Position numbers and translations under genes: made by a program
Assembly (NCBI GenBank): GCA_018896815.1
Contig: JAHILY010000005.1
Coordinates: 1-61,591 of the forward strand
Direction of reading: 5' to 3'
Length of the DNA: 61,591 nt
From: Candidatus Omnitrophota bacterium
GTDB taxonomy: Bacteria > Omnitrophota > Gorgyraeia > Gorgyraeales > Gorgyraeaceae
The notes under the pieces: generated by a model
Told to the model about the DNA's origin: nothing
Database searches by the model: none
Seen by the model: the letters and a program-made list of their open reading frames with translations, nothing else
Part shown: positions 1-61,591 of the stretch, one piece after another
Position numbering within the stretch: position 1 is the first letter of the stretch
Layout of the letters: each line of letters starts with the position of its first letter

Positions 1-117
1 ATTGCTACCTTTGTAATGCTGGTCAAAGAACTCGGCATAAAAGACATGCTCAAGGCGGCTGTAATCATGATGTTCGTAGCACTCATAGTAGGCACACTTC
101 TCAATATAATCCTATAA
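1..117 (+). CDS. 3' end of an upstream membrane-protein gene (partial)
   Basis: Frame 1 is open from base 1 to TAA at 115-117. The tail ...AAVIMMFVALIVGTLLNIIL* is a hydrophobic helix. Family cannot be assigned from 38 aa. Confidence 0.4.
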   Translation: MATFVMLVKELGIKDMLKAAVIMMFVALIVGTLLNIIL

Positions 118-137
118 ACATTTTTTTAATTTTTCCC

Positions 138-165
138 TTGACATCCCTAGGTTATATGTTATACT
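138..165 (+). promoter_or_regulatory. Sigma70-like promoter candidate upstream of the DUF2061/cysH operon
   Basis: CCCTTGACAT with TTGACA at 138-143, 16-nt spacer, TATACT at 160-165. The same CCCTTGACAT...TATACTT layout recurs at 48120-48149. Confidence 0.35.
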
Positions 166-246
166 TCTAATTACTACTAATATGATTAGATTAGTAGAGA
201 TTAAAGTTGACAAGCATGATTGGAATAGTAATATAAAGGGGAAAGC

Positions 247-467
247 ATGGAACATCCAAAGAGATCACTTGCAAAGACAGTAACCTGGCGCGTAATAGCT
301 TTTGTGGTAACTATAGTCGCTGTTTATATCTATAGCAAGGATATAAAGGAGTCTCTTGTTGTTGGGATAAGCGCAAATGTCGTAAAGATTTTTTGTATTA
401 TGCACATGAACGAGTCTGGAACAGGGTGAAATTCGGTAGAATTAAAGCCCCAGACTACCAGATATAA
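247..467 (+). pseudogene. DUF2061-type small membrane protein, interrupted by a 1-nt frame shift in a T6 run (389-394)
   Basis: ORF 247-429 begins ...SLAKTVTWRVIAFVVT (DUF2061-like). The -1 frame after the T run reads YYAHERVWNRVKFGRIKAPDYQI* (stop 465-467), which restores the family C-terminus. Confidence 0.6.
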
Positions 468-482
468 TCAGAAGGGGGAGTT

Positions 483-1208
483 ATGAGTTTATTAGAGCCA
501 CAGGAAGACTTAAAGGTATTAGTAGAGACATTGAACTTCAAACAAAAGGTCGATCGTTCACTACAGCTTATAAAGGAAGGCTATGATAAATACGGAGACG
601 GTTTTGTAGTAGCCAATAGCCTTGGCAAGGATTCTGTTGCAGTTTGGCATCTTGCAAAACGCGTAGATCCGAAAATACGAGGGTTTATCGTAACTACCAG
701 GTTTAAACCCAAAGAGACGGTCAAGTTTATGAATGAAGAGGTGAGAAAATATCCTGAGCTTAAGGTTTATAAAAACGATGCGAAGATACCAGATAAGCTA
801 TATGAGACAGATCCGAACAAATGCTGCGATATATTAAAGGTCGAGCCTGTTAAGCACGCAGTTGAAGAGATGGGAGTTACGTGCTGGGTAACAGGCCTTC
901 GCTGCACAGAGGGTCGCACCAGGACAGATTTTAAAGAGGTCGAAGAGCGCGATAAAGGATTAATAAAATTAAACCCTATTCTCATATGGAAAGAACGCGA
1001 GGTCTGGCAATATCTGGCCTTATATGGTGTAAAGGTTAATCCTCTATATACTGAAGGTTACCGCTCTCTTGGATGCGCGCCTTGCACTAAGATCACCAAT
1101 GAGGATAATGAACGTGCAGGACGATGGATAGGCACGAGTAAATGTGGAGGCGAATGCGGTATTCATACACGGCCTTTGAAGGTAAACGTTAACGGAGACG
1201 GCATCTAA
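483..1208 (+). CDS. cysH: Phosphoadenosine/adenosine phosphosulfate reductase (CysH family, Cys-rich Fe-S type)
   Basis: ANSLGKDSVAVWH PP-loop-like motif, CCDILKVEP, GYRSLGCAPCT, C-terminal ECGIH. RBS GGGGGAG lies 5' of the ATG. Confidence 0.85.
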   Translation: MSLLEPQEDLKVLVETLNFKQKVDRSLQLIKEGYDKYGDGFVVANSLGKDSVAVWHLAKRVDPKIRGFIVTTRFKPKETVKFMNEEVRKYPELKVYKNDAKIPDKLYETDPNKCCDILKVEPVKHAVEEMGVTCWVTGLRCTEGRTRTDFKEVEERDKGLIKLNPILIWKEREVWQYLALYGVKVNPLYTEGYRSLGCAPCTKITNEDNERAGRWIGTSKCGGECGIHTRPLKVNVNGDGI

Positions 1209-2174
1209 GTGGTTATTACGCTGGTATTAATCATAGTCTCTGTTTTTGTGGCATTAAATATGGGGGCGAGCGGTTTTTCAGTTTCTTTTACTCCCTCATA
1301 TGGCAGCCGTTTGCTGAAAAAGTCCAGGGCAGTTGTTCTTTATGGACTTTGTGTTTTTGCCGGTGGGTTGCTCATAGGGCCGAGGGTTGTAAGTACCCTG
1401 GTCAATAAGATCTCGCTAGCGCAGCTTAACCCATATTCCGGTCTTTTGATCTTGTTTTCGGCAGGGGCCATGATGTTTTTAAGTAACATGCTGAAAATTC
1501 CGCAGTCCACGAGTTTTGTAACTGTGGCGAGTTTTCTGGGGGCGGGCTTATATTACGGAAAGGTAAACTGGCATACGGTTTCAAAGATTATAATCGTAGC
1601 AGCTGTTTTTTCAGCCCTTTCGTTTATAATCACGTATCTTATTAAAAGAAAGATCTACCCGCCGCACAGGGGCAACCTGCATCTTTATGAGAAGTTTCAT
1701 ATTCACAGGAATAAATTTAAAAATTTTATAATCTGGACTGATATGTATTCGGCCTTTGGGATAGGCACGAATAATGTCGCAAATGTTGTGGCTCCCCTGG
1801 TAGGTTCATTGGGCATAAGCCCGTTTTTAGCCCTTGGATTGTCTGCTCCTCTTTTTGGGTTGGGGGCATATTTCTTTGGAGAGAGGGTCTTGAAGACAGT
1901 GTCCAGGGACATAGTGCCGATCGGTGAAATGTCAGCGGCCATTGTTTCATCGATCACAGCGACCTTTGTCATTATCGCGTCGTTATTAGGATTACCTGCG
2001 CCTTATGTCCAGTTTACTACTTTTTCAGTACTTGCGATAAGTTCTGTCAAAGACGGCACAAGGCATACAGCAGGAAAATCTGTTTTTAAAAGGATAATAT
2101 CCGCATGGATATGCGTGCCCGTAGCCACAGTTTTTTTGAGTTTTTTATTACACTTATTTTTTATTAAAAGGTAA
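1209..2174 (+). CDS. PiT (PHO4) family anion permease, CysP-like putative sulfate permease
   Basis: Polytopic membrane protein with the PiT signatures ALNMGASGFS and GTNNVANVVAPL. GTG start abuts the cysH stop. The sulfate role is inferred from context. Confidence 0.7.
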   Translation: MVITLVLIIVSVFVALNMGASGFSVSFTPSYGSRLLKKSRAVVLYGLCVFAGGLLIGPRVVSTLVNKISLAQLNPYSGLLILFSAGAMMFLSNMLKIPQSTSFVTVASFLGAGLYYGKVNWHTVSKIIIVAAVFSALSFIITYLIKRKIYPPHRGNLHLYEKFHIHRNKFKNFIIWTDMYSAFGIGTNNVANVVAPLVGSLGISPFLALGLSAPLFGLGAYFFGERVLKTVSRDIVPIGEMSAAIVSSITATFVIIASLLGLPAPYVQFTTFSVLAISSVKDGTRHTAGKSVFKRIISAWICVPVATVFLSFLLHLFFIKR

Positions 2175-2175
2175 C

Positions 2176-2574
2176 ATGATTTATATAAATAGAGATCTTA
2201 GAAAGGTGCTTATAGAACACTCTAAGGATGAATTTCCGAATGAGGCGTGCGGTCTTTTGGCTGGAAAAGATAACAGAGTCGAGAGGATTTATGGAATGAG
2301 AAATACCGATAAGAGCGCAACGTCATTTTTTATGGACCCGCAGGAACAGCTGAAGGTCATGAAAGAGATGCGCGCTTCTGGCCTTGATTTTATAGGCGTA
2401 TATCACTCTCATCCTGAGACAAAGGCATATCCTTCAGCTCACGATGTTGAGCTTGCATTTTATCCTGAAGTTTCGTATGTAATTGTCTCATTAAAGGATG
2501 GAGATAATCCAGATATATGTTCATTTAAGATTGTAGAAGGGAAGATCACAAAAGAGGAAGTGAGAGTCGAATGA
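2176..2574 (+). CDS. JAMM/MPN+ metallopeptidase (Mec/HcyD/QbsD-like)
   Basis: EACGLL plus HSHPETKAYPSAHD, which fits the H-x-H-x7-S-x2-D JAMM motif. Confidence 0.8.
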   Translation: MIYINRDLRKVLIEHSKDEFPNEACGLLAGKDNRVERIYGMRNTDKSATSFFMDPQEQLKVMKEMRASGLDFIGVYHSHPETKAYPSAHDVELAFYPEVSYVIVSLKDGDNPDICSFKIVEGKITKEEVRVE

Positions 2575-3605
2575 GTTTTGTAGTAGTTGGCACAAATCAC
2601 AGATATAGCCATATTGAGCTAAGAGAGGAAATATCTTTCTCAAAGAGAGGGCTCCAGGATGCCTTTAATTTCTTGAGAGAGACAGGTGTCTTGAAGTCCA
2701 GCGTTATCCTTTCTACCTGCAACAGGGTAGAGATATATGCTTCTACAGGTACGGCTGAGTCTGGAATACACCAGATAAAGGATTTTCTCTCTAGATTTTA
2801 CGAGATCAATGGCAAAGACCTCTGGCCTTACCTTTATATATATAGGGATGAAGACGCCTTAAGGCATTTATTCAGGGTCGCATCAGGCTTGGATTCCCTG
2901 ATCTTGGGTGAATCGCAGATCTTGGGTCAGGTGAACTCTGCATTTCATGAGTCAGGAAAGAATGGCTTTGTAGATCCTTCTTTAGGAGAGATTTTTAATT
3001 CTGCGATCTCATCAGCAGGAAAGGTACATTTACAAACCAGCATATCTGAAGGGAAGGTGTCTATAGGGAGCGTGGCTGTAGATTTTATAAAGGAAAGAAT
3101 AGGAAGTTTTTTAAGTAAAAATATCTTAATTATAGGCGTTGGCAAGGTTACAGAATTGGTTTTGAAGTATCTGGAGAAAGAAGGCAAAAACGTAGTTTTT
3201 ATTTCTAATAGGACTTTTGAACGGGCTCAGTCTCTGGCTCGTCAGATTGGCGCAAAGGCGGTTAAATTTGACAATTTAAAGGAGTATTTAAGTAAAGCAG
3301 ATGTAGTCATCACAGCAACAAAGAGCCCGCATTTTATTATTAATAAACAGATTATAGAAGAAGCTGTCAGTCAAAAACGCTTACTAATTGTAGATCTGGC
3401 TCTGCCAAGAGATGTCGATCCTCGGATAAAAGAGATAGATAGGATAGAATTATTCGATATAGAGGACTTAACGAAAGTTATTCAGAGGAATAGAGATAAG
3501 AAGAAACATGAGGCTCTTAAGGCCGAGCAGATTATAGAAGACGAGGTACAGAGATTATGCCAGGAACTGTCAGGGTTGGGACAAGAAAGAGCCCTCTTGC
3601 GCTGA
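2571..3605 (+). CDS. hemA: Glutamyl-tRNA reductase, short form lacking the usual C-terminal dimerisation domain
   Basis: STCNRVEIY active-site motif, IIGVGKVTEL NADPH fold, LPRDVDP. Only 344 aa. The 3' end overlaps the next gene by 49 nt. Confidence 0.85.
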   Translation: MSFVVVGTNHRYSHIELREEISFSKRGLQDAFNFLRETGVLKSSVILSTCNRVEIYASTGTAESGIHQIKDFLSRFYEINGKDLWPYLYIYRDEDALRHLFRVASGLDSLILGESQILGQVNSAFHESGKNGFVDPSLGEIFNSAISSAGKVHLQTSISEGKVSIGSVAVDFIKERIGSFLSKNILIIGVGKVTELVLKYLEKEGKNVVFISNRTFERAQSLARQIGAKAVKFDNLKEYLSKADVVITATKSPHFIINKQIIEEAVSQKRLLIVDLALPRDVDPRIKEIDRIELFDIEDLTKVIQRNRDKKKHEALKAEQIIEDEVQRLCQELSGLGQERALLR

Positions 3606-5629
3606 AACAAGTGGAAGAAGTTCTAGTTGGGCTAAAAAAATTTCATCCTGATGTAGGATTTGATATTGTTACCATAGATACATATGGAGATATGGATAAA
3701 AAAACACCTATATCAAATATAGAAGGAACGGATTTTTTTACAAGAGAAATAGACCATGCGCTTTTAAGAGACGAGATTGATATTGCTGTTCACAGCGCTA
3801 AGGATTTACCTGACAACTTAAAAGAGGGGATCAAGATAGCGCTTATTACTGAATCAATCGATCCATACGACTGTTTAGTTTCAAAATCCGGGTTAAAACT
3901 TAGCGAACTTCCTCCAGGGGCAAAGATAGGGACGAGCAGTTCGCGCCGCAAGACACAATTGAAGAAATACAGGAGTGATTTTCAGATCGTAGATATACGA
4001 GGAAATATTGAAGAACGTTTAAGATTACTTGATGATCGCGAGCGACGAGTGACGAACGACGAGCGACGAATAGATGCCATTGTTATTGCAGCTTGTGCGC
4101 TGTTGAGATTAGGTTTAAAACAACGCATAACCGAAAGATTGCCTTTTGAGATTCTAAGGCCACATCCTTTACAGGGTTCGTTGGCAGTAGTAACAAGAAA
4201 GGACAAGGTTGATTTGATAAATCTCGTAAAGACAAAGAAGGTCTATATTGTTGGTGCAGGGCCAGGAAGGCCGGATTTAATAAGTGTGAGAGGATTGCGC
4301 ATTCTTAAAGAGGCCGATGTAGTCATATATGATTATCTTGTCGATAAGGCCCTTTTGGATGAGACTAAGCCAGAATCTGAGCTCATATCTTGCGGCAAGC
4401 TTGGCAAGAATAGATTTTCAGGAAAGTCTATCGAGGCACAGGCAAGGATAAGTGAGCTAATTGTTGAGAAGGCTAAAGAGGGAAGGCGTGTTGTAAGACT
4501 TAAGAATGGTGATGCAACTATTTTTAGCCGCCTAAGAGAAGAGCTCGAGGCATTAACTAGAAATAAGATAGAATTTGAAATAGTGCCTGGCGTTACAGCT
4601 GCAAGCGCAGCAGCAGGTTTTAGCGGCATACCACTTACAGATAGGCATGATTCATCCAGCGTTATTTTTTTAACAGGACACGAATCTGATGATAAGAGAA
4701 AAACTAGTATAGATTGGAATAGAGTGGCTGATTTTGAATCCTTGGTTATATACATGGGTGTTGATAGTATCTCAAAAATAGTCTCAGAGTTAATAAAATC
4801 AGGAAAATCCGGCAACACTCCAGCAGCCGTAGTATCAAAGGCAACAGACATAAACCAGAAAACAGTCAGGGGCAAGTTGAAAAATATTGCTGAAAAGGTA
4901 AGGACAGGAGATATTGAGCCGCCAGCGATATTTATTATTGGAAAAACCGCAGAGCTGGAAAAGGATTTTAACTGGTTCAGGAAGAATAAAAGGGTTTTAT
5001 TTACAGGTCTGTCTAAGGAGAGATTCTTTACAGACGGGACCTATTACCACCTGCCTTTGATTGACATAGGGCCACTCGATGACTATAAGGAATTTGACAG
5101 CCATTTGAAGAAAATCAGACAATTTGACTGGATAGTATTTGCAAGCCGCTATGGCGTGGAGTATTTCTTCGGAAGACTTAAAAAAATTGGGCATGACTCG
5201 AGAATACTTAACAACATAAAAATCGCAGGTGTAGGAAATTCTACAAAGGCAAGGCTTCTTGATTTTGGCATTTCAGCGGATCTGGTGCCGCAAAAGGAAT
5301 CTTCAGAAGGGTTGATCGAGGAGTTTGAGAAGATAGATATCAGAGGGAAGAACATATTTTTGCCCCGCTCTGATATATCTGATAAAGGCTTGGAAAAGGC
5401 CTTTCAGAAACTCGGAGCAATAATAGCCACTTCGTCCGCATATAGAAATAGAATTTCCAGAGATTTGCCTGATTTGGACCTGACCAGCTTTGATGAGGTC
5501 ATGTTTACGAGCCCTTCTACAGTAAGGAATTTTAGAAAAAGATATGGAAGATTGCCCGAGCATGTCAAGGCAAAGTGCATAGGGGATGTGACTTTGAGGG
5601 AGGCAAAGAGATGCCGGTTAATAGATTAA
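3557..5629 (+). CDS. Fusion protein: porphobilinogen deaminase (domains 1-2 only) / uroporphyrinogen-III C-methyltransferase / uroporphyrinogen-III synthase
   Basis: N-terminus VRVGTRKSPLALKQ...HSAKDLP...IGTSSSRR...RGNIEERL (HemC). Middle VYIVGAGPGRPDLISVRG...VRLKNGD (CobA/SUMT). C-terminus ...WIVFASRYGV...FTSPSTV (HemD). Confidence 0.8.
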   Translation: MPGTVRVGTRKSPLALKQVEEVLVGLKKFHPDVGFDIVTIDTYGDMDKKTPISNIEGTDFFTREIDHALLRDEIDIAVHSAKDLPDNLKEGIKIALITESIDPYDCLVSKSGLKLSELPPGAKIGTSSSRRKTQLKKYRSDFQIVDIRGNIEERLRLLDDRERRVTNDERRIDAIVIAACALLRLGLKQRITERLPFEILRPHPLQGSLAVVTRKDKVDLINLVKTKKVYIVGAGPGRPDLISVRGLRILKEADVVIYDYLVDKALLDETKPESELISCGKLGKNRFSGKSIEAQARISELIVEKAKEGRRVVRLKNGDATIFSRLREELEALTRNKIEFEIVPGVTAASAAAGFSGIPLTDRHDSSSVIFLTGHESDDKRKTSIDWNRVADFESLVIYMGVDSISKIVSELIKSGKSGNTPAAVVSKATDINQKTVRGKLKNIAEKVRTGDIEPPAIFIIGKTAELEKDFNWFRKNKRVLFTGLSKERFFTDGTYYHLPLIDIGPLDDYKEFDSHLKKIRQFDWIVFASRYGVEYFFGRLKKIGHDSRILNNIKIAGVGNSTKARLLDFGISADLVPQKESSEGLIEEFEKIDIRGKNIFLPRSDISDKGLEKAFQKLGAIIATSSAYRNRISRDLPDLDLTSFDEVMFTSPSTVRNFRKRYGRLPEHVKAKCIGDVTLREAKRCRLID
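4038..4070. repeat. In-frame short tandem/direct repeat (GAGCGACGA units) inside the HemC domain
   Basis: gcGAGCGACGAgtgacgaacgacGAGCGACGAa encodes RERRVTNDERR. This lies where E. coli HemC has only about 3 residues between LD and YDAI. Confidence 0.6.
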
Positions 5630-6627
5630 GAAGACTCAGGAGGAACAGTGCTATAAGAGACTGGGTCAGCGAGACTGTGCTAAGACCCAAGGATCTCATT
5701 TTGCCTTATTTTGTCATCGATGGAAAGGGTGTTGATAGACCTATTAAATCTCTGCCGGAAGTTAGTCATCTATCGATTGACAAATTGCTCAAAGAAATAG
5801 CTAAGGTGGAAAAAAGAGGGATAAGGTCTATTCTTTTGTTTGGAGTACCTAAGAAAAAGGACAAAATAGGATCTGAGGCGTATAATAAGGACGGCATTGT
5901 TCAAAGAGCGACAAAAGCAATAAAGAAAGAATTCGAAGATTTGGTCGTAATAACAGATGTGTGTCTGTGTAGTTATACGTCTCACGGACATTGTGGTATC
6001 ATTAAGGGACAAGGGACCCCATACCACAAGGGTACGGAGCAGGCAAGTGACAAGAGACAAGGGTATATTATAGATAATGACAAGACTTTAAAGATTTTGG
6101 CGAAGATCGCTCTATCTCATGCTGAAGCTGGTGCTGATCTAGTGGCGCCTTCAGCAATGATGGACGGACAGGTAATGTCAATAAGAGAAGGCTTAGACAA
6201 AAATGGATTTAAGGATATAGGGATAATGGCCTATGCAGCTAAATATGCGTCGAATTTTTATGGCCCTTTTAGAGAGGCATTAGATTCTGGTCCACACTTC
6301 GGAGACAGAAAGACCTATCAGATGGATTTTAGAAATTCAGACCAGGCCCTGAGAGAGATAGGCCATGATATTGAAGAGGGCGCTGATATTGTAATGGTAA
6401 AACCAGCCCTTTCATATCTGGATATTATTTATCGGGCAAAAGAGAAGTTTAATGTACCTGTAGCCGCGTATAATGTAAGCGGTGAATATGCGATGGTGAA
6501 GGCATATTCTCAGGGACAGGGGATTGAAAAAGAGTTGGCTCTGGAGATTTTGACGAGCATAAAGCGTGCTGGGGCGGATTTTATAATTACATACTGGGCA
6601 AAAGAGGCAGCGGGATGGTTAAACTGA
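5611..6627 (+). CDS. hemB: Porphobilinogen synthase (delta-aminolevulinate dehydratase), Zn type
   Basis: DVCLCSYTSHGHCG Cys triad, SAMMDGQV, YAAKYASNFYGPFR, MVKPA. ATG 5611 preferred because GGGAGG lies upstream and the N-terminus MPVNRLRRLRR is typical. Confidence 0.9.
   Translation: MPVNRLRRLRRNSAIRDWVSETVLRPKDLILPYFVIDGKGVDRPIKSLPEVSHLSIDKLLKEIAKVEKRGIRSILLFGVPKKKDKIGSEAYNKDGIVQRATKAIKKEFEDLVVITDVCLCSYTSHGHCGIIKGQGTPYHKGTEQASDKRQGYIIDNDKTLKILAKIALSHAEAGADLVAPSAMMDGQVMSIREGLDKNGFKDIGIMAYAAKYASNFYGPFREALDSGPHFGDRKTYQMDFRNSDQALREIGHDIEEGADIVMVKPALSYLDIIYRAKEKFNVPVAAYNVSGEYAMVKAYSQGQGIEKELALEILTSIKRAGADFIITYWAKEAAGWLN
6004..6063. repeat. In-frame repeat-rich insertion (3 x ACAAGGG plus GACAAG) inside hemB
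   Basis: ACAAGGG at 6009, 6026 and 6057; GACAAG at 6049. Encodes KGQGTPYHKGTEQASDKRQG between HCG and IDND, about 15-18 aa more than the E. coli enzyme has there. Confidence 0.55.
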
Positions 6628-7865
6628 GCGACAAGCGACAAGCGACAAGCGACAAGGAGCTTTTTAGCGAAGCCAGACGATTTATTCCTGGGGGCGTAAA
6701 TAGTCCGGTGAGATCTTTTAAGGCTGTTGGGGGAAGTCCTGTCTTTATAAAGAAGGCCTACGGGGATAAGATTTATAGTGAATGCGGCGAAGAGTTTATT
6801 GATTACTGTCTTTCCTGGGGCGCTTTGATCTTAGGGCATACTCACAGGGAAGTAATCAAGGCTATAGAGAGCTCATTAAAGAACGGAACAAGTTTTGGCG
6901 CAGCTACAAGATTGGAGACAGAATTGGCAATGCTTATTGCAGAGGCTGTTCCTTCAATCGAACAGATTAGATTAACAAATTCAGGCACTGAGGCAGTTAT
7001 GGGCGCGGTCAGACTTGCAAGGGCATACACTGGGAAAAATAAGATTATAAAATTTCAAGGCTCGTATCATGGGCACGCAGATTATCTTTTGGATTGCACA
7101 GGCGTGCCAGAGGACTTTAAGAGACATACAATTGTAGTTCCGTATAACGATATAGGCGCTGTTTTAGAAGCAGCTGAGTTGCACAGGGAAGATTTAGCTG
7201 CGATAATAGTTGAGCCAGTTTCCGGGAATTGCGGAGTGGTATTGTCAGACATTGGTTTTTTGCAGGGTTTGAGAAAGATCGCTGATAAATACAACACAGT
7301 TCTTATTTTCGATGAAGTTATTACTGGATTCAGGGTTTCATACAGCGGCGCGCAGGGAATTTTTGGAATAAAAGCAGATATTACCTGCTTAGGTAAGGTT
7401 ATAGGCGGGGGATTGCCGGTAGGCGCCTTTGGAGGAAGAAGGGAAATTATGGATCTTTTAGCGCCCGAAGGAGACGTCTATCAGGCAGGGACATTGTCAG
7501 GTAATCCAGTCGCGGTCACAGCCGGGATCACGACCTTGAAAATACTGAAAGAAATAAATCCATACCCAGATCTGGAAACCAAAACAAAGAAACTATGTGA
7601 AGGGATTATGGCGAGCGCTAAAAAATATGATATAAAGCTGAGGGCTAATTATATTAGTTCTATGTTTAGCATATTTTTTGGAGAAAATGGACAGGATAAG
7701 GGATTATTTAAAAAGTTTTTCCACGGATTATTAAAAAGAGGTATTTATTTTTCACCATCTGGTTTTGAGGCAAATTTTTTGTCAACCGCGCATAGTAATG
7801 AAGATGTAAAGAAGACATTAGATGTGATCGATGAGACATTTGAAAGTTTAAGGAGGTCAGAATGA
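6615..7865 (+). CDS. hemL: Glutamate-1-semialdehyde 2,1-aminomutase
   Basis: [12 protein letters not shown], class-III aminotransferase body, [14 protein letters not shown]-lysine region. ATG overlaps the hemB stop. Confidence 0.9.
6628..6655. repeat. Perfect tandem heptamer repeat (GCGACAA x4) in the first codons of hemL
   Basis: gcgacaa gcgacaa gcgacaa gcgacaa starts directly after the hemB stop (6625-6627). Translated as ...DKRQATSDK... Confidence 0.85.
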
Positions 7866-8995
7866 ATATTCTAATCAATGGTAAAAAAGAAGAGTTAAAA
7901 GATGTTGTTACAGTGGCTAAGCTTTTAGAGCAGAAAAAGATCAGACCTGAGGTCGTGACTGTAGAATTGAACGATAAGATCATAGAAAAGAGCAAATATA
8001 ATGAAATCCAGCTCAAGGACAATGACAGAGTGGAGTTTGTCTATTACATGGGAGGCGGATCCGGAAATAATTCCAAGCTGATGGAAAATGTCCTGGAGTC
8101 GATAGGCAATACGCCCATGGTGAAACTTAATAAGATTGTAACCGAAGATATGGCCCGCATATTCGCAAAACTCGAGTTTTTTAACCCAGGCAGCAGCGTC
8201 AAAGACAGGATATGCCTTTCTATGATCGAGGATGCTGAAAACAAGGGGCTTCTTTCCAAGGGTTCCACCATAATCGAGCCCACAAGCGGAAATACCGGGA
8301 TAGGTCTTGCAATGATTTGTGCTGTCAAAGGCTATAAATGCATAATCACTATGCCCGAGACAATGAGTCTCGAGAGAATCTATATACTCAGGTCTTTCGG
8401 CGCCGAGGTCATTCTTACTTCGGGCGCAGAAGGCATGAAGGGCTCTATTAAAAAAGCTGAAGAGTTACTAAAGAAGACACCAGTGAGTTTTATGCCCCAG
8501 CAGTTCAAGAATAAGGCAAATCCTGCTATTCATAGAGAGACAACGGCCAAAGAGATATTGGATAGCACTGATGGCAAAGTGGATGCGTTTGTTGCCGGCA
8601 TAGGAACAGGGGGGACTATAACAGGCGTAGGAGAAGTTTTAAAGAAACATAACCCTGATGTTAAGATAATAGGGGTCGAACCAGCATCGAGTGCTGTGTT
8701 GTCTGGAAAAGGACCTGGGCCGCATAAGATTCAGGGAATCGGCGCGGGATTTGTACCGGATGTTTTAAATCGTCAGGTAATCGATGAGATAATTCAGGTT
8801 AAGGACAGTGATGCTTTTAAAACCTCAAGGAGATTAGCCAGGGAAGAAGGATTGTTTGTCGGTATATCAGCAGGCGCAGCAGCATGGGCAGCTATAAAGG
8901 TGGCAAAAAATCTTGACAAAGAAAAAAGGGTGGTCGTGATTTTTCCTGATACTGGTGAGAGATATTTTTCAATGCAGCAGTATTTCGAGGCATAG
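7862..8995 (+). CDS. ThiS-like sulfur-carrier domain fused to cysteine synthase (CysK/CysM family)
   Basis: Residues 1-66 are ThiS-sized and end ...[10 protein letters not shown] (8051-8059). Linker SGNNSKL, then [12 protein letters not shown]...NPGSSVKDR...GIGTGGT. Confidence 0.8.
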
Positions 8996-9006
8996 GGAGC
9001 AATTAT

Positions 9007-9864
9007 ATGACTGAATATAATATAAAAGAACTCAAGAGTGGTGGGTTGATGAAGCAGAAAGAAAAGGATATATTTTCTCTTCGTCTGCGTATAGTTGGAG
9101 GTTTTGTCAAATCCGAACAGCTGATCAAGCTTTCGGAGATAGCCGATAGATTTGGTAAAGGATATATACATTTGACCACAAGACAAGGCATTGAGATCCC
9201 GAACGTAAACATCAAAGACTTTGAGAAAGTTAAAAAGGAATTAAACGAAGCTGAGCTTCAGATGGGCGCATGTGGCCAGAGGGTAAGGACAGTAACTGCA
9301 TGCCAGGGAAAGGAATGCAGTCATGGCTTAATAGATTGTCTAATGCTCGCAAGAGAGATCGATCATAAATATTTTGGCATAGGCGGCCACCCTCATAAAT
9401 TTAAGATAGGGATTACTGGCTGTCCAAATGCATGTATTAAACCTCATGAAAATGACTTGGGCATATTAGGCAGATTAAAGAAAAGGTTCGTAAGAGAAAA
9501 GTGTAACTATTGCGGGCTCTGCGCAGAGATCTGTCCAGTAGGCGCAATAGAGGTGGATAAGGACGATGAGAAGATAGTATTTAATGCAGAGAAATGCATT
9601 GGATGCGGAGATTGTGTGTATTCCTGCCCGACTGATGCGTGGCAAAAAAGGCAGGAGGGCTATACTATTTTTGTCGGTGGCAAGATGGGAAAATTCCCGA
9701 AGCTCGGCATAAAGGCCTTTGACTTTATTGAGACAAAAGAAAAGGTCTTTGAGGTCATAGAAAAGACATTAGAGTTTTATAAAAAGTTCGGCAATAAAGG
9801 CGAGAGATTCAGGGAGACATTGGACAGAGTAGGAGTGGAGAAATACAAGGAGACGGTTTCATGA
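9007..9864 (+). CDS. Small sulfite/nitrite-reductase-like protein with ferredoxin insert (Dsr-like/AsrC-like)
   Basis: LTTRQGIEIPNV, CQGKECSHG, TGCPNACIKP siroheme/4Fe-4S-type motifs. Also 2 x CxxCxxCxxxCP (CNYCGLCAEICP, CIGCGDCVYSCP). Confidence 0.7.
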   Translation: MTEYNIKELKSGGLMKQKEKDIFSLRLRIVGGFVKSEQLIKLSEIADRFGKGYIHLTTRQGIEIPNVNIKDFEKVKKELNEAELQMGACGQRVRTVTACQGKECSHGLIDCLMLAREIDHKYFGIGGHPHKFKIGITGCPNACIKPHENDLGILGRLKKRFVREKCNYCGLCAEICPVGAIEVDKDDEKIVFNAEKCIGCGDCVYSCPTDAWQKRQEGYTIFVGGKMGKFPKLGIKAFDFIETKEKVFEVIEKTLEFYKKFGNKGERFRETLDRVGVEKYKETVS

Positions 9865-10097
9865 GTGATGCAGTGCCAAACGAAGTCTTGAACTTGGAGA
9901 ATATAGCGTGTCCGAATAATTTTGTCAGGACAAAATTGAAACTTGAGGAGATGGAAACTGGTCAGACACTGGAGGTAATTTTGGATGATGGCGAGCCCAT
10001 CAGAAATGTGCCTCGAGCCGTAAAGGAAGAAGGCCACGAGATTCTAAAGGCAGAAAAGATAGATAATAAATGGAAGATATTGATTAAAAAAATATGA
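9861..10097 (+). CDS. TusA/SirA-like sulfur-transfer protein
   Basis: 78 aa. N-terminal Cys in LENIACPNNFVRTKLKLEEM and ...LEVILDDGEPIRNVPRAVKEEGH, as in the TusA fold. Confidence 0.6.
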   Translation: MSDAVPNEVLNLENIACPNNFVRTKLKLEEMETGQTLEVILDDGEPIRNVPRAVKEEGHEILKAEKIDNKWKILIKKI

Positions 10098-10107
10098 GGT
10101 GATTACA

Positions 10108-11334
10108 ATGAGTTATGTAAAAGGATTAAAGTGCAGAGAATGCGGCAGGGAGTTTCCTAAAGAGGCCCTCTATGTATGCGAATATTGCTTTGGGCCATTA
10201 GAGGTAGACTATGATTATGAGAATATAAAGAAAAAGCTGACCAGGCAGGTTATAGAATCCCGACCCAAGAATCTCTGGCGCTACAGAGAGCTCCTGCCTA
10301 TTGATGGAGAGCCTACTGACGGCTTGAAATCAGGGTTTACTCCTTTGATAAGGGCAAGGAATCTGGAAAAGGTGCTCGGTGTAAAAGAGCTTTACTTAAA
10401 GGACGACTCTGTAAATCATCCCACGCTTTCCTTTAAGGATAGAGTGGTTGCAGTCGCCCTTTCAAAGGCGAAGGAGTTCGGCTTTAAGACTGTTGCATGC
10501 GCCTCAACAGGAAACCTTGCAAATTCTGTAGCAGCCCAGTCTGCTGTAGCTGGCCTGGAAAGATTTATATTTATACCAGCTGACCTTGAATCAGGCAAGG
10601 TTATAGGCACATTGATTTATAATCCTACTCTTATAGCAGTAGAGGGGAATTATGACCAGGTAAACAGGCTCTGTTCAGAGGTTGCAACAAAATATAAGTG
10701 GGCATTTGTGAATATAAATATAAGGCCTTATTATGCAGAGGGTTCAAAGACATATGGTTATGAGATTGCAGAGCAGTTAGGCTGGAGGACTCCTAAGCAT
10801 ATAATTGTCCCTTGCGCAGGAGGTTCTCTTATTACAAAGATCTGGAAGGGACTAAAGGAATTTAAAAATTTAGGACTGATAAATAAGGTTGATACTAAGA
10901 TTTATGCAGCCCAGGCAACTGGCTGTGCGCCAATTGTTACAGCGATAAAGGAGAATTCTGAGATCATAAAGCCTATCAAGCCCAATACCATTGCCAAATC
11001 ACTCGCAATAGGAAATCCTGCTGATGGCATGTATGCTGCTGCGACTGTAAAAGACTCTGGAGGCACTGCCGAAGATGTTACAGATGATGAAATCGTAGAG
11101 GCAATAAAGCTTTTGGCAGTTACAGAAGGTGTATTTACTGAGACAGCAGGAGGCGTGACACTCGGAGTTACAAAGAAACTCATCGAACAGGGAAAGATCC
11201 CCAAAGACGAAGCAATAGTCGTGTGCATAACAGGAAATGGCTTAAAGACACAGGAAGCAGTGGCTAAAAAAATAGGAAGACCTATAAAGATAAAACCAAA
11301 TATTGCTTCATTTGAAGAACATGTGAAGCTATAA
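10108..11334 (+). CDS. Threonine-synthase-like PLP enzyme with N-terminal Cys4 zinc ribbon
   Basis: CRECGREF...[10 protein letters not shown] ribbon, [11 protein letters not shown] lysine, [17 protein letters not shown] 10108 follows GAGGTG. Confidence 0.8.
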
Positions 11335-11344
11335 AGGAGGTAAT

Positions 11345-11626
11345 ATGTCAGTTAAGGTAAGGATACCAACGCCTTTACAGAAACACACGAATAATCAAGG
11401 AGAGGTCAGTGCGGATGCCACGAATATAAGGAATCTCATCGAGACCCTTGAGAAGAATTTTCCAGGCATTAAAGAGAGGATCTGCGATGAGAGTGGCAAT
11501 ATCCGCAGATTTATCAATATCTATGTCAATGAAGAGGATGTGCGGTTTTTGCAAAAAGACGAAACCCCTCTTAAGGATGGCGATGAGGTCTCAATAATTC
11601 CAGCAATAGCAGGAGGCAGTCAATGA
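11345..11626 (+). CDS. CysO/MoaD-type sulfur-carrier protein with masked C-terminal Gly-Gly (..AIAGGSQ*)
   Basis: [14 protein letters not shown]...[14 protein letters not shown] closely resembles my recollection of M. tuberculosis CysO. Two extra residues follow the GG. Confidence 0.75.
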
Positions 11627-12453
11627 AACTTACAGATGCGCAGATAGAGCGCTATTCAAGACAATTGATATTGCCTAACATAGGCGGCAAGGGCCAGGAA
11701 AAGATTTTAAACGCAAAGGTCCTGGTGATCGGCGCAGGAGGACTTGGTTCGCCTGCGTCGTTATATCTTGCGTCAGCTGGCGTGGGAAAGATCGGCATTG
11801 TGGATTCTGACAAGGTCGAGGTAAACAATCTCCAGAGACAGATAGTGCATTCCACAAGTACTGTTGGGAAGCCAAAGGTAGATTCTGCAAAAGAAAGACT
11901 CAATGCAATAAATCCCGAGATAGAGATAGTGCCTTTCAATCTACGGCTAACCTCTGCCAATATCATGGACATCATAAAGGACTATGATATTGTCGTGGAT
12001 GGCTCTGATAATTTTCCGACGAGGTTTCTTGTAAATGACGCATGTGTTCTGGCTAAGAAGCCTCTTTCGCACGGCGGCATATTCAGGTTTGACGGCCAGG
12101 CAATTACAATCTTGCCAGGTGAAAGTGCATGCTACAGGTGTCTTTTTCCTGAGCCGCCTCCGCCAGGCCTTGTTCCGAGCTGTCAGGAGGCAGGCATATT
12201 AGGTGTAGTTGCTGGGATAATAGGGACTATCCAGGCAAACGAGGTATTGAAATATATACTGAAAACAGGGGATCTTTTGACAGGAAGATTATTGGTGTTT
12301 AACGCGCTGGATTCGAGCTTCAGGCAGGTCAAGGTCCCTAAGGATCCGAATTGTCCGGTATGCGGCAAGAATCCGACTGTTACAGAATTGATAGATTATG
12401 AACAATTCTGTCAAGTGAAACCCAGGTCCGCCGCAGGCGGATCTGATGGCTGA
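11623..12453 (+). CDS. ThiF/MoeB/HesA-family E1-like adenylyltransferase
   Basis: [34 protein letters not shown] and CPVC zinc motifs. Confidence 0.85.
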
Positions 12454-12459
12454 ACTTGT

Positions 12460-12568
12460 CCCCCCTGTTTTCTTTGTTTTCATCCCTAGAAATCGCGAAT
12501 GCGATTTCAGGGATTAAATCCCGGAAATTCTCCGAATTTCACGGGACAAAGAAAACAAAGAAGGGGGG
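12460..12568. repeat. Nested palindromic element, two-hairpin subtype (C6 ... G6 clamp)
   Basis: CCCCCCTGTTTTCTTTG... / ...CAAAGAAAACAAAGAAGGGGGG outer arms. Inner hairpins CCCTAGAAATCGC-GAAT-GCGATTTCAGGG and CCCGGAAATTC-TCC-GAATTTCACGGG. Same architecture as 44656-44766. Confidence 0.8.
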
Positions 12569-12605
12569 ATAATTCGCACCTTCATAGAAGTTAACCAGAG
12601 AAGAT

Positions 12606-12638
12606 GTAGTTACGAAAATCAAAGATTTTCATAACTAC
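12606..12638. repeat. GAAAATC-type hairpin module
   Basis: GTAGTTACGAAAATC-AAA-GATTTTCATAACTAC: 15-bp arms with one mismatch. Confidence 0.7.
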
Positions 12639-12665
12639 AGTGCTCATTAAAAAAAGGAGGAGGAC

Positions 12666-12905
12666 ATGCCAAAACTCATTGTACATCTAATATATCCACA
12701 GAAATTAATCAAAGAACCTGTAATCTACACCATGGCTAAAAAATATGATGTAATCCCGAATATCAGAAGGGCCAAGGTCACAGAGGAAATAGGCGAGATG
12801 ACACTGGAACTCAACGGCACAAAGGAAAACCTTGAGGCCGGCAGAAAGTATTTAGAAAAGACAGGAGTCAAAGTCGAACCAGTCGTAGGAGATATTGTTG
12901 AATAA
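12666..12905 (+). CDS. Stand-alone NIL-domain protein
   Basis: 79 aa, LIYPQKLIKEPVIY...NIRRAKV...GEMTLELNG resembles the MetN C-terminal NIL domain. Strong RBS AGGAGGAGG. Confidence 0.55.
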   Translation: MPKLIVHLIYPQKLIKEPVIYTMAKKYDVIPNIRRAKVTEEIGEMTLELNGTKENLEAGRKYLEKTGVKVEPVVGDIVE

Positions 12906-13827
12906 GAGAAAATTGTTGTTAGGTTGTTTTATTTTTTTAGCGGGAATCTCTTTTGTCGGTTGCAACCGCATGGAAAGCCTGGAGAAGATAGATCTAAGCG
13001 ATACGGTAGAGTTAGAAGAGATAAAATCCCTTCAAAGGCCTGAGATTAATATATGCGTAGGCTCTATGATTACGCCAGAAGAAGGCTACGCATATTACAA
13101 GAGACTGCTGGATTATATCGGGCAGAAACTGCACCTGAAAATAAATTTTGTTGAAAAAAGGACTTATAGAGAAGTGAACTCTTCTTTAAAAAATGGCAAT
13201 ATTGATGTGGCATTTGTATGTGGCGGGCCGTATGTAATGGGTCATGATGAGTTTGGCTTGGAACTTTTAACTGCTCCAGTGGTAAATGGCAAGCCATTAT
13301 ATTACTCTTATGTTATTGTTGGAAAGGACAGTAAGATTAATGACCTTCATGGATTAAAGGGAAAGACATTTGCCTTTGTGGACCCGATATCCAATACAGG
13401 CAAATTGATCCCTACCTATATGTTATATGAATTAGGAGAGACCCCTCAGAGTTTTTTCAAGGAATACTCGTATACCTATGGCCATGACAGATCAATCAAG
13501 GCCGTGGCTCAGGGCATAGTTAATGGGGCAGCTGTTGACAGTCTTATATGGGACTATATGGATAAAAATGGCAGCATCTATACCCAAAAGACAAGTATAA
13601 TCAAGGTTTCCGAGCCCTATGGTATTCCTCCGGTAGTGGTGCGGCCAGGGCTGGATGAGGGCCTAAAAGCAAAAATAAAAGATATTCTGTTGAATATGCA
13701 TAATAACGAAGAAGGAAAAGAGATACTTAAGGGCATGTTCATTGATAGATTCATCGAGATAGACGATTCCAGCTATGATACAATAAGACACGTCAGGGAG
13801 AGTGTTATAAAAAGAGATCCTGATTAG
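12895..13827 (+). CDS. PhnD-like periplasmic substrate-binding lipoprotein
   Basis: Lipobox LAGISFVGC. FVCGGPYV...YYSYVIVGKDS...LKGKTFAFVDPISNTGKL matches phosphonate/phosphite-type binding proteins. Confidence 0.6.
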   Translation: MLNKRKLLLGCFIFLAGISFVGCNRMESLEKIDLSDTVELEEIKSLQRPEINICVGSMITPEEGYAYYKRLLDYIGQKLHLKINFVEKRTYREVNSSLKNGNIDVAFVCGGPYVMGHDEFGLELLTAPVVNGKPLYYSYVIVGKDSKINDLHGLKGKTFAFVDPISNTGKLIPTYMLYELGETPQSFFKEYSYTYGHDRSIKAVAQGIVNGAAVDSLIWDYMDKNGSIYTQKTSIIKVSEPYGIPPVVVRPGLDEGLKAKIKDILLNMHNNEEGKEILKGMFIDRFIEIDDSSYDTIRHVRESVIKRDPD

Positions 13828-13836
13828 AGGTAACTT

Positions 13837-15192
13837 GTGAAGAGCATACGGTCAAAACTTATTTTCTGGGTCGCGGTATTGTTTATATTTATAGGCCTGT
13901 CTATATATCTGCCTCTTTCGATCATACTGCCGGAGAAAATTACGTCCCAGGTCATTAAAAGGGATGTGGATATTGCGAAATTCCTCTCCAATGAAACGAA
14001 GAGTCTTTTGCTACTCGACGACAAAATTGCACTTTCAATACTCCTGCATGATAATCTGGATAGATTAGAGGATGTGCAGTATTTATTTGTTCGCGGTCCT
14101 GAGGAAAAAATAATATCCCATACATTTAATAAAGGATTTCCAAAAGGACTTTTGTCATTTAATCCAGGTTCATATCCGCATAGCGTGAAAGGGTTTTTAA
14201 GCAATAACAGGCGTCTTTACGACATAGCTATACCGATATTAGAAGGAGAGCTGGGAACCCTTCATATGGGCATTTCTTTAGAGTCTGGCAAAAAGGATAT
14301 CGCGGAGATTGCAAAGATAAATTATTATGTAGCGATTGTTATTCTTATAGGTCTAGGCATAGGCATCGTTGTATTTTTAATCATAGGGATTTTATTTTCA
14401 AACCAGATCATAAGATTGAAAAACTTCGCTTCCAGGATCGGAGGCGGGGATTTAGAGGCAAAGATCGACATAAAATCAAAGGACGAGATAGGGGAATTGA
14501 CAACGGCATTTAATGAAATGGTCGGGCACTTAAAGGAGAACATACAGGAAATCAAGAGACTAAATACAGTGGAAGAACGTAACAGGATCGCCCTTGACCT
14601 GCACGATGGTTGCGCGCAGGACCTGGCCAATATTATAAAAAGGATCGAGCTCAGCGAGAGACTTTATAAGATCGACCCTGCGAAGGCTATCGAGGAGCTG
14701 GCGTTATTAAGAGAAAGCACAAAGGACCTTTTAAACAGGACGCGTCAGGTGATATTTGATCTCAAGTCGCCAGAAGAGACAGATTTTAATATAGTGGATA
14801 ATTTAAATAGTTATCTCATAGAGTATAAGAAAAGTAACAACATAGATGTTAATCTAAATATCTCCGGCTCAATAGATGGTATCGTGAACAAAAAATCAGT
14901 TTTTTATATCATTCGAGAGGCGCTTGCCAATGTAAAGAAGCATAGCATGGCAAGAAAAGTGGACCTGAGTTTAGTGGCAAATAATGGCAGCAACCTAAAG
15001 ATATTTATCAAGGATGACGGAAAGGGTTTTAATGTAAATCGCACAGAACTATCTGGTTCAAGTTCTGGCAAGTGGGGCCTTGCAGGTATGCGCCAGAGGG
15101 CAAGTTCTTTAGGCGGGACATTTGTTATTGAGTCTGTACCCGAACAAGGTACAATGGTTTCTATAGATATCCCTCTTAAGGAGAGGAGTTAG
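13837..15192 (+). CDS. Sensor histidine kinase (HAMP, HisKA_3, HATPase; NarX/DegS type)
   Basis: Two TM segments, HAMP (ELTTAFNEM), ERNRIALDLHDGCAQDL H-box, HATPase G-boxes. Confidence 0.8.
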   Translation: MKSIRSKLIFWVAVLFIFIGLSIYLPLSIILPEKITSQVIKRDVDIAKFLSNETKSLLLLDDKIALSILLHDNLDRLEDVQYLFVRGPEEKIISHTFNKGFPKGLLSFNPGSYPHSVKGFLSNNRRLYDIAIPILEGELGTLHMGISLESGKKDIAEIAKINYYVAIVILIGLGIGIVVFLIIGILFSNQIIRLKNFASRIGGGDLEAKIDIKSKDEIGELTTAFNEMVGHLKENIQEIKRLNTVEERNRIALDLHDGCAQDLANIIKRIELSERLYKIDPAKAIEELALLRESTKDLLNRTRQVIFDLKSPEETDFNIVDNLNSYLIEYKKSNNIDVNLNISGSIDGIVNKKSVFYIIREALANVKKHSMARKVDLSLVANNGSNLKIFIKDDGKGFNVNRTELSGSSSGKWGLAGMRQRASSLGGTFVIESVPEQGTMVSIDIPLKERS

Positions 15193-15194
15193 AT

Positions 15195-15848
15195 ATGTCA
15201 GATACTATAAGAGTATTTTTGTGCGATGATCATACGTTGTTTCGGCAGGGCATAAGGAAACTATTAACATTAGAAAATGATATCAAGGTAGTAGGCGAAG
15301 CAGATAATGGTCTGGATATGATCCCGATGCTGAAGAAAAAAGGGCCTGATGTGATACTGCTGGATATTGGCATGCCTAAAATGGATGGGGTTACTGCTAC
15401 CTATAAGGTTAAAAAACTCATGCCGCATTTGGAAATCATCATCCTCACGGTGTATGAAGACGAGCCGCACATCTTTGAGGCAATTAAGGCAGGCGCAAAG
15501 GGATATTTATTAAAGGACGTTTCCATAGATGACCTTTTAAAGGCGATCCGCAGGGTCTATAAAGGCGAGGCCTTGATTCAGCCTGTAATAGCAGCCAAGG
15601 TCTTAAAAGAGTTTGCCATGCTTGATAAGAGGAAGATAAAAGAAGGCGACAGGTTTTATAACGAGCTGACAGAAAGAGAAAAAGAGATCCTGCGCTTGAT
15701 CGCACTGGGAGGAGCCAATAAAGAAATAGCCAAAAAACTCGGAATCGTAGAAAAGACTGTAAAAAACCATATTTCTAATATCTTTCAAACCCTCCATGTC
15801 AATAACCGCACCAAGGCCGCCCTGTACGTCATAGACAAGAAGCTATAG
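15195..15848 (+). CDS. NarL/FixJ-family response regulator (REC plus LuxR HTH)
   Basis: VFLCDDH...VILLDIGMPKMDG receiver. LTEREKEILRLIALGGANKEIAKKLGIVEKTVKNH HTH. Confidence 0.85.
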   Translation: MSDTIRVFLCDDHTLFRQGIRKLLTLENDIKVVGEADNGLDMIPMLKKKGPDVILLDIGMPKMDGVTATYKVKKLMPHLEIIILTVYEDEPHIFEAIKAGAKGYLLKDVSIDDLLKAIRRVYKGEALIQPVIAAKVLKEFAMLDKRKIKEGDRFYNELTEREKEILRLIALGGANKEIAKKLGIVEKTVKNHISNIFQTLHVNNRTKAALYVIDKKL

Positions 15849-15977
15849 GACTAAAGTCCCAGAGGAAGCTAGGTCTTTATATTTTGGCTAAATGGGACCT
15901 TTGCCTCTTGTTGGTATTCTTTATATATATACAATATAGCTAATATTCCTATTTTATATTAGGGAGAGTAGTGTTTC

Positions 15978-16631
15978 ATGAAGTGGTTTATCTCACATAA
16001 TACAATACGATCATCTTTTCAACTAACACTTGAGAAAGAGTGTGGCGAGAAAGTCAGCCACTGTTATCAGTGCGGCAAGTGCTCTGCAGGATGTCCTATT
16101 GCTTTCCAGATGGATTATCTCCCAAACCAGATTATACGAATGACCCAGCTCGGCATGGAACAACAGGTACTGTCCAGCAGGACCATATGGCTTTGTGCAT
16201 CATGTCTTACCTGCACTGTCAGATGCCCTCGCGAGATAGATATAGCAGAGATAATGGATTATCTAAGGCGGCAGGCGTATAAAAAAGGCATTATCCCTGT
16301 GGAAGAGACCGAGATACCTCTTTTCAATAAGATTTTTTTGAGAAATATCGAACTTTTTGGGAGACTTTATGAGATGGGCCTGATAGGCATGTTTAATATG
16401 TTGAGCGGGGAGTTTTTTAAAGACGTGTTTCTGGCCCCAAAGATGTTTCTTAAACAAAAGATCAGTATCTTCCCTCCAAGGGTTAAAAACATAAAAGAGA
16501 CAAGGGCTATTTTTAAAAGATCAGGAAAATTAGGCAAGGCGCACAGAGACAAGCTTCTTAATCCAAGGCTTTTATTTTTGAATCTATCCAGAAAGATCAT
16601 AGGAAAGATAGCTAAGCGAGATAATTCATGA
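15978..16631 (+). CDS. hdrC: Heterodisulfide reductase subunit C-like
   Basis: CYQCGKCSAGCP and CASCLTCTVRCP motifs. Precedes hdrB and hdrA. Confidence 0.75.
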   Translation: MKWFISHNTIRSSFQLTLEKECGEKVSHCYQCGKCSAGCPIAFQMDYLPNQIIRMTQLGMEQQVLSSRTIWLCASCLTCTVRCPREIDIAEIMDYLRRQAYKKGIIPVEETEIPLFNKIFLRNIELFGRLYEMGLIGMFNMLSGEFFKDVFLAPKMFLKQKISIFPPRVKNIKETRAIFKRSGKLGKAHRDKLLNPRLLFLNLSRKIIGKIAKRDNS

Positions 16632-17509
16632 AATACGCGTATTTTCCAGGATGTTCACTTCATTCAACCGCAAAAGAGTACGACCTGTCTACTAAAGAAG
16701 TAGCCAGGGCCCTTGGTATCGAGCTTATAGAAATCCCTGATTGGATATGCTGTGGCGCCACACCTGCCCATATCACAATGCACCTTTTATCATTGGCCCT
16801 TCCGGTAAAAAATCTCCTTAAGGCAAAAGAGATGGATTCATTTGAGGTAGTCACTTGCTGCGCCGCCTGTTTTAGCCGCCTTAAAATAGCCAATCACTTT
16901 ATGCAAAATGATAACAAGCATAGAAAAAATGTCGAAGAGATAGTAGGCGAGCCTTATAAGGGTGAGGTCAAGGTAAGGCATTTCTTGGATGTTTTGATAA
17001 ATGTTTTTGGATTAAAAAACCTGACCGAGAGGGTGACTAATAAATTGAGCGGCCTAAAGGTGGCGTGTTATTATGGATGCCTTTTAACCAGGCCCCCGGA
17101 GATTACACAGCTTGATGATCTTGAAGAGCCGCATCTCATGGACGATTTAATGAAGGTATTAGATGCCGAGCCAGTAAAGTGGCCGTATAAGACAGAATGC
17201 TGCGGCGCGAGTTTCTCACTTACAAAGACAGATATAGTGCTTAAATTATCCGGGGACATACTGCAGATGGCCCATGATGAAGGCGCACAGGCAATAGTAG
17301 TGGCTTGTCCTTTGTGCCAGTCAAATCTGGATTTAAGACAGGCAGCAATAAAGAAAAAATACAAGAAAGATTTTAATATACCGATTCTTTATTTTACACA
17401 ACTTGTGGGGCTGAGTTTAGGTATTGAGCCGAAAAAATTAGGACTAGATAAGCATATCGTCAACCCTCTTCCATTGCTGAAGGAGAGAAAGGTCTTGGTC
17501 GATAAATAG
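16628..17509 (+). CDS. hdrB: Heterodisulfide reductase subunit B-like (two CCG domains)
   Basis: WICCGATP, YYGCLLTRP, TECCGASF, ACPLCQSNLD. Confidence 0.8.
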   Translation: MKYAYFPGCSLHSTAKEYDLSTKEVARALGIELIEIPDWICCGATPAHITMHLLSLALPVKNLLKAKEMDSFEVVTCCAACFSRLKIANHFMQNDNKHRKNVEEIVGEPYKGEVKVRHFLDVLINVFGLKNLTERVTNKLSGLKVACYYGCLLTRPPEITQLDDLEEPHLMDDLMKVLDAEPVKWPYKTECCGASFSLTKTDIVLKLSGDILQMAHDEGAQAIVVACPLCQSNLDLRQAAIKKKYKKDFNIPILYFTQLVGLSLGIEPKKLGLDKHIVNPLPLLKERKVLVDK

Positions 17510-17511
17510 CC

Positions 17512-19476
17512 ATGAAAATAGGAGTATTTGTCTGCCATTGCGGAACTAATATTGCCGGCACTGTTGATGTAGAGCGCGTTAGCCAAGCTGCCTCTAAGTT
17601 TCCAAAGGTCAAGCACTCTGCTTCGTATAAATACATGTGTTCCAACCCTGGCCAGAATCTGGTAAAGGACGCTATTAAGAAACATAAATTAGACAGGATC
17701 GTCATTGCCTCTTGTAGTCCCAGCCTTCACGAAAAGACCTTTAGAAAGTGTGTAGAAGCAGCCGGGATAAATCCATATTTGATAGAGATGGCCAATATCA
17801 GGGAGCATTGTTCATGGGTCCACAAGGATAGAGAAAAGGCTACTCAGAAGGCGATAGAGCTTACAAGGCTCGCAGTTTCCAAGGTTTCACGAAACAAGCC
17901 GTTAGAAAAGACTTATACCACGATAGAAAAAAAGGTTTTGATTATAGGAGGAGGTATTTCCGGGATTCAGGCGGCAATAGATATCGCGTTTGCAAATTAT
18001 CCGGCTGTCATAGTAGAAAGAGAGCCTTCTATCGGCGGCAGGATGGCGCGTTTTGATAAGACCTTCCCGACGCTTGACTGCGCTGCCTGTATTTTAACTC
18101 CAAAGATGGTAACTGTTTCTCAGAGCGAACATGTCACCATGCACACCTATTCTGAAATAGAAGAAGTCTCAGGCTTCGTAGGAAATTTTACCGTAAAGAT
18201 CAGGAAAAAGGCGCGGTCAGTCGATATTAATAAATGCACTGGCTGCGGCGCCTGTTACAATAAGTGTCCTGTCAAGGTCCCCTCAGAATTTGACATGGGA
18301 CTTGGTAAGAGAAAGGCTATTTACACCCCTTTTCCCCAGGCTGTTCCCAATGTACCTGTTATAGACCGTGAGAATTGTTTGTATTTCAAGACAAAAAAAT
18401 GCGGCATCTGTAAAAAGATCTGTACGGTCGGCGCGATAGATTATGATATGAAAGACGAGGTTATAGAAGAGAAATTCGGCGCGATTATTGTAGCAACTGG
18501 CTTTAACCAGTTTGACCATTCAGTTTATGGTGAATACGGCTATGGTAAACATAAGGATATGATAACAGGACTGCATTTTGAGCGCATGGTAAATTCCTCT
18601 GGACCAACAGGCGGCAAGATCATCAGGCCTTCTGACGGAAAGGAAGTGCGCGACGTTGTTTTTATTCAATGCGTTGGCTCGCGCGATGAACAGAAGGGCC
18701 TTCCTTATTGTTCAAGGCTATGCTGTATGTACACGGCAAAACACGCGCTTCTTTTAAGAGAGCATAATAAGGATAGCCAGGCCTATGTCTTTTATATCGA
18801 CATAAGGGCAGCAGGCAAAAATTATGAGGAATTTGTAAAAAAGGTCCAGGACGAGTATGGCGCGATATATTTAAGAGGAAGGGTCTCGCGCATATTTGAG
18901 AAGGGCGGAAAGCTTATTGTAAGGGGAGCTGACACATTAAGCGGCGCGCAGATCGAGATAAAGGCGGATTTAGTGGTTCTGGCAACAGGATTGGTTGCGC
19001 AAAAGGATGCACCAAGCTTAGCGCAGATGCTGCATATACCGTATGATAAGAATAATTTGTTCACAGAGGCGCATCCAAAGCTTGCGCCTGTCGAGACAAT
19101 AACAAGCGGGATATTTTTGACAGGGGCGTGCCAGTCGCCAAAAGATATTCCAGATACAGTGGCTACTGCGTCAGCTGCGTCAGTCAAGGCCCTGGGTCTA
19201 ATGGTGCAGGATAAGCTGGCAAGAGAGCCCTTGATCGCCAGTGTCAATCAGGATCTATGCTCTGGGTGCCTGGCTTGTCTAAAGGCATGCCCATTTAGCG
19301 CAATAGAAGAAGACGAGATCGAGGATCGCAAGCTCAGGAGAAAAAGAACAGTTGCAAAGGTGCGTGAAGCTGTTTGCACAGGCTGCGGCAACTGTACAGC
19401 TGTTTGCAGGATGGCTGCTATAGATCTAGAGGGATTTACTAACACTCAGATTATGGAAGAGGTAGAAACATTATGA
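17512..19476 (+). CDS. hdrA: Heterodisulfide reductase subunit A-like (FAD plus multiple Fe-S)
   Basis: VLIIGGGISGIQAA FAD fold, CTGCGACYNKCP, CGICKKIC, CSGCLACLKACP, CTGCGNCTAVC. Confidence 0.85.
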   Translation: MKIGVFVCHCGTNIAGTVDVERVSQAASKFPKVKHSASYKYMCSNPGQNLVKDAIKKHKLDRIVIASCSPSLHEKTFRKCVEAAGINPYLIEMANIREHCSWVHKDREKATQKAIELTRLAVSKVSRNKPLEKTYTTIEKKVLIIGGGISGIQAAIDIAFANYPAVIVEREPSIGGRMARFDKTFPTLDCAACILTPKMVTVSQSEHVTMHTYSEIEEVSGFVGNFTVKIRKKARSVDINKCTGCGACYNKCPVKVPSEFDMGLGKRKAIYTPFPQAVPNVPVIDRENCLYFKTKKCGICKKICTVGAIDYDMKDEVIEEKFGAIIVATGFNQFDHSVYGEYGYGKHKDMITGLHFERMVNSSGPTGGKIIRPSDGKEVRDVVFIQCVGSRDEQKGLPYCSRLCCMYTAKHALLLREHNKDSQAYVFYIDIRAAGKNYEEFVKKVQDEYGAIYLRGRVSRIFEKGGKLIVRGADTLSGAQIEIKADLVVLATGLVAQKDAPSLAQMLHIPYDKNNLFTEAHPKLAPVETITSGIFLTGACQSPKDIPDTVATASAASVKALGLMVQDKLAREPLIASVNQDLCSGCLACLKACPFSAIEEDEIEDRKLRRKRTVAKVREAVCTGCGNCTAVCRMAAIDLEGFTNTQIMEEVETL

Positions 19477-19895
19477 GTGAGTGGGAACCGAAGATAGTAG
19501 GCTTTCTCTGTAATTGGTGTAGCTATGCTGGAGCGGATTTAGCCGGGACCTCCAGGCTTGAATATCCGCCTAATATAAGGATTATCAGGCTCCCCTGTTC
19601 AGGCAGGGTCAACCCTTTATTTATCTTAAAGTGTCTTTCCAATGGCGCTGACGGGGTATTGATATCCGGCTGTCATATTGGTGACTGTCACTATTCAGAG
19701 GGAAATTTTTACGCGCGCAGGAGATTTGCAGTCTTAAAGAAACTTTTGGAATATCTGGGCATAGACCCGAGGAGATTCCAGATGTCATGGGTATCTGCTT
19801 CTGAAGGCGACAAATGGGCAAGACTCGTGACAGAATTAGTAGAAGAGATCAAACAGGCCGGGCCAAACAAGGATTTCGTTAGGAAAAATGATTGA
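19473..19895 (+). CDS. mvhD: MvhD/FlxD-type hydrogenase delta-subunit-like protein
   Basis: IVGFLCNWCSYAGADLAG...RLPCSGRV...ISGCHIGDCHY. Confidence 0.8.
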   Translation: MSEWEPKIVGFLCNWCSYAGADLAGTSRLEYPPNIRIIRLPCSGRVNPLFILKCLSNGADGVLISGCHIGDCHYSEGNFYARRRFAVLKKLLEYLGIDPRRFQMSWVSASEGDKWARLVTELVEEIKQAGPNKDFVRKND

Positions 19896-20751
19896 CCAGA
19901 TAAAAACTAAGGCAAAAGAGTTATTAAAGACGAAAAAAGTAGACATAGTTATTGGTTATAAGAAGGCCAGTGACAGGATAGGCGCTATACCTGCTTTTAT
20001 TGATAAGGAAGGGGATATTGATAAATTAATATGGGATGGGTATTGCGTCTATAATCTTAGCAATTATCTAAAAGACTTTCCAGGCAAAAAAATAGGAATA
20101 GTGACAAAGGGTTGCGACGCAAAGTCAATGACAGTGTTATTGCAGGAAAATCAATTGAAGAGGGAGGACATATTTATAATCGGCATCGAGTGTTCAGGCA
20201 TAGTTGATGAAAAGAGGAAAGGCGGGGATATAGCCTATGATGAAAGATGCAAGGGATGTAAGCCCGCGACGCCGCCCATTTACGATGTTTTGATAAAAGA
20301 GGAAGAAAAGAAACAGGCCCCAAGATTGGAACAGGATCCTTATGAGAGCGTGCGTAAATTAGAGACAAAATCTATCGAAGAAAAGTTTAAGTTCTGGCAG
20401 GATGAATTTTCAAGATGTATCCGTTGTTATGCCTGTAGACAGATCTGTCCCTTATGTTATTGCCCGAGATGCGTGGCTGAGCAGACGCAGCCTGCCTGGT
20501 TTTCAAAGGCGGTTTCTGTAGAGGGCAATTTCAGCTGGAACGTGAACCGCGCGATGCATCTGGCTGGAAGATGTATTGACTGCGGAGAATGCGAAAGGGC
20601 CTGCCCTGCGGGGATACCCTTAAGAGATATAAATAAAAAGATAGAAAAGGATGTAAAAGAGCTTTTTAGTTATGAGGCAGGAGTAGACACTGAACAGAAA
20701 CCTTTATTCAGCTCGTTTGACAAAAACGACCCAGAGGATTTTATCAAGTAA
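19888..20751 (+). CDS. Fe-S subunit (FlxC-like / F420-hydrogenase-beta-like)
   Basis: KGCDAKS, CIRCYACRQICPLCYCPRC, CIDCGECERACP. Position after mvhD as in hdrCBA-flxDCBA loci. Confidence 0.5.
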   Translation: MIDQIKTKAKELLKTKKVDIVIGYKKASDRIGAIPAFIDKEGDIDKLIWDGYCVYNLSNYLKDFPGKKIGIVTKGCDAKSMTVLLQENQLKREDIFIIGIECSGIVDEKRKGGDIAYDERCKGCKPATPPIYDVLIKEEEKKQAPRLEQDPYESVRKLETKSIEEKFKFWQDEFSRCIRCYACRQICPLCYCPRCVAEQTQPAWFSKAVSVEGNFSWNVNRAMHLAGRCIDCGECERACPAGIPLRDINKKIEKDVKELFSYEAGVDTEQKPLFSSFDKNDPEDFIK

Positions 20752-20777
20752 GTCCGCTTACAGCGGACTTACTTGAT
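20743..20777 (+). terminator. Perfect 15-bp stem-loop overlapping the stop codon of the preceding gene
   Basis: ATCAAGTAAGTCCGC-TTACA-GCGGACTTACTTGAT. No T-tract follows, so it may be an mRNA-processing or stability element rather than a terminator. Confidence 0.45.
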
Positions 20778-20814
20778 CCCCCCTGTTTAGTTTTGTGAAG
20801 CAAAACTAGGGGGG
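20778..20814. repeat. Minimal member of the C6...G6 palindromic element family
   Basis: CCCCCCTGTTTAGTTTTG-TGAAG-CAAAACTAGGGGGG. Confidence 0.7.
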
Positions 20815-20830
20815 ATTAATTTAATATATT

Positions 20831-21802
20831 ATGCAAAGACTTATTACTAAACAAGATTTGGTTAACAAGTTAACAGAGCTCTTGAAAGACTTCGAGGTCG
20901 TAGGGCCAAAAGAGCTCTCTAATAAAGGTATATTCTATCAGGTCATAGAGGATGCAAAGGAGTTATATCTGGGGCAAGATTTTGCAATAGAGCCGATAAA
21001 GAAATTCTTTTTAGAGCCGTCTTCCTGGATCCTAAGACACGCTAAGGACGATGTAAGCTTAGAAAGTTTTCCCCAGTCAGATAAAAAGAGAATAGTTATT
21101 GGAGCCCGGCCGTGCGAGGCAAAAGGGTTGGCATTATTGGATAAGCTGTTCGATTCCGAATACAAGGACGATTTTTATATAAATAACCGCAAGAGGACTA
21201 TTGTTGTGGGCCTTGCCTGCGCTAAACCTGACATGAGCTGTTTTTGCACATCAATGCAGGGGTCGCCAGCAGAAACCTCTGGGATGGATGCGTTGATCTT
21301 TGAATCAGGCGATGGATTTATCATAGAGCTGGTTACTGATAAGGCAAAGCATATTCTCGGCTCTATAGGAGAGGATATTAAAGAAGATCAGAAATTAAAT
21401 AAAGACAAAATGAAAGCCCTGGTCAAGAAAGTGATAAAGACACCTGAAAGCCTGGACAAGGTCTTTGAGAGCGATTATTGGGACGAGGTCTCCAGGCCGT
21501 GTATAAGTTGCGGCGTGTGCACATTTTTATGCCCGACCTGTCATTGCTTTGATCTGGTGGATGAAGAGAAAAAGAGGATGAGGTGTTATGACGGATGCAG
21601 CTTTCCGGATTTTACGCTCGAGGCGTCTGGCGTGAATCCCAGGCCTACAAAAAAGGAACGCTACAGGCAGAGGGTATTTCACAAATTCGATTATTTTAAG
21701 AAAAATTTTGGGGAAAATCTCTGTGTAGGCTGTGGGAGATGCATCAGGCATTGTCCGGTGAAAATCGATATAGCAGATATTGTGGATAAAGCGCCTATTT
21801 AA
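20831..21802 (+). CDS. Fe-S subunit (FlxB-like / AsrA / sulfhydrogenase-beta-like)
   Basis: GARPCEAKG, CISCGVCTFLCPTCHCFD, CVGCGRCIRHCP. Confidence 0.55.
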   Translation: MQRLITKQDLVNKLTELLKDFEVVGPKELSNKGIFYQVIEDAKELYLGQDFAIEPIKKFFLEPSSWILRHAKDDVSLESFPQSDKKRIVIGARPCEAKGLALLDKLFDSEYKDDFYINNRKRTIVVGLACAKPDMSCFCTSMQGSPAETSGMDALIFESGDGFIIELVTDKAKHILGSIGEDIKEDQKLNKDKMKALVKKVIKTPESLDKVFESDYWDEVSRPCISCGVCTFLCPTCHCFDLVDEEKKRMRCYDGCSFPDFTLEASGVNPRPTKKERYRQRVFHKFDYFKKNFGENLCVGCGRCIRHCPVKIDIADIVDKAPI

Positions 21803-21805
21803 AAG

Positions 21806-22630
21806 ATGAAAAATATTTATTTACCTCATATAGCTGAAATAGTCGACGTAAAGCAGGAGACATCTGATATAAAGACGTTCACGCTCAGGTTCAAGGATAA
21901 GGCAGTTGGGAAGGCCTTTACCTATAAACCAGGCCAGTTTGTGGAGTTCTCGATATTTGGCGAGGGTGAATCGCCTTTCTGCATCTCGAATTCGCCCACG
22001 AGAGATTCCATAGAATGCAGTGTCAAGAAAATGGGCAAGGTCACCCAGGTCTTGCATGAGATGGATATAGGCGATGAGGTAGGCATAAGAGGGCCTTACG
22101 GCAATGGCTTTCCCCTTGATGAATTAAAAGGCAAGAATCTTTTATTTGTTGCCGGCGGAATAGGGCTCGCGCCCTTACGCTCCTTAATAAATTATTGTTT
22201 TGATAATAGAAAAGACTATAAGACTATTACTATCGTGAATGGCGCGCGCACGTCAAAAGACCTTGTCTATAAGGATGAATATAAGACATGGGAAAAGGCA
22301 AAGGATGCGCACCTACATTTAACTGTTGACTGCCAGGAGGATAACTGGACATGCATGGTAGGCGTGGTGCCAAAGATCCTGGAAGAGATAAAACCAACCT
22401 GTAAGGACAGCATAGCTATTGTCTGCGGCCCGCCAATAATGATAAAGTTCACGCTGCCTGTTCTTATGAGATTGGGTTTTTGCCCCGAGTCTATTCTTAC
22501 TACGTTAGAGATGAAGATGAAATGCGGCCTGGGTAAATGCGGCAGATGTAATATCGGAAATCTATATATTTGCAAGGATGGACCTGTTTTTAGTTATGCT
22601 CAATTAAATGGTATGAACTATGATCATTAA
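21806..22630 (+). CDS. FAD/NAD(P)-binding oxidoreductase with C-terminal 2Fe-2S (FlxA-like / AsrB / PyrK-like)
   Basis: Ferredoxin-reductase fold (RGPYGNGF, FVAGGIGLAPLRS) and MKCGLGKCGRCNIG cluster motif. Confidence 0.65.
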   Translation: MKNIYLPHIAEIVDVKQETSDIKTFTLRFKDKAVGKAFTYKPGQFVEFSIFGEGESPFCISNSPTRDSIECSVKKMGKVTQVLHEMDIGDEVGIRGPYGNGFPLDELKGKNLLFVAGGIGLAPLRSLINYCFDNRKDYKTITIVNGARTSKDLVYKDEYKTWEKAKDAHLHLTVDCQEDNWTCMVGVVPKILEEIKPTCKDSIAIVCGPPIMIKFTLPVLMRLGFCPESILTTLEMKMKCGLGKCGRCNIGNLYICKDGPVFSYAQLNGMNYDH

Positions 22631-23536
22631 GATTTGGTTAAAAGCCATAAGGGCGCCATTTTTTACCGCGACCATAATCCCGGTTACTCTGGGCTCAGTG
22701 ATTGCCTGGCATGATACCAATGATTTTATGTGGCTGAGATTCTGGCTTACGATGCTTGGTGTGCTGTTTGTGCACACAGGGACAAATCTAGCCAATGATT
22801 ATTTTGACCATGTCTCTGGATGCGATGAGGCAAATTCTACGCCTACGCCTTTTAGCGGAGGAAGCAGGGTGATCCAGAATGGACTTATTGCTCCCAGGAA
22901 GATTTTATATGTCTCCCTGGTCTCATTTATTATTGGCAGCGCAATCGGCCTTTATCTAAATCATTTGTGTAAAGGGAATATAATCCTCGTCTTAGGTATG
23001 ATCGGTGTATCTTTAGGATTTTTTATAGCGTCAAGTCATTCCGTATAGGATACGGGGGCTTCGGAGAGATGGCAGTAGGGATTGGCTTTGGTCCGCTGAT
23101 AGTATTGGGCTCATATTATGTACAAGCGCAGATTTTACCTTTCAGGATATTCCTGATATCAATCCCTGTCGGCATTTTAATTGCCCTGGTAGTATTCATA
23201 AACGAATTTCCAGATTACCTTGCTGATAAGTCAGCAGGGAAAAGGACTATCGTGGTCAGGCTGGGGAAGAAAAACGCCATGGTTTTATATCATATTCTGT
23301 TAGTTAGTGTATATGCGGCCATAGTATTTTTAGTAATATTTAAATTTTTACCAGTAGCGTCTTTGATCGTTTTTTTAAGCCTTCCTTTAACTATAAAGGC
23401 ATTCACAGTGTCCAGGAAAAATTTTGACAAGGTTTACGAATTATTACCAGCAAATGCCTCGACTATAGGGCTGCATATGGCAATAGGTGCACTATTATCC
23501 ATAGGCATAGCGTTAGACAGGATCTTATGCGCTTAA
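22620..23536 (+). pseudogene. menA: UbiA-family prenyltransferase (MenA-like), split by a 1-nt frame shift in a T6 run (23019-23024)
   Basis: NLANDYFDHVSGCD motif in ORF 22620-23048. Reading -1 after the T run gives ...GFFYSVKSFRIGYGGFGEMAVGIGFGPL..., contiguous with ORF 23069-23536. Confidence 0.65.
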
Positions 23537-24504
23537 AAGATATCTATAAACCGATCGAGAAAGAACTGATGGGCGTGGAAGACCTATTGAGAGACTCTCT
23601 TAATAGCACCACGAATAAATCCATATCCCGGGTCTGCAATTATTTATTGGATGCGAAAGGCAAAAGACTCAGGCCGGCCCTGGTTCTGCTGTCAGGTAAG
23701 GCCACTAGCGACGCTGCTGTCGCGACCCCGATACTTATAAAGATCGCCTGCGGCATAGAGCTGATCCATGCTGCTTCTTTGGTCCATGATGATGTAATCG
23801 ACCATTCCAATCTCCGTCACAATAAACCCACGATTAATTTTAAATGGGGCCAGGATCTTTCTATTGCCCTTGGAGACTACCTTTATTCTGTGGCGTATGA
23901 ATTGATCTCCCAGTGCAACAATATAGATATCCTCCAGTGTATAAGTTCTGCCACAAAGGCAATGTGCGAGGGCGAGCTTGTTCAGGTCTCAGAAAGGGAT
24001 AATCTGGACCTATTAAAGAGGAGGTACATCGTTATTGTAAAAAAGAAGACAGCCAGCCTTTTTGCCGCGAGCTGCCAGTCAGGCAGCCTGGTTTCTAAAA
24101 GCAAAAGATCTTTACAGGTTGCCATGAAGGCGTATGGCTTGAATTTTGGCATCGGGTTTCAGATAACAGATGATTATCTGGATATCGTGAGCGAGGAAAA
24201 GAGATTGGGCAAAAAACCAGGACAGGATATAAGCGTGGGAGAGATGACCTTACCCTTATTAAATCTATTAAAATCAGTACCGGCACATGAAAAAGAGAAA
24301 TTTAAGACATTGGTTTCCAAGGGATCTTTGAATGCGGTGAAGACGAGGCTTATTCATTCCGGGGCAGCAGAAAAGACAAGACAAGAGGTTTCCTCATATA
24401 TGGGGCTTGCGAAGAAGAGCTTGGATACTCTACCAGAAACAGTCTTTAAAAGAAGCCTGGTTAATTTAACAGATTTTATAATAGAGAGAAATTTTAACCT
24501 GTAA
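23527..24504 (+). CDS. Long-chain polyprenyl diphosphate synthase
   Basis: LVHDDVIDHSNLRHNKP (first DDxxD) and QITDDYLD (second Asp-rich motif). Confidence 0.85.
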   Translation: MRLKDIYKPIEKELMGVEDLLRDSLNSTTNKSISRVCNYLLDAKGKRLRPALVLLSGKATSDAAVATPILIKIACGIELIHAASLVHDDVIDHSNLRHNKPTINFKWGQDLSIALGDYLYSVAYELISQCNNIDILQCISSATKAMCEGELVQVSERDNLDLLKRRYIVIVKKKTASLFAASCQSGSLVSKSKRSLQVAMKAYGLNFGIGFQITDDYLDIVSEEKRLGKKPGQDISVGEMTLPLLNLLKSVPAHEKEKFKTLVSKGSLNAVKTRLIHSGAAEKTRQEVSSYMGLAKKSLDTLPETVFKRSLVNLTDFIIERNFNL

Positions 24505-24518
24505 AAAAAAGGGGGGGG
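24503..24518 (+). repeat. A8G8 double homopolymer forming the RBS of the next gene
   Basis: taAAAAAAAAGGGGGGGGtggaaacATG. The G8 ends 7 nt before ATG 24526. Confidence 0.8.
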
Positions 24519-24525
24519 TGGAAAC

Positions 24526-24924
24526 ATGAAGCTAGATTTGAAGTTAGCTGGCGTAGTTGTTTTGCTTGCCTTGGTTTTCAATGTTTGGACAAGCGAGGCA
24601 TACGCTAGTTGTGGAGGATGTGGCGCAGGAGGAGAATCGGTAGATGCAGTGACAGAGGCCTTGCCTGTAAGTTTTAAGGCCGAGGTTATTTGTTTGGGTT
24701 GTGCTTTGAAAAAAGGGCAGGGTGCAAAGACGCAGTGTTCTCTGTACGGACATGTAAATGCACTTAAGAGTGAAGACGGCAGGATCTGGACGATATTGGA
24801 GAACGATGCATCTACAGGACTTATTAATTCACATGAGTACGCGGGAAAACAGGTTGAGATCACAGGAAAAAAATTCGGCGGCACTCAGATAATAGAAATA
24901 GAAAATTTTAAACTTGTAGAATAA
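24526..24924 (+). CDS. Secreted Cys-rich small protein, unknown function
   Basis: Signal peptide (LAGVVVLLALVFNVWTSEAYA), then SCGGCGAGGE and CLGC...C motifs. Confidence 0.5.
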   Translation: MKLDLKLAGVVVLLALVFNVWTSEAYASCGGCGAGGESVDAVTEALPVSFKAEVICLGCALKKGQGAKTQCSLYGHVNALKSEDGRIWTILENDASTGLINSHEYAGKQVEITGKKFGGTQIIEIENFKLVE

Positions 24925-24941
24925 CAGAAAGGAGGACGTAA

Positions 24942-26258
24942 ATGCGGTTTTTAAGAGTATGTTTGATTTTAATATTCAGTGCAGGAATTATTTTTACATC
25001 AGTGCCTGGTTTATATGCTGATGAGACAAGCGAGATTATTTTAAAACTTCTTGTGAAAAAAGGCATAATCACCCAGGAAGACGTAGACGAGATAAAAAGC
25101 CAGGTGGTGAAAGAAAAATCATTGGTACCTCAAGGAATAGAAGAGAGAGTAACATTACTTGAGGAGAAGTCAGAAGAAACAGGATTTCTTTCAGCGAAAG
25201 GTTATAAGATTGACGTAAAAGGCGGGGCAGAGATCGAATTTGTAAACATACAGGATGATGATGCGGGGGTAGCGCTAGATACTACAAGTAGCCCAGATGA
25301 CTCTGAAAATCCTAGACTCCAGGTAGATAAAGTTACAATGAGATTTACTGTAACAGGGGAAGATGAGACAGTCGGATTTTCTACTGAGCTGGAAATGGAT
25401 GAGGGAGATAAGGCCTTTTTTGACGATGCCTATATTTTTGTAAAAGATTTAGAATGGCTTCAGGCTGCTCACTCGTTTACAGTGGGTTTACAGAATAGGT
25501 TTATAGTGCCAAAGCAGATTTTCGAAAGCTATCCCTTGAATGGATTTGCTTGGTATGAGGACGAAGAATACATGGCACTCTATAAAGGTGAGCATGATGA
25601 CTGGTTATACTGGTATGGCGAACTTGCCCGCGCAAATGAAATAGATGACAAGGCGCCAACAGAAAATGGTCAGTTTGAAATGATCCATGACAACAGGCGT
25701 ACCAGTAATTCTGCAGAGATAGGAAATAAATTTGCTGCTGGTGGTGGTCTTGGGCTCAAGCTTAAATTAAAAGATCTTGGGAAGGTTAATATCCTTGGAT
25801 TTGGCCGTAGTGGAACATTAACTGATGATGATGTTTCATTTATGCAGGGTTTAACTGGTTACTCTTCCTCAGAAACAAGCACTGATTATTTGAGGACAGG
25901 TGTAAATTTAGATTATAAGCATAAAAATTGTGGGTTAAGAGGTCAGTTTATGTATGCAGAGGATGGAACTTTAGACAGAAAGGGTTGGTATATAGAGCCT
26001 TACTACAATATTCATGTTGGTTGGAGGTATTTGGATAGCATAACTCCAGCGGTACAGTTAAGCTGGTTGGATGTTGATCTTGCAAATACGACAGCTGATG
26101 CCAGAACTTGGGATCGCGAAAAGTACACACTTGGAGCAGTATTCAAGATTAACAAGAATCTTCAGTGGAAAAACGAGTACTCAATTAATGAAGAGGATAC
26201 TGGCGGAGCAGAAGTTGATAACAATGAATTTATTAGTCAGTTGAAATTTAGTTTCTAA
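24942..26258 (+). CDS. Outer-membrane beta-barrel porin-like protein
   Basis: Signal peptide, alternating amphipathic strands, C-terminal ...ISQLKFSF (terminal aromatic residue). Confidence 0.55.
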   Translation: MRFLRVCLILIFSAGIIFTSVPGLYADETSEIILKLLVKKGIITQEDVDEIKSQVVKEKSLVPQGIEERVTLLEEKSEETGFLSAKGYKIDVKGGAEIEFVNIQDDDAGVALDTTSSPDDSENPRLQVDKVTMRFTVTGEDETVGFSTELEMDEGDKAFFDDAYIFVKDLEWLQAAHSFTVGLQNRFIVPKQIFESYPLNGFAWYEDEEYMALYKGEHDDWLYWYGELARANEIDDKAPTENGQFEMIHDNRRTSNSAEIGNKFAAGGGLGLKLKLKDLGKVNILGFGRSGTLTDDDVSFMQGLTGYSSSETSTDYLRTGVNLDYKHKNCGLRGQFMYAEDGTLDRKGWYIEPYYNIHVGWRYLDSITPAVQLSWLDVDLANTTADARTWDREKYTLGAVFKINKNLQWKNEYSINEEDTGGAEVDNNEFISQLKFSF

Positions 26259-26286
26259 GAGGTAATGGAAAAAAAGTTAAATGTAT

Positions 26287-26319
26287 CAAGGTAGGCAAGG
26301 CTTGGCCTTGCCTACCTTG
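26287..26319 (+). terminator. 15-bp perfect stem-loop after the porin gene
   Basis: CAAGGTAGGCAAGGC-TTG-GCCTTGCCTACCTTG. No clear T-tract. Confidence 0.45.
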
Positions 26320-26389
26320 AAGAGAAGGATGAGTTAAAAAATAGACTCGACTTGTAAAATGGTGGTAAATAAGAAAGGGGGCGGGTACA

Positions 26390-27238
26390 TTGACTGAATA
26401 TAAAATTTTTACACATCTTTCATATGACTGGATGATTGTCAGCTATTTTTTTCTTGGTGGTTTAGCTGCTGGCGCGTACTTTTTTTCAGTAGCGGCAAAT
26501 TATTGGATAAAGGAGTTTAAGTCACTGGCAAAGACAGCAGCGATTTTGACTCCTATAGCGCTTGCCATTGGACTGGCATTTCTCCTGCTTGATCTAGGAC
26601 AGCCATTTAGGTCCTGGCGAATTTTCCTGCATTTCAATCCTACCTCGGCTATTTCATATGGCATCTGGTTTTTAAATATTTTCTTCATCCTGAGTTTGGT
26701 CTATGCGTGGTTTACCTCAAGAGGTGAAAACGAGAAGGCAAAAAAGTTTGCCTATCTTGGCTTGCCTTTTGGTTTATTAGTAGCTATATATACAGGCGTA
26801 CTTTTGGCTCAGGCGCCGGGCAAGGCATTGTGGCATTCTGCGCTTTTGCCAGTACTATTTCTTATAGGAGGAGTAATTTCCGGCATTGCATTGGTGATGC
26901 TGGTTTCTTCAGGCGCAGCAGAAAAAGCAGTTTCGGTTAAAGTCGGTAGACTTCTCGTCGGGCTTCTTTTAGTTGAATTAGGACTGATTTTAACGGAACT
27001 TATTATTCTTGCTAATGGAGACGCTGAGGCCATAATGACAGTCAAAGTGATTTTGACAGGCCAGTATAGTTTTTTGTTCTGGATAGTAGAGATCCTCCTT
27101 GGAGCCATAATACCGATATTTATTCTTTTTAAGACTGAGGTATCCTCCAGGGCTCAAGCAGTGGCTGCAATGCTTATTTTAGTGGGGATATTTGCGATGC
27201 GTTTTATTATAGTAGTCGGTGGGCAGATTGTTAGTTAA
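26390..27238 (+). CDS. NrfD/PsrC-family integral membrane (quinol-interacting) subunit
   Basis: 8 predicted TM helices and NrfD-like N-terminus (WMIVSYFFLGGLAAGAYFF). TTG start. Confidence 0.75.
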   Translation: MTEYKIFTHLSYDWMIVSYFFLGGLAAGAYFFSVAANYWIKEFKSLAKTAAILTPIALAIGLAFLLLDLGQPFRSWRIFLHFNPTSAISYGIWFLNIFFILSLVYAWFTSRGENEKAKKFAYLGLPFGLLVAIYTGVLLAQAPGKALWHSALLPVLFLIGGVISGIALVMLVSSGAAEKAVSVKVGRLLVGLLLVELGLILTELIILANGDAEAIMTVKVILTGQYSFLFWIVEILLGAIIPIFILFKTEVSSRAQAVAAMLILVGIFAMRFIIVVGGQIVS

Positions 27239-27256
27239 AAAGTGAGAGGTGAACCA

Positions 27257-28138
27257 ATGGCAAAGGCTCATAATGATAAGAAGACGTTAGTTGTAGAGAA
27301 AGGGATTACCCGCCGGCAGTTTTTTAAGTTGGGGGGAGCTGGCGTAGCAGCTGCGGCTGTTAGTATGATTGCCGGTGAAGTCTCTGCTTCAGAAAGTTCG
27401 TTAAAGGGTAAAAGGCTCGCTATGGTGATCGACCTTCAGGGGTGCACTGGATGTGGTGGATGCATGATATCCTGTAAGAACGAGAACAATGTACAGGAAG
27501 GCGTTGCCTGGTCCTATAAAAAAAGCAGCACTACTGGTACATTTCCTAACGTAAGATATGAATATATTCCTACGTTGTGTAATCATTGTGAGAAGGCGCC
27601 GTGCGTTAGGGCTTGTCCTACAGGGGCTATGCAAAAGATAGATGGCGACATAACCATGCATGATCCAGAGAAATGCATAGGTTGCAAGACTTGTATTGCC
27701 ATGTGCCCGTATGGAGTGATCTCCCGTAACTCAAAAAGGACTCACGGGTTCTGGAGAAAAGACAAGGCCTTGATAAAGGGTTGCACTGAATCGCCTAAAG
27801 AGGTCGTGAAAAAGGTCAAAGGAACAGTCGTTCCTTATTATAATCCGGATAGAGAAAAAAATATTAAGGGATCAGGTTTAAGATATAAAGGTATTGTGGA
27901 GAAGTGCACTTTCTGTGACCACAGGGTAAAAAGAGGAAAATTGCCATACTGTGTCTTGAGGTGCCCGGCGCAGGCGAGGATATTCGGAGACCTGAATGAT
28001 ACTAAGAGTAAGGTGAATGAGATCCTTGGAAAGTACAAGCCGATGAGACTCAAGGAACATCTTGGAACAGAACCCAAAGTGTTTTATGTAAGAGACTATA
28101 ATCCCGGTAATTATAAAAGAAGTTATGGAAGTATCTAG
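27257..28138 (+). CDS. 4x[4Fe-4S] electron-transfer subunit (PsrB/DmsB family) with its own Tat signal
   Basis: TRRQFFKLGGAGVAAAA. CTGCGGCMISC, CNHCEKAPCVRACP, CIGCKTCIAMCP, CTFCDHR...CVLRCP. Confidence 0.8.
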   Translation: MAKAHNDKKTLVVEKGITRRQFFKLGGAGVAAAAVSMIAGEVSASESSLKGKRLAMVIDLQGCTGCGGCMISCKNENNVQEGVAWSYKKSSTTGTFPNVRYEYIPTLCNHCEKAPCVRACPTGAMQKIDGDITMHDPEKCIGCKTCIAMCPYGVISRNSKRTHGFWRKDKALIKGCTESPKEVVKKVKGTVVPYYNPDREKNIKGSGLRYKGIVEKCTFCDHRVKRGKLPYCVLRCPAQARIFGDLNDTKSKVNEILGKYKPMRLKEHLGTEPKVFYVRDYNPGNYKRSYGSI

Positions 28139-28158
28139 GTAAAAAAGGAGGACGAGAG

Positions 28159-30750
28159 ATGGACACGAAGAATAGTAAAATGACCCGTAGAGATTTCGTA
28201 AAAAGCGCTGTGCTTACAGGCGCAGCTGTCGCAGTCGGCTCTAATCTTAAACCGGCATTAAGGGCTTTTGCGGCAACAGCTGAGCCCCCATTTACTGAAT
28301 CCGGGAAATGGAAACCAACTACATGTCAGGGGTGTACTTCCTGGTGTTCTGTGCAGGCGTATGTAGTGGATGGAAGGGCTATAAAGGTAAGAGGCAACCC
28401 GAATTCCAAGGTAAATGGAAAGGCTGGTTGTCCCCGCTCGCATATGTCTCTCCAGCAGGTCTATGACCCTGACAGGATCAAGGTCCCGATGAAGAGGACC
28501 AATCCTAAAAAAGGTAAAAATGAGGATCCTGGATTTGTCCCTATATCATGGGATGAGGCGCTTAATACGATTGCTGACAAGATAATGGAGCTCAGGAACG
28601 CCGACGAGACATATAAATATATGCTTATGAGAGGCAGATATTCATATATGCGGGACATACTCTATGATCGCATGACCAAGATCATAGGTTCTCCCAATAA
28701 TATCTCCCACAGCGCAATCTGCGCCGAGGCAGAAAAATTTGGACCTTATTATACAGAAGGATTATGGGATTATAGGCAATACGATATTAAAAACACCAGA
28801 TATGTAATTTTGTGGGGAGCTGATCCTATTTCAGCCAACAGGCAGGTTTCCTATTATCTGAGTGAATGGGGCGATATGCTTGACAGGGCGCAGGTAGCTG
28901 TCATAGATCCGAGATTGTCTGCTACTGCTACTAAGGCGGATGAATGGTTGCCTATTAAGCCTGGTCAAGACGGGGCATTGGCTTCTGCAATGGCTCATGT
29001 AATTCTGACTGAGGGCCTGTGGTACAAGGACTTTGTCGGAGATTTTGATGTAAACTCTCCTGTAAAAAAGTTTGAGAAGGACAAGACAATACCAGAAGAA
29101 TTTGCTTCTACCCAGTCTGACGGCAGCACGTTAAATTCACAAACTTTCAAGGAAAAATACACGCATGGCCTTATTAAGTGGTGGAATATAGAGCTTTATG
29201 ATAAAACACCGGAGTGGGCAGAAAAGAGGACTGGCATAACGGCTGATCAAATAAGAAGAGTAGCGATAGGATACGGAAAAGCAGCGCCGCATGCTATTTG
29301 CTGGGTCGGTGGCGGTCCGGTTATGCAGGTCAGAGGCGGGTATACTAGCATGGCTGCGCATGCCTTAAATGGACTTGTTGGTTCAGTGGATAATGTAGGC
29401 GGGACACTCCAGGCCAATAAAGAGTATACGAAAGCATTTCCAAAACCAGATGACTTCATGGATGATATAGCAAAGGAAGGCAAAAAGCATAAGAAGATAG
29501 ACCATAGAGGGAGAAAGGAATTCCCGAGCCTTAAGAAAGGAAAACCAGGTTCAGCGGTTGTTACCAACAGGGCAGCGGATGGGATATTGAACGAAGACCC
29601 TAGTGAAATAAAGGTTGCGATAGGCTACATGAATAACTTTGCATTTTCATGTCCTGGCTCAGAAAGATGGGAAAAGGCCTTGAGTAAGATCCCTTTTCTC
29701 GTCCATATTACCACGCATGCAGCAGAATTTACGTGGTTTTCTGATATAGCGCTGCCTTCCACTCATCATATGTTCGAGAAATGGGGATGGGTGAAGTCAC
29801 ACGGTAATGGATATCGCCACGTTACTCTGCTACAGCCAGTGAATGATAGAGTGTGGGATGTGAAGACAGACGAAACCGAGATACCATGGCTTATAGCTGA
29901 AAAGCTTGCGCAAAGAGGATTTGATAACTTATTGCGCCACTACAAGGAATACAAGGATCCGGAAACTGGTAAGGCGCCTACCAATGAAAAAGAGTTTGCC
30001 CTTTACGCGCTTAAATATGCCACTGAGAAACTCTGGGATCCTTCTAAATATGAAGGCGGAGATAAGTTAAGCGGCTGGCAGGAACTTGTAGAAAAGGGCG
30101 TTTGGAATTCAGACCCTTACCCCTATAAAAAGAGATGGGGAAAGATGAAGACCAAGACCGAGAAGTTCGAGTTTTATAGCGAGACACTAAAAGAGGCCCT
30201 GACCGCGCACGCAGAAAAACATAATACCAGCACAGATGATATACTTTCTACTTGTAACTACCAGGCCAGGGGTGAGAAGGCATTTGTTCCACACTACGAG
30301 GAGCCGGTTACGTGGGGCAGCAAAAAAGAATATCCGTTTGTTCTGGTTGATTACAAGTCCAGGCTTAACAGGGAAGGCAGGTCTGCTAATTGTTCGTGGT
30401 ATCAGGAATTTAAGGATATTGACCCTGGGGATGAGGCATGGAATGACGTGGCCAAGATAAATCCTGTGGATGCAAAGGCATTAGGGATAAGGGATGGCGC
30501 CAGGATCAAGTTGACATCCAAGATAGGAGAGATCGAGTGCACCGCGAAGTTATGGGAAGGTGCGCGCCCCGGAACCATTGCAAAGTGTTATGGACAGGGG
30601 CACTGGGCTTATGGTAAGCTGGCAGCTAAGAGGTTTGGTAAAGTGCCCAGAGGAGGAAACAATAATCAAATAATCCCTGCTGATTACGATCGCCTGAGCG
30701 GTTCCACAGCGTTTTATGGATTGGCAAGGATTAAGGTCAGTAGGGCATAG
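28159..30750 (+). CDS. Molybdopterin (bis-MGD) oxidoreductase catalytic subunit, Psr/Phs/Ttr/Arr clade; substrate unknown
   Basis: Tat signal TRRDFVKSAVLTGAA. C-x2-C-x3-C-x27-C (CQGCTSWC...GCPR). HSAICAEA region. C-terminal MGD-binding barrel. Confidence 0.8.
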   Translation: MDTKNSKMTRRDFVKSAVLTGAAVAVGSNLKPALRAFAATAEPPFTESGKWKPTTCQGCTSWCSVQAYVVDGRAIKVRGNPNSKVNGKAGCPRSHMSLQQVYDPDRIKVPMKRTNPKKGKNEDPGFVPISWDEALNTIADKIMELRNADETYKYMLMRGRYSYMRDILYDRMTKIIGSPNNISHSAICAEAEKFGPYYTEGLWDYRQYDIKNTRYVILWGADPISANRQVSYYLSEWGDMLDRAQVAVIDPRLSATATKADEWLPIKPGQDGALASAMAHVILTEGLWYKDFVGDFDVNSPVKKFEKDKTIPEEFASTQSDGSTLNSQTFKEKYTHGLIKWWNIELYDKTPEWAEKRTGITADQIRRVAIGYGKAAPHAICWVGGGPVMQVRGGYTSMAAHALNGLVGSVDNVGGTLQANKEYTKAFPKPDDFMDDIAKEGKKHKKIDHRGRKEFPSLKKGKPGSAVVTNRAADGILNEDPSEIKVAIGYMNNFAFSCPGSERWEKALSKIPFLVHITTHAAEFTWFSDIALPSTHHMFEKWGWVKSHGNGYRHVTLLQPVNDRVWDVKTDETEIPWLIAEKLAQRGFDNLLRHYKEYKDPETGKAPTNEKEFALYALKYATEKLWDPSKYEGGDKLSGWQELVEKGVWNSDPYPYKKRWGKMKTKTEKFEFYSETLKEALTAHAEKHNTSTDDILSTCNYQARGEKAFVPHYEEPVTWGSKKEYPFVLVDYKSRLNREGRSANCSWYQEFKDIDPGDEAWNDVAKINPVDAKALGIRDGARIKLTSKIGEIECTAKLWEGARPGTIAKCYGQGHWAYGKLAAKRFGKVPRGGNNNQIIPADYDRLSGSTAFYGLARIKVSRA

Positions 30751-30763
30751 AGACGGGAGCTAG

Positions 30764-31360
30764 TTGAAAACAGAAGAAACTTTACTACATGAAAATGCTC
30801 GCGCTGAGCAGTACAAGTTTCTATCGGAATGTTATCATGCACCTGATGAGAAACTGATAGAGATGCTGTGCTCAAGGAAGGATTCTGTTCAGGACTTGCT
30901 TAAAAACATTCCGACTATTGATGATCTCGAGCAATTAAAAATTGAATACTCAAGGCTTTTTCTTGGGCCATTTAAAGTCCTTGTGCCACCCTATGGTTCT
31001 GTGTATCTTGAACATGAGAGAAGGGTCATGGGTGAATCAACCATAGATGTGAAGAGGTGGTATGAGAAGGAAAAGCTCGATATATTGATTAGAGAGGTCC
31101 CGGATCACATAGCCATAGAATTGGAGTTTATGTATCTCCTTGTTTTTAAGCAAATAGAGGCAACCAAAGACTCTGATTCTGTCGGTGCCTGGAATTATCA
31201 GAAAAAACAGGCTTCTTTTTTGAATACCCATCTGGGAAAGTGGGCCCCTGAATTTTCTGAAAAGTTGGAGGCAAGCGCCAGAAACGGGTTTTACAAAAAT
31301 TTAGCCCGGTACACGAGATTATTTGTCGAAGAAGACGCAAAAGGCCTATCGACCTTATAG
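30764..31360 (+). CDS. TorD/DmsD-family redox-enzyme maturation chaperone
   Basis: About 200 aa all-helical protein with YSRLFLGP and PDHIAIELEFM motifs typical of the family. Confidence 0.6.
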   Translation: MKTEETLLHENARAEQYKFLSECYHAPDEKLIEMLCSRKDSVQDLLKNIPTIDDLEQLKIEYSRLFLGPFKVLVPPYGSVYLEHERRVMGESTIDVKRWYEKEKLDILIREVPDHIAIELEFMYLLVFKQIEATKDSDSVGAWNYQKKQASFLNTHLGKWAPEFSEKLEASARNGFYKNLARYTRLFVEEDAKGLSTL

Positions 31361-31387
31361 TGCTGATTGAAGAAGGGGGTGGATCGA

Positions 31388-31786
31388 ATGAGCAATAAGT
31401 CAAAGATCCTGATTATCGACGACGATCCGGATATTTCAGAGGCGATGAAGGTAGTTCTGGAGAGTAAGCAATATCAGGTCGCTACTGCCAAGACCGGGGA
31501 ACAGGGCCTGAAAAAAGTAAAACAGGAAAAGCCGGATCTTGTCATACTGGACGTCATGATGGAAACACAGGGCAAGGGTTTTGACGTCGCAAGGGCTATT
31601 AAAGGAGACGAAGATACCAAAGACACTCCTATCCTTATGCTCACAGCTGTCAAAGAAAAGACAGGATTGGATTTCAAGAAAGAGGCAGGCGATGATGCCT
31701 GGCTTCCAGTTGACGCTTATCTTGACAAACCGCTCAAACCCGAAGAATTGATTTCAAAGGTCGGACTGCTTTTAGGAAAGAGTTAG
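31388..31786 (+). CDS. Single-domain response regulator (receiver only)
   Basis: KILIIDDDPD...DLVILDVMM...PILMLTA...KP. Confidence 0.75.
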   Translation: MSNKSKILIIDDDPDISEAMKVVLESKQYQVATAKTGEQGLKKVKQEKPDLVILDVMMETQGKGFDVARAIKGDEDTKDTPILMLTAVKEKTGLDFKKEAGDDAWLPVDAYLDKPLKPEELISKVGLLLGKS

Positions 31787-31799
31787 AATATAAGATGTT

Positions 31800-33113
31800 A
31801 TGGAGAGCTTGAATTCGCGTGAGGGTCTCTTTGAAAGGATCCATTGGCTCATTAAGCTGCGATGGATAGCTGTTACAGGGGTCTTTCTGTCTGTATTCAT
31901 AGCAGTTAATGTACTCAAGATTCCTGTTCCAGATATACCTTTATATGCTATAGCGCTTATACTCGGGATATATAATCTCACATCCCTTGTCTATGTAAAC
32001 AGGTCAAGGGCGAATTTTCCCGCACTAGCCAACAGGATCGCCAATACGCAGATAGCCATTGATCTTTTTATCCTTGCCAGCCTCGTGCATTTTTCCGGAG
32101 GCATAGAGAATCCTTTTATATTTTATTTTATCTTTCATATGATCATCGCGAGCATACTTCTTTCGCGGCGCGCATCTTTCCTACAGGCCACGTTCGCGGT
32201 CATATTGTTTTCCATGATGGTGGCCTTAGAGTATCTTGGGATCTTGCCACATTATTGTTTAGTTGGGTTTGTTTCCTCTGATCTCCACAACAATGCTATT
32301 CACATTAGCGGCATAGCCTTTGTTTTTGTTTCTACCTTGTATATAGCAGTGTATATGGCCACGTCTATTTCAAGGAGATTAAGAGAACGCGAGGCAAGTT
32401 TAAAAGAGGCAAACGCACTTTTAAAGCAGAAGGACAGAATAAAAAGCGAGTATGTCTTAAGAGTTACACATGATATAAAGGAACACCTGGCAGCGATCCA
32501 GAGCTGTATCGAGCCGGTAACAGGCGGCATAGTGGGTTCACTCAATGAAAAACAAATGAACCTGCTCCAGAGGGCTGATGAACGCGCGGGAAAACTCATG
32601 TTTTTTGTAAAGGCACTATTAGAGGTCACGAGCATAAAATTGAGTAAAGAGATCCGCATGGGACATTTTGATTTTAGCGACATGCTGAAAGACGCCATCC
32701 ATACTATTGCGCGCAAGGCAGGAAACAAAAACATATTCCTCAGCTCCACTGTGGAACCTGGCATACAGAAGATACGTGGGGCCAGGGAATATATACAGGA
32801 ACTTATCTCAAACCTTTTGGCAAATTCCGTGAAATACACGCCCCGCAATGGAAAGGTAGATATCGATGTTATTGATAAAGGCAATTCTATTCTTATACAG
32901 ATTAAGGACACCGGCATAGGAATACCTGGGGAGGAGCTATCAAAGGTATTTGACGAGTTTTACAGGGCATCCAATGCCAGGGAAATCGAAAAAGACGGCA
33001 CAGGTCTGGGGCTTTCAATAGCAAAGCAGGTGGTGGCTAGGCACAATGGAAAGATCTGGGTAGAGTCAGTCCAGGGCAAAGGCACCACGTTCTTTATAAT
33101 GTTACCTAAATAG
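31800..33113 (+). CDS. Membrane sensor histidine kinase (polytopic N-terminus, HisKA, HATPase)
   Basis: 5-6 TM helices. [13 protein letters not shown]-box, NSVKYTP N-box, [15 protein letters not shown]. Confidence 0.8.
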
Positions 33114-33129
33114 AAACAAGGAGGGTGAG

Positions 33130-33306
33130 ATGTTTAAGTTTGGAATGGGTGAGCTTGTTGTAATTTTATTGATCGTGCTTCTTTTATTTGGCGCGTCAAG
33201 GCTGCCTGAGATAGCACGTTCATTGGCTAAATCAGTCAAGGAATTCAAAAAGGCGGGGAAAGAGCTAAAGGGCGACATAGAAGACGTTACAAAAGACGAA
33301 ACATGA
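33130..33306 (+). CDS. tatA: Twin-arginine translocase TatA/E
   Basis: 58 aa, below the ORF-track cutoff: [42 protein letters not shown]... RBS GGAGGGTGAG. Confidence 0.75.
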
Positions 33307-33307
33307 T

Positions 33308-34003
33308 ATGGATGAACGGCTCACACTAGTAGAACATCTGGACGAGGTCAGGACAAGACTCCTGAAGTCAGTCGTGTTCGTGATCATTATATCGTGTGTG
33401 CTTTATAGCATCATAGACGTGCTTATCCCTATGCTTGCCAGGCCTGTTAAGCGGCTCATATTCATAGCGCCGCAAGAGGCATTCGTAGTAAATATTAAAA
33501 TAGCTTTTATGGGAGGACTTTTTTTTTCTTCGCCGTATCTTCTATACCATATCTGGGAATTTGTCTCAGTGGGCCTGGAGAAAAAGGAAAGGAGATACGT
33601 CCTCATATTCGGACTATTGTCTTTTGTGCTTTTTATATCGGGGTGTGGCTTCGGGTATTTCGTAATCTTACCTATTGCCATAAAGTTTCTCCTGGGGTTT
33701 GCGACGGATGTCATAAGCCCCATGATAACAGTGAGCAACTACGTCTCTTTTGTCGGGACTATAATCTTTGCCTTTAGTCTCGTGTTCCAGCTGCCTCTAA
33801 TAATGCTTTTTCTCACAAAGATCAATATAGTTACGCCTGTGTTTCTGTCAAAGAAAAGAAGACATGCAATAGTCGCCATGTTTGTAGTGGCAGCGATTCT
33901 AACGCCGCCAGACGTAATCACCCAGCTTTTAATGGCAGGACCGCTACTGATTTTATACGAAATCGGTATTATGTTTTCCAAATGGGCATATAGGCCAGCA
34001 TGA
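33308..34003 (+). CDS. tatC: Twin-arginine translocase TatC (copy 1)
   Basis: LVEHLDEVRTRL..., six TM helices, TPPDVITQ motif. Confidence 0.85.
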   Translation: MDERLTLVEHLDEVRTRLLKSVVFVIIISCVLYSIIDVLIPMLARPVKRLIFIAPQEAFVVNIKIAFMGGLFFSSPYLLYHIWEFVSVGLEKKERRYVLIFGLLSFVLFISGCGFGYFVILPIAIKFLLGFATDVISPMITVSNYVSFVGTIIFAFSLVFQLPLIMLFLTKINIVTPVFLSKKRRHAIVAMFVVAAILTPPDVITQLLMAGPLLILYEIGIMFSKWAYRPA

Positions 34004-35235
34004 TAAAAGTCAAAGATGCACTGAAGATAATATTGAGTAGTATAAAACCGCTAGGAAACGAGAAGGTCAGGCTCCTGGATGGCCTGGATAGGGTGTTGGC
34101 TGATGATATTCATGCAAACTGCAATTTGCCGCCATTTGATAATTCTGCAATGGACGGGTATGCAGTTAGGGCAAAGGATACTAAAGGCGCCTCTGGAATC
34201 CGTCCAAAGATCTTAAAGGTAATAGAGGATGTAGCCGCAGGTTATACAGCAAAAAACAAGGTTTGTGATAATCAGGCCATAAGAATAATGACAGGCGCGC
34301 CAGTTCCAAATGGGGCTGACAGCGTGATTATGGTGGAGTTTACAAAAAAAGATAAAAATCTAGTCGAGATATTTAAGCAGACTAAAAAAGGGGAGAATAT
34401 TCGTAGAGCTGGTGAGGATGTAAAGAAAAAGCAAAAGGTTTTATCCAAAGGCACTATCTTGAGGCCGCAGGAAATAGGCATGCTCGCTTCACTCGGCATA
34501 GCCAGGATAAATGTGGCAAAAAGGCCAAGGGTTGGGATACTGGCTACAGGAGATGAGCTGGTGGGGGTGGAAGAGAGATTAACAAAAGGTAAGATCAGGA
34601 ATAGTAATACCTATATAGTCCATGGCCAGATACTAAAGTGTGGGGCCACACCAGTTGATTTAGGCATTGCAAGGGACTACAGGACAAAGGTAAGGAAAAA
34701 AATCGAGGCAGGTTTCGCCAAACGTCTGGATATGCTCCTGGTCATAGGAGGGATTTCTGTTGGCGATTATGATTTAGTAAAGGATGTCTTATTGGACATG
34801 GGAATGAAGATGAAATTTTGGAAGGTTTGCCAGAGGCCGGGAAAACCCCTGGCATTTGGGATTATAAGAGGTATCCCTGTGTTTGGCCTGCCAGGTAATC
34901 CCGTATCCTCCACAATAAGCTTTGAGGAATTTGTCAGGCCCTCGCTACTAAAGATGCAGGGTTCAAAGAATCTGTTCAGGCCAGGCGTTTGGGCGATCCT
35001 GACTCAGGATTTTCAGAAGAAAAAAGACCTCAGGTATTTTATCCGTGCGAGGCTTAAAAATATAGATGGAAAGTTTTACGCCTCGATTACCGGGCCGCAG
35101 GGTTCAGGTATTATAAATTCGCTTGTTTTAGCTGACGGCATAATAGTGGCACCTGAAGAAAAGACGTTTCTTAAAAAAGGACATAAGGTATATGTCCAGC
35201 TTTTAAGGCATGGATTTGACGGAGGCGCGATTTGA
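34000..35235 (+). CDS. moeA: Molybdopterin molybdenumtransferase MoeA
   Basis: PPFDNSAMDGYAV, IMTGAPVP, GGISVGDYD, GLPGNPVS. Confidence 0.85.
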   Translation: MIKVKDALKIILSSIKPLGNEKVRLLDGLDRVLADDIHANCNLPPFDNSAMDGYAVRAKDTKGASGIRPKILKVIEDVAAGYTAKNKVCDNQAIRIMTGAPVPNGADSVIMVEFTKKDKNLVEIFKQTKKGENIRRAGEDVKKKQKVLSKGTILRPQEIGMLASLGIARINVAKRPRVGILATGDELVGVEERLTKGKIRNSNTYIVHGQILKCGATPVDLGIARDYRTKVRKKIEAGFAKRLDMLLVIGGISVGDYDLVKDVLLDMGMKMKFWKVCQRPGKPLAFGIIRGIPVFGLPGNPVSSTISFEEFVRPSLLKMQGSKNLFRPGVWAILTQDFQKKKDLRYFIRARLKNIDGKFYASITGPQGSGIINSLVLADGIIVAPEEKTFLKKGHKVYVQLLRHGFDGGAI

Positions 35236-35810
35236 ATCCGGCTACTGGAATAATATTGGCAGGCGGCAAAAGCACTCGCATGAAAACTGACAAGGCGTTT
35301 TTAAAACTCGGCCCAAAGACAATGATCGAAGAACTTGTTTCAAAGTTGGAGAAAAAATTTTCAAAACTCATGATTATCGCCAATGATAAAGAAAGATACT
35401 CGAGGTTTGACATGCAGGTCATAGAGGATATTATACCTGATAAAGGGCCGTTAGGCGGCATATACACTGGTCTCGTTAAATCAGATAGCTTTTATAATTT
35501 CATCTTTAGCTGCGACGCGCCTTTTGTAAATCCTGATTTAATAGATTATATGATCAGTAAAGCAAAAGACTTTGATATAGTAGTGCCTAAATGGCAAGAT
35601 CGATTCGAACCACTTCATGCTATTTATTCGAAGGACTGCATAGAAGCAATTGAGAGCCAGCTAGGAAAGAATGAATTGAAAGTAACGAATTGCCTCCAAT
35701 ATGTTAAAGTCAGGGTGATAAACGAGAAAGAGATCTCTCGATTTGTCTCCAGCCAGCCTTTCTTCGCTAATATAAATACACCTCAGGATCTTTATATGTT
35801 GTCACAGTAG
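35232..35810 (+). CDS. mobA: Molybdenum cofactor guanylyltransferase MobA
   Basis: GIILAGGKSTRM...DK, GPLGGIYTGL, SCDAPF. Confidence 0.8.
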   Translation: MNPATGIILAGGKSTRMKTDKAFLKLGPKTMIEELVSKLEKKFSKLMIIANDKERYSRFDMQVIEDIIPDKGPLGGIYTGLVKSDSFYNFIFSCDAPFVNPDLIDYMISKAKDFDIVVPKWQDRFEPLHAIYSKDCIEAIESQLGKNELKVTNCLQYVKVRVINEKEISRFVSSQPFFANINTPQDLYMLSQ

Positions 35811-35891
35811 CTTAGCCTTGAATAGAGTTTAGTCAATGACAAAATGCCAAAGTTATTGTAAACTAATACTAATGGCAAAGCAGGAGTTATT

Positions 35892-36335
35892 ATGGGGAAT
35901 TTTTTAAGCGCTATTTTATCATCCTATGAGGGAAAAGAGGATGAATTAATACCTATTTTACAGCAGGTTCAGGAGAAACTTGGTTATCTCCCTGAAGAGG
36001 CCATGCTTGAGATAGCCAAATTTACTGGTGTATCGGAAAGTAAGATATATGGCGTGGCGTCGTTTTATGCGCAGTTTCGCTTTACACCGGTAGGCAAGAA
36101 CAAAGTCACGGTATGTCGTGGGACTGCCTGCTATGTTCGTGGTGCGCCACGGATCCTGGAAGAAGTAGAAAGACGTTTAGGTATCCGGGATGGAGAGACT
36201 ACAAAAGACCTGGAATACACCATCGATACTGTGGCGTGTATTGGTTGCTGCGCACTATCTCCTTGCATGATGATCAATAAAGAGGTACATATCAAGTTAA
36301 CCCCACCGAAGATAGACAAGATCTTCTCCAAATAA
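35892..36335 (+). CDS. NuoE/HoxE-like 2Fe-2S subunit
   Basis: CRGTACYVRG ... CIGCCALSPC thioredoxin-like [2Fe-2S] motif. Confidence 0.8.
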   Translation: MGNFLSAILSSYEGKEDELIPILQQVQEKLGYLPEEAMLEIAKFTGVSESKIYGVASFYAQFRFTPVGKNKVTVCRGTACYVRGAPRILEEVERRLGIRDGETTKDLEYTIDTVACIGCCALSPCMMINKEVHIKLTPPKIDKIFSK

Positions 36336-36346
36336 GGTAATAGCTT

Positions 36347-38335
36347 ATGTTGTTTAAGGAACTACAAGAGCGCGCAAAAAAAGAGTGGGAAGGGATAAAA
36401 CAAAGTGAACCCCTGGTGATCTCAGTGGGTGCTGCTACTTGCGGTAGGTCTGCGGGCGCGCTATCTGTGCTTCAAGCCTTCAAAGATGAATTAAATACTC
36501 GTCGTATTCGTGCCCGCATCGTTGAGGTAGGATGTATCGGCCTATGTTACAGAGAGCCCATTGTTACTATTACTAAATCCGGACATCCTGGCATATGTTA
36601 TGGCAATATAACGCCTCCAAAGGTTATAGAACTCATCGAAGGTCATATTATCAATGACAAGGTCTTAGAAGATTATGCGCTGGGTACTATCGGAGAGGGC
36701 AGCATTGACAAAGTCCCTAGCCTCTTTCAGATCCCAGTGCTTAAGCCGCAAGTGAGACGTATCATGAATAATTTCGGGTTCATTGACCCTACAAATATAA
36801 ATCATTATATTGCTAATGGCGGCTATAGTGGCCTGGCAAAGGCCCAAAAGATGAAACCAGGACAAATAATTAATGAACTAAAGAAATCCGGCTTGAGAGG
36901 CAGGGGTGGCGCTGGTTTTCCTACCTGGCAAAAATGGCAGTTTTGCTTAAATGCAAAAGGTAGACATAGATATATTATCTGCAATGCTGACGAGGGCGAC
37001 CCAGGCGCTTTTATGAACAGGTCTCTTCTTGAAAGCGACCCGCATTCTGTATTGGAGGGACTACTTATAGCTGGTTATGCTATTGGAGCAGAAAAAGGCT
37101 ATATCTACTGTCGCGCAGAATATCCCTTAGCATTGGATAGACTAAAAATAGCTCTTAAAGAGATGGAAAAAAACATGTTTTCAGGAAACAATTGTGATTC
37201 CGGGTTTAATTTTCATATAGAGATAAAGCAGGGCGCAGGCGCTTTTGTTTGCGGCGAGGAGACCGCTCTTATTGCCTCTATCGAAGGCAAACGTGGCATG
37301 CCTAACCCCCGGCCACCTTTTCCTGCAATATCCGGGCTATGGGGAGAGCCTACTATTATCAATAACGTGGAGACCCTGGCGTCTGTAGCTTCTATATTTA
37401 AGAATAATGCTGATTGGTTTGGCCAATATGGTACGCAAAAAAGCAAGGGTACTAAGACTTTTGCGTTAGCAGGCAAGATAAGGCGCACTGGTCTTATTGA
37501 AGTGCCGTTAGGTGTTACGCTAAGAGAGGTAATATACGAGATAGGCGGCGGGATTCAGAACGATAAAAAATTCAAGGCAGTTCAGACAGGCGGCCCCTCA
37601 GGCGGATGCTTACCCGCTTCTCTTTTAGATGAACCTATTGATTACGAGTCACTCGCTCAAGCCGGCTCAATTATGGGTTCCGGCGGCATGGTGGTAATGG
37701 ACGAAGATACCTGCATGGTGGATATTGCCCGCTATTTTCTTGATTTTACGCAAAAAGAATCCTGCGGAAAATGTGTTCCCTGCAGGCTCGGCACAAAACA
37801 GATGCTTGATATTCTTAATGATATAACTCAAGGAAAAAGTAGATCTGAAGATATTGATCTTCTTCTCGAATTAGCTGAAGGGATAAAGGCAGGTTCACTC
37901 TGTGGTCTCGGCCAGACAGCGCCAAATACAGTACTTACTACTATTCGTTATTTTCGGGATGAGTACGAGGCGCATATAAAACATAGGAAATGTCCGGCAG
38001 GTGTTTGTAAAGCACTGATCCGCTATTCTATTGACGAAGCTAAGTGTACTGGATGCGGTGTTTGTAAAAAAGAGTGTCCAGGGGACGCCATCTCGCGGTA
38101 TAGGAAAGTATATCCCCCCTTGTTTCCTTCCCCGCAGATTTGCTGGTGCAAATCTAATCGCGGGGACAGGTCGGAAACAAAACAGGGGGGACGGCGAAAA
38201 TCGCTTAAAAATTATCGCCGCAAGGCGATTTTCTTGGGAGAAAAGAAAAAACCTCATAAGATAGATCAGGCAACCTGTATTAAATGCGGGGTCTGTAAAG
38301 AGGTCTGCAGATTTGAGGCTGTGAAGATAGAATAA
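36347..38335 (+). CDS. NuoF/HydB-like NAD(H)- and FMN-binding subunit with N-terminal 2Fe-2S domain and C-terminal 2x[4Fe-4S] domain (interrupted by a repeat element)
   Basis: GLRGRGGAGFPT, ICNADEGDPGAFM, ESCGKCVPCRLG, SLCGLGQ, CTGCGVCKKECP, CIKCGVCKEVC. Confidence 0.85.
   Translation: MLFKELQERAKKEWEGIKQSEPLVISVGAATCGRSAGALSVLQAFKDELNTRRIRARIVEVGCIGLCYREPIVTITKSGHPGICYGNITPPKVIELIEGHIINDKVLEDYALGTIGEGSIDKVPSLFQIPVLKPQVRRIMNNFGFIDPTNINHYIANGGYSGLAKAQKMKPGQIINELKKSGLRGRGGAGFPTWQKWQFCLNAKGRHRYIICNADEGDPGAFMNRSLLESDPHSVLEGLLIAGYAIGAEKGYIYCRAEYPLALDRLKIALKEMEKNMFSGNNCDSGFNFHIEIKQGAGAFVCGEETALIASIEGKRGMPNPRPPFPAISGLWGEPTIINNVETLASVASIFKNNADWFGQYGTQKSKGTKTFALAGKIRRTGLIEVPLGVTLREVIYEIGGGIQNDKKFKAVQTGGPSGGCLPASLLDEPIDYESLAQAGSIMGSGGMVVMDEDTCMVDIARYFLDFTQKESCGKCVPCRLGTKQMLDILNDITQGKSRSEDIDLLLELAEGIKAGSLCGLGQTAPNTVLTTIRYFRDEYEAHIKHRKCPAGVCKALIRYSIDEAKCTGCGVCKKECPGDAISRYRKVYPPLFPSPQICWCKSNRGDRSETKQGGRRKSLKNYRRKAIFLGEKKKPHKIDQATCIKCGVCKEVCRFEAVKIE
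38096..38236. repeat. Palindromic element copy inserted in frame (47 codons) in the nuoF-like gene
   Basis: TATAGGAAAGTATAT-C6 ... inner hairpin ... G6-ACGGCGAAAATCGC...GCGATTTTCTTG. The core is the reverse complement of 44767-44842 with about 7 differences (manual alignment). Confidence 0.75.
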
Positions 38336-38339
38336 AATA

Positions 38340-38365
38340 GTAGGCCAGGTTTAAACCTGGCCTAC
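38340..38365 (+). terminator. Perfect 26-bp palindrome between the nuoF-like gene and fdhA
   Basis: GTAGGCCAGGTTT|AAACCTGGCCTAC. No T-tract; probably an intercistronic structure. Confidence 0.4.
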
Positions 38366-38366
38366 G

Positions 38367-41084
38367 GTGATGATTATGATAAAGATAACCATTGATAATA
38401 TACAAGTAAAAGCTAAAGCAGGGACGACAATATTAGAAACAGCGCTTGAAAATGATATTTACATCCCGCATCTTTGCTATTACCCTGATCTGAAACCAGT
38501 TGGCGCGTGCCGATTGTGTATGGTAGAGATCCCTGGAAGAGGGTTAACGATTTCATGCAAGACCTTGGTAGAAAAAGGAATGGTTGTAAGGACAGAAAGC
38601 CCCCAGACCAGTAAGGTGCGGAGAACTGCTGTAGAGCTGCTTATTGTAAATCACCATGCGGATTGTCTTTCCTCCACCAAAGATACTCAGTGTAAATTAA
38701 AGGAGATAGCTACTTATGTTGGCATTGAGGAAGAGCGGTTAAAGCGATTGAGGGCCACGACTAAAACTACTCCTATTGACAGATCCAATCCTTTTTTTGA
38801 CCGCGAACCTGATAGGTGCGTACTTTGTGGTATTTGCGTAAGAACCTGTGAAGAGATACAAGGCGCGAGTGCTATAGATTTTGCGTTTAGAAGCTATGAC
38901 ACTACTATTAGTACTTTTGGAAACAAACCTATCCTGGAATCCAGATGCGAGTCCTGTGGCGAGTGCGTAGTGAGATGTCCTGTAGGCGCATTAAGGCCTA
39001 AGGATTACCAAAAGCCTTCCCGTGAGGTAAAGAGCGTGTGTACCTATTGCGGCGTTGGCTGCGGGATCTACCTGGGCGTCAGGGATAACTCTATTGTTAG
39101 TGTACGGGGCAATACTGATAGCCCTGCAAATGAAGGCAGGCTTTGCGTCAAGGGGCGATTTGGCTATAATTTTGTTAATCACCCTGACCGGTTGACTACG
39201 CCCCTTATCAAGAAAAATGGCAAATTTGTTGAAGCTACATGGACAGAGGCGCTGGAACTTATTGCAAAAAAATTCTCTCTTTATAAAAAGGAGCAGTTTG
39301 CTGCTATTGCTTCAGCCAGGTGCACTAACGAAGAAAACTATCTTGTTCAAAAATTTACCAGGGCGGTAATGGGAACAAATAATGTTGACCACTGCGCGCG
39401 GCTTTGCCACGCGCCTACTGTTGCAGGCCTGGCTCAATCCTTAGGTAGCGGCGCGATGACCAATACCATCAGCGAGATCGGCCTTACCGCATGTATCTTA
39501 GCCATAGGCACCAATACCACATCCGCCCACCCTGTAATCGGGCTGCAGGTAAGAAAAGCAGCTAAGCACTCTGCAAAGCTTATCGTGGCCAATCCTAAAG
39601 AGATCGACCTTTGTCGCTTCGCTGATGTATTCATACGACACCGGCCCGGTACTGATATAGCCCTCTTGATGGGTATGATGCGAGTTATTCTCGATGAAGG
39701 GCTATATGACTTACCCTTTATTGAAAAACGTACCGAGGGTTTCGAGGCCTTTAAGAAGACGCTTTCTAATTTTGACATGGATTTTGTAGAGAAGACAACA
39801 GGCGTAGACCGAAAGACGATTATTAAAGCAGCCAGGATCTATGCTACCTCTAAACCCAGCACTATTCTATATGCTATGGGTATCTGCCAGCATTCTCATG
39901 GCACTGATAATGTACTGGCTATCAGTAATCTATCGCTCATCACGGGGAACATCGGCAAGCCCTCATCAGGGGTCAACCCGTTACGGGGGCAGAACAATGT
40001 TCAGGGCGCCTGTGATATGGGATCTTTGCCTAATGTCTATCCCGGTTACCAGAAAGTGGATGACCCTGAGGTAAAAAAGAAATTTGAATCAGCCTGGGGT
40101 GTTCCTTTAGATCCATCGCGCGGGTTGACTCATTTTGAGATATCTGATGCCGCGTATGACAAGAAAATAAAAGCCCTTTATCTTGTCGGTGAAAATCCGA
40201 TCTTAAGCGAAGCAAATGCCAGTCATGTCGAAGACGCTATAAAAAGATTGGAATTTTTTGTGGTCCAGGATATATTCCTTACAGAAACCGCTGAATTGGC
40301 TGATGTAGTCTTGCCTGCAGCAAGCTTTGCTGAGAAGGACGGGACTTTCACGAACAGCGAGCGACGCGTTCAGAGGATACATAAGGCAATAGAGCCTGTT
40401 GGAAATGCAAAGCCTGACTGGTGGATCACATGCCAGATCGGTAAAAAACTGGGAGGTAAAGGATTTGATTTTTCAGATCCTGGAGAGATCATGGATGAGA
40501 TCGCTTCTTTAGTCCCGAATTATAAAGGCATATCCTATGATCGGCTGGAAAAAGGGGGACTCCAGTGGCCCTGTCTTGATTATAAACATAAAGGGACACA
40601 GATCCTTCACACCGAACGCTTCGCTACAAAAAGCGGCAAGGCTAAATTTATATCACTTGAATATAGGCCATCACAAGAAATCCCTGATAGCGAGTATCCG
40701 CTCGTCCTCACTACTGAGAGCAGTCTTTACCACTATACCTCAGGCGCTATGACGCGAAGAGTGGATGGCCTTAATATATTAAGGAAGCAGGAACTGGTAG
40801 AGATCAACCCGGAAGATGCGAATAGGCTTGGGATCAGTGATGGCCAGACAGTGCGTATAACTTCCCGGCGGGGCGAGGTGCAGGCTAAAGCAAAGGTAAC
40901 AGATGTTCCGTTGCCAGGCGTGATCTCTATGAGCATTCATTTTGCCGAAACAAAGACCAATCTAGTTACCAATGCTGCTTTGGATCCTATATCAAAGACA
41001 CCTGAGACAAAGGTATGCGCGGTGAAAGTCTGCCCTGTTAAAAGCTTTAACCACAGAGAACACAGAGGAAAAGATATAGTTTAA
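38367..41084 (+). CDS. fdhA: NAD-linked formate dehydrogenase alpha subunit (FdsA/FdhA type, Cys active site)
   Basis: N-terminal 2Fe-2S (C36, C47, C50, C64), NuoG-like clusters, CTYCGVGC, HCARLCHAPT (Cys, no in-frame TGA), MGD domains. Confidence 0.85.
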   Translation: MMIMIKITIDNIQVKAKAGTTILETALENDIYIPHLCYYPDLKPVGACRLCMVEIPGRGLTISCKTLVEKGMVVRTESPQTSKVRRTAVELLIVNHHADCLSSTKDTQCKLKEIATYVGIEEERLKRLRATTKTTPIDRSNPFFDREPDRCVLCGICVRTCEEIQGASAIDFAFRSYDTTISTFGNKPILESRCESCGECVVRCPVGALRPKDYQKPSREVKSVCTYCGVGCGIYLGVRDNSIVSVRGNTDSPANEGRLCVKGRFGYNFVNHPDRLTTPLIKKNGKFVEATWTEALELIAKKFSLYKKEQFAAIASARCTNEENYLVQKFTRAVMGTNNVDHCARLCHAPTVAGLAQSLGSGAMTNTISEIGLTACILAIGTNTTSAHPVIGLQVRKAAKHSAKLIVANPKEIDLCRFADVFIRHRPGTDIALLMGMMRVILDEGLYDLPFIEKRTEGFEAFKKTLSNFDMDFVEKTTGVDRKTIIKAARIYATSKPSTILYAMGICQHSHGTDNVLAISNLSLITGNIGKPSSGVNPLRGQNNVQGACDMGSLPNVYPGYQKVDDPEVKKKFESAWGVPLDPSRGLTHFEISDAAYDKKIKALYLVGENPILSEANASHVEDAIKRLEFFVVQDIFLTETAELADVVLPAASFAEKDGTFTNSERRVQRIHKAIEPVGNAKPDWWITCQIGKKLGGKGFDFSDPGEIMDEIASLVPNYKGISYDRLEKGGLQWPCLDYKHKGTQILHTERFATKSGKAKFISLEYRPSQEIPDSEYPLVLTTESSLYHYTSGAMTRRVDGLNILRKQELVEINPEDANRLGISDGQTVRITSRRGEVQAKAKVTDVPLPGVISMSIHFAETKTNLVTNAALDPISKTPETKVCAVKVCPVKSFNHREHRGKDIV

Positions 41085-41190
41085 TATAGTAGGAAAGTAT
41101 ATCCCCCTAGATTTACTCCTTATAGTCGTAAATCTAAGCAGGGGGGACTGCGAAAATTGCAGAAAGTTATTGCCGAGGGCAATTTTCTTG
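41085..41190. repeat. Palindromic element copy filling the fdhA-mobB intergenic gap
   Basis: TATAGTAGGAAAGTATAT-C5-TAGATTTAC..GTAAATCTA-AGCA-G6-ACTGCGAAAATTGC...GGCAATTTTCTTG. Confidence 0.75.
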
Positions 41191-41666
41191 TGAAGACGAT
41201 AGTGATATCAGGTAGTCATAGCAATATTGGCAAGACCTCCGTGGCTGAGGTTATGCTCAGCAGTTTAAATGGCTGGTCAGGGCTCAAGGTAACAACAGTA
41301 AAAGAGAAGTCTGGATGCGAGCGTGGTAGTAATTGTACGGTGTGTTCTGAATTAAAAGATGATTTTGATATTATTACGGATAAAAAGATAATCAACGAGA
41401 AAAATACAGACACTGCCCGAATGAAAAGCTCAGGCGCGAAGAAAGTAGTTTGGCTCAAGGCGAATACGAGTGGTCTGAAGCAGGGTTTAAAAAAGGCGCT
41501 TTACTGTTTGCGGGGTTCGAAAGGCGTGGTAATCGAAGGGACAAGTGTTTTAAAATATATAAATCCGGATCTGGCAATATATCTAAAGGATGGCGCAACG
41601 CGACCGAAACCAAGCGCTAAACAGACAGAGAAAAAGGCAGATATAGTTTATGACATTAATAGATAA
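41190..41666 (+). CDS. mobB: MobB-like P-loop protein
   Basis: VISGSHSNIGKTS Walker A. GTG 41190 preferred because the upstream TTG start (41157) lies inside the repeat element. Confidence 0.55.
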   Translation: MKTIVISGSHSNIGKTSVAEVMLSSLNGWSGLKVTTVKEKSGCERGSNCTVCSELKDDFDIITDKKIINEKNTDTARMKSSGAKKVVWLKANTSGLKQGLKKALYCLRGSKGVVIEGTSVLKYINPDLAIYLKDGATRPKPSAKQTEKKADIVYDINR

Positions 41667-42636
41667 TTTCAATCGCAGGATAGATTATTTGCGCATCTCA
41701 GTCACAGACAGGTGTAACTTGAGGTGTAAATATTGTATGCCTGCATGTGGTATTGCGAATAAACTTCACAGCGATCTTCTATCATTTGAAGAGATTGCAA
41801 AGATTGTGAGGATAGGAGTTTCTTTAGGTGTAGATAAGGTCCGTCTTACAGGTGGCGAGCCATTAGTGAGGAAGGATATTGTAGGACTTGTGAAGATCTT
41901 AGCTAATATAGAAGGCCTAAAGGATATTTCCATGACAACTAATGGCATTCTCTTAAAGAATTATGCGTCACAACTTAAAAAAGCCGGACTCAAAAGACTA
42001 AATATAAGTTTAGACACATTGCAAGAAGAGAAATATAGAGATATAACAAGGGGAGGAGAATTAAAAGAGGTAAAAGAGGCGATCAAACTTTCTCTAGAAG
42101 CAGGATTTCATCCATTAAAGATAAACATGCTTCTTTTGGCCGGCATAAATGAGGACGAGATCATTGATTTTTTAAGATTGACGATAAACCTGCCTATACA
42201 CGTCAGGTTCCTGGAGTTTATGCCGACCAAGAATAATGAGTTCTGGCATTCCAGGGAGGATTTTATATCGTATAAAGAGGTAGTGGGTATCTCTAAAGGG
42301 TTAGGGCACGTGGAAGACATCGATGTTCATGGCAATGGACCGGCAAAAAACTTCAGGATCAAACACGCAAGAGGCACATTTGGATTTATTGCTCCTTTGA
42401 GCGAAAGTTTTTGTTCAAGCTGTAACAGGCTCAGACTTACATCAGATGGATTCTTAAAGGCATGTCTGCATTCAGACCTTAAGATCAATCTAAAAGATCC
42501 TATAAGGCGGGGCATGGATGAAAAAAGTCTTATCCAGCTCATAAACCTGGCAGTAAATACAAAACTAAAAGAACACATTCTTAGCGAGAATCCGATTTCA
42601 TCATCAGAATATCTGATGTGTCAGATAGGGGGATAA
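41650..42636 (+). CDS. moaA: GTP 3',8-cyclase MoaA (radical SAM)
   Basis: YLRISVTDRCNLRCKYCMP, LTGGEPL, C-terminal CSSCNRLRLTSDG. Confidence 0.9.
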   Translation: MTLIDNFNRRIDYLRISVTDRCNLRCKYCMPACGIANKLHSDLLSFEEIAKIVRIGVSLGVDKVRLTGGEPLVRKDIVGLVKILANIEGLKDISMTTNGILLKNYASQLKKAGLKRLNISLDTLQEEKYRDITRGGELKEVKEAIKLSLEAGFHPLKINMLLLAGINEDEIIDFLRLTINLPIHVRFLEFMPTKNNEFWHSREDFISYKEVVGISKGLGHVEDIDVHGNGPAKNFRIKHARGTFGFIAPLSESFCSSCNRLRLTSDGFLKACLHSDLKINLKDPIRRGMDEKSLIQLINLAVNTKLKEHILSENPISSSEYLMCQIGG

Positions 42637-42640
42637 AGCA

Positions 42641-43099
42641 GTGGACAGTGGCGATATAAGAATGGCGGATATAAGTGAAAAGTCACAGACTAAGAGGATG
42701 GCTATTGCGCAGGCAAAGGTTTTTATGAAAAGGGATACTTTGTCAAAGCTGATCAAGGGTAAGATTCCCAAGGGTAATGTCCTTGCTTGCGCAAATATAG
42801 CAGGTATTATGGCTGCTAAGAAGACGAGTGAGCTTCTTCCCCTGTGCCATCCTTTAGAGATCACTGATGTAAAATTGGAGTTTGATATCGATGAGAAAAA
42901 GGCCTGTATATTAGTAAAGGCAATAGTTTCTGTTCTTGGTAGGACTGGCGTTGAAATGGAGGCATTGACTGCAGCCTCTATTGCATCTCTAACTATCTAT
43001 GATATGTGTAAGCCGGTGGATAAAGATATAGTGATTTCGGATATCATGCTTTTAGAAAAAAGCGGGGGAAAGAGTGGCGCCTATAAAAGGCAGGGTTAA
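42641..43099 (+). CDS. moaC: Cyclic pyranopterin monophosphate synthase MoaC
   Basis: KGNVLACANIAGIMAAKKTSELLPLCHPL, GVEMEALTA, IYDMCK. Confidence 0.85.
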   Translation: MDSGDIRMADISEKSQTKRMAIAQAKVFMKRDTLSKLIKGKIPKGNVLACANIAGIMAAKKTSELLPLCHPLEITDVKLEFDIDEKKACILVKAIVSVLGRTGVEMEALTAASIASLTIYDMCKPVDKDIVISDIMLLEKSGGKSGAYKRQG

Positions 43100-43538
43100 G
43101 TCTATCTCCACATCCTCAAAAAAAGGCTGCAAGAAAAAGAACACGCAGATCGCTGTATTAAAAGAGGATTTTGGTATTGTGGGCGACGCGCATGGAGGAG
43201 GCGAGAGACAGGTGAGTTTGCTCGCAATCGAGTCTATTGAAAAGATGCGAAAAAAAGGCGTGGATGTAACTTCAGGTGATTTTGCAGAAAATATTACAAC
43301 CTCTGGCATGGACTTGATGAGCTTAAAACTTGGCTCTCATTTAAAGATAGGTAAATCTGCCTTGTTAGAGATCACGCATATCGGCAAGGTGTGTCATGAT
43401 AGATGCGAGATCTTTCGTCAGGTAGGAGACTGTGTCATGCCAAGAGAAGGAATATTCGCAAAGGTCTTAAAAGGAGGCGTTATTAAACCAAGAGATAGAA
43501 TGGAGGTAGTGAAGCAATGGAAAAGCCATACACTGTAG
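43074..43538 (+). CDS. MOSC-domain protein
   Basis: GIVGDAHGG..RQVSLL, GDFAENITTSG, IGKVCH. Confidence 0.65.
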   Translation: MAPIKGRVKSISTSSKKGCKKKNTQIAVLKEDFGIVGDAHGGGERQVSLLAIESIEKMRKKGVDVTSGDFAENITTSGMDLMSLKLGSHLKIGKSALLEITHIGKVCHDRCEIFRQVGDCVMPREGIFAKVLKGGVIKPRDRMEVVKQWKSHTL

Positions 43539-44002
43539 CGGTATTAACGATAAGTGATAAATGTTCTAAAGGTCAGCGTGAGGACGAGAGCGGAAAGATC
43601 ACCCAGGACCTTATTAAGAAGCTTCCTGGTGATGTCGTGAAATACGAGATCATCCCTGACGAATCTGAGATGATCAAGGAGCGTATTAAAAATTATTGTG
43701 ATGAATTGAAGGTAGACCTGGTCCTTACAAATGGCGGCACTGGGTTTACTACAAGGGATGTTACCCCTGAGGCCACAAAAGAGGTTATTGAGAAAGAGAT
43801 CCCTGGCATTCCTGAAGCGATGCGCACGCTTTGTCTCGGCCTCACCAAAAGGGCAATGCTTTCAAGAGGCATCTCGGGCATTAGAGGAAAGACATTGATA
43901 CTTAATTTACCAGGCAGCACCAGGGGCGCTAAAGAATCCTTGGAAGCTATACTTGATGGCCTGGCTCATGGCCTGGATATGGTTATCGGAAGGGAACACT
44001 AA
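43517..44002 (+). CDS. moaB: MoaB/MogA-family molybdopterin adenylyltransferase-like protein
   Basis: VAVLTISDK...DESG, LVLTNGGTGFTTRDVTPEA, PGSTRGA. Confidence 0.8.
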   Translation: MEKPYTVAVLTISDKCSKGQREDESGKITQDLIKKLPGDVVKYEIIPDESEMIKERIKNYCDELKVDLVLTNGGTGFTTRDVTPEATKEVIEKEIPGIPEAMRTLCLGLTKRAMLSRGISGIRGKTLILNLPGSTRGAKESLEAILDGLAHGLDMVIGREH

Positions 44003-44524
44003 GTGATTCTACTAAATCTTTTCCTTTCATTCCTTAGAATAGGATTATTCGCAATAGGCGGGGCGTATTCGTTCCTGCCCCTCATTGAAAAAGAAGTTGT
44101 TGTGAAGTATGAGTGGCTGACAAAGAGTGAGTTTCTGGATGTGTTGGGGATGGTGAAGATATTGCCAGGTGCTATATCAATCAAGTTTGCCACCTATACT
44201 GGTTTTAAGATCGCAGGCATCCCCGGCGCTATTATAGCGAACCTCGGCAACATCCTTGGCCCAGCCAGCCTGATTATCATTGCGTCCAGCATATACGCTA
44301 AATACAAGGACGTCCCCAGTGTCCAGGGCGCGTTCAACGTGATCCAACTCGTGATTTTTGCCATGATCCTCGCCGTAGCTTTCCAGCTAGTAAGCTCATC
44401 CCAACTCCTGTCACTGCGAAACATACTGATTATCGTTGTCTCGTTCCTGCTCTTTTCCTTTACCAAGATTCACCCCGCTATCATAATCATCGCCGCCGCT
44501 CTTCTCGGCGCTTTTTTGAAATAA
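44003..44524 (+). CDS. chrA: Short-chain CHR (chromate-ion transporter) family protein, single half-size gene
   Basis: FLRIGLFAIGGAYSFLPLIEKEVV...WLTKSEFLD. 173 aa. GTG start abuts the moaB stop. Confidence 0.7.
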   Translation: MILLNLFLSFLRIGLFAIGGAYSFLPLIEKEVVVKYEWLTKSEFLDVLGMVKILPGAISIKFATYTGFKIAGIPGAIIANLGNILGPASLIIIASSIYAKYKDVPSVQGAFNVIQLVIFAMILAVAFQLVSSSQLLSLRNILIIVVSFLLFSFTKIHPAIIIIAAALLGAFLK

Positions 44525-44640
44525 TATAAACCTGGCGGCCCAGGGTATTCATTCCAAGAAAAAATCAAAAACTTCCCTTGACCCGCCAAAGAGCTGGAGA
44601 GGTCTACACAAAATGTTCAAAGAACATTTTGCTTGATAGC

Positions 44641-44903
44641 ATAGGAAATTATATGCCCCCCTGTTTTGTTTCGCTTCACCCCTAGAAATTGCAAAGCAAT
44701 TTCAGGGACTTTAGTCCTGGGAATTCTTCGAATTCCTCAGGGCTCAACAAAACAAAGCAGGCCTGTCCCCCCTGCTTTGTTTTTGACCTGTCCCCGCGAT
44801 TAGATTTGCGCCAGCAAATCTGCGGGGAAAAAACAAGGGGGGAGGGGACTGCGAAAAATCTCTTTGAGTCACCGAGCTCGCTGAAAGGCGGGCGAGATTT
44901 TTC
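44641..44903. repeat. Composite of the palindromic repeat family: two-hairpin unit, C6..G6 unit and GAAAAATCTC hairpin
   Basis: ATAGGAAATTATATG-C6 (44656); inner hairpins as at 12460-12568; second C6 (44767) ... G6 (44837); then GAAAAATCTC (44853) .. GAGATTTTTC (44894). Confidence 0.8.
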
Positions 44904-44931
44904 TTGAGTTTGTTGTTTTTAGGAGTATAAT
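44904..44931 (+). promoter_or_regulatory. Promoter candidate for the Spy-like gene
   Basis: TTGAGT-16 nt-TATAAT. The 13-mer TAGGAGTATAATA is repeated at 57346-57358. Confidence 0.4.
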
Positions 44932-44953
44932 ACAGAAAAAGAAAGGGGGATGT

Positions 44954-45403
44954 ATGTGGAAAAGGTTAATTGTTTTACTGCTCGTGGTTTCTTTTGGTTT
45001 GATGGCGAGCTATGTTTATGCAGGAGGGTGTGAAAAAGGAAAAAGCGACAAGCATAATATGGAGGACAAGGTATTTCACAAGGCCATGATGCTGATTAAA
45101 AATCAGGAAGAATTAGGTCTTACAGACGAACAAATAAAGAAGGTAAAGGATCTGAAGATTGCTACTAAGAAGGACGTGATAAAGAAAAAGGCTGATATTG
45201 AGATACTTGGTCTGGATATAAAGGCAGCCTTGTGGGATGATGTAGTAGATTTAAACGCACTAAATGCATTGATTGACACGAAGTATGAGCTTAAAAAAGA
45301 AAAGACAAAGTCTTTGGTAGCTGCATATGTGGAGCTCAAAGGCGTTTTGACAGAAGAACAAAAGACAAAACTCAAAGATCTTTGCAAAAAAGATAAAAAG
45401 TAA
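44954..45403 (+). CDS. Spy/CpxP-family periplasmic protein (LTxxQ repeats)
   Basis: Signal peptide. LGLTDEQIKKVKDL and VLTEEQKTKLKDL motifs. Confidence 0.6.
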   Translation: MWKRLIVLLLVVSFGLMASYVYAGGCEKGKSDKHNMEDKVFHKAMMLIKNQEELGLTDEQIKKVKDLKIATKKDVIKKKADIEILGLDIKAALWDDVVDLNALNALIDTKYELKKEKTKSLVAAYVELKGVLTEEQKTKLKDLCKKDKK

Positions 45404-45408
45404 AACTT

Positions 45409-45446
45409 AGTAACAGAGGAAGGTTTAAAAACCTTCCTCTGTTACT
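45409..45446 (+). terminator. Stem-loop terminator candidate
   Basis: AGTAACAGAGGAAGGT-TTAAAA-ACCTTCCTCTGTTACT: 16-bp perfect stem. Confidence 0.55.
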
Positions 45447-45514
45447 GTAAATAATCCTGCCTGACTTAACTATTCTGATCTATCTGAAAATCTAAAATTT
45501 TTTCTATATTCTTA

Positions 45515-45557
45515 TCGACAGTTTCTTGACGCCGGTATATAATGCACATATGTGCAT
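45515..45557 (+). promoter_or_regulatory. Promoter plus 16-bp perfect palindromic operator candidate
   Basis: TCGACA-17 nt-TATAAT (45538-45543), overlapping ATGCACATATGTGCAT (45542-45557). Confidence 0.5.
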
Positions 45558-45572
45558 AACTACGAGGACGAT

Positions 45573-45878
45573 ATGAGACCGAAAAAGACACGGTGGGTTA
45601 AATGCGAGCCTGGCGAAAGGTGTTTTAGGCCGCAGTGTAAGCCACTGAATAAATTAGAAGGTGTTAATTTGACTATTGATGAATTTGAGGCAATACGACT
45701 TTCAGACCTGGAAGGATTAACACAGCATGAAGTGGCCAGGAAGATGAAAGTGCATCGCTCAACAATATCAAGGGTTCTTGCATCAGGCCATAAAAAGGTA
45801 GCAGACGCATTGGTAAATATAAAAGCTATAAAGATTGAAGGCGGATGCTGCAAGATCATAATGAAAGAGAAAAGATAA
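45573..45878 (+). CDS. DUF134 (UPF0251) predicted DNA-binding protein
   Basis: RPKKTRWV...P....F.P, LTIDEFEAIRLSDLEGLTQHEVARKMKVHRSTISRVL HTH. Confidence 0.7.
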   Translation: MRPKKTRWVKCEPGERCFRPQCKPLNKLEGVNLTIDEFEAIRLSDLEGLTQHEVARKMKVHRSTISRVLASGHKKVADALVNIKAIKIEGGCCKIIMKEKR

Positions 45879-45900
45879 AAGGACAGGTAAGGGTGTCAGG

Positions 45901-46335
45901 ATGAGAGGTTTTATATTTTTATTTTTCTTATTTTTTATTTTAGCGCCTAATCTTATAGCTGAAGAAAATGTTTCAGATAATATGGACTATCTCGGTGTGT
46001 ATTATTTTCGCAGTAATTTCCGCTGTAGCAACTGCTATAAGATAGAAGAATACACGAAAGAATCTGTAGAAGGATTCTTCGAAAAAGAACTGTCTTCGGG
46101 TGAACTGGTTTACAAAGTTATAAATATTGATGAAAAAGAAAATAGTCATTTTATTGAGGGTTATCAGCTTTACACAAAATCAGTGGTGCTTTCTAGGGTA
46201 GTAAGCGGGGAAGAAACAGAGTACAAGAATCTTCAAAAGATCTGGGAATACCTTGATGATAAAGACAAATTTCGTAACTACATAAAAGAAGAAATAAATA
46301 GTTTCTTGCATAAGAAAAAAGAAGAGGAAATATGA
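45901..46335 (+). CDS. Secreted thioredoxin-fold-like protein with CxxC
   Basis: Signal peptide. FRCSNCYKIEEY motif. Paired with a DsbD-like membrane protein. Confidence 0.4.
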   Translation: MRGFIFLFFLFFILAPNLIAEENVSDNMDYLGVYYFRSNFRCSNCYKIEEYTKESVEGFFEKELSSGELVYKVINIDEKENSHFIEGYQLYTKSVVLSRVVSGEETEYKNLQKIWEYLDDKDKFRNYIKEEINSFLHKKKEEEI

Positions 46336-47009
46336 TATTTATTTCTGCATTGTGGTTAGGAATACTTGCTTCAATAAGCCCATGCCCTCTTGCTAGTAAC
46401 ATTGAAGCTGTCTCATTTTTATCCAAAAAGATCACGCGTCCAAAGATTGTGTTGTCGACAGGTATGGCTTACACGCTTGGTCGCATGATTAGTTATGCAC
46501 TAGTAGGCTCTATTATTGTAATGTCGCTTGTAAGCGTGCCGATTGTGGCTAATTTTCTTCAGAAATATATGAATAGAATAATGGGACCTATTCTTCTCAT
46601 TGTAGGGTTTTTTCTCCTGGATATTATAAGGTTTAATATACCGAGAATTTCTTGTTCCCAGAGAACAAAGGAAAGTATGGCGAATTCTGGAGCCAAGGGA
46701 GCGTTCACACTCGGTGTAATATTCGCGCTTTCATTTTGTCCTATATCCGCGGCACTATTCTTTGGCAGTTTAATTCCCATGGCTTTAAATAACAGTTGCG
46801 GTATTGCGCTGCCTTTTATTTATGGTCTAGGCACAGGTCTTCCGGTTGTTGTTTTTTCTTTAGGTATAGCCCTGGGAGTGAAGTCTTTTTCATATTGGTT
46901 TTCTAAAGTGAAGCAATTCGAGCCGTATGCAAGGAAGGTTACAGGAGGAATATTTATTCTTGTCGGCCTGTATTACATATGGGCATATATTCTTGTTGGA
47001 ATGTTTTAG
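46332..47009 (+). CDS. DsbD/CcdA-family thiol-disulfide transporter-like membrane protein
   Basis: LASISPCPLASN and SFCPISAALF Cys-Pro motifs in TM helices. Confidence 0.6.
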   Translation: MIFISALWLGILASISPCPLASNIEAVSFLSKKITRPKIVLSTGMAYTLGRMISYALVGSIIVMSLVSVPIVANFLQKYMNRIMGPILLIVGFFLLDIIRFNIPRISCSQRTKESMANSGAKGAFTLGVIFALSFCPISAALFFGSLIPMALNNSCGIALPFIYGLGTGLPVVVFSLGIALGVKSFSYWFSKVKQFEPYARKVTGGIFILVGLYYIWAYILVGMF

Positions 47010-47018
47010 GGGGCATCA

Positions 47019-48095
47019 GTGGAAACAGTTGTTCACGAAGAGCGTGGGTTAAGTTTTTTTGAGAAATATCTCACTATATGGGTGATCGCCTGTATTGGTA
47101 TAGGGATTTTGCTTGGGAAATTATTTCCACAGGTCGCTGTCAAACTGGACAGTATCTCGATTTATCAGGTATCAATACCCATAGCAATATGTCTTTTTTT
47201 CATGATGTATCCTATCATGGTGAAGATCGATTTTAGAGAGGTTATTAAGGCAGGTAAGGCGCCCAAGCCAGTTCTTCTTACATTATTTGTCAACTGGTGC
47301 ATCAAGCCGTTCACCATGCTTTTTATAGCCAGTTTATTTTTAGGCGTATTTTTTAAGAAAATGCTTCCTGGTTTTGAGATAGTTAGGGGAGGACAGGAGG
47401 TAGAATTATACCGGTCTTATATTTCAGGGTGTATATTACTGGGTATTGCGCCGTGCACAGCCATGGTGCTTATCTGGGGACATCTATCTAAAGGTAATGA
47501 CGGCCACACCCTGGTCATGGTGGCAATAAATTCCCTGACCATGCTTTTTCTTTATGCGCCTTTAGGCGGCTGGCTTTTGGGCGTGAACAAGATGCCTATT
47601 CCATGGCAGACGATCGTACTTTCGGTCGTGATGTATGTGGGTGTGCCGCTTTTTCTGGGCTATCATACGCGAAAATGGATTATTGCCAGGAAAGGCCTTA
47701 AGTGGTTTCAAGAGAAATTCATTCGTTATCTAACTCCGGTCTCAATCACTGCATTACTTTTTACGCTCATTCTTTTATTTTCATTTAAAGGAGAGCTGAT
47801 TATCAATCAACCCCAGACAATAGTCTTAATCGCGATCCCGCTTTTTATCCAGACCTGTCTAATATTTGGCCTGACCTATGCACTGGCAAGGTGGCTCAAG
47901 CTTCCATACATGGATGCTGCGCCATCTGCATTGATAGGAGCGAGCAATCATTTTGAAGTAGCTATTGCCACTTCCACAGTGCTCTTTGGCCTTTCTTCAG
48001 GCGCATCCCTGGCAACAGTAGTAGGGGTATTAATAGAGGTACCAGTCATGCTGATGTTGGTGAAGGTATGTTTACGGACTCGACATCTATTTTAG
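47019..48095 (+). CDS. acr3: ACR3-family arsenite efflux permease
   Basis: [26 protein letters not shown], 10 TM helices. Confidence 0.8.
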
Positions 48096-48119
48096 AAAGG
48101 TATTATTTTTTTATTCCCC

Positions 48120-48149
48120 TTGACATAGGGTAGGGGGGCAGGGTATACT
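48120..48149 (+). promoter_or_regulatory. Promoter with G-tract spacer (candidate CsoR operator)
   Basis: CCCCTTGACAT; TTGACA 48120-48125; spacer tAGGGTAggggggcAGGGTA; TATACT 48144-48149. Confidence 0.45.
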
Positions 48150-48169
48150 TGTAATGGGAGGATAATGAT

Positions 48170-48454
48170 ATGAGACAAAAGACCGTACATCAGGAACAAG
48201 TGCCAGCGCTAAAAAGGATCGAGGGGCAGGTCAAGGGAATACAGAGGATGATAGAGGAAAAAAGATATTGCGTGGATATCATTACTCAGATACACTCTAT
48301 TATAGGTGCACTTTATACGGTGGAGAGCAATGTATTCCACAAGCATATTGATGGTTGCGTTGTACATGCCTTGAAAGGAAAATCCGAGGCTGAAAAACAA
48401 AAGAAGATAGATGAGATTATTAGCTTGATTCAGAGATTCAGAAGGAGTCCTTGA
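48170..48454 (+). CDS. csoR: CsoR/RcnR/FrmR-family metal-sensing repressor
   Basis: LKRIEGQVKGIQRMIEEKRYCVDIITQIHSI...HIDGCV (x-C-H-C-type ligands). Confidence 0.8.
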   Translation: MRQKTVHQEQVPALKRIEGQVKGIQRMIEEKRYCVDIITQIHSIIGALYTVESNVFHKHIDGCVVHALKGKSEAEKQKKIDEIISLIQRFRRSP

Positions 48455-48455
48455 A

Positions 48456-49709
48456 ATGAGAATTCCACACTTTATTTTCGTAATAGCTATATTGGCCATT
48501 AGCGCAGGATATGCTTATTCTGAAGAAGCAGTAACGCTTGATTTATTGATTGAAGAGGCATTGAGTAATAATCCAAATATACAATCTGCCTATAGCGATT
48601 GGAAGGCTCAGGAATATAAGGCAAGATATGTAAGAGGGCTTCCTGATCCGCAAGCAAGCTATGGATATTTTGGCGAGAGCGTTGAGACAAGGGTCGGGCC
48701 TCAGGAGCAAAAGTACGGTGTTTCCCAGAAGATCCCGTTTCCGGGAAAGTTAAACCTTAAAGGTAAGGCGCAGGCCAAGCTTGCCAGCATATTGGAAGAA
48801 AAGTACGAAGCTGCAAAGCGCGAGATCATAAAGGAAATAAAGTTTTTATATTATGACATTTATTGGGTGGATAAGGCGATTAAAATAACAGAGGAAGAAA
48901 AGGCAATAATAGAGGGCCTGGAAAAGGTAGCGCAGCGCAAGTATGAATCAAATCTTACGCCCCAGCAGGATGTCATCAAGGCGCAGGTGGAGCTTTCAAA
49001 ATTGATCGATAAGTTATTCCTTTTAAGGCAGAATAGAAAGAGCTTGGAGGCGAAGGCGAATAGGCTCCTTAACAGGCCAAGGGGCAAAGAATTAGGTAAG
49101 ACCAGTGACGTTGAACCAGTAGAATTTATCTATGAACTTGACGAGCTTCACAGGATATCAGACGCGTCCAGTCAGCAGCTACTCGCTTCTAAGTTGGATA
49201 TAGAAAGAGCTGAGTACGAAAGGTCTCTGGCAAGATTGGATTATCTTCCAGATTTTACATTTGGTATTGACTACACCGAGATAGGAAGCGGCAGCACCAC
49301 TCAGCCAAATGATGGTGACGATACGTGGATGGGCAAGATCTCTGTAAATGTTCCAATATGGTTTGGTAAATTAAACGCCCAGGTCAAGGAGAAAAAGGCG
49401 CTTTTAGAGTCAAGTAAGAAAAACCACGAAGACACGGAAAATGTCGTGGATTATGAGGTTGAGGATTTATATTTTAAAATCACGACCTATAAAGATATAA
49501 TCTCGCTTTATAAGACAGCGCTGGTGCCGCAGGCAGAGCAGGCCTATGATGCAGCAAGGACCAGCTATGAAACAGGTAAAGTAGATTTTCTAAACTGGCT
49601 TGATGCCGAGAGGGTACTTTTACAGACAAGGCTTGCGCATTACAAGGCGATCGTAGATTATGAGAAGTCGATTGCGTATTTAGAGCGTGTCGTAGGGAGA
49701 GATTTGTAA
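48456..49709 (+). CDS. cusC: TolC-like outer-membrane efflux protein (CusC-like)
   Basis: Signal peptide, two OEP repeats, ...AIVDYEKSIAYLERVVG. Confidence 0.8.
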   Translation: MRIPHFIFVIAILAISAGYAYSEEAVTLDLLIEEALSNNPNIQSAYSDWKAQEYKARYVRGLPDPQASYGYFGESVETRVGPQEQKYGVSQKIPFPGKLNLKGKAQAKLASILEEKYEAAKREIIKEIKFLYYDIYWVDKAIKITEEEKAIIEGLEKVAQRKYESNLTPQQDVIKAQVELSKLIDKLFLLRQNRKSLEAKANRLLNRPRGKELGKTSDVEPVEFIYELDELHRISDASSQQLLASKLDIERAEYERSLARLDYLPDFTFGIDYTEIGSGSTTQPNDGDDTWMGKISVNVPIWFGKLNAQVKEKKALLESSKKNHEDTENVVDYEVEDLYFKITTYKDIISLYKTALVPQAEQAYDAARTSYETGKVDFLNWLDAERVLLQTRLAHYKAIVDYEKSIAYLERVVGRDL

Positions 49710-49717
49710 CTGGTTCT

Positions 49718-49789
49718 GTCATTGCGAGGCGCGAAGCGCCGAAGCAATCTCAAAAAGAGATTGCTTCGCTTCGCTTCGCTCGCAATGAC
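49718..49789. repeat. Nested palindrome with heptamer repeats between cusC and cusB
   Basis: GTCATTGCGAG...CTCGCAATGAC outer stem. Inner GGCGC-GAA-GCGCC and GAAGCAATCTC-AAAAA-GAGATTGCTTC. GCTTCGC repeated about 2.5 times. Confidence 0.75.
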
Positions 49790-49803
49790 AAAAAGGAGTA
49801 ACC

Positions 49804-51219
49804 ATGAAAAATATTCTTATAATAGTATTTATTTCTACCTTGATTCTCGCGGGTTGCAGCCAAAGCAAAACAGACGAAATACGGAATACGGATGACGGAA
49901 TACGATATTATACCTGTGGCATGCATCCGAGTGTAAAGGTCTCTGTGGAAGAGTATAATAAAGGTAACAAGAGTTGCCCGATCTGCAATATGAATCTAAC
50001 TCCGGTCTATAAAGAAACAAAAGAATCTAAAGAGAGAAAAATACTTTTCTATCGCAATCCAATGAATCCCAGTATAACATCAGATGTGCCGACCAAGGAT
50101 GAGATGGGTATGGACTATATCCCGGTGTATGAATCAGAAGGAGCCGATGACGCTTATTATGGCTGTGGGATGGAAGGCGTGGAGCATGTGTTTTTGATAA
50201 AAGAAATTCCAGGCATGAAGTTTTGCCCTATATGCGGTATGCCCCTTAAGAAATTATCAAAAGATGAGGCGGATAAATTAAAAGGAGTAGTGAGCACGGT
50301 TAAGATAAAGGGTAATGAAATAAGGCTGGCAGGCGTTCAGACTGAATCTGTAAAAAAACTCCATCTCTATAAAGAAATCCGCACAGTAGGCAGGGTTGCC
50401 TATGACCCAGAACTCGCGATTGCCCAGGAGGAATTTATCGCGGCCCTGGAGGTCTCTGATAAGATCCAGCAAGGGAACATTGAAGAGATAAATGAGAGGG
50501 CCTTGAATCTGGTCGAGTCTTCAAAGAGAAAATTGAGACTATTGGGCTTGAGTGAAGGCCAGATCGTAGGATTGGAGGAGAAAAGAGAGGTCCAGACAAG
50601 CTTGATTCTTCCAGAAGAAAAGATGTGGATTTATGGCGATGTTTATGAATATGAACTGGGCTGGGTAAAGGTAGATGGAGAAGTAAAGGTCACTACGTCC
50701 AGTCTACCTGGCGAGGAATTTCATGGAGTTATAATCTCTATAAATCCTGTGCTTGATCCGAAGACGCGCTCTTTAAGGTTCAGAGTAGAAGTTGATAATC
50801 CTGGCCTGAAGTTAAAACCAGAGATGTATGTAGATGTTATTATTATGAGCATGTACAAGGGCCAAAATGAAGAAGATGAAGTTCTGGCTATCCCCAAGGA
50901 CGCGGTTCTAGATACAGGCATGCGTAAAATTGTCTGGATTAATCAGGGTAATGATATATATGAAGGAAGGATTATTAAGATAGGGCCAGAATCTACTTCT
51001 GTTATTGATGGAGCAGAATCTAAATTCTATCCTGTCTTGAGCGGCCTGAGAGAAGGCGAGATGGTTGTGACAAAGGCAAACTTTCTTATTGATTCGCAGA
51101 GCCAACTTTCAGGTGTGGCAGCAGCAGCGTATGGCGGGGCGCTTGGCGCTGAAGAGAAATCCGCCGAAGGCGAGATCTCGCCGCAAAGCGGCGGAAAGGC
51201 ACCGGTACATCAGCATTGA
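49804..51219 (+). CDS. cusB: RND efflux periplasmic adaptor (CusB-like) with duplicated N-terminal metal-binding motifs
   Basis: Lipobox LILAGC. YYTCGMHPSV...CPICNM and YGCGMEG...FCPICGMPLKK. HlyD-type barrel. Confidence 0.8.
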   Translation: MKNILIIVFISTLILAGCSQSKTDEIRNTDDGIRYYTCGMHPSVKVSVEEYNKGNKSCPICNMNLTPVYKETKESKERKILFYRNPMNPSITSDVPTKDEMGMDYIPVYESEGADDAYYGCGMEGVEHVFLIKEIPGMKFCPICGMPLKKLSKDEADKLKGVVSTVKIKGNEIRLAGVQTESVKKLHLYKEIRTVGRVAYDPELAIAQEEFIAALEVSDKIQQGNIEEINERALNLVESSKRKLRLLGLSEGQIVGLEEKREVQTSLILPEEKMWIYGDVYEYELGWVKVDGEVKVTTSSLPGEEFHGVIISINPVLDPKTRSLRFRVEVDNPGLKLKPEMYVDVIIMSMYKGQNEEDEVLAIPKDAVLDTGMRKIVWINQGNDIYEGRIIKIGPESTSVIDGAESKFYPVLSGLREGEMVVTKANFLIDSQSQLSGVAAAAYGGALGAEEKSAEGEISPQSGGKAPVHQH

Positions 51220-51324
51220 TTAGGGAGTTCTCGACTCGGCCACTTCGTAACCTCGCTCGAACAATATTAATATTCTTCGAGCCCCTCGGCTTCGCTCGGG
51301 ATAAACTCCGTCGAGAAGAATTAT
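51220..51324. repeat. Nested palindromic intergenic element between cusB and cusA
   Basis: TTCTCGAC ... GTCGAGAA outer arms. CTCGCTCGAA-CAATATTAATATTC-TTCGAGC centre containing the AATATTAATATT palindrome. Confidence 0.6.
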
Positions 51325-54300
51325 ATGATTAACAAAATAATCGAAACCTGTCTTAAAAATAGATTCCTGGTCATAGCGGCTTTCGCGCTTTTGATAGTGT
51401 GGGGTTTTTCTTCCATGAAGGAGACGCCTATAGATGCAATACCGGATATAGGCGAGCTCCAGGTTATTGTCTATGCTGATTGGCCGGGAAGAAGCCCCAA
51501 AGATATAGAAGACCAGGTGATATATCCATTGACAACAGGACTGATGGGTACGCCGAAAGTAAAGGTGGTGCGTTCGACATCTGCGTTCGGATTTGGCCTT
51601 GTGAATATGATCTTTAAGGAGGGGACAGATTATTACTGGGCAAGGACCAGGGTTCTGGAAAGGTTGGATTTTGCAAAAAGAGATATTCCTAATGACGCAA
51701 GAGTTACCTTGGGCCCAGACGCAACTGCATTAGGCCAGATCTTCTGGTATACAGTCGAGGGCGATGGCTATGATTTAGCAGAGCTTCGCTCAATCCAGGA
51801 TTGGTACGTGCGTTATCAGTTGACCGCGGTTGAAGGCGTATCAGAAGTTGCCTCTGTGGGCGGATATGTAAAGCAGTATCAGATCGATGTAGACCCGAAT
51901 AAACTTTTAGCGCATGATATAAAAATCCATGAAGTCATAAGCTCTGTCCAGAAGTCTAATATAGATGTAGGAGCAAAGGTATTTGAAGAAGGAGGCGCAG
52001 AGTTCATTGTCCGCGGCATTGGTTTTATAAAAAAGGTTTCTGATATAGAGAACATTGTCGTAGGTGTTAAAGAGGGCATACCTATATATATAAAGAATAT
52101 CGCGAATGTGACAATAGGCCCTGAATTTCGTAGAGGAGCGTTAGATAAAGAAGGGAAAGAAGTCACAGGCGGCGTTATTTTAATGAGGTATGGAGAAAAT
52201 CCCCTTAAGGTAATAGAGAATATTAAGAAAAAAATAGATGAACTCTCAGTAGGCCTTCCTGAAGGAGTAAAAATAGTCCCATTTTATGATAGAACAGGCC
52301 TTATCATGCGGGCCATCAATACATTAAAAAGTGCCTTGATCCAGGAAATAATAATTACAGTTTTTGTAATCCTTGTATTCTTGCTGCATTTTGGAGGAAG
52401 CGTTGTTATATCCATGGTATTGCCGATAGGCGTACTCCTTTCCTTTATATTAATGCGCCAGTATGGCGTGGATGCCAACATAATGTCTTTAGGCGGTATT
52501 GCGATAGCCATAGGCGTCATGGTGGATTCTGGCTGCGTGCTGGTCGAGAATATTTACAGGAGATTGGCTACGAGGCTCAAAGAATTAGGCGTAGAGCGCC
52601 TTGCGCCAGACGAAAGGCTGAATGTCTGCATATCTGGAGCGCAAGAAGTTGGAAAGCCTGTTCTTTTTGCATTGCTCACGACTATCGTAGGATTTATCCC
52701 TGTTTTTGTTTTAACAGGCCAGGCAGGAAAACTTTTCAGGCCGCTCGCATTTACAAAGACATTTGCCATGGGTGCTGCTGCTGTGATTGCTTTGATGCTT
52801 TTACCAACACTTTGCTATTATTTTTTAAGGGGCAGATTGCGCCCTGTTGAGGAAAATAGGACAGCTCAGGTTTTGTATAAAGGCTATAATCCCATGATTC
52901 GCTGGTCCCTTGCACACAAGGGGATAATAATCCTTATTTCCATTGGGATTATAATAATAGGTTTACTATGTGGCTCTATGATGAAACAGGAATTTATGCC
53001 TCCTTTGAACGAGGGGGATCTTTTATTTATGCCTGTATTTTTACCTGGCGCATCGCTGACACAGGTAATGGAGGTAATGAGAAAACAGGATGTAATAATC
53101 AAAAATGAGTTTCCTGAGGTGGAATGGGTAGTAGGCAAGTTAGGACGAGCTGAAACTGCAACTGATCCTGCGCCCGTAGTTATGATCGAAAGCATTATAC
53201 ATCTTAAAGACAAAAAATTCTGGCGCAAGGGCATGACCAGAGAGAAACTCATTCAGGAGATTCAGGAAAAGACCAGGATGCCCGGGGTAAGTCCTATAAT
53301 GACACAGCCAATACGAAATAGAATTGATATGCTGGCCACAGGCATACAGACACCAGTGGGTATCAAAGTCTTTGGAACTGATCTAGGAAAGATAGTTGAG
53401 ATTGCAGTTAAGATAGAAGAGATAGTAAGCGGGGTAGAAGGTGCGGTGAGTCCGTATGCCGAACGCACATCAAATAGGCCGTATTTTGAGATAGATATAG
53501 ACAGAGAAAAGGCCGCCCGTTTTGGCGTAAAAATAGGAGATATACAGCATATCATAATGACAGCCATAGGCGGCATGAACCTGACTACCACGGTCGAAGG
53601 AAGAGAGAGGTATCCGGTAAGGGTGAGATACCTGAGGGAATTAAGAGATTCGCCAGAAGCATTGGAGAGAATCTTTATTCCAACTCCGGGCGGTGAACAC
53701 ATACCTTTAACCCAGGTAGCGACTTTAAAAAGAGTGCCTGGTCCGGCAGTTATTAATTCAGAGGACACCCAGACTTACGCAAGGGTCTTTGTAAATGTCA
53801 ATCAGGACAAAATTGGGTTGATAGATTTTGTAAACGCTGCGCAAAAAAGAGTAAAAGAAAAGATTGATAGCGGAGAATTAAAACTGCCTCCGGGATATTT
53901 TATTTCCTGGTCAGGCCAGTTTGAATCAGAGATGGAATCGCGGAAGAAACTCGTGCCTTCGCTTATCATAGCGCTGGCCGTGATCCTGATGCTGCTTTAC
54001 GTGGCATTTAAGAATTTCAGCAGCCTGTTGATTTTATCAACAGGTATCCCTGTATCTCTGATGGGAGGCATAATATTGCTTTTTATCCTGGGCTTTAAAT
54101 TTTCAACAGCTGTGTGGGTAGGGTTTATTGCGCTGTTTGGAGTAGCTACAGATAATGCAGTGGTCTTGCTTTCGACCTTCGATGATTTATTCAGAAAAAA
54201 AGTTCCAAAGACCGTAGAGGATATTAGGAAGACTGTTATTGAAGGCGGGCTTTTAAGGGTAAGGCCGGCAATGATGACTACCACGACGACGATTATTGCG

Positions 54301-54468
54301 CTTATTCCAGTAATGCTTTCTACCGGCACTGGCTCTGAGATAATGAAACCTATGGCGTCTCCGACAGTAGGAGGTCTTATTACAGCAACGCTTTCTAATT
54401 TGATCCTTGTGCCTGTTTTGTATTGCTGGATCAAGGAAAAGCAGTTAAAAAAAAGAGGTAGTATATGA
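51325..54468 (+). CDS. cusA: Heavy-metal RND efflux pump (CusA/CzcA family)
   Basis: 1047 aa, 12 TM helices, typical HME-RND N-terminus (IIETCLKNRFLVI...) and periplasmic loops. Confidence 0.9.
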   Translation: MINKIIETCLKNRFLVIAAFALLIVWGFSSMKETPIDAIPDIGELQVIVYADWPGRSPKDIEDQVIYPLTTGLMGTPKVKVVRSTSAFGFGLVNMIFKEGTDYYWARTRVLERLDFAKRDIPNDARVTLGPDATALGQIFWYTVEGDGYDLAELRSIQDWYVRYQLTAVEGVSEVASVGGYVKQYQIDVDPNKLLAHDIKIHEVISSVQKSNIDVGAKVFEEGGAEFIVRGIGFIKKVSDIENIVVGVKEGIPIYIKNIANVTIGPEFRRGALDKEGKEVTGGVILMRYGENPLKVIENIKKKIDELSVGLPEGVKIVPFYDRTGLIMRAINTLKSALIQEIIITVFVILVFLLHFGGSVVISMVLPIGVLLSFILMRQYGVDANIMSLGGIAIAIGVMVDSGCVLVENIYRRLATRLKELGVERLAPDERLNVCISGAQEVGKPVLFALLTTIVGFIPVFVLTGQAGKLFRPLAFTKTFAMGAAAVIALMLLPTLCYYFLRGRLRPVEENRTAQVLYKGYNPMIRWSLAHKGIIILISIGIIIIGLLCGSMMKQEFMPPLNEGDLLFMPVFLPGASLTQVMEVMRKQDVIIKNEFPEVEWVVGKLGRAETATDPAPVVMIESIIHLKDKKFWRKGMTREKLIQEIQEKTRMPGVSPIMTQPIRNRIDMLATGIQTPVGIKVFGTDLGKIVEIAVKIEEIVSGVEGAVSPYAERTSNRPYFEIDIDREKAARFGVKIGDIQHIIMTAIGGMNLTTTVEGRERYPVRVRYLRELRDSPEALERIFIPTPGGEHIPLTQVATLKRVPGPAVINSEDTQTYARVFVNVNQDKIGLIDFVNAAQKRVKEKIDSGELKLPPGYFISWSGQFESEMESRKKLVPSLIIALAVILMLLYVAFKNFSSLLILSTGIPVSLMGGIILLFILGFKFSTAVWVGFIALFGVATDNAVVLLSTFDDLFRKKVPKTVEDIRKTVIEGGLLRVRPAMMTTTTTIIALIPVMLSTGTGSEIMKPMASPTVGGLITATLSNLILVPVLYCWIKEKQLKKRGSI

Positions 54469-54836
54469 AAAAACTTATACTATTATCAATGCTGATTTTT
54501 GTGTTTGTATCTTTTGCATCATCCGGCATTGCGTTTGCGCATTGCGGCATGTGCCAGTCAGAGTCTGGCGAAGAGGGCGAACCAATCAATGCTGTCTGTC
54601 CTGTTATGGGAGGCGAGGTCAGTAAAGATACACCGTACAAGACAGAATACAACGGAAAGACAATAGGATTCTGCTGTCCTGGCTGCATAGAGACCTTCAA
54701 TAGCGACCCGGAAAAATACATGGCCAAGATCGAGAAAAAATGCATAATCAAATGCCCGGAATGCGGTGTTGAAATAGATGTCATGGAAGAATGCAAAAAA
54801 GCAGATACAGGCGCATGCGGCCCTGCTTTTAAATAG
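54465..54836 (+). CDS. Secreted YHS/TRASH-domain metal-binding protein
   Basis: Signal peptide, HCGMCQSE, CPVMGGEV...YNGKTIGFCCPGCIETFNSDPEKY. Confidence 0.65.
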   Translation: MKKLILLSMLIFVFVSFASSGIAFAHCGMCQSESGEEGEPINAVCPVMGGEVSKDTPYKTEYNGKTIGFCCPGCIETFNSDPEKYMAKIEKKCIIKCPECGVEIDVMEECKKADTGACGPAFK

Positions 54837-54887
54837 TACCTTGTCATAAATTAATATTGACACCAGCTGATAGCCGTGGTTTAATTA

Positions 54888-55022
54888 GTTGAAAGCGGGG
54901 AGGTCGTGACTGGCCTGAGAGTTCCGTGAGAGCGGATTACCCGATGAACCTGAACTGGATAATGCCAGCGGAGGGAAAAGAGGTTGTATAAGCCCTATGC
55001 CTGCATAGGGCCTTTTATTTTT
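54888..55022 (+). promoter_or_regulatory. TPP (THI-box) riboswitch with intrinsic terminator expression platform
   Basis: GGGGAGGTC..TGGCCTGAGA..ACCCGATGAACCTGAACTGGATAATGCCAGCGGAGGGA. Then GCCCTATGC..GCATAGGGC plus T-tract (54992-55022), and AGGAGG-ATG of thiM. Confidence 0.85.
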
Positions 55023-55032
55023 AGGAGGAAAC

Positions 55033-55818
55033 ATGGATATATATTCTGTGTTAGAAAGGGTGAGGGCCCAGAAACCCCTCGTGCATCACCTGACAAACTG
55101 GGTGACGATCTACGATTGCGCCAATATAGTAAAGGTATTCGGAGCTGCGCCTGTTATGGCGCACGCAGCTGAGGAGGTCGAGGATATGGCTGCGCTTGCC
55201 TCAGCCCTTGTGCTTAATATAGGTACCCTGACCCCTGATTTTATTGAGTCAATGAAGCTGGCTGCGAAGTCAGCCAATAAAAAGGGCATCCCTGTCACGC
55301 TGGATGTGTGCGGCGCAGGCGCTACAAAATTAAGGGACGAAAAGTGCTTTGAACTCCTCGACCAGGTTAAAATAGACGTGATCAAAGGCAATGCCTCAGA
55401 AGTCGCAAGGATCGCTGGCGAAAAGGTCAGGACAAAAGGCGTGGATTCAAGCGAGGTGGAGAAGGATCTGGTAGAGCTGGCAAAAACCCTTGCTGCAAAA
55501 AGAAACGCGACAGTCGTAATAACAGGAAAAGAAGATATAGTGGCTGATAAGGCGAAACATTTCATTGTAAAAAACGGATGTGAGATGATGGCGCATGTGG
55601 TGGGGACTGGATGCATGGCCGCATCAGTCATAGGGGCATTTAGTGCGGTAGAAAAGGATCTGGCCAAGGCAGCTACAGCCGGACTTTGTTGCTATGAAAT
55701 CGCGGCAGAGATCGCTTCTAAGGACAGCGCCGGGCCAGGCACATTTAAAGAAAAACTTTTTGATAATATTTACAGTTTAGATAAAGGCAAAATAGAAAAA
55801 CTACAGAGGGTAGAGTGA
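55033..55818 (+). CDS. thiM: Hydroxyethylthiazole kinase
   Basis: PLVHHLTNWVTIYDCANIVKVFGAAPVMA, VLNIGTL, VIKGNASE, GTGCM. Confidence 0.85.
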   Translation: MDIYSVLERVRAQKPLVHHLTNWVTIYDCANIVKVFGAAPVMAHAAEEVEDMAALASALVLNIGTLTPDFIESMKLAAKSANKKGIPVTLDVCGAGATKLRDEKCFELLDQVKIDVIKGNASEVARIAGEKVRTKGVDSSEVEKDLVELAKTLAAKRNATVVITGKEDIVADKAKHFIVKNGCEMMAHVVGTGCMAASVIGAFSAVEKDLAKAATAGLCCYEIAAEIASKDSAGPGTFKEKLFDNIYSLDKGKIEKLQRVE

Positions 55819-56429
55819 TAAAAGGTTATTATTTTATAACAGACGCAGATATTAGCAAAAGCGGCAATGCGAGCGACGTAAGAGCTGCTATAACTACAGG
55901 GGTAACTGTCGTGCAGTACAGAAGCAAGCTCGATTCGACCGAGCATATGATTAAAGAGGCAAAGGAGTTAAAAAGGATCTGCGCCGGGAAAGCATTATTC
56001 ATTATTAACGATAGGGTCGGGATCTGTCTTTCAGTGGATGCAGACGGCGTTCATCTGGGCCAGGGCGACATGTCCTATGAGACAGCCCGGGATCTTCTTG
56101 GCAGGGACAAAATAATCGGCGTGACCGTGCATGACCTTAAGGAGGCAGTCATGGCGGAGAAAAAAGGCGCTGACTATTTAGGGGTGAGCCCTATATTTTC
56201 TACGACGACAAAGGATGACGCAGGAAGGCCCTGCGGCGCAGCGCTGATAAAAGAGATAAAAAAGGCATGCAGGGTGCCTGTTACCGCAATAGGCGGGATC
56301 GATCTCGATAATGCAAAGGAGGTCATTGACGCCGGCGCTGACGCCATATGCGCGATATCAGCTGTAATAACAAAGGATGATGTAAAGGGCGAAGTCGAGA
56401 AGTTCCAGGCGTTGTTTAAACAAAGATGA
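55815..56429 (+). CDS. thiE: Thiamine-phosphate synthase
   Basis: GYYFITD, VVQYRSK, INDRVGICLSVDADGVHLGQGD, GVSPIFSTTTK, AIGGI. Confidence 0.85.
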   Translation: MIKGYYFITDADISKSGNASDVRAAITTGVTVVQYRSKLDSTEHMIKEAKELKRICAGKALFIINDRVGICLSVDADGVHLGQGDMSYETARDLLGRDKIIGVTVHDLKEAVMAEKKGADYLGVSPIFSTTTKDDAGRPCGAALIKEIKKACRVPVTAIGGIDLDNAKEVIDAGADAICAISAVITKDDVKGEVEKFQALFKQR

Positions 56430-56441
56430 AGGGAGGTCTGT

Positions 56442-57254
56442 ATGTTTCATGAAGTGAGCGAAGCAAAGATCACAAGGGCGATTCTAAGAGAATTTGCCGG
56501 ATGGTTCGAAGAGTATATTACATCAGACGTAATAATCGTAGGCGGTGGGCCGAGCGGACTTACAGCTGCCAGGGATCTGGCAAGGGATGGAATTAAAACC
56601 CTGATTATTGAGGCAAACAATTATTTAGGCGGCGGCTTCTGGATCGGCGGGTATTTGATGAACACATTGACCTTCCGCGCGCCGGCAAATGAGATCCTGG
56701 ATGAATTAAAGATCCCATACAAGGAGGCCGAGCCAGGACTTTTTACCGCAGACGGCCCGAATGCATGTTCAAAGCTTATATCAGCTGCCTGCGATGCAGG
56801 GGTAAAGATTTTAAACATGACCAAGTTCGACGACGTGGTTTTAAGAAACAGCAGGGTAGAAGGCACGGTTATAAACTGGACGCCTGTTTCAGCGCTTCCT
56901 CGGCAGATTACATGCGTGGATCCTGTTTCTCTGGAATCCAAGATCGTTATTGACGCCACTGGTCATGACGCGCATGTCTGCAGGAGCTTGGAAAAAAGAA
57001 ATATCCTGAAATTGAAAGAGTTTGGCCCAATGGATGCAAATACCTCTGAGGACCTGGTAGTGGAGAAGACAGGCGAGATCTATCCAGGACTTTTGGTCTG
57101 CGGCATGGCAGTCTCCACTGCCTACGGCATCCCGCGCATGGGCCCGACATTCGGAGGCATGCTGGTTTCAGGCAAGAAGGTGGCAGAACTCGCAAAAGAT
57201 ATGATACTCGGCGTCGGTAAGGTATCACCCCGACCAGCCGTACTCACCAACTAA
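56442..57254 (+). CDS. thi4: Thi4-family thiazole synthase
   Basis: DVIIVGGGPSGLTAA, GGGFWIGG, VIDATGHDA, GMAV...PRMGPTFGGMLVSG. Confidence 0.85.
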   Translation: MFHEVSEAKITRAILREFAGWFEEYITSDVIIVGGGPSGLTAARDLARDGIKTLIIEANNYLGGGFWIGGYLMNTLTFRAPANEILDELKIPYKEAEPGLFTADGPNACSKLISAACDAGVKILNMTKFDDVVLRNSRVEGTVINWTPVSALPRQITCVDPVSLESKIVIDATGHDAHVCRSLEKRNILKLKEFGPMDANTSEDLVVEKTGEIYPGLLVCGMAVSTAYGIPRMGPTFGGMLVSGKKVAELAKDMILGVGKVSPRPAVLTN

Positions 57255-57333
57255 ATGCTTTACACTTTAGTCCTGGACTAAAGTGTAAAGCATTCTCAGG
57301 GATCCCAAGCAAGGCTGAGGTTTTGCTTGGGAT
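57254..57333 (+). terminator. Two consecutive strong stem-loops after thi4
   Basis: AATGCTTTACACTTTAGT-CCTGG-ACTAAAGTGTAAAGCATT (18-bp stem). ATCCCAAGCAA-N10-TTGCTTGGGAT followed by a T-rich stretch. Confidence 0.6.
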
Positions 57334-57355
57334 TTCTTATTTCTAGGAGTATAAT
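57327..57355 (+). promoter_or_regulatory. Promoter candidate for tatC copy 2
   Basis: TTGGGA-17 nt-TATAAT within the shared TAGGAGTATAATA 13-mer. Confidence 0.4.
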
Positions 57356-57425
57356 ATTCAGGGATACAGATTATGGAGGTGGGTTATGGATGTATTGAGT
57401 AATCTAGGTGTTATGTTGGGAGGGT

Positions 57426-58121
57426 ATGCTTAAAAAGCTTACATTTATCCAACATTTGGAAGAACTCAGGGCCGGGATACTCAAGTCAATTATCTTTATA
57501 ATTTTTGTCTCGGCCATTCTTTATGCATTTACAGATGTAATACTTGGCTTTATGGTCAGGCCTGTTGGCAGGCTTGTATTTATATCTCCCCCCGAGGCAT
57601 TTATTACCACTATAAAGATAGCGCTTTTTGGCGGGCTCTTTTTGTCATCGCCGTTTGTGCTTTATGAGGTATGGCAGTTTATTTCGGCAGGGCTGGGAAA
57701 GGACGAGAGGGGATACGCATTATTATTTGGATTTTTCTCGTTTATCCTATTTCTGGCGGGCTGTTTCTTCGGATATTTTATCATTGTACCCATAGGCATG
57801 AAGTTCCTTTTGGGATTCGGAAGCGATTTTGTCAGTCCAATGATAAGCGTGGGGCGCTATGTTTCTTTTATAGGAACCTTAACGTTTGTATTCGGGATGG
57901 CCTTTCAGCTGCCCATAGTAATCCTTTTTCTTTCAAAGATAGGCGTGGTCACGCCGCACTATTTGTCCAGGAACAGGAAATATGCAGTAGTTATCATGTT
58001 TATCGCAGGGGCTATCTTTACCCCGCCTGATGTAATCACTCAATGCCTTCTGGCAATACCGCTTTTATTACTTTACGAGTTGAGCATAATCCTTTCCAGG
58101 TTGATTAATAGAAAAAGATAA
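57426..58121 (+). CDS. tatC: Twin-arginine translocase TatC (copy 2)
   Basis: Collinear with copy 1; similarity is high by eye, for example FTPPDVITQ and YVSFIGT. ATG 57426 gives the canonical N-terminus. Confidence 0.85.
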   Translation: MLKKLTFIQHLEELRAGILKSIIFIIFVSAILYAFTDVILGFMVRPVGRLVFISPPEAFITTIKIALFGGLFLSSPFVLYEVWQFISAGLGKDERGYALLFGFFSFILFLAGCFFGYFIIVPIGMKFLLGFGSDFVSPMISVGRYVSFIGTLTFVFGMAFQLPIVILFLSKIGVVTPHYLSRNRKYAVVIMFIAGAIFTPPDVITQCLLAIPLLLLYELSIILSRLINRKR

Positions 58122-58128
58122 AAAATAC

Positions 58129-58168
58129 TTGACAGGAGCCTTTAATAATACTAAAATAGTATTATTAA
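58129..58168 (+). promoter_or_regulatory. Promoter overlapped by an 11-5-11 perfect palindrome (candidate Rrf2 operator)
   Basis: TTGACA 58129-58134, 17 nt, TAAAAT 58152-58157. TTAATAATACT-AAAAT-AGTATTATTAA at 58142-58168. Confidence 0.55.
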
Positions 58169-58181
58169 GAAAGGGGCCGAT

Positions 58182-58589
58182 ATGAATTTTATTTCCAGGG
58201 ATACGGATTACGCGGTAAGGGCGCTTATCTATATGGCAAGGCATCCGAAGGCCGAGGTAGTCACAGTGGATGACATTGTAAAAAAAGAACGCCTGCCGGA
58301 AAGATTTTTAAGGAGGATACTTCAGAAATTAGCCGGGAAGGGGTTTCTGGCCTCAAATAAGGGAAAAGGCGGAGGTTTTTCCCTGGTACGTTCGCCAGGG
58401 AGCATAAGATTGACAGATCTTATGGAGACGTTTCAGGGAAAGATGAATCTTACCAATTGCCTTTTAAAAGGCAGGATCTGCCCGAATGTAATGAGAGGGT
58501 GTTTGCTGAGGAAAAAGTTGAGGACCATAGGCAAGGAGCTGGATGCTAAGTTAAACAAGATAACTATTGCCAGTTTGATGAAAGAGTAG
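58182..58589 (+). CDS. Rrf2-family transcriptional regulator (NsrR/IscR-like)
   Basis: ISRDTDYAVRALIYMA, wHTH, and C-terminal Cys triad (C..C.....C: NCLLKGRICPNVMRGC). Confidence 0.85.
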   Translation: MNFISRDTDYAVRALIYMARHPKAEVVTVDDIVKKERLPERFLRRILQKLAGKGFLASNKGKGGGFSLVRSPGSIRLTDLMETFQGKMNLTNCLLKGRICPNVMRGCLLRKKLRTIGKELDAKLNKITIASLMKE

Positions 58590-58593
58590 ATTT

Positions 58594-59298
58594 ATGTCAA
58601 AAAGAAAGATCTTGACAGCTCCCCATCCGCCTCAGGCGGAGGGGATTCTCCAACTTATACCCCGAGGGGCTTTCGTGTTTGGAGTTCCTGTTTCTCTGTG
58701 GGGACCAACGTCCCCACTCCGCAGGCTGACACCGAATGTCCTTCGGCCAAAAAACAGTATAGCAAGTTGCGATATGAATATCAAGAGAAAAAAACAGAAA
58801 GAACAGCACCTTATATCCCCACAGCTAATGCTGGGGGCTTTACGGTGCAAGGTGGTAAATATAGATGGGCTGTCCCGGGACAGCAGTCAAAACCCTCAAA
58901 AGACGAACCACGAATCACGAATCACGAAAAGCGAGTCCGAACTTGGCAACTGGCCCGTGCAGTTGATGCTGGTGCCTACCCAGGCTCCGTATCTAAAGGA
59001 TGCGGACCTATTGATAGCTGCGGATTGCACGGCATTTTCATATCCTGATTTTCATCAGGATTTTCTGAAGGGCAGGGTGCTTCTCCTGGGTTGTCCGAAA
59101 CTGGACGCAGCCACGATATACGAGGAAAAATTGGCAGAGATCTTTAAGGTGAATAATATAAAAAGCATAACAGTGCTGCACATGGAGGTGCCGTGCTGTT
59201 TTGGCCTGATCCAGATTGTTAATGAGGCATTGAGGCTGTCTGGTAAAAAAATCCCTTTAAAGGAAGTCACTATTGGCATCAAGGGGGACGTGAAATGA
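58594..59298 (+). CDS. Conserved Cys-containing protein (NWPVQL...ADC...GCPKLD...VPCC domain). The N-terminal ~115 codons are repeat-derived and of doubtful coding status.
   Basis: The C-terminal 120 aa look like a conserved redox-protein domain. Bases 58610-58940 are packed with mini-hairpins and are open in several frames. Alternative start ATG 58966. Confidence 0.45.
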   Translation: MSKRKILTAPHPPQAEGILQLIPRGAFVFGVPVSLWGPTSPLRRLTPNVLRPKNSIASCDMNIKRKKQKEQHLISPQLMLGALRCKVVNIDGLSRDSSQNPQKTNHESRITKSESELGNWPVQLMLVPTQAPYLKDADLLIAADCTAFSYPDFHQDFLKGRVLLLGCPKLDAATIYEEKLAEIFKVNNIKSITVLHMEVPCCFGLIQIVNEALRLSGKKIPLKEVTIGIKGDVK

Positions 59299-59534
59299 GT
59301 TTTTTTGACGGATGCCCTGGATCAAAAAGGATCAAGGAGCCTTTTCCTGAAAATATCAGGTGCGCTTGCGGAAAGGAAATAGAGATCTGGTCTGATGAAA
59401 CAGAGACTGCGTGTCTATATTGCAAGAAAAAGGTCTCAAGGAATATGCCCCAGTCATGCCTTGACTGGTGCAGTATGGCCAAGGACTGTATCGGCCAGGA
59501 GAAATATAAAAAATACAAGAAGCAGAAAAAATAG
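59295..59534 (+). CDS. Small Cys-rich (zinc-ribbon-like) protein
   Basis: 79 aa with C-x..CAC..., CLYC, C...C...C and a Lys-rich tail. Start overlaps the previous stop (ATGA). Confidence 0.45.
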   Translation: MSFFDGCPGSKRIKEPFPENIRCACGKEIEIWSDETETACLYCKKKVSRNMPQSCLDWCSMAKDCIGQEKYKKYKKQKK

Positions 59535-59615
59535 TGAAAGGTCCCTCGCCGTATGATGGAAAAAATCAAGGCGGCTCGGGATCAAATTTTGCAAAGCAAA
59601 ATTTGGGAGGTTAAG

Positions 59616-60911
59616 ATGTTTTGTTATCAATGTGAGCAGACAGTCGGTGGTACGGGGTGTACAAAGATAGGGGTATGCGGTAAGAACGAAGATATCCAGA
59701 GCCTGCAGGATACATTGCTTTTCGGCCTGAAGGGTATAGCTGCCTATGCCTATCACGCGAGGAAACTGGGAGCAAAGGATGAGGCAGTGGACGCGTTTAT
59801 GCACGAAGGGCTATTTACAACATTGACAAATACAAACTTTGATCTGAATCAGCACCTCGCAACAGTTTTAAAATGCGGAGAGATGAATATAAAGGTAATG
59901 GAGCTTCTGGACAAGGCTAATACAGGGAAGTTTGGCAATCCTGTGCCTACCGAGGTCGAGACAGGCACTAAAAAAGGCCCTGGGATTATAGTTACGGGTC
60001 ATGATCTTTTGGATTTGCTTGAACTCTTAAAACAGACCGAAGGGACAGGAGTCAATGTATATACCCATGGCGAGATGCTTCCTGCTCATGGATATCCTGG
60101 ACTTAAGAAATTCAAGCATTTGGTAGGCAATTATGGAGGGGCGTGGCAAAATCAGAAAAAAGAGTTCAAGGAATTTACAGGCGCGATATTTGCCACTACG
60201 AATTGCGTTCAGGCGCCTCCGGAAAATTCATATCTGGATAGATTTTTTACTACAGGGGTTGTTGGCATAGCCGGCGCTCAGCGCATAGACGGCCATGACT
60301 TTAGCAAGTTGATTGAAAAGGCAAACGCTCTGCCGCCATTGCCGGAGAAGCCAGGCAAAAAGATCATGACCGGCTTTCACCATTCAGCTGTCCTGGGCCT
60401 GGCAGAAAAGATAGTGGGAGCAGTAAAATCCGGCAAGATCAGGCATTTCTTCCTGATCGGCGGCTGCGACGGCGCAAAGCCCGGACGCGATTATTATACG
60501 GAATTTGCCGAAATGGTCCCAAAGGATTGCGTTATCCTTACCTTGGCCTGCGGCAAGTACCGTTTTAACAATCTTGATTTCGGGGCCATTGACGGCATCC
60601 CCAGGCTTCTGGATGTGGGGCAGTGCAATAATGCGTATTCTGCAATAAAGATCGCAGCGGCCCTGGCAGAGGTATTTAAGACAGACGTAAATGGCCTGCC
60701 ATTGACTCTGGTCCTGTCCTGGTTTGAGCAGAAAGCAGTTGCAATACTGCTTTCTTTATTGTATCTTAATATAAAAGGCATGTATGTAGGCCCTACGCCG
60801 CCAGCCTTTATCTCAAAGAATGTATTTAAGGTGCTTCAGGAGAAATTCGATCTTAGATTGATCAGCGAGCCGAAAAAGGATTTGGAAGCGGCATTAAAGA
60901 AAGGTCTTTAA
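59616..60911 (+). CDS. hcp: Hybrid cluster protein (hydroxylamine reductase), short class
   Basis: [19 protein letters not shown]-terminus directly after GGGAGG. GHDL, NCVQ, GGCDG, QCNN motifs. Confidence 0.9.
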
Positions 60912-60919
60912 GGGATTCA

Positions 60920-61591
60920 ATGGATCCTAATGTATTGCATAATGTTGGTTACGGCATGTATGTGGTCGCCTCTAACAAGGGCGATGCGCTGAATGCCCAG
61001 ATAGCGAATACCCTGTTTCAGATAACCAGCGAGCCTGTTACAATAGCAGTCAGCATAAACAAAAAGAACCTCACCCACGAATACATTGAGAACAGTTCGC
61101 GATTTACTGTATCGATATTATCAGAGGATGCGCCGCTTAATTTCATAGGCAGGTTCGGATTCCGCTCAGGCAGGGACGGGGATAAATTTAAAGACGTTAA
61201 ATTTAAAAAGCTGGCGTCTGGATGCCCGGTGGCCTTGGACCACGCGATCGGCTATCTGGAGGCAAAGGTGATAAATAGACTTGATTGCGGCACGCATACG
61301 CTTTTTCTCGGGGAAATGACAGATTCGCAGATCTTAAAAGCCGGCAGGCCGATGACATACGCCTATTATCATCAGGTAAAACGCGGCGCTACCCCGGAGA
61401 CAGCCCCTACCTTTATTAAAGAAGAGGCAATGGCCACAGGAGGCACAGAGATGCAAAAATACAGATGCACTGTTTGTAATTATATATATGACCCAACAGT
61501 CGGCGACCCTGACAGCGGGGTCCAGCCAGGCACAGCATTTGAAGACATACCTGATGCATGGGTGTGCCCTGTATGCGGGGTGGGCAAAGAC
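60920..61591 (+). CDS. Flavin-reductase-domain / rubredoxin fusion (high-molecular-weight rubredoxin-like), 3' partial
   Basis: GMYVVAS...NAQIANT...TVSI flavin-reductase fold. C-terminal [12 protein letters not shown]...[11 protein letters not shown] rubredoxin. Runs off the window end. Confidence 0.8.

Follow-up and report, generated by a model that had tools for sequence, protein, structure and literature searches.

All of the chemistry that we propose below for the locus analysed here is inferred by analogy with the protein-thiocarboxylate systems CysO/CysM/Mec/MoeZ, HcyS/HcyD/HcyF and MetM/MetO. A MetM/MetO/Mec/MoeZ homocysteine system has been described (GapMind 2026; PMC12172450), and a comparable arrangement of genes appears as operon class 4e (PMC1779556). 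Our locus lies in a window of 61,591 nt (the whole stretch of DNA that was analysed) from a groundwater Omnitrophota bacterium, and contains 13 co-directional genes on the + strand between positions 483 and 12453; all features given below are on this strand. A sequence-only reading had proposed this cluster, and its gene order and labels agree with the open reading frame coordinates, with the Pfam and NCBIfam profile assignments of all 13 frames, and with the spacing of the genes, which overlap or are separated by at most 11 nt (-49 to +11 nt). We give a probability of roughly 0.6 to the reading that these genes form a single operon, starting at about 247 or at 483 and ending at 12905, in which a sulfite module is joined to a two-carrier protein-thiocarboxylate module. 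The figure is a joint one for the whole reading, including the inferred mechanism as well as what was observed directly: which genes are present and in what conserved order, their motifs, how the fusion is joined, that the carriers and E1 occur nowhere else in the genome, which enzymes supply the substrates, and that SAM riboswitches control orthologs.

The limits first proposed for the cluster, 483 to 12453, enclose the 13 genes, but the unit is larger. At its 3′ end it includes a gene for a stand-alone NIL-domain protein of 79 residues (12666..12905; PF09383), and at its 5′ end it probably also includes an open reading frame for a small DUF2061 membrane protein (247..429; PF09834). In relatives with a simple cysH-hem-SiR operon (L108-L112) the latter lies directly 5′ of cysH. 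Comparison by phmmer and by sequence indicates a frameshift or truncation at its C-terminus here, which leaves 60 aa against 73 aa in relatives. A promoter-like TTGACA-16-TATACT lies at 138-165. Between 483 and 12453 the only terminator-like matches on the + strand are weak ones, with 8 seen overall against 11.6 expected from shuffled sequence, and a riboswitch scan of the same interval found none. A search of RNA sequencing runs turned up none that contains this sequence.

The sulfite module, of a kind typical of Omnitrophota, opens with a CysH-like sulfonucleotide reductase of the Fe-S type (483..1208; PAPS_reduct; NF002537, 167.5 bits, cut-off 154), which retains the CC...CxxC motif, the catalytic ECGIH and an intact PP-loop (SLGKDS), and whose best PDB matches are 7LHR and 2GOY. 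It is a divergent variant: alignment with E. coli CysH and CysD and with canonical relatives shows its PP-loop to be CysD-like, and a 13-residue C-terminal extension ends in GDGI, a G-x-G-I ending that is shared by 98 of 120 homologs and that resembles the end of E. coli CysE. The next gene encodes a CysP-like permease of the PiT family (1209..2174; PF01384 (PHO4); NF053884 SulfPermCysPBac, 193.8 bits, below the cut-off of 400), a candidate importer of sulfate or another sulfur oxyanion; other transporters fill this slot in relatives. Further downstream lies a small sulfite reductase of the siroheme type, into which a 2x[4Fe-4S] ferredoxin domain is inserted (9007..9864; PF03460, PF01077 and Fer4); it is the sole NIR_SIR protein in the genome. 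Its residues 12-284 match residues 342-611 of the F420-dependent sulfite reductase Fsr (PDB 7NP8, E=8.8e-48), and it resembles the C-terminal, siroheme half of that enzyme. It is followed by a TusA/SirA-like sulfur-relay protein (9861..10097; PF01206, 77.4 bits), the cysteine of which (ACPNN) is also kept in L001, L002 and L004.

The tetrapyrrole genes comprise hemA, hemL, hemB and a triple fusion. The glutamyl-tRNA reductase HemA (2571..3605; PF05201 and PF01488; TIGR01035, 357.7 bits) lacks the C-terminal dimerisation domain, matching positions 2-336 of the 416 in the TIGR01035 profile. The fusion (3557..5629) joins HemC (PF01379, residues 5-219), SUMT (PF00590, 228-444) and HemD (PF02602, 497-686). 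Its SUMT part is a uroporphyrinogen-III C-methyltransferase and its HemC part consists of domains 1-2 alone (positions 1-212 of 293 in TIGR00212); in relatives, in contrast, HemC is a separate gene of 220-258 aa. Porphobilinogen synthase, HemB (5611..6627; PF00490, 473.8 bits; NF006762, 476.7 bits), likely starts at the ATG at 5611, within a frame that opens with GTG at 5575, and glutamate-1-semialdehyde 2,1-aminomutase, HemL (6615..7865; NF000818, 547.5 bits), completes the set. Under the joint reading, these genes would yield precorrin-2, the siroheme precursor, and so supply the cofactor precursor of the sulfite reductase. It had been noted that sat/cysDN, cysC, sirB/sirC and moaE are missing from the window; this holds, and for all but sirB it is true of the entire genome (93.5% complete), where no sat, cysD/N, cysC, CysG N-terminal/SirC domain or moaE was found. 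With Sat, CysDN and SirC undetected, the pathway steps on either side of the operon genes are incomplete in this genome.

The thiocarboxylate module contains a precursor in which a ThiS carrier is fused to a cysteine synthase (7862..8995; ThiS and PALP). The ThiS beta-grasp domain occupies residues 1-66 (nt 7862-8059) and ends in YYMGGG, which is followed by a variable linker and, from about residue 72, by an O-acetylserine sulfhydrylase of the CysK type. It passes the models for thiS (TIGR01683, 69.4 bits, cut-off 37.45) and for cysK (TIGR01139, 468 bits, cut-off 351), while the cysM model requires 394 bits and gives 305. CysK enzymes act on free sulfide, and since this domain is of the CysK rather than the CysM type, the carrier may not be its sulfur donor. 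The metallopeptidase that could separate the two parts is a JAMM/MPN+ protein (2176..2574; PF14464, Prok-JAB), the sole copy by a phmmer search of the genome, with a complete E...HSHx7Sx2D motif and matches to PDB 2KKS (E=1.4e-29) and JAMM1 (5LDA). It is predicted to expose the Gly-Gly ends of the carriers and to cleave carrier-Cys and carrier-Hcy so that the amino acid is freed; JAMM enzymes cleave carrier-enzyme fusions, including MoaD-MoaE fusions (PMC8832034; PMC4326299).

Cleavage of the fusion is a prediction, and it could instead be that ThiS is never released and stays at the N-terminus of CysK as a permanent beta-grasp appendage that regulates, scaffolds or docks, that CysK uses free sulfide or persulfide, and that the thiocarboxylate forms on the free carrier alone. 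Such an appendage would fit a CysK domain that is a standard CysK equivalog, and ubiquitin-like domains that are not carriers are known to be fused to enzymes (Iyer et al., PMC1779556). We nevertheless judge it distinctly unlikely. The fusion family counts at least 370 proteins, and MGGG is invariant at the junction (118/118 fusions) beside a linker that varies; in the AF2 model the linker is predicted to be disordered, the only residues with pLDDT under 50 being 62-70 and 367-377. Unfused ThiS and CysK occur in G032, L031, L048 and L063; Planctomycetia and Nitrospirales are among the lineages with unfused ThiS-CysK. The ThiS of G032, directly 3′ of the JAB gene, ends in GGG plus 4 residues, and the JAB-ThiS-CysK order of unfused relatives is that of mec-cysO-cysM. 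Documented JAMM cleavage of MoaD-MoaE fusions also speaks for a released carrier.

The remaining genes of the module suggest a second branch. The gene at 10099..11334 encodes a PLP enzyme of the ThrC family (PALP family profiles), which has a Zn-ribbon (CxxC...CxxC) at its N-terminus. This enzyme is 58-74% identical to cross-phylum orthologs and 42% identical to the true ThrC of the genome, which is encoded separately in a hom-thrC operon. It is followed by a free CysO/MetO-like sulfur carrier of the ThiS/MoaD family (11345..11626; PF02597, 64.5 bits), which ends in AIAGG-SQ, two residues past GG (0-7 in orthologs), and whose best PDB match, over its full length, is M. tuberculosis CysO (3DWG chain C, E=6.4e-22). 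Of 80 loci from many phyla, 75 have a carrier gene beside the ThrC-like gene, and a SAM-I riboswitch precedes the ThrC-like orthologs in 12 of the 16 loci tested. By the behaviour of the gene pair, these two appear to be the published MetM/MetO homocysteine module, and the enzyme is by analogy a MetM-type candidate that would convert O-phosphohomoserine and carrier-thiocarboxylate to homocysteine. The last of the 13 genes encodes an E1-like adenylyltransferase of the MoeB/ThiF family (11623..12453; 276 aa; PF00899, 291.9 bits; NF004281, 295.3 bits, cut-off 266), with two CxxC Zn motifs and a conserved cysteine in PSCQEAG, and without a rhodanese domain. The ThiS/MoaD carriers of the genome number exactly two and its E1 proteins one, and all three lie inside the operon; a single E1 is found in 8 of 10 cluster-bearing relatives. 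This census, the MetM/MetO-like pairing and the unfused JAB-ThiS-CysK genes favour the earlier suggestion that one E1 and one JAMM may serve both a cysteine and a homocysteine branch.

The same proteins could be read as ordinary molybdenum cofactor (Moco) parts (MoaD/MoeB) and thiamine parts (ThiS/ThiF) that stand beside sulfur genes merely as users of cysteine or sulfide, with CysK and the ThrC-like enzyme using free sulfide or making threonine. ThiS passes the thiS equivalog, the free carrier scores above the moaD_arch cut-off (51.3 against 49.5 bits) and E1 passes the MoeB subfamily model; they are the only such proteins in a genome that also encodes moaA, moaC, moaB, moeA, mobA and a molybdoenzyme; and ThiS/ThiG have been seen beside cysteine synthase in Chlorobi (Iyer et al., PMC1779556). 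In G006, moreover, thiE-thiG-thiH lie directly 3′ of the NIL gene of the operon and that genome has no carriers besides the two of the operon, so that ThiS may function in thiazole synthesis, either as well or instead. The ordinary-parts explanation is, however, highly improbable. MoaE is absent from this genome (93.5% complete) and from 39 of 40 relatives, the sole exception having its own MoaD adjoining MoaE and a second E1; no ThiG was found in the genome, which makes thiazole via Thi4. A Moco-only role, with moaE elsewhere, was the competitor named by the sequence-only reading; it fails, and so does a thiamine-only role, because MoaE and ThiG are both missing. ThiS is, besides, fused to CysK throughout a large family, and the free carrier is nearest to CysO and follows the ThrC-like gene, often behind SAM riboswitches.

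It is less improbable, though still unlikely, that the operon works as proposed but that Moco synthesis, with MOSC replacing MoaE, draws on its single E1 as well, and perhaps on the free carrier or ThiS; in ThiG-bearing relatives such as G006, thiazole synthesis would do likewise. The whole genome has one E1 and two carriers, and in it moaA-moaC-MOSC-moaB occur in this order without MoaD or MoaE; as a precedent, M. tuberculosis MoeZR reportedly serves both CysO and MoaD (PMC3227635). Against such dual use, we know of no mechanism for making molybdopterin without MoaE, the role of MOSC is speculative, and Thi4 makes ThiS unnecessary for thiamine in this genome.

In the two-branch reading that we prefer, CysH would deliver sulfite, which the sulfite reductase would reduce. 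The single JAMM would first expose Gly-Gly ends by cutting ThiS~CysK at G66|S67 and trimming the two extra residues of the free carrier, the single E1 would adenylate the carrier C-termini, and reduced sulfur would pass to them, probably via the TusA cysteine, to form carrier thiocarboxylates. ThiS-COSH would then give its sulfur to O-acetylserine on CysK in a cysteine branch, and CysO/MetO-like carrier-COSH to O-phosphohomoserine on the MetM-type ThrC paralog in a homocysteine branch, after which JAMM would hydrolyse the carrier-amino-acid adducts and recycle the carriers. Enzymes supplying both substrates are encoded in the genome (CysE, and a HomK-type homoserine kinase at 548 bits), and neither MetA nor a MetB/Y/Z-family enzyme was found there.

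The NIL protein would be an accessory of the homocysteine branch. Its gene lies directly 3′ of E1 in every relative (L001, L002, L004, L005, L022, L023, L024 and L026), is the conserved last gene of the operon, and is present in 28 of 80 MetM-type loci. Translational fusions of carrier and NIL (G032, L029, L031, L035, L036, L046, L057 and L064) suggest that NIL partners the MetO-like carrier; it is possibly a methionine or homocysteine sensor. In relatives, E1 and NIL either overlap or are separated by 1-4 nt or by as much as about 40 nt, whereas here a nested-hairpin element of 120 nt is inserted (12454..12573; RNA fold -64.8 kcal/mol, z = -10.9), and a second hairpin of 16 bp lies at 12605-12639.

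About 10 of 40 relatives share the gene order of the operon, and the carrier pair is likewise present in about 10 of the 40. The genes stand in the same order in independent contigs from metagenomes and in species genomes (L001, L002, L004, L005, G006, G029 and G036), so the arrangement is not due to chance. A simple cysH-SirC-hem-SiR operon stands alone in other Omnitrophota; probably, then, a cysH-hem-SiR operon came first and the thiocarboxylate genes were added to it. The proposed tie between the tetrapyrrole genes and sulfite reduction survives, but their supposed insertion between the JAMM and carrier genes probably ran in the reverse direction. While the individual parts were already known, their combination appears to be undescribed, as do the ThiS~CysK precursor fusion, the CysE-like tail of CysH and the NIL partner protein. 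For the organism, the carrier route is one of two, as gene content gives a complete second route that works on free sulfide, through CysK2-HcyBio (contig C73) and NIL-ferredoxin (contig C112, beside a 238-aa ORF, a pair that matches AbpE_bact and NIL-Fer4 of L001 by arrangement); HcyBio shares an operon with the cluster in G036. On paper, this makes the homocysteine branch redundant.

Open reading frame listing together with Pfam and NCBIfam profiles bore out all the genes that the sequence-only reading had named between 483 and 12453, in place and on the + strand. The block comprises cysH (483-1208), a PiT/CysP-like permease (1209-2174), a JAMM peptidase with the motif E...HSHx7Sx2D in its translation (2176-2574), hemA (2571-3605), a HemC-SUMT-HemD fusion (3557-5629), hemB (starting at 5575 or 5611 and ending at 6627), hemL (6615-7865), a ThiS domain fused to CysK (ThiS~CysK, 7862-8995), a small sulfite reductase of the NIR_SIR family that carries a ferredoxin insert (9007-9864), TusA (9861-10097), an enzyme of the ThrC family that has a CxxC...CxxC ribbon at its N-terminus (10099-11334), a free MoaD/ThiS-family carrier ending in AIAGGSQ (11345-11626), and a 276-aa E1 without a rhodanese domain (11623-12453). 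The lysines of both PLP enzymes are legible in their translations (SVKDR and SFKDR), as are the glycine loop, two CxxC pairs and conserved cysteine of the E1. We put the probability at roughly 0.6 that the whole operon works as a two-carrier system, in which one E1 and one JAMM would serve a cysteine branch (ThiS/CysK) and a homocysteine branch (free carrier/ThrC-like enzyme).

Neighbouring genes of the block overlap or lie no more than 11 nt apart. A consensus scan for terminators found only weak + strand matches inside it, overall fewer than in shuffled sequence, and an Rfam search of positions 1-16000 of the window found no riboswitch or leader. Neighbourhood conservation, which the sequence-only reading had proposed to check, was found: the same gene order recurs in a 168-kb JGI contig (L001), a 112-kb contig (L002), "bacterium Unc6" and a near-identical contig (L004, L005), and three species genomes of other genera and families within the same class (G006, G029, G036). 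The PhnD-like binding protein, histidine kinase and NarL-type regulator encoded farther 3' in the window are not conserved neighbours of the cluster. In sequencing data, the window sequence is present only in DNA metagenomes from groundwater, and no RNA run was found to contain it. Two local variants were observed along the way. On the L004 and L005 contigs, the ThrC-like gene is absent or cut to a 152-aa fragment (L004 12243-12958; L005 2514-2972), with carrier, E1 and NIL-domain gene kept, and a CysTWA-like ABC transporter stands in place of cysH-PiT. In the window itself, a DUF2061 ORF 5' of cysH (247-429) departs from its 73-aa orthologs past residue 49 and stops early at 60 aa, which suggests a frameshift, either real or an assembly error.

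A NIL-domain gene of 79-105 aa lies directly 3' of E1 in all same-order loci and genomes, and for this reason we take the NIL gene of the window (12666-12905, + strand) as the last gene of the operon. The distance from E1 to NIL is 1-4 nt in L001, L002, L004, L005 and G006, no more than about 40 nt or an overlap in the rest, and 212 nt in the window. Two hairpins occupy the longer spacer, one nested and 120 nt long (12454-12573; -64.8 kcal/mol, z = -10.9), the other of 16 bp (12605-12639); because E1 and NIL are nearly contiguous in the relatives and hairpins fill the spacer here, we take the spacer to be an insertion. No further copy of the terminal arm of the larger hairpin was found elsewhere in the window at up to three mismatches. 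Fusion proteins of 171-216 aa that join a carrier to NIL through Gly-Gly are encoded in a related species genome (G032; locus L025, 7213-7731) and in seven loci of other phyla (L029, L031, L035, L036, L046, L057, L064), which argues that NIL belongs with the homocysteine branch. At L038 (5235-6299), a carrier-GG-E1 fusion lies beside a ThiS~CysK fusion. Carriers made as precursors are therefore common in the system, given the fusions to NIL and to E1.

A census of the genome (1.5 Mb, 114 contigs, 93.5% complete) was made with HMM searches and local phmmer using window and E. coli proteins. The only ThiS/MoaD-family carriers in the genome are the two of the operon, and the only E1 is that of the operon, which contains PF00899 alone and scores 352.9 bits against the MoeZ model (cut-off 647). 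The sequence-only reading had set against itself a role of the carrier and E1 in molybdenum cofactor (Moco) synthesis only, with moaE elsewhere in the genome. This does not hold: MoaE is absent from the 93.5%-complete genome and from 39 of 40 relatives, and the sole relative that has it (G037) carries its own MoaD adjoining MoaE plus a second E1. The window does encode Moco genes (41650-44002) in the order moaA-moaC-MOSC domain protein-moaB, with the MOSC gene where moaE would be expected, as well as a molybdoenzyme module; no MoaD lies beside them, and the genome has neither MoaE nor a further carrier. Neither ThiG nor a separate ThiS was found in the genome, where thiazole synthesis proceeds via Thi4. 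Because MoaE and ThiG are absent and the carriers and E1 are confined to the operon, the Moco-only role is removed. In G006, thiE-thiG-thiH lie directly 3' of NIL (L026, 15065-17648) and the only carriers are the two of the operon, and ThiS freed from CysK may feed thiazole synthesis there too; L001 has Thi4-ThiM-ThiE 3' of NIL. The E1 tail AAGGSDG was considered as a carrier-like Gly-Gly end and rejected for lack of conservation in L001, L002 and L004.

The homocysteine branch is the better founded of the two. The ThrC-like protein shares 42% identity with the true ThrC of the genome, which lies with homoserine dehydrogenase in a hom-thrC operon on contig C49, and 58-74% with orthologs from Planctomycetota, Nitrospirota, Nitrospinota, Verrucomicrobiota, Chloroflexota, Aquificaceae, Acidobacteriota and many cyanobacteria. 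When genomes were scanned for such orthologs with a nine-sequence alignment as query, a CysO/MoaD-like carrier adjoined the ThrC-like gene in 75 of 80 loci; the same 80 loci contained NIL (28), E1 (23), CysK (20) and JAB (16). A SAM-I riboswitch lies directly 5' in 12 of the 16 ThrC-like loci scanned (68-88 bits, gathering threshold 44.4). In the window, the free carrier starts 10 nt 3' of the ThrC-like gene and ends in AIAGG-SQ, and its best solved relative is Mycobacterium tuberculosis CysO (3DWG chain C, E=6e-22). O-phosphohomoserine could be supplied by HomK/ThrB2 (TIGR02535) on contig C76, which scores 547.8 bits, above the cut-off; it was taken in place of the sole match to E. coli ThrB, on contig C16, which was dropped as its sequence appears to resemble IspE. 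No match to E. coli MetA or to E. coli MetB, of the MetB/Y/Z family, was found in the whole 93.5%-complete genome.

The closest match to this gene set is MetM/MetO, which with Mec and MoeZ carries out O-phosphohomoserine-dependent homocysteine synthesis in Streptomyces albulus (Hasebe et al. 2024, as presented in GapMind 2026 and PMC12172450). According to PMC12172450, cyanobacteria have homologs of MetM, and metM of S. albulus is preceded by a SAM riboswitch. As in that system, the window has a ThrC paralog followed by a CysO-like Gly-Gly carrier, with a JAMM and an E1 available, and the genome has a separate true ThrC and a homoserine kinase; orthologs of the window enzyme lie behind SAM riboswitches, as metM does. 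By analogy, ThrC-like enzyme, carrier, JAMM and E1 form the MetM/MetO/Mec/MoeZ architecture. Unlike S. albulus, the window pair sits inside a 14-gene sulfur operon with no riboswitch and is accompanied by a NIL protein, its E1 lacks the MoeZ rhodanese domain with TusA present instead, and the enzyme bears an N-terminal Zn-ribbon. The link to S. albulus MetM is indirect, by way of the homologs that PMC12172450 names in cyanobacteria. On this comparison we hold, with good confidence, that homocysteine would be made here by a carrier-dependent route of the MetM/MetO type.

The cysteine branch centers on the ThiS~CysK fusion. A search with the ThiS part at fusion length returned at least 370 proteins, and all 120 matches listed combine PF02597 with PF00291 at about 377-383 aa, apart from two shorter ones that are partial sequences. 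These fusions come mostly from Omnitrophota and are named only "cysteine synthase A". Among the 118 full-length fusions, the junction FVYYMGGG is nearly invariant and its MGGG is present in all (118/118, 100%), followed by a linker that varies in both length and sequence. An AlphaFold model of ThiS~CysK (62 family members, pLDDT 82.8) gives confident folds for the two domains, with pLDDT below 50 only at residues 62-70, the junction, and in the final 11 residues. The two parts also occur as separate genes. G032 and L031 have the order JAB-ThiS-CysK, and the unfused ThiS of G032 ends in GGG plus four extra residues; ThiS and CysK are likewise unfused in Planctomycetia and Nitrospirales loci (ThiS-CysK in L048 and L063), with one E1 per branch in the Nitrospirales loci. 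L038, labelled Actinomycetota, has a ThiS~CysK fusion, a MoaD~E1 fusion and SUMT/HemD. The sulfhydrylase domain scores 468 bits against the cysK model (cut-off 351) and falls short of the cysM models (305 and 294 bits; cut-offs 394 and 413); its best PDB matches are CysK enzymes, and CysE is encoded in the genome. The domain is of the CysK and not the CysM type, with O-acetylserine as its likely substrate. In the proposed mechanism, JAMM would free ThiS from CysK at G66, E1 would thiocarboxylate the freed ThiS, and CysK would take sulfur from the ThiS thiocarboxylate with O-acetylserine. It is in these three steps, drawn by analogy, that the model is least secure, and we favor a carrier-dependent cysteine branch by a narrower measure than the homocysteine branch.

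Two sets of characterized proteins bear on this branch. The first is CysO/CysM/Mec+/MoeZ of M. tuberculosis, with which the window shares genes for a predicted thiocarboxylate carrier, for a sulfhydrylase of the PLP type and for a hydrolase of the JAMM family. The JAB-ThiS-CysK order of the unfused relatives resembles mec-cysO-cysM, and the free carrier of the window has CysO itself as its best solved relative. Unlike CysO, the carrier that goes with the sulfhydrylase is ThiS-type and translationally fused to it, and unlike the O-phosphoserine-specific CysM the enzyme is CysK-type; the E1 also lacks the rhodanese domain of MoeZ. Because of the type of enzyme and the missing rhodanese domain, the cysteine branch departs from CysO/CysM in two defining features. 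The second set consists of carrier~enzyme fusions cleaved at Gly-Gly, namely M. tuberculosis MoaX (PMC4326299), Deinococcus MoaD-MoaE with DRJAMM (PMC8832034) and Haloferax SAMP1-MoaE with HvJAMM1 (PMC4443979). ThiS~CysK is like these in having an N-terminal ubiquitin-like carrier joined through a conserved junction Gly-Gly and a flexible linker to the enzyme that it would serve, with a JAMM available; it differs in that its partner is a cysteine synthase rather than MoaE and that its cleavage is a prediction. By analogy, MoaX and the JAMM-cut Deinococcus MoaD-MoaE are the closest functional precedents.

The sulfur for both branches may come from the small reductase, which combines NIR_SIR_ferr with the NIR_SIR fold and a ferredoxin insert in Pfam, contains the siroheme/[4Fe-4S] cysteine motifs CQGKEC and CPNAC, and is the sole NIR_SIR protein of the genome. 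Over residues 12-284 it matches the siroheme half of an F420-dependent sulfite reductase (7NP8, E=8.8e-48). As the sequence-only reading had it, the tetrapyrrole genes end at SUMT. HemC lacks the third, cofactor-Cys domain in the window's genome and in all relatives examined (genes of 215-258 aa) and is fused to SUMT-HemD in the window; HemA lacks the C-terminal dimerization domain. In the 93.5%-complete genome hemE was not detected, and no SirC/CysG N-terminal domain was found in the genome with TIGR01470 and the SirC-like protein of simpler operons as queries. The absence from the window of sat/cysDN, cysC, sirC and moaE, which that reading had also remarked on, extends to the whole 93.5%-complete genome. 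In the Bacillus subtilis cysH operon the order is cysH-cysP-sat-cysC-sumT-sirB-sirC. The window likewise has cysH followed by a PiT-family CysP permease, with SUMT in the same operon; it differs in having the full hemA to hemD trunk and thiocarboxylate genes and in lacking sat, cysC, sirB and sirC.

A simpler operon in other Omnitrophota, such as Ca. Gorgyraea atricola, has the order DUF2061-cysH-SirC-hemA-hemC-SUMT-hemB-hemL-small SiR, with a 157-aa SirC between cysH and hemA and with no CysK, carrier, JAMM, E1 or ThrC-like gene. Because this operon occurs alone, the thiocarboxylate genes look like additions to an existing cysH-hem-SiR operon; it looks as if PiT-JAB replaced SirC, ThiS~CysK slotted in before SiR, and the other genes were appended. 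The sequence-only reading had taken the tetrapyrrole genes as an insertion between the JAMM and carrier genes; its functional logic stands, and the direction is probably reversed. An Omnitrophota survey (PMC10066038) counted putative dissimilatory sulfite reductases, under the label "DsrA (COG2221)", in 23 genomes, and small reductases in an assimilatory context, like that at 9007-9864, might have been counted among them.

The operon's CysH is a variant of its family. It scores 167.5 bits against NF002537 (cut-off 154) and has the Fe-S cysteines (CC...CxxC) and the catalytic ECGIH, together with an intact PP-loop, SLGKDS (residues 44-49, window 612-629), which aligns with SIGKDS of E. coli CysD. 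The corresponding position reads SFGIQA, SGAEDV or SFGAED in E. coli CysH, in APS reductases of known structure and in CysH proteins from relatives that contain Sat or CysDN. Its C-terminus (1167-1205) reads ...ECGIHTRPLKVNVNGDGI, a 13-residue extension past ECGIH that ends in GDGI and places the catalytic cysteine 16 residues from the C-terminus. The last four residues are those of the E. coli CysE tail (FEYGDGI), which docks in the CysK active site; the genome's own CysE ends in DEMPEA. A G-x-G-I end is present in 98 of 120 close CysH homologs. In all eight tail-bearing CysH loci examined, CysK is encoded within the operon or close to it (fused in six, unfused and directly 5' in one, about 10 kb 3' in another), and in all four tail-less loci examined no CysK lies within 10 kb of the operon; these 12 loci are a small and phylogenetically non-independent sample. 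We speculate that the tail, in place of serine acetyltransferase, plugs the CysK active site, and would either gate sulfite production by the O-acetylserine or sulfide that CysK senses or pass sulfur on unreleased, giving a protein-bound line through CysH, SiR, TusA, the JAMM-cleaved carriers and CysK/MetM. We regard this as rather unlikely.

A search of 40 genomes, comprising 39 relatives and the genome of the window, found the variant in 18. Sat was found in none of the 18, CysD is encoded elsewhere in six, including the two closest relatives, and neither is present in 12. Sat, CysD/N and CysC were not detected in the window's genome (1.5 Mb, 93.5% complete). The idea that the PP-loop makes Sat unnecessary is weakened by the six variant genomes that have CysD elsewhere. 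Because the two closest relatives have CysD, the absence of sulfate activation here may be an assembly gap, and this puts a self-activating CysH at low odds: that the CysD-like PP-loop activates sulfate itself in the 12 variant genomes without Sat and CysD is very improbable.

A second, free-sulfide route also appears to be encoded. One contig (C73, 12240-15195) has the order Rrf2 regulator-CysK2-HcyBio(DUF39)-NifU-like, and another (C112, 5773-6909) has NIL-ferredoxin beside a 238-aa ORF that is COG2122-like by position only, occupying the slot of the AbpE_bact gene in L001. This set matches the homocysteine pathway of DUF39 (HcyBio), NIL-ferredoxin and COG2122 (PMC5764234). In G036 the operon under study begins with HcyBio, and in L001 NIL-ferredoxin and the AbpE_bact gene lie 5' of cysH. 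HcyBio and NIL-ferredoxin are shared with that pathway at the level of the genome, and the NIL domain at the level of the operon; unlike NIL-ferredoxin, the operon NIL lacks a ferredoxin domain, and its link, in several phyla by fusion, is with the MetO-like carrier and not with HcyBio.

Iyer, Burroughs and Aravind 2006 (PMC1779556) defined an operon class 4e, and the neighborhood as a whole has every feature of it: a carrier, a JAB, an E1 that lacks rhodanese, SirA/TusA, a gene of the PAPS-reductase family, a sulfite reductase and a transporter. As in class 4e and in HcyS/HcyD/HcyF/MetY of Wolinella succinogenes, the carrier has extra C-terminal residues for removal by JAB. Wolinella differs in using MetY where the window has a ThrC paralog, the window's genome having no Cys_Met_Meta_PP enzyme, and both precedents differ from the window, where a further carrier, fused to CysK, would form a second branch and where tetrapyrrole genes and NIL are included. 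By these comparisons the neighborhood fits class 4e, the homocysteine branch fits MetM/MetO, and the cysteine branch would work like CysO/CysM. A literature search, whose scope took in a minority of subscription journals, found no description of a ThiS~CysK fusion, a tailed CysH, NIL with MetM/MetO or such an Omnitrophota operon. Apparently undescribed are therefore the ThiS~CysK precursors, a CysH variant bearing the CysK-binding tail of CysE, and NIL, which recurs as a partner of MetM/MetO and is often fused to the carrier.

At least 370 proteins annotated as "cysteine synthase A" are, on this evidence, ThiS~CysK precursors akin to ubiquitin fusion precursors. Misannotation as threonine synthase (the ThrC-like gene), as CysK (the fusion) and perhaps as dissimilatory DsrA (COG2221; the small SiR) could distort the picture of metabolism reconstructed for groundwater communities. 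The routes by which protein thiocarboxylates lead to cysteine and to homocysteine have so far been studied separately and in few model organisms; in our model, this operon from a small-genome, uncultivated phylum would run both from one E1 and one JAMM, wired directly both to the reduction of sulfite and to genes that supply the precursor of the reductase's cofactor.

What the first reader, a model, noticed from the sequence alone, without database searches (positions are those of the whole stretch)
3557..5629. HemC-CobA-HemD triple fusion in which HemC lacks its cofactor-binding third domain
The 690-aa protein has HemC domains 1-2 (to ...QGSLAVVTRKDKVDLINLV, roughly E. coli residue 220). It then runs straight into a SUMT domain (KKVYIVGAGPGRPDL...) and then a HemD domain (...FTSPSTV...). 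The HemC C-terminal domain normally carries the Cys that anchors the dipyrromethane cofactor (GGCxxPIG region). It is absent, and no such motif occurs elsewhere in the fusion. CobA-HemD fusions are well known. A HemC N-terminal fusion with the cofactor domain deleted is not something I recognise. Either the cofactor attaches differently, or domain 3 is supplied in trans, or the deaminase part is non-catalytic.
Basis: partly seen in the sequence, partly recalled or inferred. Interest (0 to 1): 0.6.

Follow-up and report, generated by a model that had tools for sequence, protein, structure and literature searches.

The report
HemC-CobA-HemD fusion lacking cofactor domain
One gene in this Omnitrophota genome joins three consecutive steps of tetrapyrrole (siroheme) synthesis, and its first enzyme belongs to a large, apparently unstudied group of porphobilinogen deaminases, shared with Chlamydiota, that lack the whole domain and the cysteine that hold the built-in cofactor in every version studied so far.

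Summary
ORF 3557-5629 (690 aa) is HemC domains 1-2, then CobA, then HemD. It has no HemC domain 3, no GGCxxP motif and no second hemC anywhere in the 93.5%-complete genome.

Stand-alone HemCs of about 210-240 aa without domain 3 are the norm in this lineage. In one sample of 151 genomes of the phylum, 35 of the 86 with HemC have only this form. I showed independently that Chlamydiota carry it too. The fusion is the secondary event and has recurred. The closest relative is unfused, and the window differs by an 11-nt longer junction inside a divergent tract of about 900 bp.

The module looks functional:
- It keeps every catalytic and pyrrole-binding cleft residue.
- It folds confidently onto solved HMBS domains 1-2.
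- dN/dS is about 0.2.
- It sits in a hemA-hemC/cobA/hemD-hemB-hemL operon with the genome's only siroheme-type sulfite reductase.
- It co-occurs perfectly with hemB across the phylum sample.

No cysteine is conserved in the class. The best reading is an active HMB synthase that works without the canonical Cys-anchored cofactor; how it does so is unknown.

This scan reported the same architecture at least eight times before, in other genomes.

The parts
3557..5629 (+). Whole 690-aa ORF: HemC(domains 1-2)-CobA-HemD triple fusion
   Evidence: the end coordinate includes the stop codon
3557..4231 (+). HemC module, residues 1-225 (HMBS domains 1 and 2 only). It ends at the domain 1/domain 3 boundary.
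   Evidence: PF01379 covers 5-219. TIGR00212 scores 231 bits but matches only profile positions 1-212 of 293. AF2 gives pLDDT 92.3 and pTM 0.87. Foldseek gives TMq 0.80-0.90 and rmsd 1.2-2 A to all solved HMBS.
3803..3805 (+). Codon of Asp83, the equivalent of the catalytic Asp84 of E. coli HemC
   Evidence: Alignment to 1ypn/1ah5. Invariant in 118 short HemCs and at least 90% conserved in both classes.
4034..4066 (+). Lineage-specific insert of about 9-11 residues in domain 2 (residues 160-170, RERRVTNDERR), modelled with low confidence
   Evidence: Gap in the alignments to PDB HemCs. pLDDT below 50 at residues 164-167. Shared with L010, L011 and L024 only.
4220..4246 (+). Fusion junction (...DLINLVK|TKKVYIVGAGPG...), with essentially no linker
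   Evidence: In the closest relative L025, hemC stops 1 nt before the cobA ATG and the two genes are in different frames. The window is 11 nt longer here and reads through in frame.
4232..4984 (+). CobA / SUMT module (uroporphyrinogen-III C-methyltransferase), residues 226-476
   Evidence: NF004790 274 bits (cut-off 198), TIGR01469 266 bits (cut-off 185), PF00590 171 bits
5045..5614 (+). HemD module (uroporphyrinogen-III synthase), residues 497-686
   Evidence: PF02602 142.5 bits against a cut-off of 27.5
3976..4875 (+). Divergent (mosaic) tract relative to the closest relative; the junction lies inside it
   Evidence: Nucleotide identity to L025 is 64-83% here, against 95-98% in hemA and 93-97% in hemD and hemB
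2571..3605 (+). hemA (glutamyl-tRNA reductase, short 344-aa form). It overlaps the hemC start by 49 nt.
   Evidence: PF05201 and PF01488; no dimerisation domain reported. The same overlap is present in L025.
5575..6627 (+). hemB (ALA dehydratase). The true start is probably the ATG at 5611.
   Evidence: PF00490 at 474 bits. The L025 orthologue is 339 aa.
6615..7865 (+). hemL (glutamate-1-semialdehyde aminomutase)
   Evidence: PF00202; same position in L025, L082 and L083
9007..9864 (+). Small siroheme-type sulfite/nitrite reductase with a ferredoxin insert. It is the only visible client of the pathway.
   Evidence: PF01077, PF03460 and Fer4. It is the only NIR_SIR match in the genome.

Best explanation
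The ORF is a genuine trifunctional enzyme of siroheme synthesis. Its HemC module condenses porphobilinogen, supplied by the HemB encoded next door, into a linear tetrapyrrole. The HemD module cyclises this to uroporphyrinogen III, and the CobA module methylates it to precorrin-2. The end product serves the sulfite reductase of the same sulfur-assimilation operon. The HemC module belongs to a large domain-3-less class of HMB synthases found in Omnitrophota and Chlamydiota. The class keeps the whole domain-1/domain-2 catalytic cleft but has no domain 3 and no conserved cysteine. It therefore cannot hold the dipyrromethane primer through the canonical Cys thioether. I infer that it builds the chain on a primer held non-covalently (or on the first substrate itself), or anchors it to a residue other than cysteine, with remodelled lid and cleft residues compensating for the missing domain. 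The fusion is a secondary, recurrent event among tightly packed or overlapping hem genes. It plausibly helps hand the unstable product to HemD. What is shown: the architecture, the absence of domain 3, the conservation, the fold, the genomic context and the distribution. What is inferred: catalytic activity and the way the primer is held.
For: Architecture and absence of domain 3.

Cleft residues: the equivalents of E. coli R11, S13, Q19, F62, S81, K83, D84, T127-S129, R131, R132, R149, R155, A170, R176, Q198 and G199 are all present (contact list from PMC3945110). All of them except T127 and R131 are invariant in 118 short HemCs, and R131 is at least 90% conserved there. Most are at least 90% conserved in both classes and at least 95% conserved in Chlamydiota.

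Fold: pLDDT 92.3 and pTM 0.87; TMq 0.80-0.90 and rmsd 1.2-2 A to every solved HMBS.

Selection: dN/dS is 0.20 against the closest relative, similar to CobA at 0.16.

Need for the enzyme: the operon is hemA-fusion-hemB-hemL together with PAPS reductase, ThiS-CysK/M and the only NIR_SIR in the genome, and this is the only hemC.

Co-retention: in one 151-genome sample of the phylum, all 35 genomes with only the D3-less HemC have hemB, and none of the 65 genomes without HemC has it.

Class size: 97 of the 150 best representative clusters lack D3, including 22 triple fusions, 28 HemA-HemC, 10 HemC-HemD and 5 HemC-CobA.

No cysteine anchor: no column exceeds 30% Cys in 123 D3-less modules, and there is no invariant Cys anywhere in six triple fusions.

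Signs of adaptation: E. coli G60 becomes Asp (92% of D3-less against 2% of D3-bearing), Y22 becomes Glu (97% against 15%), and L61 becomes Phe and M82 becomes Ala in most D3-less modules. The positions of the lid lysines K55 and K59 are never predominantly Lys in the D3-less class. The cofactor-assembly residue R131 is relaxed, at 88/123 against 54/54.

The fusion is real in relatives: the P0004 fusion is identical on two independent assemblies with the same operon.
Against: No biochemical data exist for any member of the class. I found no paper on it.

In canonical enzymes the cofactor cysteine tolerates no substitution and truncations are null (PMC10577081). R131L and R132L abolish cofactor binding (PMC3945110). 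A working enzyme without domain 3 therefore needs unproven compensation.

The genome lacks recognisable SirC/CysG-N, CbiX/CbiK or SirB, so the pathway to siroheme is not visibly complete.

The genome is 93.5% complete, so a missed gene cannot be strictly excluded.

The whole-fusion model is poor (pTM 0.38), so nothing is known about how the modules pack.

The window's own junction could not be checked against reads. The exact protein is not on record elsewhere in the collection searched.
Confidence: 0.7

Rival explanations
1. Domain 3's job, holding the primer on a cysteine and closing the cleft, is done in trans by another protein. That protein could be a highly diverged stand-alone domain 3, or a partner such as HemD, CobA or HemA that docks where domain 3 would sit.
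For: D3-less hemC is almost always adjacent to, overlapping with or fused to other hem genes. In 80 chlamydial loci hemD is a conserved neighbour, lying directly downstream in the example examined and fused to hemC in 20 loci. In Omnitrophota the partners are cobA-hemD or hemA. In the window, CobA begins exactly where domain 3 would begin, with no linker.
Against: There is no PF03900 or custom domain-3 HMM signal in this genome. There is none in the 35 sampled phylum genomes that have only the short HemC, and none within 3 kb either side of 80 chlamydial hemC genes. Six triple fusions have no invariant cysteine in HemC, CobA or HemD. The fusion partners vary (HemA, HD domain, CobA, HemD) and many members stand alone, so no single partner domain is required. 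Adjacency of hemC and hemD is also usual for canonical hemC (my own knowledge of the E. coli hemCD and B. subtilis hemAXCDBL operons), so it does not discriminate. No conserved small Cys-bearing neighbour was found.
Confidence: 0.12
2. The HemC-like module is not a hydroxymethylbilane synthase. It might be a non-catalytic porphobilinogen or bilane binding module, a scaffold, or an enzyme with an altered product. Under this reading the organism gets its tetrapyrrole some other way or does not make siroheme.
For: Domain 3 and its cysteine are essential in every enzyme studied. The last siroheme steps (SirC, SirB/CbiX/CbiK) were not found in the genome, so the pathway as seen is incomplete anyway.
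Against: The catalytic Asp and all substrate-binding arginines and serines are invariant in the class, which would not be expected of a mere scaffold. dN/dS is 0.2. The gene sits between hemA and hemB/hemL with cobA and hemD, and there is no other hemC. Co-retention with hemB across 151 genomes is perfect. Chlamydiota, which carry the same class, have no alternative hemC in the loci examined.
Confidence: 0.1
3. The in-frame fusion in this particular window is an assembly or indel artefact. The real genes would be a stand-alone short hemC followed by cobA-hemD, as in the closest relative.
For: The closest relative L025 is unfused, with the stop and the start 1 nt apart in different frames. The junction lies in a tract that is much more divergent than its flanks, which could reflect mixing of strains in a metagenome assembly. 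The exact 690-aa protein is not on record elsewhere in the collection searched.
Against: The junction lies well inside the divergent tract rather than at a breakpoint. The difference is an 11-nt length change with many substitutions, not a single homopolymer slip. D3-less triple fusions are common: 6 clusters at 90% identity and 22 clusters at 50% identity among the 150 best representatives. One of them is identical in two independent assemblies. Even if the fusion were an artefact, the D3-less HemC finding would stand.
Confidence: 0.05

Closest known systems
Canonical hydroxymethylbilane synthase / porphobilinogen deaminase (HemC/HmbS; E. coli 1PDA/1AH5/1YPN, B. megaterium 4MLQ, human 3ECR/7CCY, Arabidopsis 4HTG; PF01379 + PF03900; TIGR00212)
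   Same: The domain 1-2 fold matches (TMq 0.80-0.90, rmsd 1.2-2 A, 33-39% identity). The catalytic Asp84, R11, S13, Q19, F62, S81, K83, T127-S129, R132, R149, R155, A170, R176, Q198 and G199 equivalents are all present. The gene sits at the same place in the pathway, between hemB and hemD.
   Different: There is no domain 3 (E. coli residues 222-313), so no cofactor turn, no Cys242 and no R232. No conserved cysteine exists anywhere in the class. Lid and cleft positions are remodelled (G60 to Asp, Y22 to Glu, L61 to Phe, M82 to Ala, and K55/K59 not kept). R131 is relaxed across the class.
NCBIfam NF002202 (PRK01066), a 241-position 'hydroxymethylbilane synthase' equivalog; it is the best-scoring model for chlamydial short HemCs
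   Same: It is also a domain-3-less HemC. The window module aligns to it over profile positions 20-225 at 207 bits. The cleft residues and the class-specific DFFT and HSAKD motifs are shared.
   Different: The window protein is below the model's trusted cut-off (207 against 251) and scores higher on TIGR00212. Chlamydial proteins score 228-262 bits on NF002202 as their best hit. The chlamydial clade is a separate, well-supported branch in the tree and is fused to or followed by hemD alone, not cobA-hemD.
CobA-HemD bifunctional 'uroporphyrinogen III methyltransferase/synthase' (about 467 aa), common in Omnitrophota and other anaerobes
   Same: Residues 226-690 are 85% identical to the unfused P0003 and 57-76% identical to over a hundred others, with the same domain order.
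   Different: Here the upstream short hemC is joined in frame, with no linker.
Triple fusion that keeps domain 3 (P0243, 797 aa, named as a Firmicutes 'Senegalia sp.' protein; P0417, 848 aa)
   Same: Same order, HemC-CobA-HemD, in one polypeptide.
   Different: These keep PF03900/domain 3 (D3 HMM 3.5e-22). They fall in the domain-3-bearing subtree and are about 100 residues longer.
Leptospira interrogans HemC-HemD fusion (Guegan et al. 2003, as cited in PMC8698207)
   Same: It is a precedent for fusing HMB synthase to uroporphyrinogen III synthase, and it was reported to have both activities.
   Different: From the description and size it is a fusion of full-length enzymes; I did not examine its sequence. 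It has no CobA module. I found ten domain-3-bearing HemC-HemD clusters of about 550-600 aa alongside ten domain-3-less ones of about 426-555 aa.

Membership tests
Canonical HMB synthase (HemC/HmbS) | N-terminal two-lobed, PBP type II-like domains 1 and 2 (PF01379) | tested here: met
   PF01379 at 219 bits over residues 5-219. AF2 model with pLDDT 92.3 superposes on all solved HMBS at TMq 0.80-0.90.
Canonical HMB synthase (HemC/HmbS) | C-terminal domain 3 (PF03900) | tested here: not met
   No PF03900 in the protein or in the genome at E<=10. The custom D3 HMM is negative while the positive control P0243 scores 3.5e-22.
Canonical HMB synthase (HemC/HmbS) | The 'invariant' cysteine that carries the dipyrromethane cofactor (E. 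coli C242, B. megaterium C241, human C261) | tested here: not met
   The protein ends its HemC part at about E. coli residue 217. No GGCxxP motif is present. No Cys column exceeds 30% in 123 D3-less modules. The window's Cys106 and Cys180 both vary among relatives.
Canonical HMB synthase (HemC/HmbS) | Catalytic aspartate (E. coli D84) and the arginine/serine cluster that binds pyrrole carboxylates | tested here: met
   D83, R10, S12, Q18, S80, K82, S127, S128, R131, R148, R154, A178, R184, Q206 and G207 are invariant in 118 short HemCs.
Canonical HMB synthase (HemC/HmbS) | NCBIfam equivalog TIGR00212 above its cut-off over the full profile | tested here: inconclusive
   The score of 231 bits exceeds the cut-off of 164, but only profile positions 1-212 of 293 are matched.
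Canonical HMB synthase (HemC/HmbS) | Enzymatic conversion of 4 PBG to hydroxymethylbilane with a covalently bound dipyrromethane | not testable with these tools
   This needs expression, an activity assay and intact-mass spectrometry.
Short (chlamydial-type) HemC, NCBIfam NF002202 | Score above the model's trusted cut-off (251 bits) | tested here: not met
   The window module scores 207 bits and P0121 195 bits. The chlamydial sequences score 228-262 bits.
Domain-3-less HemC class (defined operationally here) | PF01379 only, ending at most about 30 residues after domain 1 or running into another domain; class motifs xDFFT, HSAKD and E at the E. coli Y22 position | tested here: met
   The window has E21, D59-F60-F61-T62 and H79-S80-A81-K82-D83. 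It groups with D3-less sequences in a clade with SH-aLRT support 98.
Uroporphyrinogen-III C-methyltransferase (CobA/SUMT) | TIGR01469 / NF004790 / PF00590 above cut-off | tested here: met
   266 bits (cut-off 185), 274 bits (cut-off 198) and 171 bits (cut-off 27.8).
Uroporphyrinogen-III synthase (HemD) | PF02602 above cut-off | tested here: met
   142.5 bits against a cut-off of 27.5. All NCBIfam HemD equivalogs are below their cut-offs (best 88 against 275), as expected for this fast-evolving family.

The most novel reading that the evidence does not exclude
Domain-3-less HemCs are primer-independent tetrapyrrole polymerases. They assemble hydroxymethylbilane, or hand a bilane straight to HemD, with no covalently attached dipyrromethane cofactor at all. 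The class-specific acidic residues at the lid base and on helix 1 (E. coli G60 to Asp, Y22 to Glu) would take over positioning and chain-length control from domain 3. That would be a second mechanism for a textbook reaction described as universally dependent on an 'invariant' cysteine-bound cofactor.
Probability: 0.4. Interest if true: 0.85.

Novelty: new variant of a known kind. Interest (0 to 1): 0.6.

Why it matters
Papers on HMB synthase describe the cysteine-linked dipyrromethane cofactor and the three-domain architecture as invariant (PMC3949521, PMC3945110). In the human enzyme the cysteine and domain 3 tolerate no loss (PMC10577081). This report documents a large natural clade in two phyla, Omnitrophota and Chlamydiota, that lacks both. 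The clade nevertheless keeps the catalytic cleft under selection and is retained exactly where its substrate is made.

If these enzymes are active, they show either a different way of holding the primer or no primer at all. That bears on how chain length is controlled and how the unstable product is passed on. It also bears on pathway annotation, because these genes are currently named plain 'hydroxymethylbilane synthase'. A further point is whether the chlamydial enzyme differs enough from the human one to be studied as a distinct target.

The fusion itself is less remarkable. It is one of many recurrent fusions among overlapping hem genes. It does, however, provide a single polypeptide for testing channeling from porphobilinogen to precorrin-2.

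Tried and rejected
1. Cys180 (AACALL) as an alternative cofactor anchor. It aligns with E. coli A172, which is not a DPM-stage contact, and it is Cys in only 25% of D3-less modules and 7% of D3-bearing ones. Cys106 is at 30%. Rejected.

2. A composite alignment of fusions, short HemCs and CobA-HemD proteins for structure prediction. MAFFT laid the short HemCs onto the CobA-HemD columns, so it was unusable.

3. Whole-fusion AlphaFold model from 6 sequences. pTM was 0.38 and pLDDT 72, which says nothing about domain packing. Model coordinates are not exposed, so no distances could be measured.

5. Independent record of the exact protein. None is on record.

6. A weak NAD_binding_7 hit on contig C15 as the missing SirC. 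It is a thioredoxin-reductase-like flavoprotein.

7. Naming the D3-less clusters through the listing of cluster members. Almost none carry names. The named-genome scan solved this for the chlamydial clade.

8. A search for a conserved small Cys-bearing neighbour in 80 chlamydial loci. Only hemD, radA, rnc, sodA, accD and dut were found, plus antisense shadow ORFs.

9. Literature. No paper on a domain-3-less HemC was found in five searches, and no relevant paper on siroheme synthesis in Omnitrophota. The review PMC5312243 is not held.

10. The careful ML tree did not finish within the time limit, so the quick IQ-TREE tree was used.


Full report
OBSERVATION. The window has an ORF at 3557-5629 (+) encoding 690 aa. 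Pfam finds three domains: PF01379 (HemC N-terminal, residues 5-219, 219 bits), PF00590 (tetrapyrrole methylase, 228-444) and PF02602 (HemD, 497-686). The HemC C-terminal domain PF03900 does not appear even at E<=1. NCBIfam agrees. The CobA models pass their cut-offs. TIGR00212 (hemC) scores 228-231 bits but matches only profile positions 1-212 of 293. Aligned to E. coli HemC (1YPN/1AH5), the module runs from residue 5 to about 217. According to PMC3945110, domain 1 is residues 1-99 plus 200-217, domain 2 is 105-193 and domain 3 is 222-313, with the cofactor on Cys242.

The window lies in a 1.5-Mb genome of 114 contigs that is 93.5% complete. This ORF is its only PF01379 match. PF03900 gives nothing at E<=10, although the same search finds domain 3 in 11-12 of 14 control genomes. 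I added three more searches over every six-frame ORF of at least 40 aa: tblastn with three Omnitrophota domain-3 sequences, a custom HMM run with --max, and a G[GS]C..P motif scan. All gave only noise. A second domain-3 HMM, built from 12 sequences, found the positive control P0243 at 3.5e-22 and nothing in this protein at E<=10.

WHAT IT IS: AN INHERITED SHORT HemC, NOT A DELETION AT THE FUSION. Source names on homologues place the organism in Omnitrophota. Among 40 related genomes, 22 have the HemC N-domains and only 3 have domain 3. The rest carry stand-alone ORFs of about 217-241 aa. These all stop at the domain 1/domain 3 boundary, whereas the three long relatives continue into ...GGGC(R/Q)(V/L)P.... 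All 120 best database hits to the module contain PF01379 only. They are 208-262 aa long, apart from three 391-aa HD-domain fusions.

In one sample of 151 genomes of the phylum, 86 have PF01379 and 51 have PF03900, which leaves 35 with only the short form. An exhaustive phmmer search of 1.84 billion representatives gave 14,366 hits. I classified the best 150 locally:
- 41 canonical HemC (N-domains plus D3)
- 10 HemC-D3-HemD
- 1 HemA-HemC-D3
- 1 HemC-D3-CobA-HemD
- 97 without domain 3, made up of 32 stand-alone or with another partner, 28 HemA-HemC, 22 HemC-CobA-HemD, 10 HemC-HemD and 5 HemC-CobA

In a quick ML tree of the N-module, all 54 domain-3-bearing sequences fall in one subtree. Four D3-less rows sit with them; one of these, P0338, shares its cluster with a 315-aa member, so at least that one may be a truncated call. 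The other 93 D3-less sequences lie outside that subtree. A single loss or gain is not excluded, and the tree is unrooted.

CHLAMYDIOTA. Earlier notes of this scan said that the short form is shared with Chlamydiae, and I tested this. I aligned a distant D3-less clade and used it for the one scan of named genomes. It returned 459 relatives. The best 80 are mostly labelled Protochlamydia, Parachlamydiaceae, Waddliaceae (including Waddlia chondrophila), Simkaniaceae, Rhabdochlamydiaceae or unspecified Chlamydiae; about ten are labelled Verrucomicrobia, one Acidobacteria, and about ten have no taxon. None of the 80 loci has a domain-3 signal within 3 kb on either side. In 58 of the 60 unfused genes the ORF ends 6-31 residues after the N-module, and the other 20 are HemC-HemD fusions. 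These proteins score best against NCBIfam NF002202, a 241-position 'hydroxymethylbilane synthase' equivalog (228-262 bits, cut-off 251). The window's module scores 207 bits there and does better on TIGR00212. The short form is therefore already modelled and named by curators. I found no paper that discusses it. Every solved HMBS structure that matched the model has at least 281 residues, well beyond the roughly 220 of domains 1-2.

HOW THIS FUSION AROSE. The closest relative is the metagenome contig L025. Its hemC product is 80% identical and its cobA-hemD product 85% identical, and it has the same operon. There hemC (209 aa) stops 1 nt before the cobA ATG, in a different frame. The window is 11 nt longer at that point and reads ...DLINLVK-TKKVYIVGAGPG..., with essentially no linker.

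Nucleotide identity to L025 is 95-98% across hemA and 93-97% across hemD and hemB. It is only 64-83% over about 3976-4875, the tract that holds the 3' end of hemC, the junction and most of cobA. The junction therefore sits inside an imported or divergent tract and not at a breakpoint.

Six D3-less triple fusions exist at 90% clustering, with linkers of 0 to about 47 residues. One of them, P0004, is identical on two independent assemblies in the same PHO4-JAB-hemA-fusion-hemB-hemL-ThiS/CysK-SIR operon. In the tree the window sits in a clade of 8 (support 98) that mixes stand-alone, HemA-HemC, HemC-HemD and triple-fusion forms. A separate clade of 26 (support 97) is nearly all triple fusions. 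Fusion is thus recurrent and secondary. It is favoured by the packing of these genes: hemA overlaps hemC by 49 nt, both here and in L025. I give about 5% to an artefactual fusion, and that would not affect the main point.

IS THE MODULE A WORKING ENZYME? Five lines of evidence suggest that it is.

(1) Residues. The window keeps the equivalents of E. coli R11, S13, Q19, F62, S81, K83, D84, T127-S129, R131, R132, R149, R155, A170, R176, Q198 and G199. This list covers the catalytic Asp and every DPM and substrate contact given in PMC3945110. All of these except T127 and R131 are invariant in 118 short HemCs, where R131 is at least 90% conserved. They are at least 95% conserved in Chlamydiota.

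(2) Fold. With a 118-sequence alignment the module models at pLDDT 92.3 and pTM 0.87. Only the lineage-specific insert at residues 160-170 is uncertain. The model superposes on all solved HMBS at TMq 0.80-0.90 and rmsd 1.2-2 A. The next-best folds, LysR/PBP type II proteins, reach at most 0.55.

(3) Selection. dN/dS against L025 is 0.20 for HemC, 0.16 for CobA and 0.075 for HemD.

(4) Context. The gene lies between hemA and hemB/hemL. The same cluster holds PAPS reductase, a PHO4-family transporter, JAB, a ThiS-CysK/M fusion, ThiS, ThiF and a small siroheme-type sulfite reductase. That reductase is the only NIR_SIR match in the genome. No URO-D was found, so siroheme for sulfite reduction is the visible purpose of the pathway.

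(5) Co-retention. In the 151-genome sample, hemB is present in all 35 genomes that have only the short HemC, in 49 of the 51 with the long form, and in none of the 65 without HemC. Related genomes are not independent, so this is a descriptive result and not a statistical one.

HOW MIGHT IT WORK WITHOUT DOMAIN 3? In canonical enzymes the primer is a dipyrromethane thioether-linked to an 'invariant' cysteine on a loop of domain 3 (PMC3949521). In human HMBS that cysteine tolerates no substitution and nearly all truncations are null (PMC10577081). In E. coli, R131L and R132L prevent cofactor binding.

The D3-less class has no conserved cysteine. No column exceeds 30% Cys in 123 modules. Six triple fusions have no invariant Cys in any of their three modules. 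The only Cys-rich column in Chlamydiota (86%, window position 74) is Ile here.

The class does carry discriminating substitutions:
- E. coli G60 is Asp in 92% of D3-less modules and 2% of D3-bearing ones. This position is at the base of the active-site lid, next to F62.
- Y22 is Glu in 97% against 15%. It lies on the helix that carries Q19.
- L61 is Phe, M82 is Ala and E67 is Asp in most D3-less modules.
- The positions of the lid lysines K55 and K59 are never predominantly Lys. In simulations of the E. coli enzyme K55 contacts domain-3 residues, and the K55Q and K59Q mutations reduce activity.
- R131 is invariant in the D3-bearing set (54/54) but retained in only 88 of 123 D3-less modules.

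These changes look like adaptation to the absence of domain 3 and to a changed relation with the C1-ring site. My inference is that the chain is built in the same cleft with the same acid-base chemistry. The primer would be held non-covalently, or the first substrate would serve as primer, or the anchor would be a residue other than cysteine. None of this is shown.

The 'in trans' rival finds no support. No domain-3-like sequence turned up anywhere I looked. The fusion partners vary, many members stand alone, and the conserved neighbours in Chlamydiota are hemD and housekeeping genes only. Docking of HemD or CobA at the vacant domain-3 site remains possible.

COMPARISON AND NOVELTY. The protein works like an HMB synthase fused to the well-known CobA-HemD bifunctional enzyme. 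It fails two defining features of the canonical HMBS family, namely domain 3 and the cofactor cysteine. I therefore file the HemC part as a variant class and not as a regular member. Precedents for fusion exist. The Leptospira HemC-HemD fusion is cited in PMC8698207. Triple fusions that keep domain 3 are P0243, named as a Firmicutes protein, and P0417. The D3-less class is present in public databases and has an NCBIfam model for its chlamydial branch, but I found no biochemical or structural study of it. This scan has reported the same architecture or the stand-alone short HemC at least eight times on other genomes. My results agree with those notes. They add the origin of this window's fusion, the architecture census, the class-discriminating residues, the hemB co-retention and an independent confirmation of the chlamydial link.

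VERDICT. The most likely explanation, at about 0.7, is an active trifunctional enzyme whose HemC module belongs to a domain-3-less class working without the canonical Cys-linked cofactor. I rate it a new variant of a known kind, with interest 0.6.

Noticed in passing
window 2571-3605: hemA encodes a short glutamyl-tRNA reductase of 344 aa. It has GlutR_N and the NADPH domain, and no C-terminal dimerisation domain was reported. Its last 49 nt overlap the hemC start. The same length and overlap occur in L025, and HemA-HemC(short) fusions form 28 of the 150 best representative clusters.
   Followed up: partly
whole genome G000: No recognisable precorrin-2 dehydrogenase or sirohydrochlorin ferrochelatase was found. 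The only NAD_binding_7 hit above cut-off lies inside hemA, and there is no CbiX or CbiK. URO-D is also absent. The last two siroheme steps are unaccounted for in a 93.5%-complete genome that encodes a siroheme-type sulfite reductase.
   Followed up: partly
window 3976-4875, and also about 5926-6075, 6376-6708 and 7009-9400: The operon is a mosaic relative to the metagenome contig L025. Blocks of 93-99% nucleotide identity alternate with blocks of 53-85%. This suggests recombination between related populations or mixing of strains in the assembly.
   Followed up: partly
window 4034-4066 (residues 160-170): There is an arginine/glutamate-rich insert of 9-11 residues (RERRVTNDERR) in HemC domain 2. 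It is absent from solved HemCs and from most short HemCs, is shared only with a few close relatives (L010, L011, L024), and is modelled with low confidence.
   Followed up: no
window 483-2574 and 7862-12453: The hem genes sit inside a sulfur-assimilation cluster built around protein thiocarboxylate chemistry. It contains PAPS reductase, a PHO4/PiT-family transporter (possibly a sulfate permease), a JAB deubiquitinase-like protease, a ThiS-CysK/M fusion protein, a small ferredoxin-containing sulfite reductase, a second PALP enzyme, a free ThiS/MoaD-like protein and ThiF/MoeB.
   Followed up: partly
G151 contigs C45 and C28: One genome of the same class carries both a canonical hemC (334-aa frame) and a short one (230-aa frame), each next to its own hemB. 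It is either a real double set or a mixed bin, and it could serve as a natural comparison of the two forms.
   Followed up: no
P0152, P0181, P0232, P0244, P0245 (388-391 aa); P0257 (645 aa): In some Omnitrophota an HD-domain (PF01966) protein is fused to the short HemC or to CobA-HemD. The role of an HD phosphohydrolase domain in this pathway is unclear.
   Followed up: no
L084-L163 (chlamydial loci): In Chlamydiota the short hemC has hemD as a conserved neighbour, lying directly downstream and overlapping in the example examined (L084), and in 20 of 80 loci the two are fused. The pair sits among radA, rnc, sodA, accD and dut and not in a hem operon. A cysteine at window position 74 is 86% conserved there but is not found in Omnitrophota.
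   Followed up: partly
window 5575-5629: The listed hemB ORF starts at GTG 5575, inside the end of the fusion gene. The orthologue length (339 aa) and the start of the Pfam match suggest that the real start is the ATG at 5611, which gives a 19-nt overlap.
   Followed up: partly

Follow-up and report, generated by a model that had tools for sequence, protein, structure and literature searches.

A ThiS-CysK fusion in a sulfate-assimilation operon of an Omnitrophota bacterium as a putative precursor polyprotein for carrier-dependent cysteine synthesis

In a 61,591-nucleotide stretch of DNA from a Candidatus Omnitrophota bacterium (hereafter, the window), a ThiS-type sulfur carrier and a CysK-type cysteine synthase are encoded as one continuous chain. 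We consider this chain, designated ThiS~CysK, to be probably (roughly two chances in three) a precursor polyprotein in a pathway that makes cysteine via a protein thiocarboxylate. The carrier, the PLP-dependent synthase, a JAMM metallopeptidase, and an E1 adenylyltransferase are located on the same strand within 10.3 kb, in an order that is conserved in related loci (Table 1). The conserved operon consists of CysH, CysP, JAMM, the siroheme-precursor genes, ThiS~CysK, a small sulfite reductase, TusA, a ThrC-like enzyme, a second carrier (ending in GGSQ), E1, and a NIL-domain protein.

Table 1. Positions of the fusion, its domains, and the accompanying genes in the window.
Feature	Positions	Strand	Remarks
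CysH-type (P)APS reductase	483-1208	+	Pfam/NCBIfam
CysP/PiT-type sulfate permease	1209-2174	+	Pfam/NCBIfam
JAMM/MPN+ metallopeptidase	2176-2574	+	Pfam Prok-JAB E 1.2e-26; predicted processor of both carriers
hemA, hemC-cobA-hemD, hemB, hemL (siroheme precursor genes)	2571-7865	+	between JAMM and fusion; order shared by many related loci
ThiS~CysK ORF	7862-8995	+	377 aa, two domains in one chain
ThiS-type beta-grasp sulfur-carrier domain (predicted fold)	7862-8059	+	residues 1-66, C-terminal YYMGGG (residues 61-66)
Junction	8051-8071	+	Gly64-Gly65-Gly66, 8051-8059; spacer SGNN, 8060-8071
CysK-type O-acetylserine sulfhydrylase domain	8072-8995	+	residues 71-377, PLP Lys114 in SSVKDR, TSGNTG loop
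Small sulfite-reductase-like protein	9007-9864	+	NIR_SIR, NIR_SIR_ferr, Fer4 matches
TusA	9861-10097	+	E 7.6e-22
Zn-ribbon ThrC-like PLP enzyme	10099-11334	+	Pfam PALP, NCBIfam thrC 305 bits
Second carrier, MoaD/SAMP-like	11345-11626	+	93 aa, ends AIAGG-SQ, Pfam ThiS E 1.3e-17
ThiF/MoeB-type E1 adenylyltransferase	11623-12453	+	Pfam ThiF E 3.7e-87, 276 aa, CxxC...CxxC
Stand-alone NIL-domain protein	12666-12905	+	Pfam NIL E 1.8e-16; closes conserved cluster, in most related loci
Thi4	56472-57152		one of two Thi4 genes in the genome

The reading frame was found as described in the first-pass annotation, an earlier reading of the same DNA, and all computational checks of its interpretation supported it. 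In its N-terminal part, Pfam ThiS matched residues 4-66 (E = 3.5e-12; 47.1 bits against a cut-off of 22.5), and the NCBIfam thiS equivalog (TIGR01683) scored 69.4 bits (cut-off 37.45) over its entire profile (1-64 of 64). The domain matched the ThiS structures 2k5p (E = 9e-11) and 1tyg_B (E = 5e-9) in the PDB. In the alignment, Gly66 falls on the final residue of Bacillus subtilis ThiS (1tyg_B); it likewise matches the terminus of Geobacter ThiS (2k5p/3cwi), which reads YFMGGG. Pfam, NCBIfam, and this alignment agree with the annotated boundary, i.e. a unit of ThiS length that ends in YYMGGG. A Foldseek search with the full-length fusion model gave CysK structures only and no ThiS structure, and the ThiS domain was therefore modelled separately. 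Folded alone with AF2, it reached a pLDDT of 91.9, and its best Foldseek matches were all ThiS structures, with TM values of 0.83-0.88 (3cwi, 0.88; 1zud_2, 0.86; 1tyg_B, 0.83; 1f0z was also matched). Structure prediction, which the first-pass annotation had named as a possible refutation, thus indicates a beta-grasp fold of the ThiS family for residues 1-66.

The remainder of the chain is a complete cysteine synthase, as annotated, with a PLP lysine (Lys114), an asparagine loop, and a CysK fold. Pfam PALP covered residues 79-363 (E = 1.8e-78), and the cysK equivalog (TIGR01139) was passed with 468 bits against a cut-off of 351. The cysM equivalogs, whose models are built on enterobacterial CysM, were not passed, with 305 bits against a cut-off of 394 and 294 bits against 413. 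Of the label "CysK/CysM-type" given earlier, the first half therefore stands and the second does not, and the enzyme domain is of the CysK type by its profile scores. In the PDB, this domain matched the CysK 2egu (E = 2e-117). Foldseek matches of the full-length model were 8srt, 1z7w, and 2q3b, with identities of 54-58% and TMt values of 0.88-0.93. The domain shares 63% identity with the stand-alone CysK of the same genome, which is encoded on contig C73.

The start ATG of the fusion shares an ATGA overlap with the hemL stop codon, and AGGAGG is located 6 nt upstream. Because no stop codon follows Gly65-Gly66, the translated product lacks a free C-terminal Gly-Gly (311 in-frame residues come after it), and a free carrier end would need proteolysis. 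Homology to the stand-alone CysK begins at Ser71 (SKL...), so the spacer comprises approximately four residues (SGNN); the annotated linker SGNNSKL does exist, but its last three residues already belong to the enzyme. The first-pass annotation had regarded ATG 8081 as the only internal start codon, whereas ATGs at 8048 (Met63) and 8117 (Met86) are also in frame; its remark that no suitably placed ribosome-binding site is present proved correct. The Gly codons GGAGGCGGA make GGAGG 25 nt upstream of ATG 8081, and this distance is excessive for a ribosome-binding site. A separate CysK start at this codon was rejected; its Met is not conserved among homologs, and ThiS would still be stopless and could not be translated alone. 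The fusion is therefore translated as one chain, as had been proposed. Met63-Gly64-Gly65-Gly66 does not vary among 72 full-length and 53 domain sequences, and the linker that follows varies in sequence and in length (2 to 21 residues). In the full-length AF2 model, residues 61-81 show pLDDT values below 50, i.e. the carrier tail and the linker are predicted to be disordered.

A database search for the same fusion, also suggested in the first-pass annotation, revealed that it is widespread. It occurs in more than 120 distinct clusters at 90% protein identity, derived from many independent assemblies, and at 57 of 80 related genome loci, where the frame is single and unbroken in 56 and frameshifted in one. 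In a phylum sample of 151 genomes, the fusion was present without internal stops in nine genomes of several families. About 20 related loci have one gene for ThiS and another for CysK, and the split ThiS ends at GGG or at GGG with a short variable tail. At two loci (L035 and L046), ThiS stops directly after GGG and CysK has its own ribosome-binding site; at L078 and L082, the end is GGGN. At L063, L068, and L070, ThiS ends in GGG(G)(R)YAF, and the ATG of CysK (MPFSDR...) is located in the +1 frame, 1-4 nt past the Gly codons. Many fused forms read GGG-MPFSDR and so retain the initiator Met of CysK. Fused and split states are intermingled in the CysK tree, with 10 changes by parsimony, at least two of which are forced by well-supported branches. 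In all related loci, which are distributed over several phyla, ThiS is directly upstream of, or fused to, the same CysK paralogue. Carriers in such clusters have other downstream fusion partners as well: E1, TusA, MetY-like enzymes, and even topoisomerase I.

The JAMM enzyme, which the first-pass annotation had put forward as the releasing peptidase, remains a good candidate. Its metal site is intact (Glu23...His77-Ser-His79-x7-Ser87-x2-Asp90), it matches 2kks (E = 1.4e-29) and PfJAMM1 (5lda; E = 5.5e-14) in the PDB, and it was the single match in a Prok-JAB profile search of the genome. The order CysH, CysP, JAMM is kept in 46 of the 80 related loci; 31 of the other 34 are not known to extend to the usual position of JAMM, most of these contigs ending no more than about 5.6 kb upstream of ThiS. 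At L078 and L080, which are on longer contigs, JAMM is encoded elsewhere in the genome. Where contigs are long enough, a JAMM accompanies the fusion, with one exception (L053, see below). In the 151-genome sample, JAMM was on the fusion contig in all nine fused genomes, and any JAMM was present in 55 of the 142 genomes without the fusion. Because the split ThiS ends at or near GGG, the two states intermingle, and JAMM is both linked to the fusion in these nine genomes and the only one of its kind in the genome, cleavage after Gly66 (between 8059 and 8060) by the operon's JAMM is a well-supported prediction from sequence comparison. By analogy with Mec+, the same enzyme would also be needed to free cysteine from a carrier-cysteine adduct, a role that the first-pass annotation did not consider. 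Precursor processing and cysteine release cannot be told apart from the co-occurrence of JAMM alone.

The accompanying genes provide candidates for the other steps. The sulfite reductase and TusA, which are fused to each other in many related loci, probably supply reduced sulfur and relay it. The E1 consists of a ThiF domain only and lacks a rhodanese domain, with TusA and the sulfite reductase in its neighbourhood instead; it was the one real ThiF-type match in the whole genome. The true ThrC of the genome adjoins homoserine dehydrogenase on contig C49, and the ThrC-like enzyme is its paralogue, probably the acceptor enzyme for the second carrier in a homocysteine arm. The second carrier also requires trimming, as judged from the Ser-Gln past its Gly-Gly. 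Its orthologs have a bare Gly-Gly end in 12 loci and one or two further residues in about 20; a few have longer tails, and in eight loci they are fused to E1. The genome has two ThiS-family domains, both within this operon. A profile search of the 93.5%-complete genome for ThiG gave no real match, only a 23-bit fragment. A role of the ThiS domain in thiamin synthesis, already held unlikely on account of Thi4, was rejected as unlikely, as ThiG was not found and Thi4 genes are present.

In the proposed thiocarboxylate route, CysP would import sulfate, and CysH and a siroheme sulfite reductase would reduce it, with the genes for the siroheme precursors in the same operon. The single 377-residue chain, evident from the sequence, would be cut by JAMM after Gly66, which would release a ThiS of 66 residues that ends in Gly-Gly and leave a normal CysK. 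The sole E1 would adenylate the C-terminal glycine of ThiS, and sulfide from the sulfite reductase or a TusA persulfide would convert the adenylate to ThiS-COSH. CysK would form an aminoacrylate from O-acetylserine, and attack by ThiS-COSH with a subsequent S-to-N acyl shift would yield ThiS-GGG-Cys. The same JAMM may then hydrolyse this adduct to cysteine and a recycled carrier, by analogy with CysO/CysM/Mec+ of M. tuberculosis. A parallel homocysteine arm would employ the second carrier and the ThrC-like enzyme, with E1 and JAMM in common. If JAMM strips anything past Gly-Gly, a downstream fusion would be costless, which would explain why lineages flip between split and fused states.

Mycobacterial CysM, which is specific for O-phosphoserine, is to our knowledge the only cysteine synthase characterised as carrier-dependent. 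CysO, CysM, Mec+, and MoeZR of M. tuberculosis form a protein-thiocarboxylate cysteine pathway (Burns et al., 2005, summarised in PMC3227635), in which Mec+ hydrolyses CysO-Cys. As in that system, a Gly-Gly beta-grasp carrier, a PLP cysteine synthase, a JAMM enzyme, and an E1 are encoded together here, and the chemistry proposed (attack of the carrier thiocarboxylate on aminoacrylate and hydrolysis between carrier Gly-Gly and Cys) would be the same. There are also differences. The carrier is a 66-residue ThiS type, in contrast to approximately 90 residues for the CysO/MoaD type, and is covalently joined to the synthase, which is of the CysK type rather than an O-phosphoserine-specific CysM, a contrast that the first-pass annotation did not draw. 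The E1 lacks the C-terminal rhodanese domain of MoeZ, and the genes are embedded in a full operon of sulfate reduction and siroheme supply that includes a second carrier arm.

Several observations count against the thiocarboxylate reading: the ordinary CysK sequence with its 63% identity to the stand-alone enzyme, the presence of CysE and a second CysK in the genome, the missing rhodanese domain of E1, and a Dictyoglomaceae metagenome-assembled genome (MAG; locus L053), possibly incomplete, which carries both ThiS~CysK and a carrier~E1 fusion and in which no JAMM was detected when the Pfam profile and the JAMM sequence from the window were used as queries (E up to 1). CysE and the second CysK indicate that a conventional sulfide route exists. 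The fusion could be processed but functionally neutral: CysK would use free sulfide and O-acetylserine, ThiS would donate sulfur elsewhere, for instance to the ThrC-like enzyme or in a thiolation reaction, and the genes would have been joined merely as neighbours, with the protease rendering read-through harmless. The standard CysK equivalog accompanied by CysE, the frequent fused/split flips, and the fusion of carriers to any downstream gene (E1, TusA, MetY-like enzymes, topoisomerase I) speak for this explanation. We regard it as unlikely, because ThiS always accompanies one CysK paralogue in several phyla, whereas the second CysK is encoded apart under an Rrf2-type regulator, and because the ThrC-like enzyme already has the second carrier as its partner. 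Moreover, the genome yielded neither ThiG nor any further client for ThiS or MoaD, and the same ThiS is also fused to MetY-like sulfhydrylases, which points to PLP sulfhydrylases as its clients.

A joint reading, which we hold to be rather doubtful, is that cleavage is regulated and that carriers are general polyproteins and possibly protein modifiers. Before cleavage, the chain would act as a zymogen whose carrier, and possibly also its synthase, is silent, and a single JAMM would gate the flow of sulfur to both cysteine and homocysteine. JAMM-linked carriers would be expressed with any downstream gene (CysK, TusA, E1, MetY, topoisomerase I), which would make them the bacterial equivalent of ubiquitin-fusion precursors. 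These carriers might also modify proteins, considering the likeness of these sequences to SAMP, UbaA, and desampylase.

Returning to the proposed cut by JAMM, its closest precedents are the JAMM-cleaved MoaD-MoaE fusions, which the first-pass annotation did not mention. HvJAMM1 cuts linear SAMP1-MoaE exactly past the terminal Gly, and activity depends on this cut (PMC4443979); in D. radiodurans, the natural MoaD-MoaE fusion DR2607 is a substrate of DR0402 (PMC8832034); and cleavage of M. tuberculosis MoaX after Gly82 is required (PMC4326299). In these cases and in ours, an N-terminal ubiquitin-like (Ubl) domain is joined via Gly-Gly to its partner enzyme, and the genome studied here encodes a JAMM with an intact metal site. 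MoaD-MoaE fusions are inactive until a JAMM/MPN+ enzyme cuts directly past the last Gly, and the same is predicted by analogy for ThiS~CysK, although the pathway is that of cysteine rather than molybdopterin and the partner is a PLP sulfhydrylase rather than MoaE. The MoaX protease was not identified (PMC4326299), and this, together with the L053 genome, in which no JAMM was detected, would fit a cut after GGG by another peptidase or by autocatalysis, with JAMM only freeing cysteine or homocysteine from adducts. Such an arrangement is very unlikely: among linear fusions of prokaryotic Ubls, cutting has been shown for JAMM enzymes only, the Gly-Gly-X bond matches the adduct bond in kind, all nine sampled fused genomes have a linked JAMM, and the fusion sequence contains neither an intein nor an autoprocessing motif.

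Enzyme-fused beta-grasp domains are in some cases modules without a carrier role, e.g. in Ubl-ThiF fusions (PMC1779556), and ThiS might by the same token have lost its carrier function and persist, uncut, as a permanent docking or regulatory appendage. Strict conservation of MGGG beside a hypervariable linker, unfused orthologs that end at GGG, a ThiS equivalog score above cut-off over the full domain length, and frequent toggling between states make this scarcely credible. An assembly or sequencing artefact, i.e. a stop codon lost or a frameshift introduced between two genes, was rejected as practically negligible on the more than 120 clusters, the 57 of 80 loci, and the nine genomes without internal stops, even though as little as 1 nt between the Gly codons and the initiation codon of CysK distinguishes split from fused forms.

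Removal of residues past a carrier Gly-Gly also has parallels outside molybdopterin synthesis. In Wolinella succinogenes, HcyS-Ala is reportedly trimmed by HcyD, with HcyF, MetY, and sulfite reductase alongside, a system described by Krishnamoorthy and Begley (2011, as cited in PMC5764234). QbsE of thioquinolobactin synthesis is a carrier with a masked C-terminus that is trimmed by the JAMM enzyme QbsD. These systems resemble the present operon in that the JAMM of the cluster removes the extra residues and the E1 lacks a rhodanese domain. The extension there is only one or two residues, whereas here it is a whole 311-residue enzyme, and the acceptor in those systems is MetY, for homocysteine, or the precursor of a siderophore. 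Eukaryotic ubiquitin-ribosomal protein and polyubiquitin precursors are likewise N-terminal beta-grasp fusions freed by a Gly-Gly-specific peptidase, and precursor fusion ensures co-expression; their released product is a protein modifier and not a sulfur carrier, and the processing enzymes are, as far as we know, mostly cysteine proteases rather than JAMM enzymes. Sulfate-assimilation genes in the same operon are a further feature in common with HcyS-type clusters (neighbourhood class 4e, PMC1779556).

A 2006 census of Ubl fusions contains ThiS-ThiG, MoaD-MoaE, ThiS-sulfite reductase, and Ubl-ThiF (PMC1779556). ThiS-CysK is absent from this census and from the papers on MoaD-MoaE fusions (PMC4326299, PMC8832034, PMC4443979), and our literature searches for a ThiS-CysK fusion found no published description. 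The fusion would extend a principle known from molybdopterin synthase, in which a carrier is synthesised as a fusion precursor and freed by JAMM, to amino-acid sulfur assimilation, in this case with a carrier of the ThiS type and an ordinary CysK. Should ThiS-COSH be the sulfur donor for CysK, cysteine synthesis from a carrier would reach beyond the specialised mycobacterial CysM and would be common in uncultured anaerobic phyla, namely Omnitrophota, Saganbacteria/Margulisbacteria, Elusimicrobiota, Zixibacteria, Caldisericota, and Dictyoglomota. The fusions are named just "cysteine synthase A" in databases, so metabolic reconstructions would overlook the pathway. Split, short-tailed, and fused forms make up a natural series that offers a substrate panel for the specificity of bacterial JAMM enzymes. 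Within the ThiS subfamily, an exact Gly-Gly end was observed in 35 of 150 representatives. Among the matches listed in a representative-library search with the 66-residue domain, P0134 was the sole full-length fusion, and a few others were truncated fragments of fusions.

The fused gene ThiS~CysK (the tilde denotes fusion in one chain) encodes 377 residues without a stop after the GGG. Its start ATG overlaps the hemL stop codon (ATGA), with AGGAGG 6 nt upstream. Pfam assigns residues 4–66 to ThiS (E = 3.5e-12) and residues 79–363 to PALP (E = 1.8e-78). The N-terminal part exceeds the NCBIfam thiS equivalog cut-off (69.4 bits versus 37.45) over profile positions 1–64 of 64, whereas the C-terminal part, which retains the catalytic lysine, exceeds that of cysK (468 versus 351) and falls below both cysM cut-offs. 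Residues 61–66 are YYMGGG, and in alignments with PDB sequences the last glycine, G66, pairs with the C-terminal residue of B. subtilis ThiS (1tyg_B) and with the end of Geobacter metallireducens ThiS, ...YFMGGG (2k5p/3cwi, E = 9e-11). Because homology to the stand-alone CysK of the same genome starts at S71, the spacer between the domains is SGNN only. The first-pass annotation, which described a ThiS domain joined to a complete cysteine synthase, was correct overall and erred only in small details, the linker length and other in-frame ATGs.

The AlphaFold2 model of the full chain, built on 72 homologs, has a mean pLDDT of 81.6. Its N-terminal domain is beta-beta-alpha-beta-beta...beta, and the CysK domain is modelled with confidence; the carrier tail and spacer (residues 61–81) have pLDDT values below 50. 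A Foldseek search with this model returned only CysK/OASS-A structures (54–58% identity). When modelled separately from 53 sequences, the ThiS domain reached a pLDDT of 91.9, and its best PDB matches were 3cwi (TM 0.88), 1zud_2 (TM 0.86) and 1tyg_B (TM 0.83), the latter two being ThiS in complex with ThiF and ThiG, respectively. Because these best matches are all ThiS, the N-terminal domain is predicted to adopt the beta-grasp fold on which the initial reading depended.

The fusion is real and widespread. The best 120 matches among 5.8 billion protein clusters all combine ThiS with PALP, are 73–81% identical to the query, and are named merely 'cysteine synthase A'. All contain ...[YHF]MGGG followed by a freely varying linker of 2–21 residues; the residue directly after GGG among the fusions is S, M, E, Q, C, L, G, D, K, T, R or A. 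When one genome per species was scanned, 80 loci were recovered, which come from Omnitrophota, Saganbacteria/Margulisbacteria/WOR-1, Elusimicrobiota, Zixibacteria, Nitrospirota, Ratteibacteria, Sumerlaeota, Caldisericota and Dictyoglomota, with a strongly conserved order: CysH, CysP, JAMM, (hem genes), ThiS~CysK, sulfite reductase, TusA, ThrC-like enzyme, second carrier, E1 and NIL. The sulfate-assimilation operon genes of the window all lie on one strand.

Genes of the sulfate-assimilation operon in the window
Feature	Start or range (nt)	Strand	Remarks
CysH-type reductase	483	+	
CysP-type sulfate permease	1209	+	
JAMM peptidase	2176	+	E23 and H77-x-H79-x7-S87-x2-D90; site intact
hemA, hemC-cobA-hemD, hemB, hemL	2571-7865	+	
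ThiS~CysK	7862-8995	+	
Small sulfite-reductase-like protein	9007	+	
TusA	9861	+	
ThrC-like enzyme	10099	+	zinc ribbon
Second carrier, MoaD/SAMP-like	11345	+	ends AIAGG-SQ
ThiF/MoeB-type E1	11623	+	without rhodanese
NIL-domain protein	12666	+	

The sulfite-reductase-like protein and TusA are encoded by separate overlapping genes in the window (9007-10097) and by one fused ORF in many related loci (L017, L019-L021, L030, L037-L040 and others). The E1 ends in a Gly-rich tail (12424-12450).

Under the classification of Iyer, Burroughs and Aravind (2006), the cluster falls into neighbourhood class 4e, which comprises ThiS/MoaD, JAB and E1 with sulfate-assimilation genes (PMC1779556). The fusions recorded in that census are ThiS-ThiG, MoaD-MoaE, ThiS-sulfite reductase and Ubl-ThiF; ThiS-CysK is absent from it, and no description was found in the literature searched. 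ThiS~CysK is therefore best placed as a previously undescribed variation on two established themes, cysteine synthesis from a carrier and JAMM processing of carrier-enzyme fusions, and not as a new kind of system.

The source genome (1.5 Mb, 93.5% complete) contains exactly two ThiS-family domains, both inside this operon, one JAMM and one real E1. It contains no ThiG and has two Thi4 genes, one of them in the window (56472-57152); the ThiS domain of the fusion has no thiamin client in the genome. CysE is encoded, and the true ThrC adjoins homoserine dehydrogenase. Contig C73 (L084:1010-3646) encodes a second CysK, which stands alone, shares 63% identity with the fused enzyme and is flanked by an Rrf2-type regulator and a DUF39 protein of the homocysteine-synthesis type. 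Both sulfur amino acids therefore seem to be reached by parallel routes in this genome.

The main argument for processing comes from split orthologs. The fused ORF occurs in 57 of the 80 loci (56 in a single unbroken frame and one, L016, broken by frameshifts), and ThiS and CysK are separate adjacent genes in about 20. Junction DNA in L035 and L046 places the ThiS stop directly after GGG, with CysK 35 nt later behind its own AAGGAG. The split ThiS ends in GGGN in L078 and L082, and in GGG(G)(R)YAF in L063, L068 and L070, where the CysK ATG (MPFSDR...) follows the Gly codons by 1–4 nt in the +1 frame; in other loci, ThiS has a tail of 2 to about 30 residues. Many fused proteins read GGG-MPFSDR and thus keep the CysK initiator methionine, so that one nucleotide can be all that separates the two forms. 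In a maximum-likelihood phylogeny of the CysK domain (74 rows), fused and split states are intermingled, with 10 parsimony changes, at least 2 of them forced by branches with ≥95% support. Such easy flipping implies that both forms are functionally equivalent, which can be so only if the residues after GGG are removed, arguing for cleavage after GGG. We put at about 0.85 the probability that ThiS~CysK is made as a precursor requiring a cut after G66.

At junctions of the L063, L068 and L070 type, changing one nucleotide is enough to merge two overlapping genes into a single fusion. There, as in the window (8048-8059), the Gly codons of MGGG spell GGAGG-like strings.

The second carrier and the wider ThiS subfamily follow the same tail rule. 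In 12 loci the second-carrier ortholog stops exactly at GG, in about 20 it carries 1–2 extra residues, as does the window protein (SQ), and in a few it has a longer tail; in 8 loci (L045, L052, L053, L055, L071, L078, L081 and L082) the chain runs straight via AIAGG into E1. Among the 150 closest representatives of the window ThiS domain in a library of 1.84 billion proteins, 35 end exactly at Gly-Gly, and tails of 1–3, 4–10, 11–50 and more than 50 residues occur in 36, 30, 34 and 13, respectively; among the longest are fusions to CysK, TusA and MetY-like sulfhydrylases. The E1 fused to the second carrier is the enzyme that should activate that carrier; the window has separate genes for the two, overlapping by ATGA. 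Examples in which this ThiS subfamily continues beyond GGG into TusA or a MetY-like (O-acetylhomoserine sulfhydrylase-type) enzyme are L074:9980-10429 and proteins P0149, P0151, P0196 and P0200.

Of the 80 loci, 46 contain JAMM. For 31 of the 34 others, reach to its usual position is not established, and most of these contigs stop no more than about 5.6 kb upstream of ThiS, in many cases within the hem genes; for the longer contigs L078 and L080, JAMM lies elsewhere in the genome. Among five loci checked genome-wide, three have a JAMM elsewhere and two, L053 and L074, have none detectable. In a phylum sample of 151 genomes, whose counts include related, non-independent genomes, a junction-spanning, stop-free match to ThiS~CysK was found in 9, from seven families. 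JAMM lies on the same contig, 0.1–6 kb away, in all 9, and any JAMM is present in 55 of the remaining 142. The sole observation speaking against the JAMM-processing model is a Dictyoglomaceae MAG (L053, genome G151), in which ThiS~CysK and carrier~E1 are both fused, CysH is followed directly by hemL at the usual JAMM position, and no JAMM was detectable with the Pfam model or the window JAMM query, even at E = 1. This implies either an incomplete MAG or cutting by a different peptidase. In the L074 MAG (0.6 Mb, labelled Pacearchaeota, possibly incomplete), which encodes ThiS~TusA, the window JAMM query likewise detected none at E = 1.

Precedents exist for the putative cut. HvJAMM1 cleaves a linear SAMP1-MoaE fusion precisely behind the terminal Gly, both in vitro and in vivo, a cut on which activity depends (PMC4443979); D. 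radiodurans DR0402 cleaves the natural MoaD-MoaE fusion DR2607 (PMC8832034); and mycobacterial MoaX requires cleavage after Gly82 (PMC4326299). By analogy, the operon JAMM would make the cut after G66 that the comparative pattern suggests, and the ThiS end would then be adenylated and thiocarboxylated. As in the M. tuberculosis CysO/CysM/Mec+ pathway (PMC3227635), ThiS-COSH may attack the CysK aminoacrylate, and the same JAMM may release cysteine. The earlier interpretation is supported, and we regard the full mechanism, from cleavage to release, as likely. Its least secure step is the proposed reaction of ThiS-COSH with a CysK-type enzyme, and we lean only somewhat towards ThiS-COSH as the sulfur donor. 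In its favour, ThiS invariably adjoins or is fused to this CysK paralogue across phyla, and the same subfamily has MetY-like sulfhydrylase fusions. The CysK active-site cleft also accepts C-terminal tails of partner proteins, as in the CysE-CysK complex, and peptide-bound OASS structures such as 3tbh and 5xoq were among the Foldseek matches. Against it, a conventional cysteine route also exists, because the genome has CysE and a second CysK.

A ThiS-like domain ending in ...VGGG also precedes DNA topoisomerase I (Toprim, Topoisom_bac and Zn ribbons) within a single chain in L098:275-2524 (+) and L097:383-2878 (−), joined to it through a linker of 4 residues or about 65 Lys/Ala/Pro-rich residues. 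To our knowledge, a TopA carrying a ubiquitin-fold carrier has not been described. The fusion occurs in about 25 of the 151 Omnitrophota genomes, the source genome of the window not being among them, and nearly all genomes that have it also contain JAMM.
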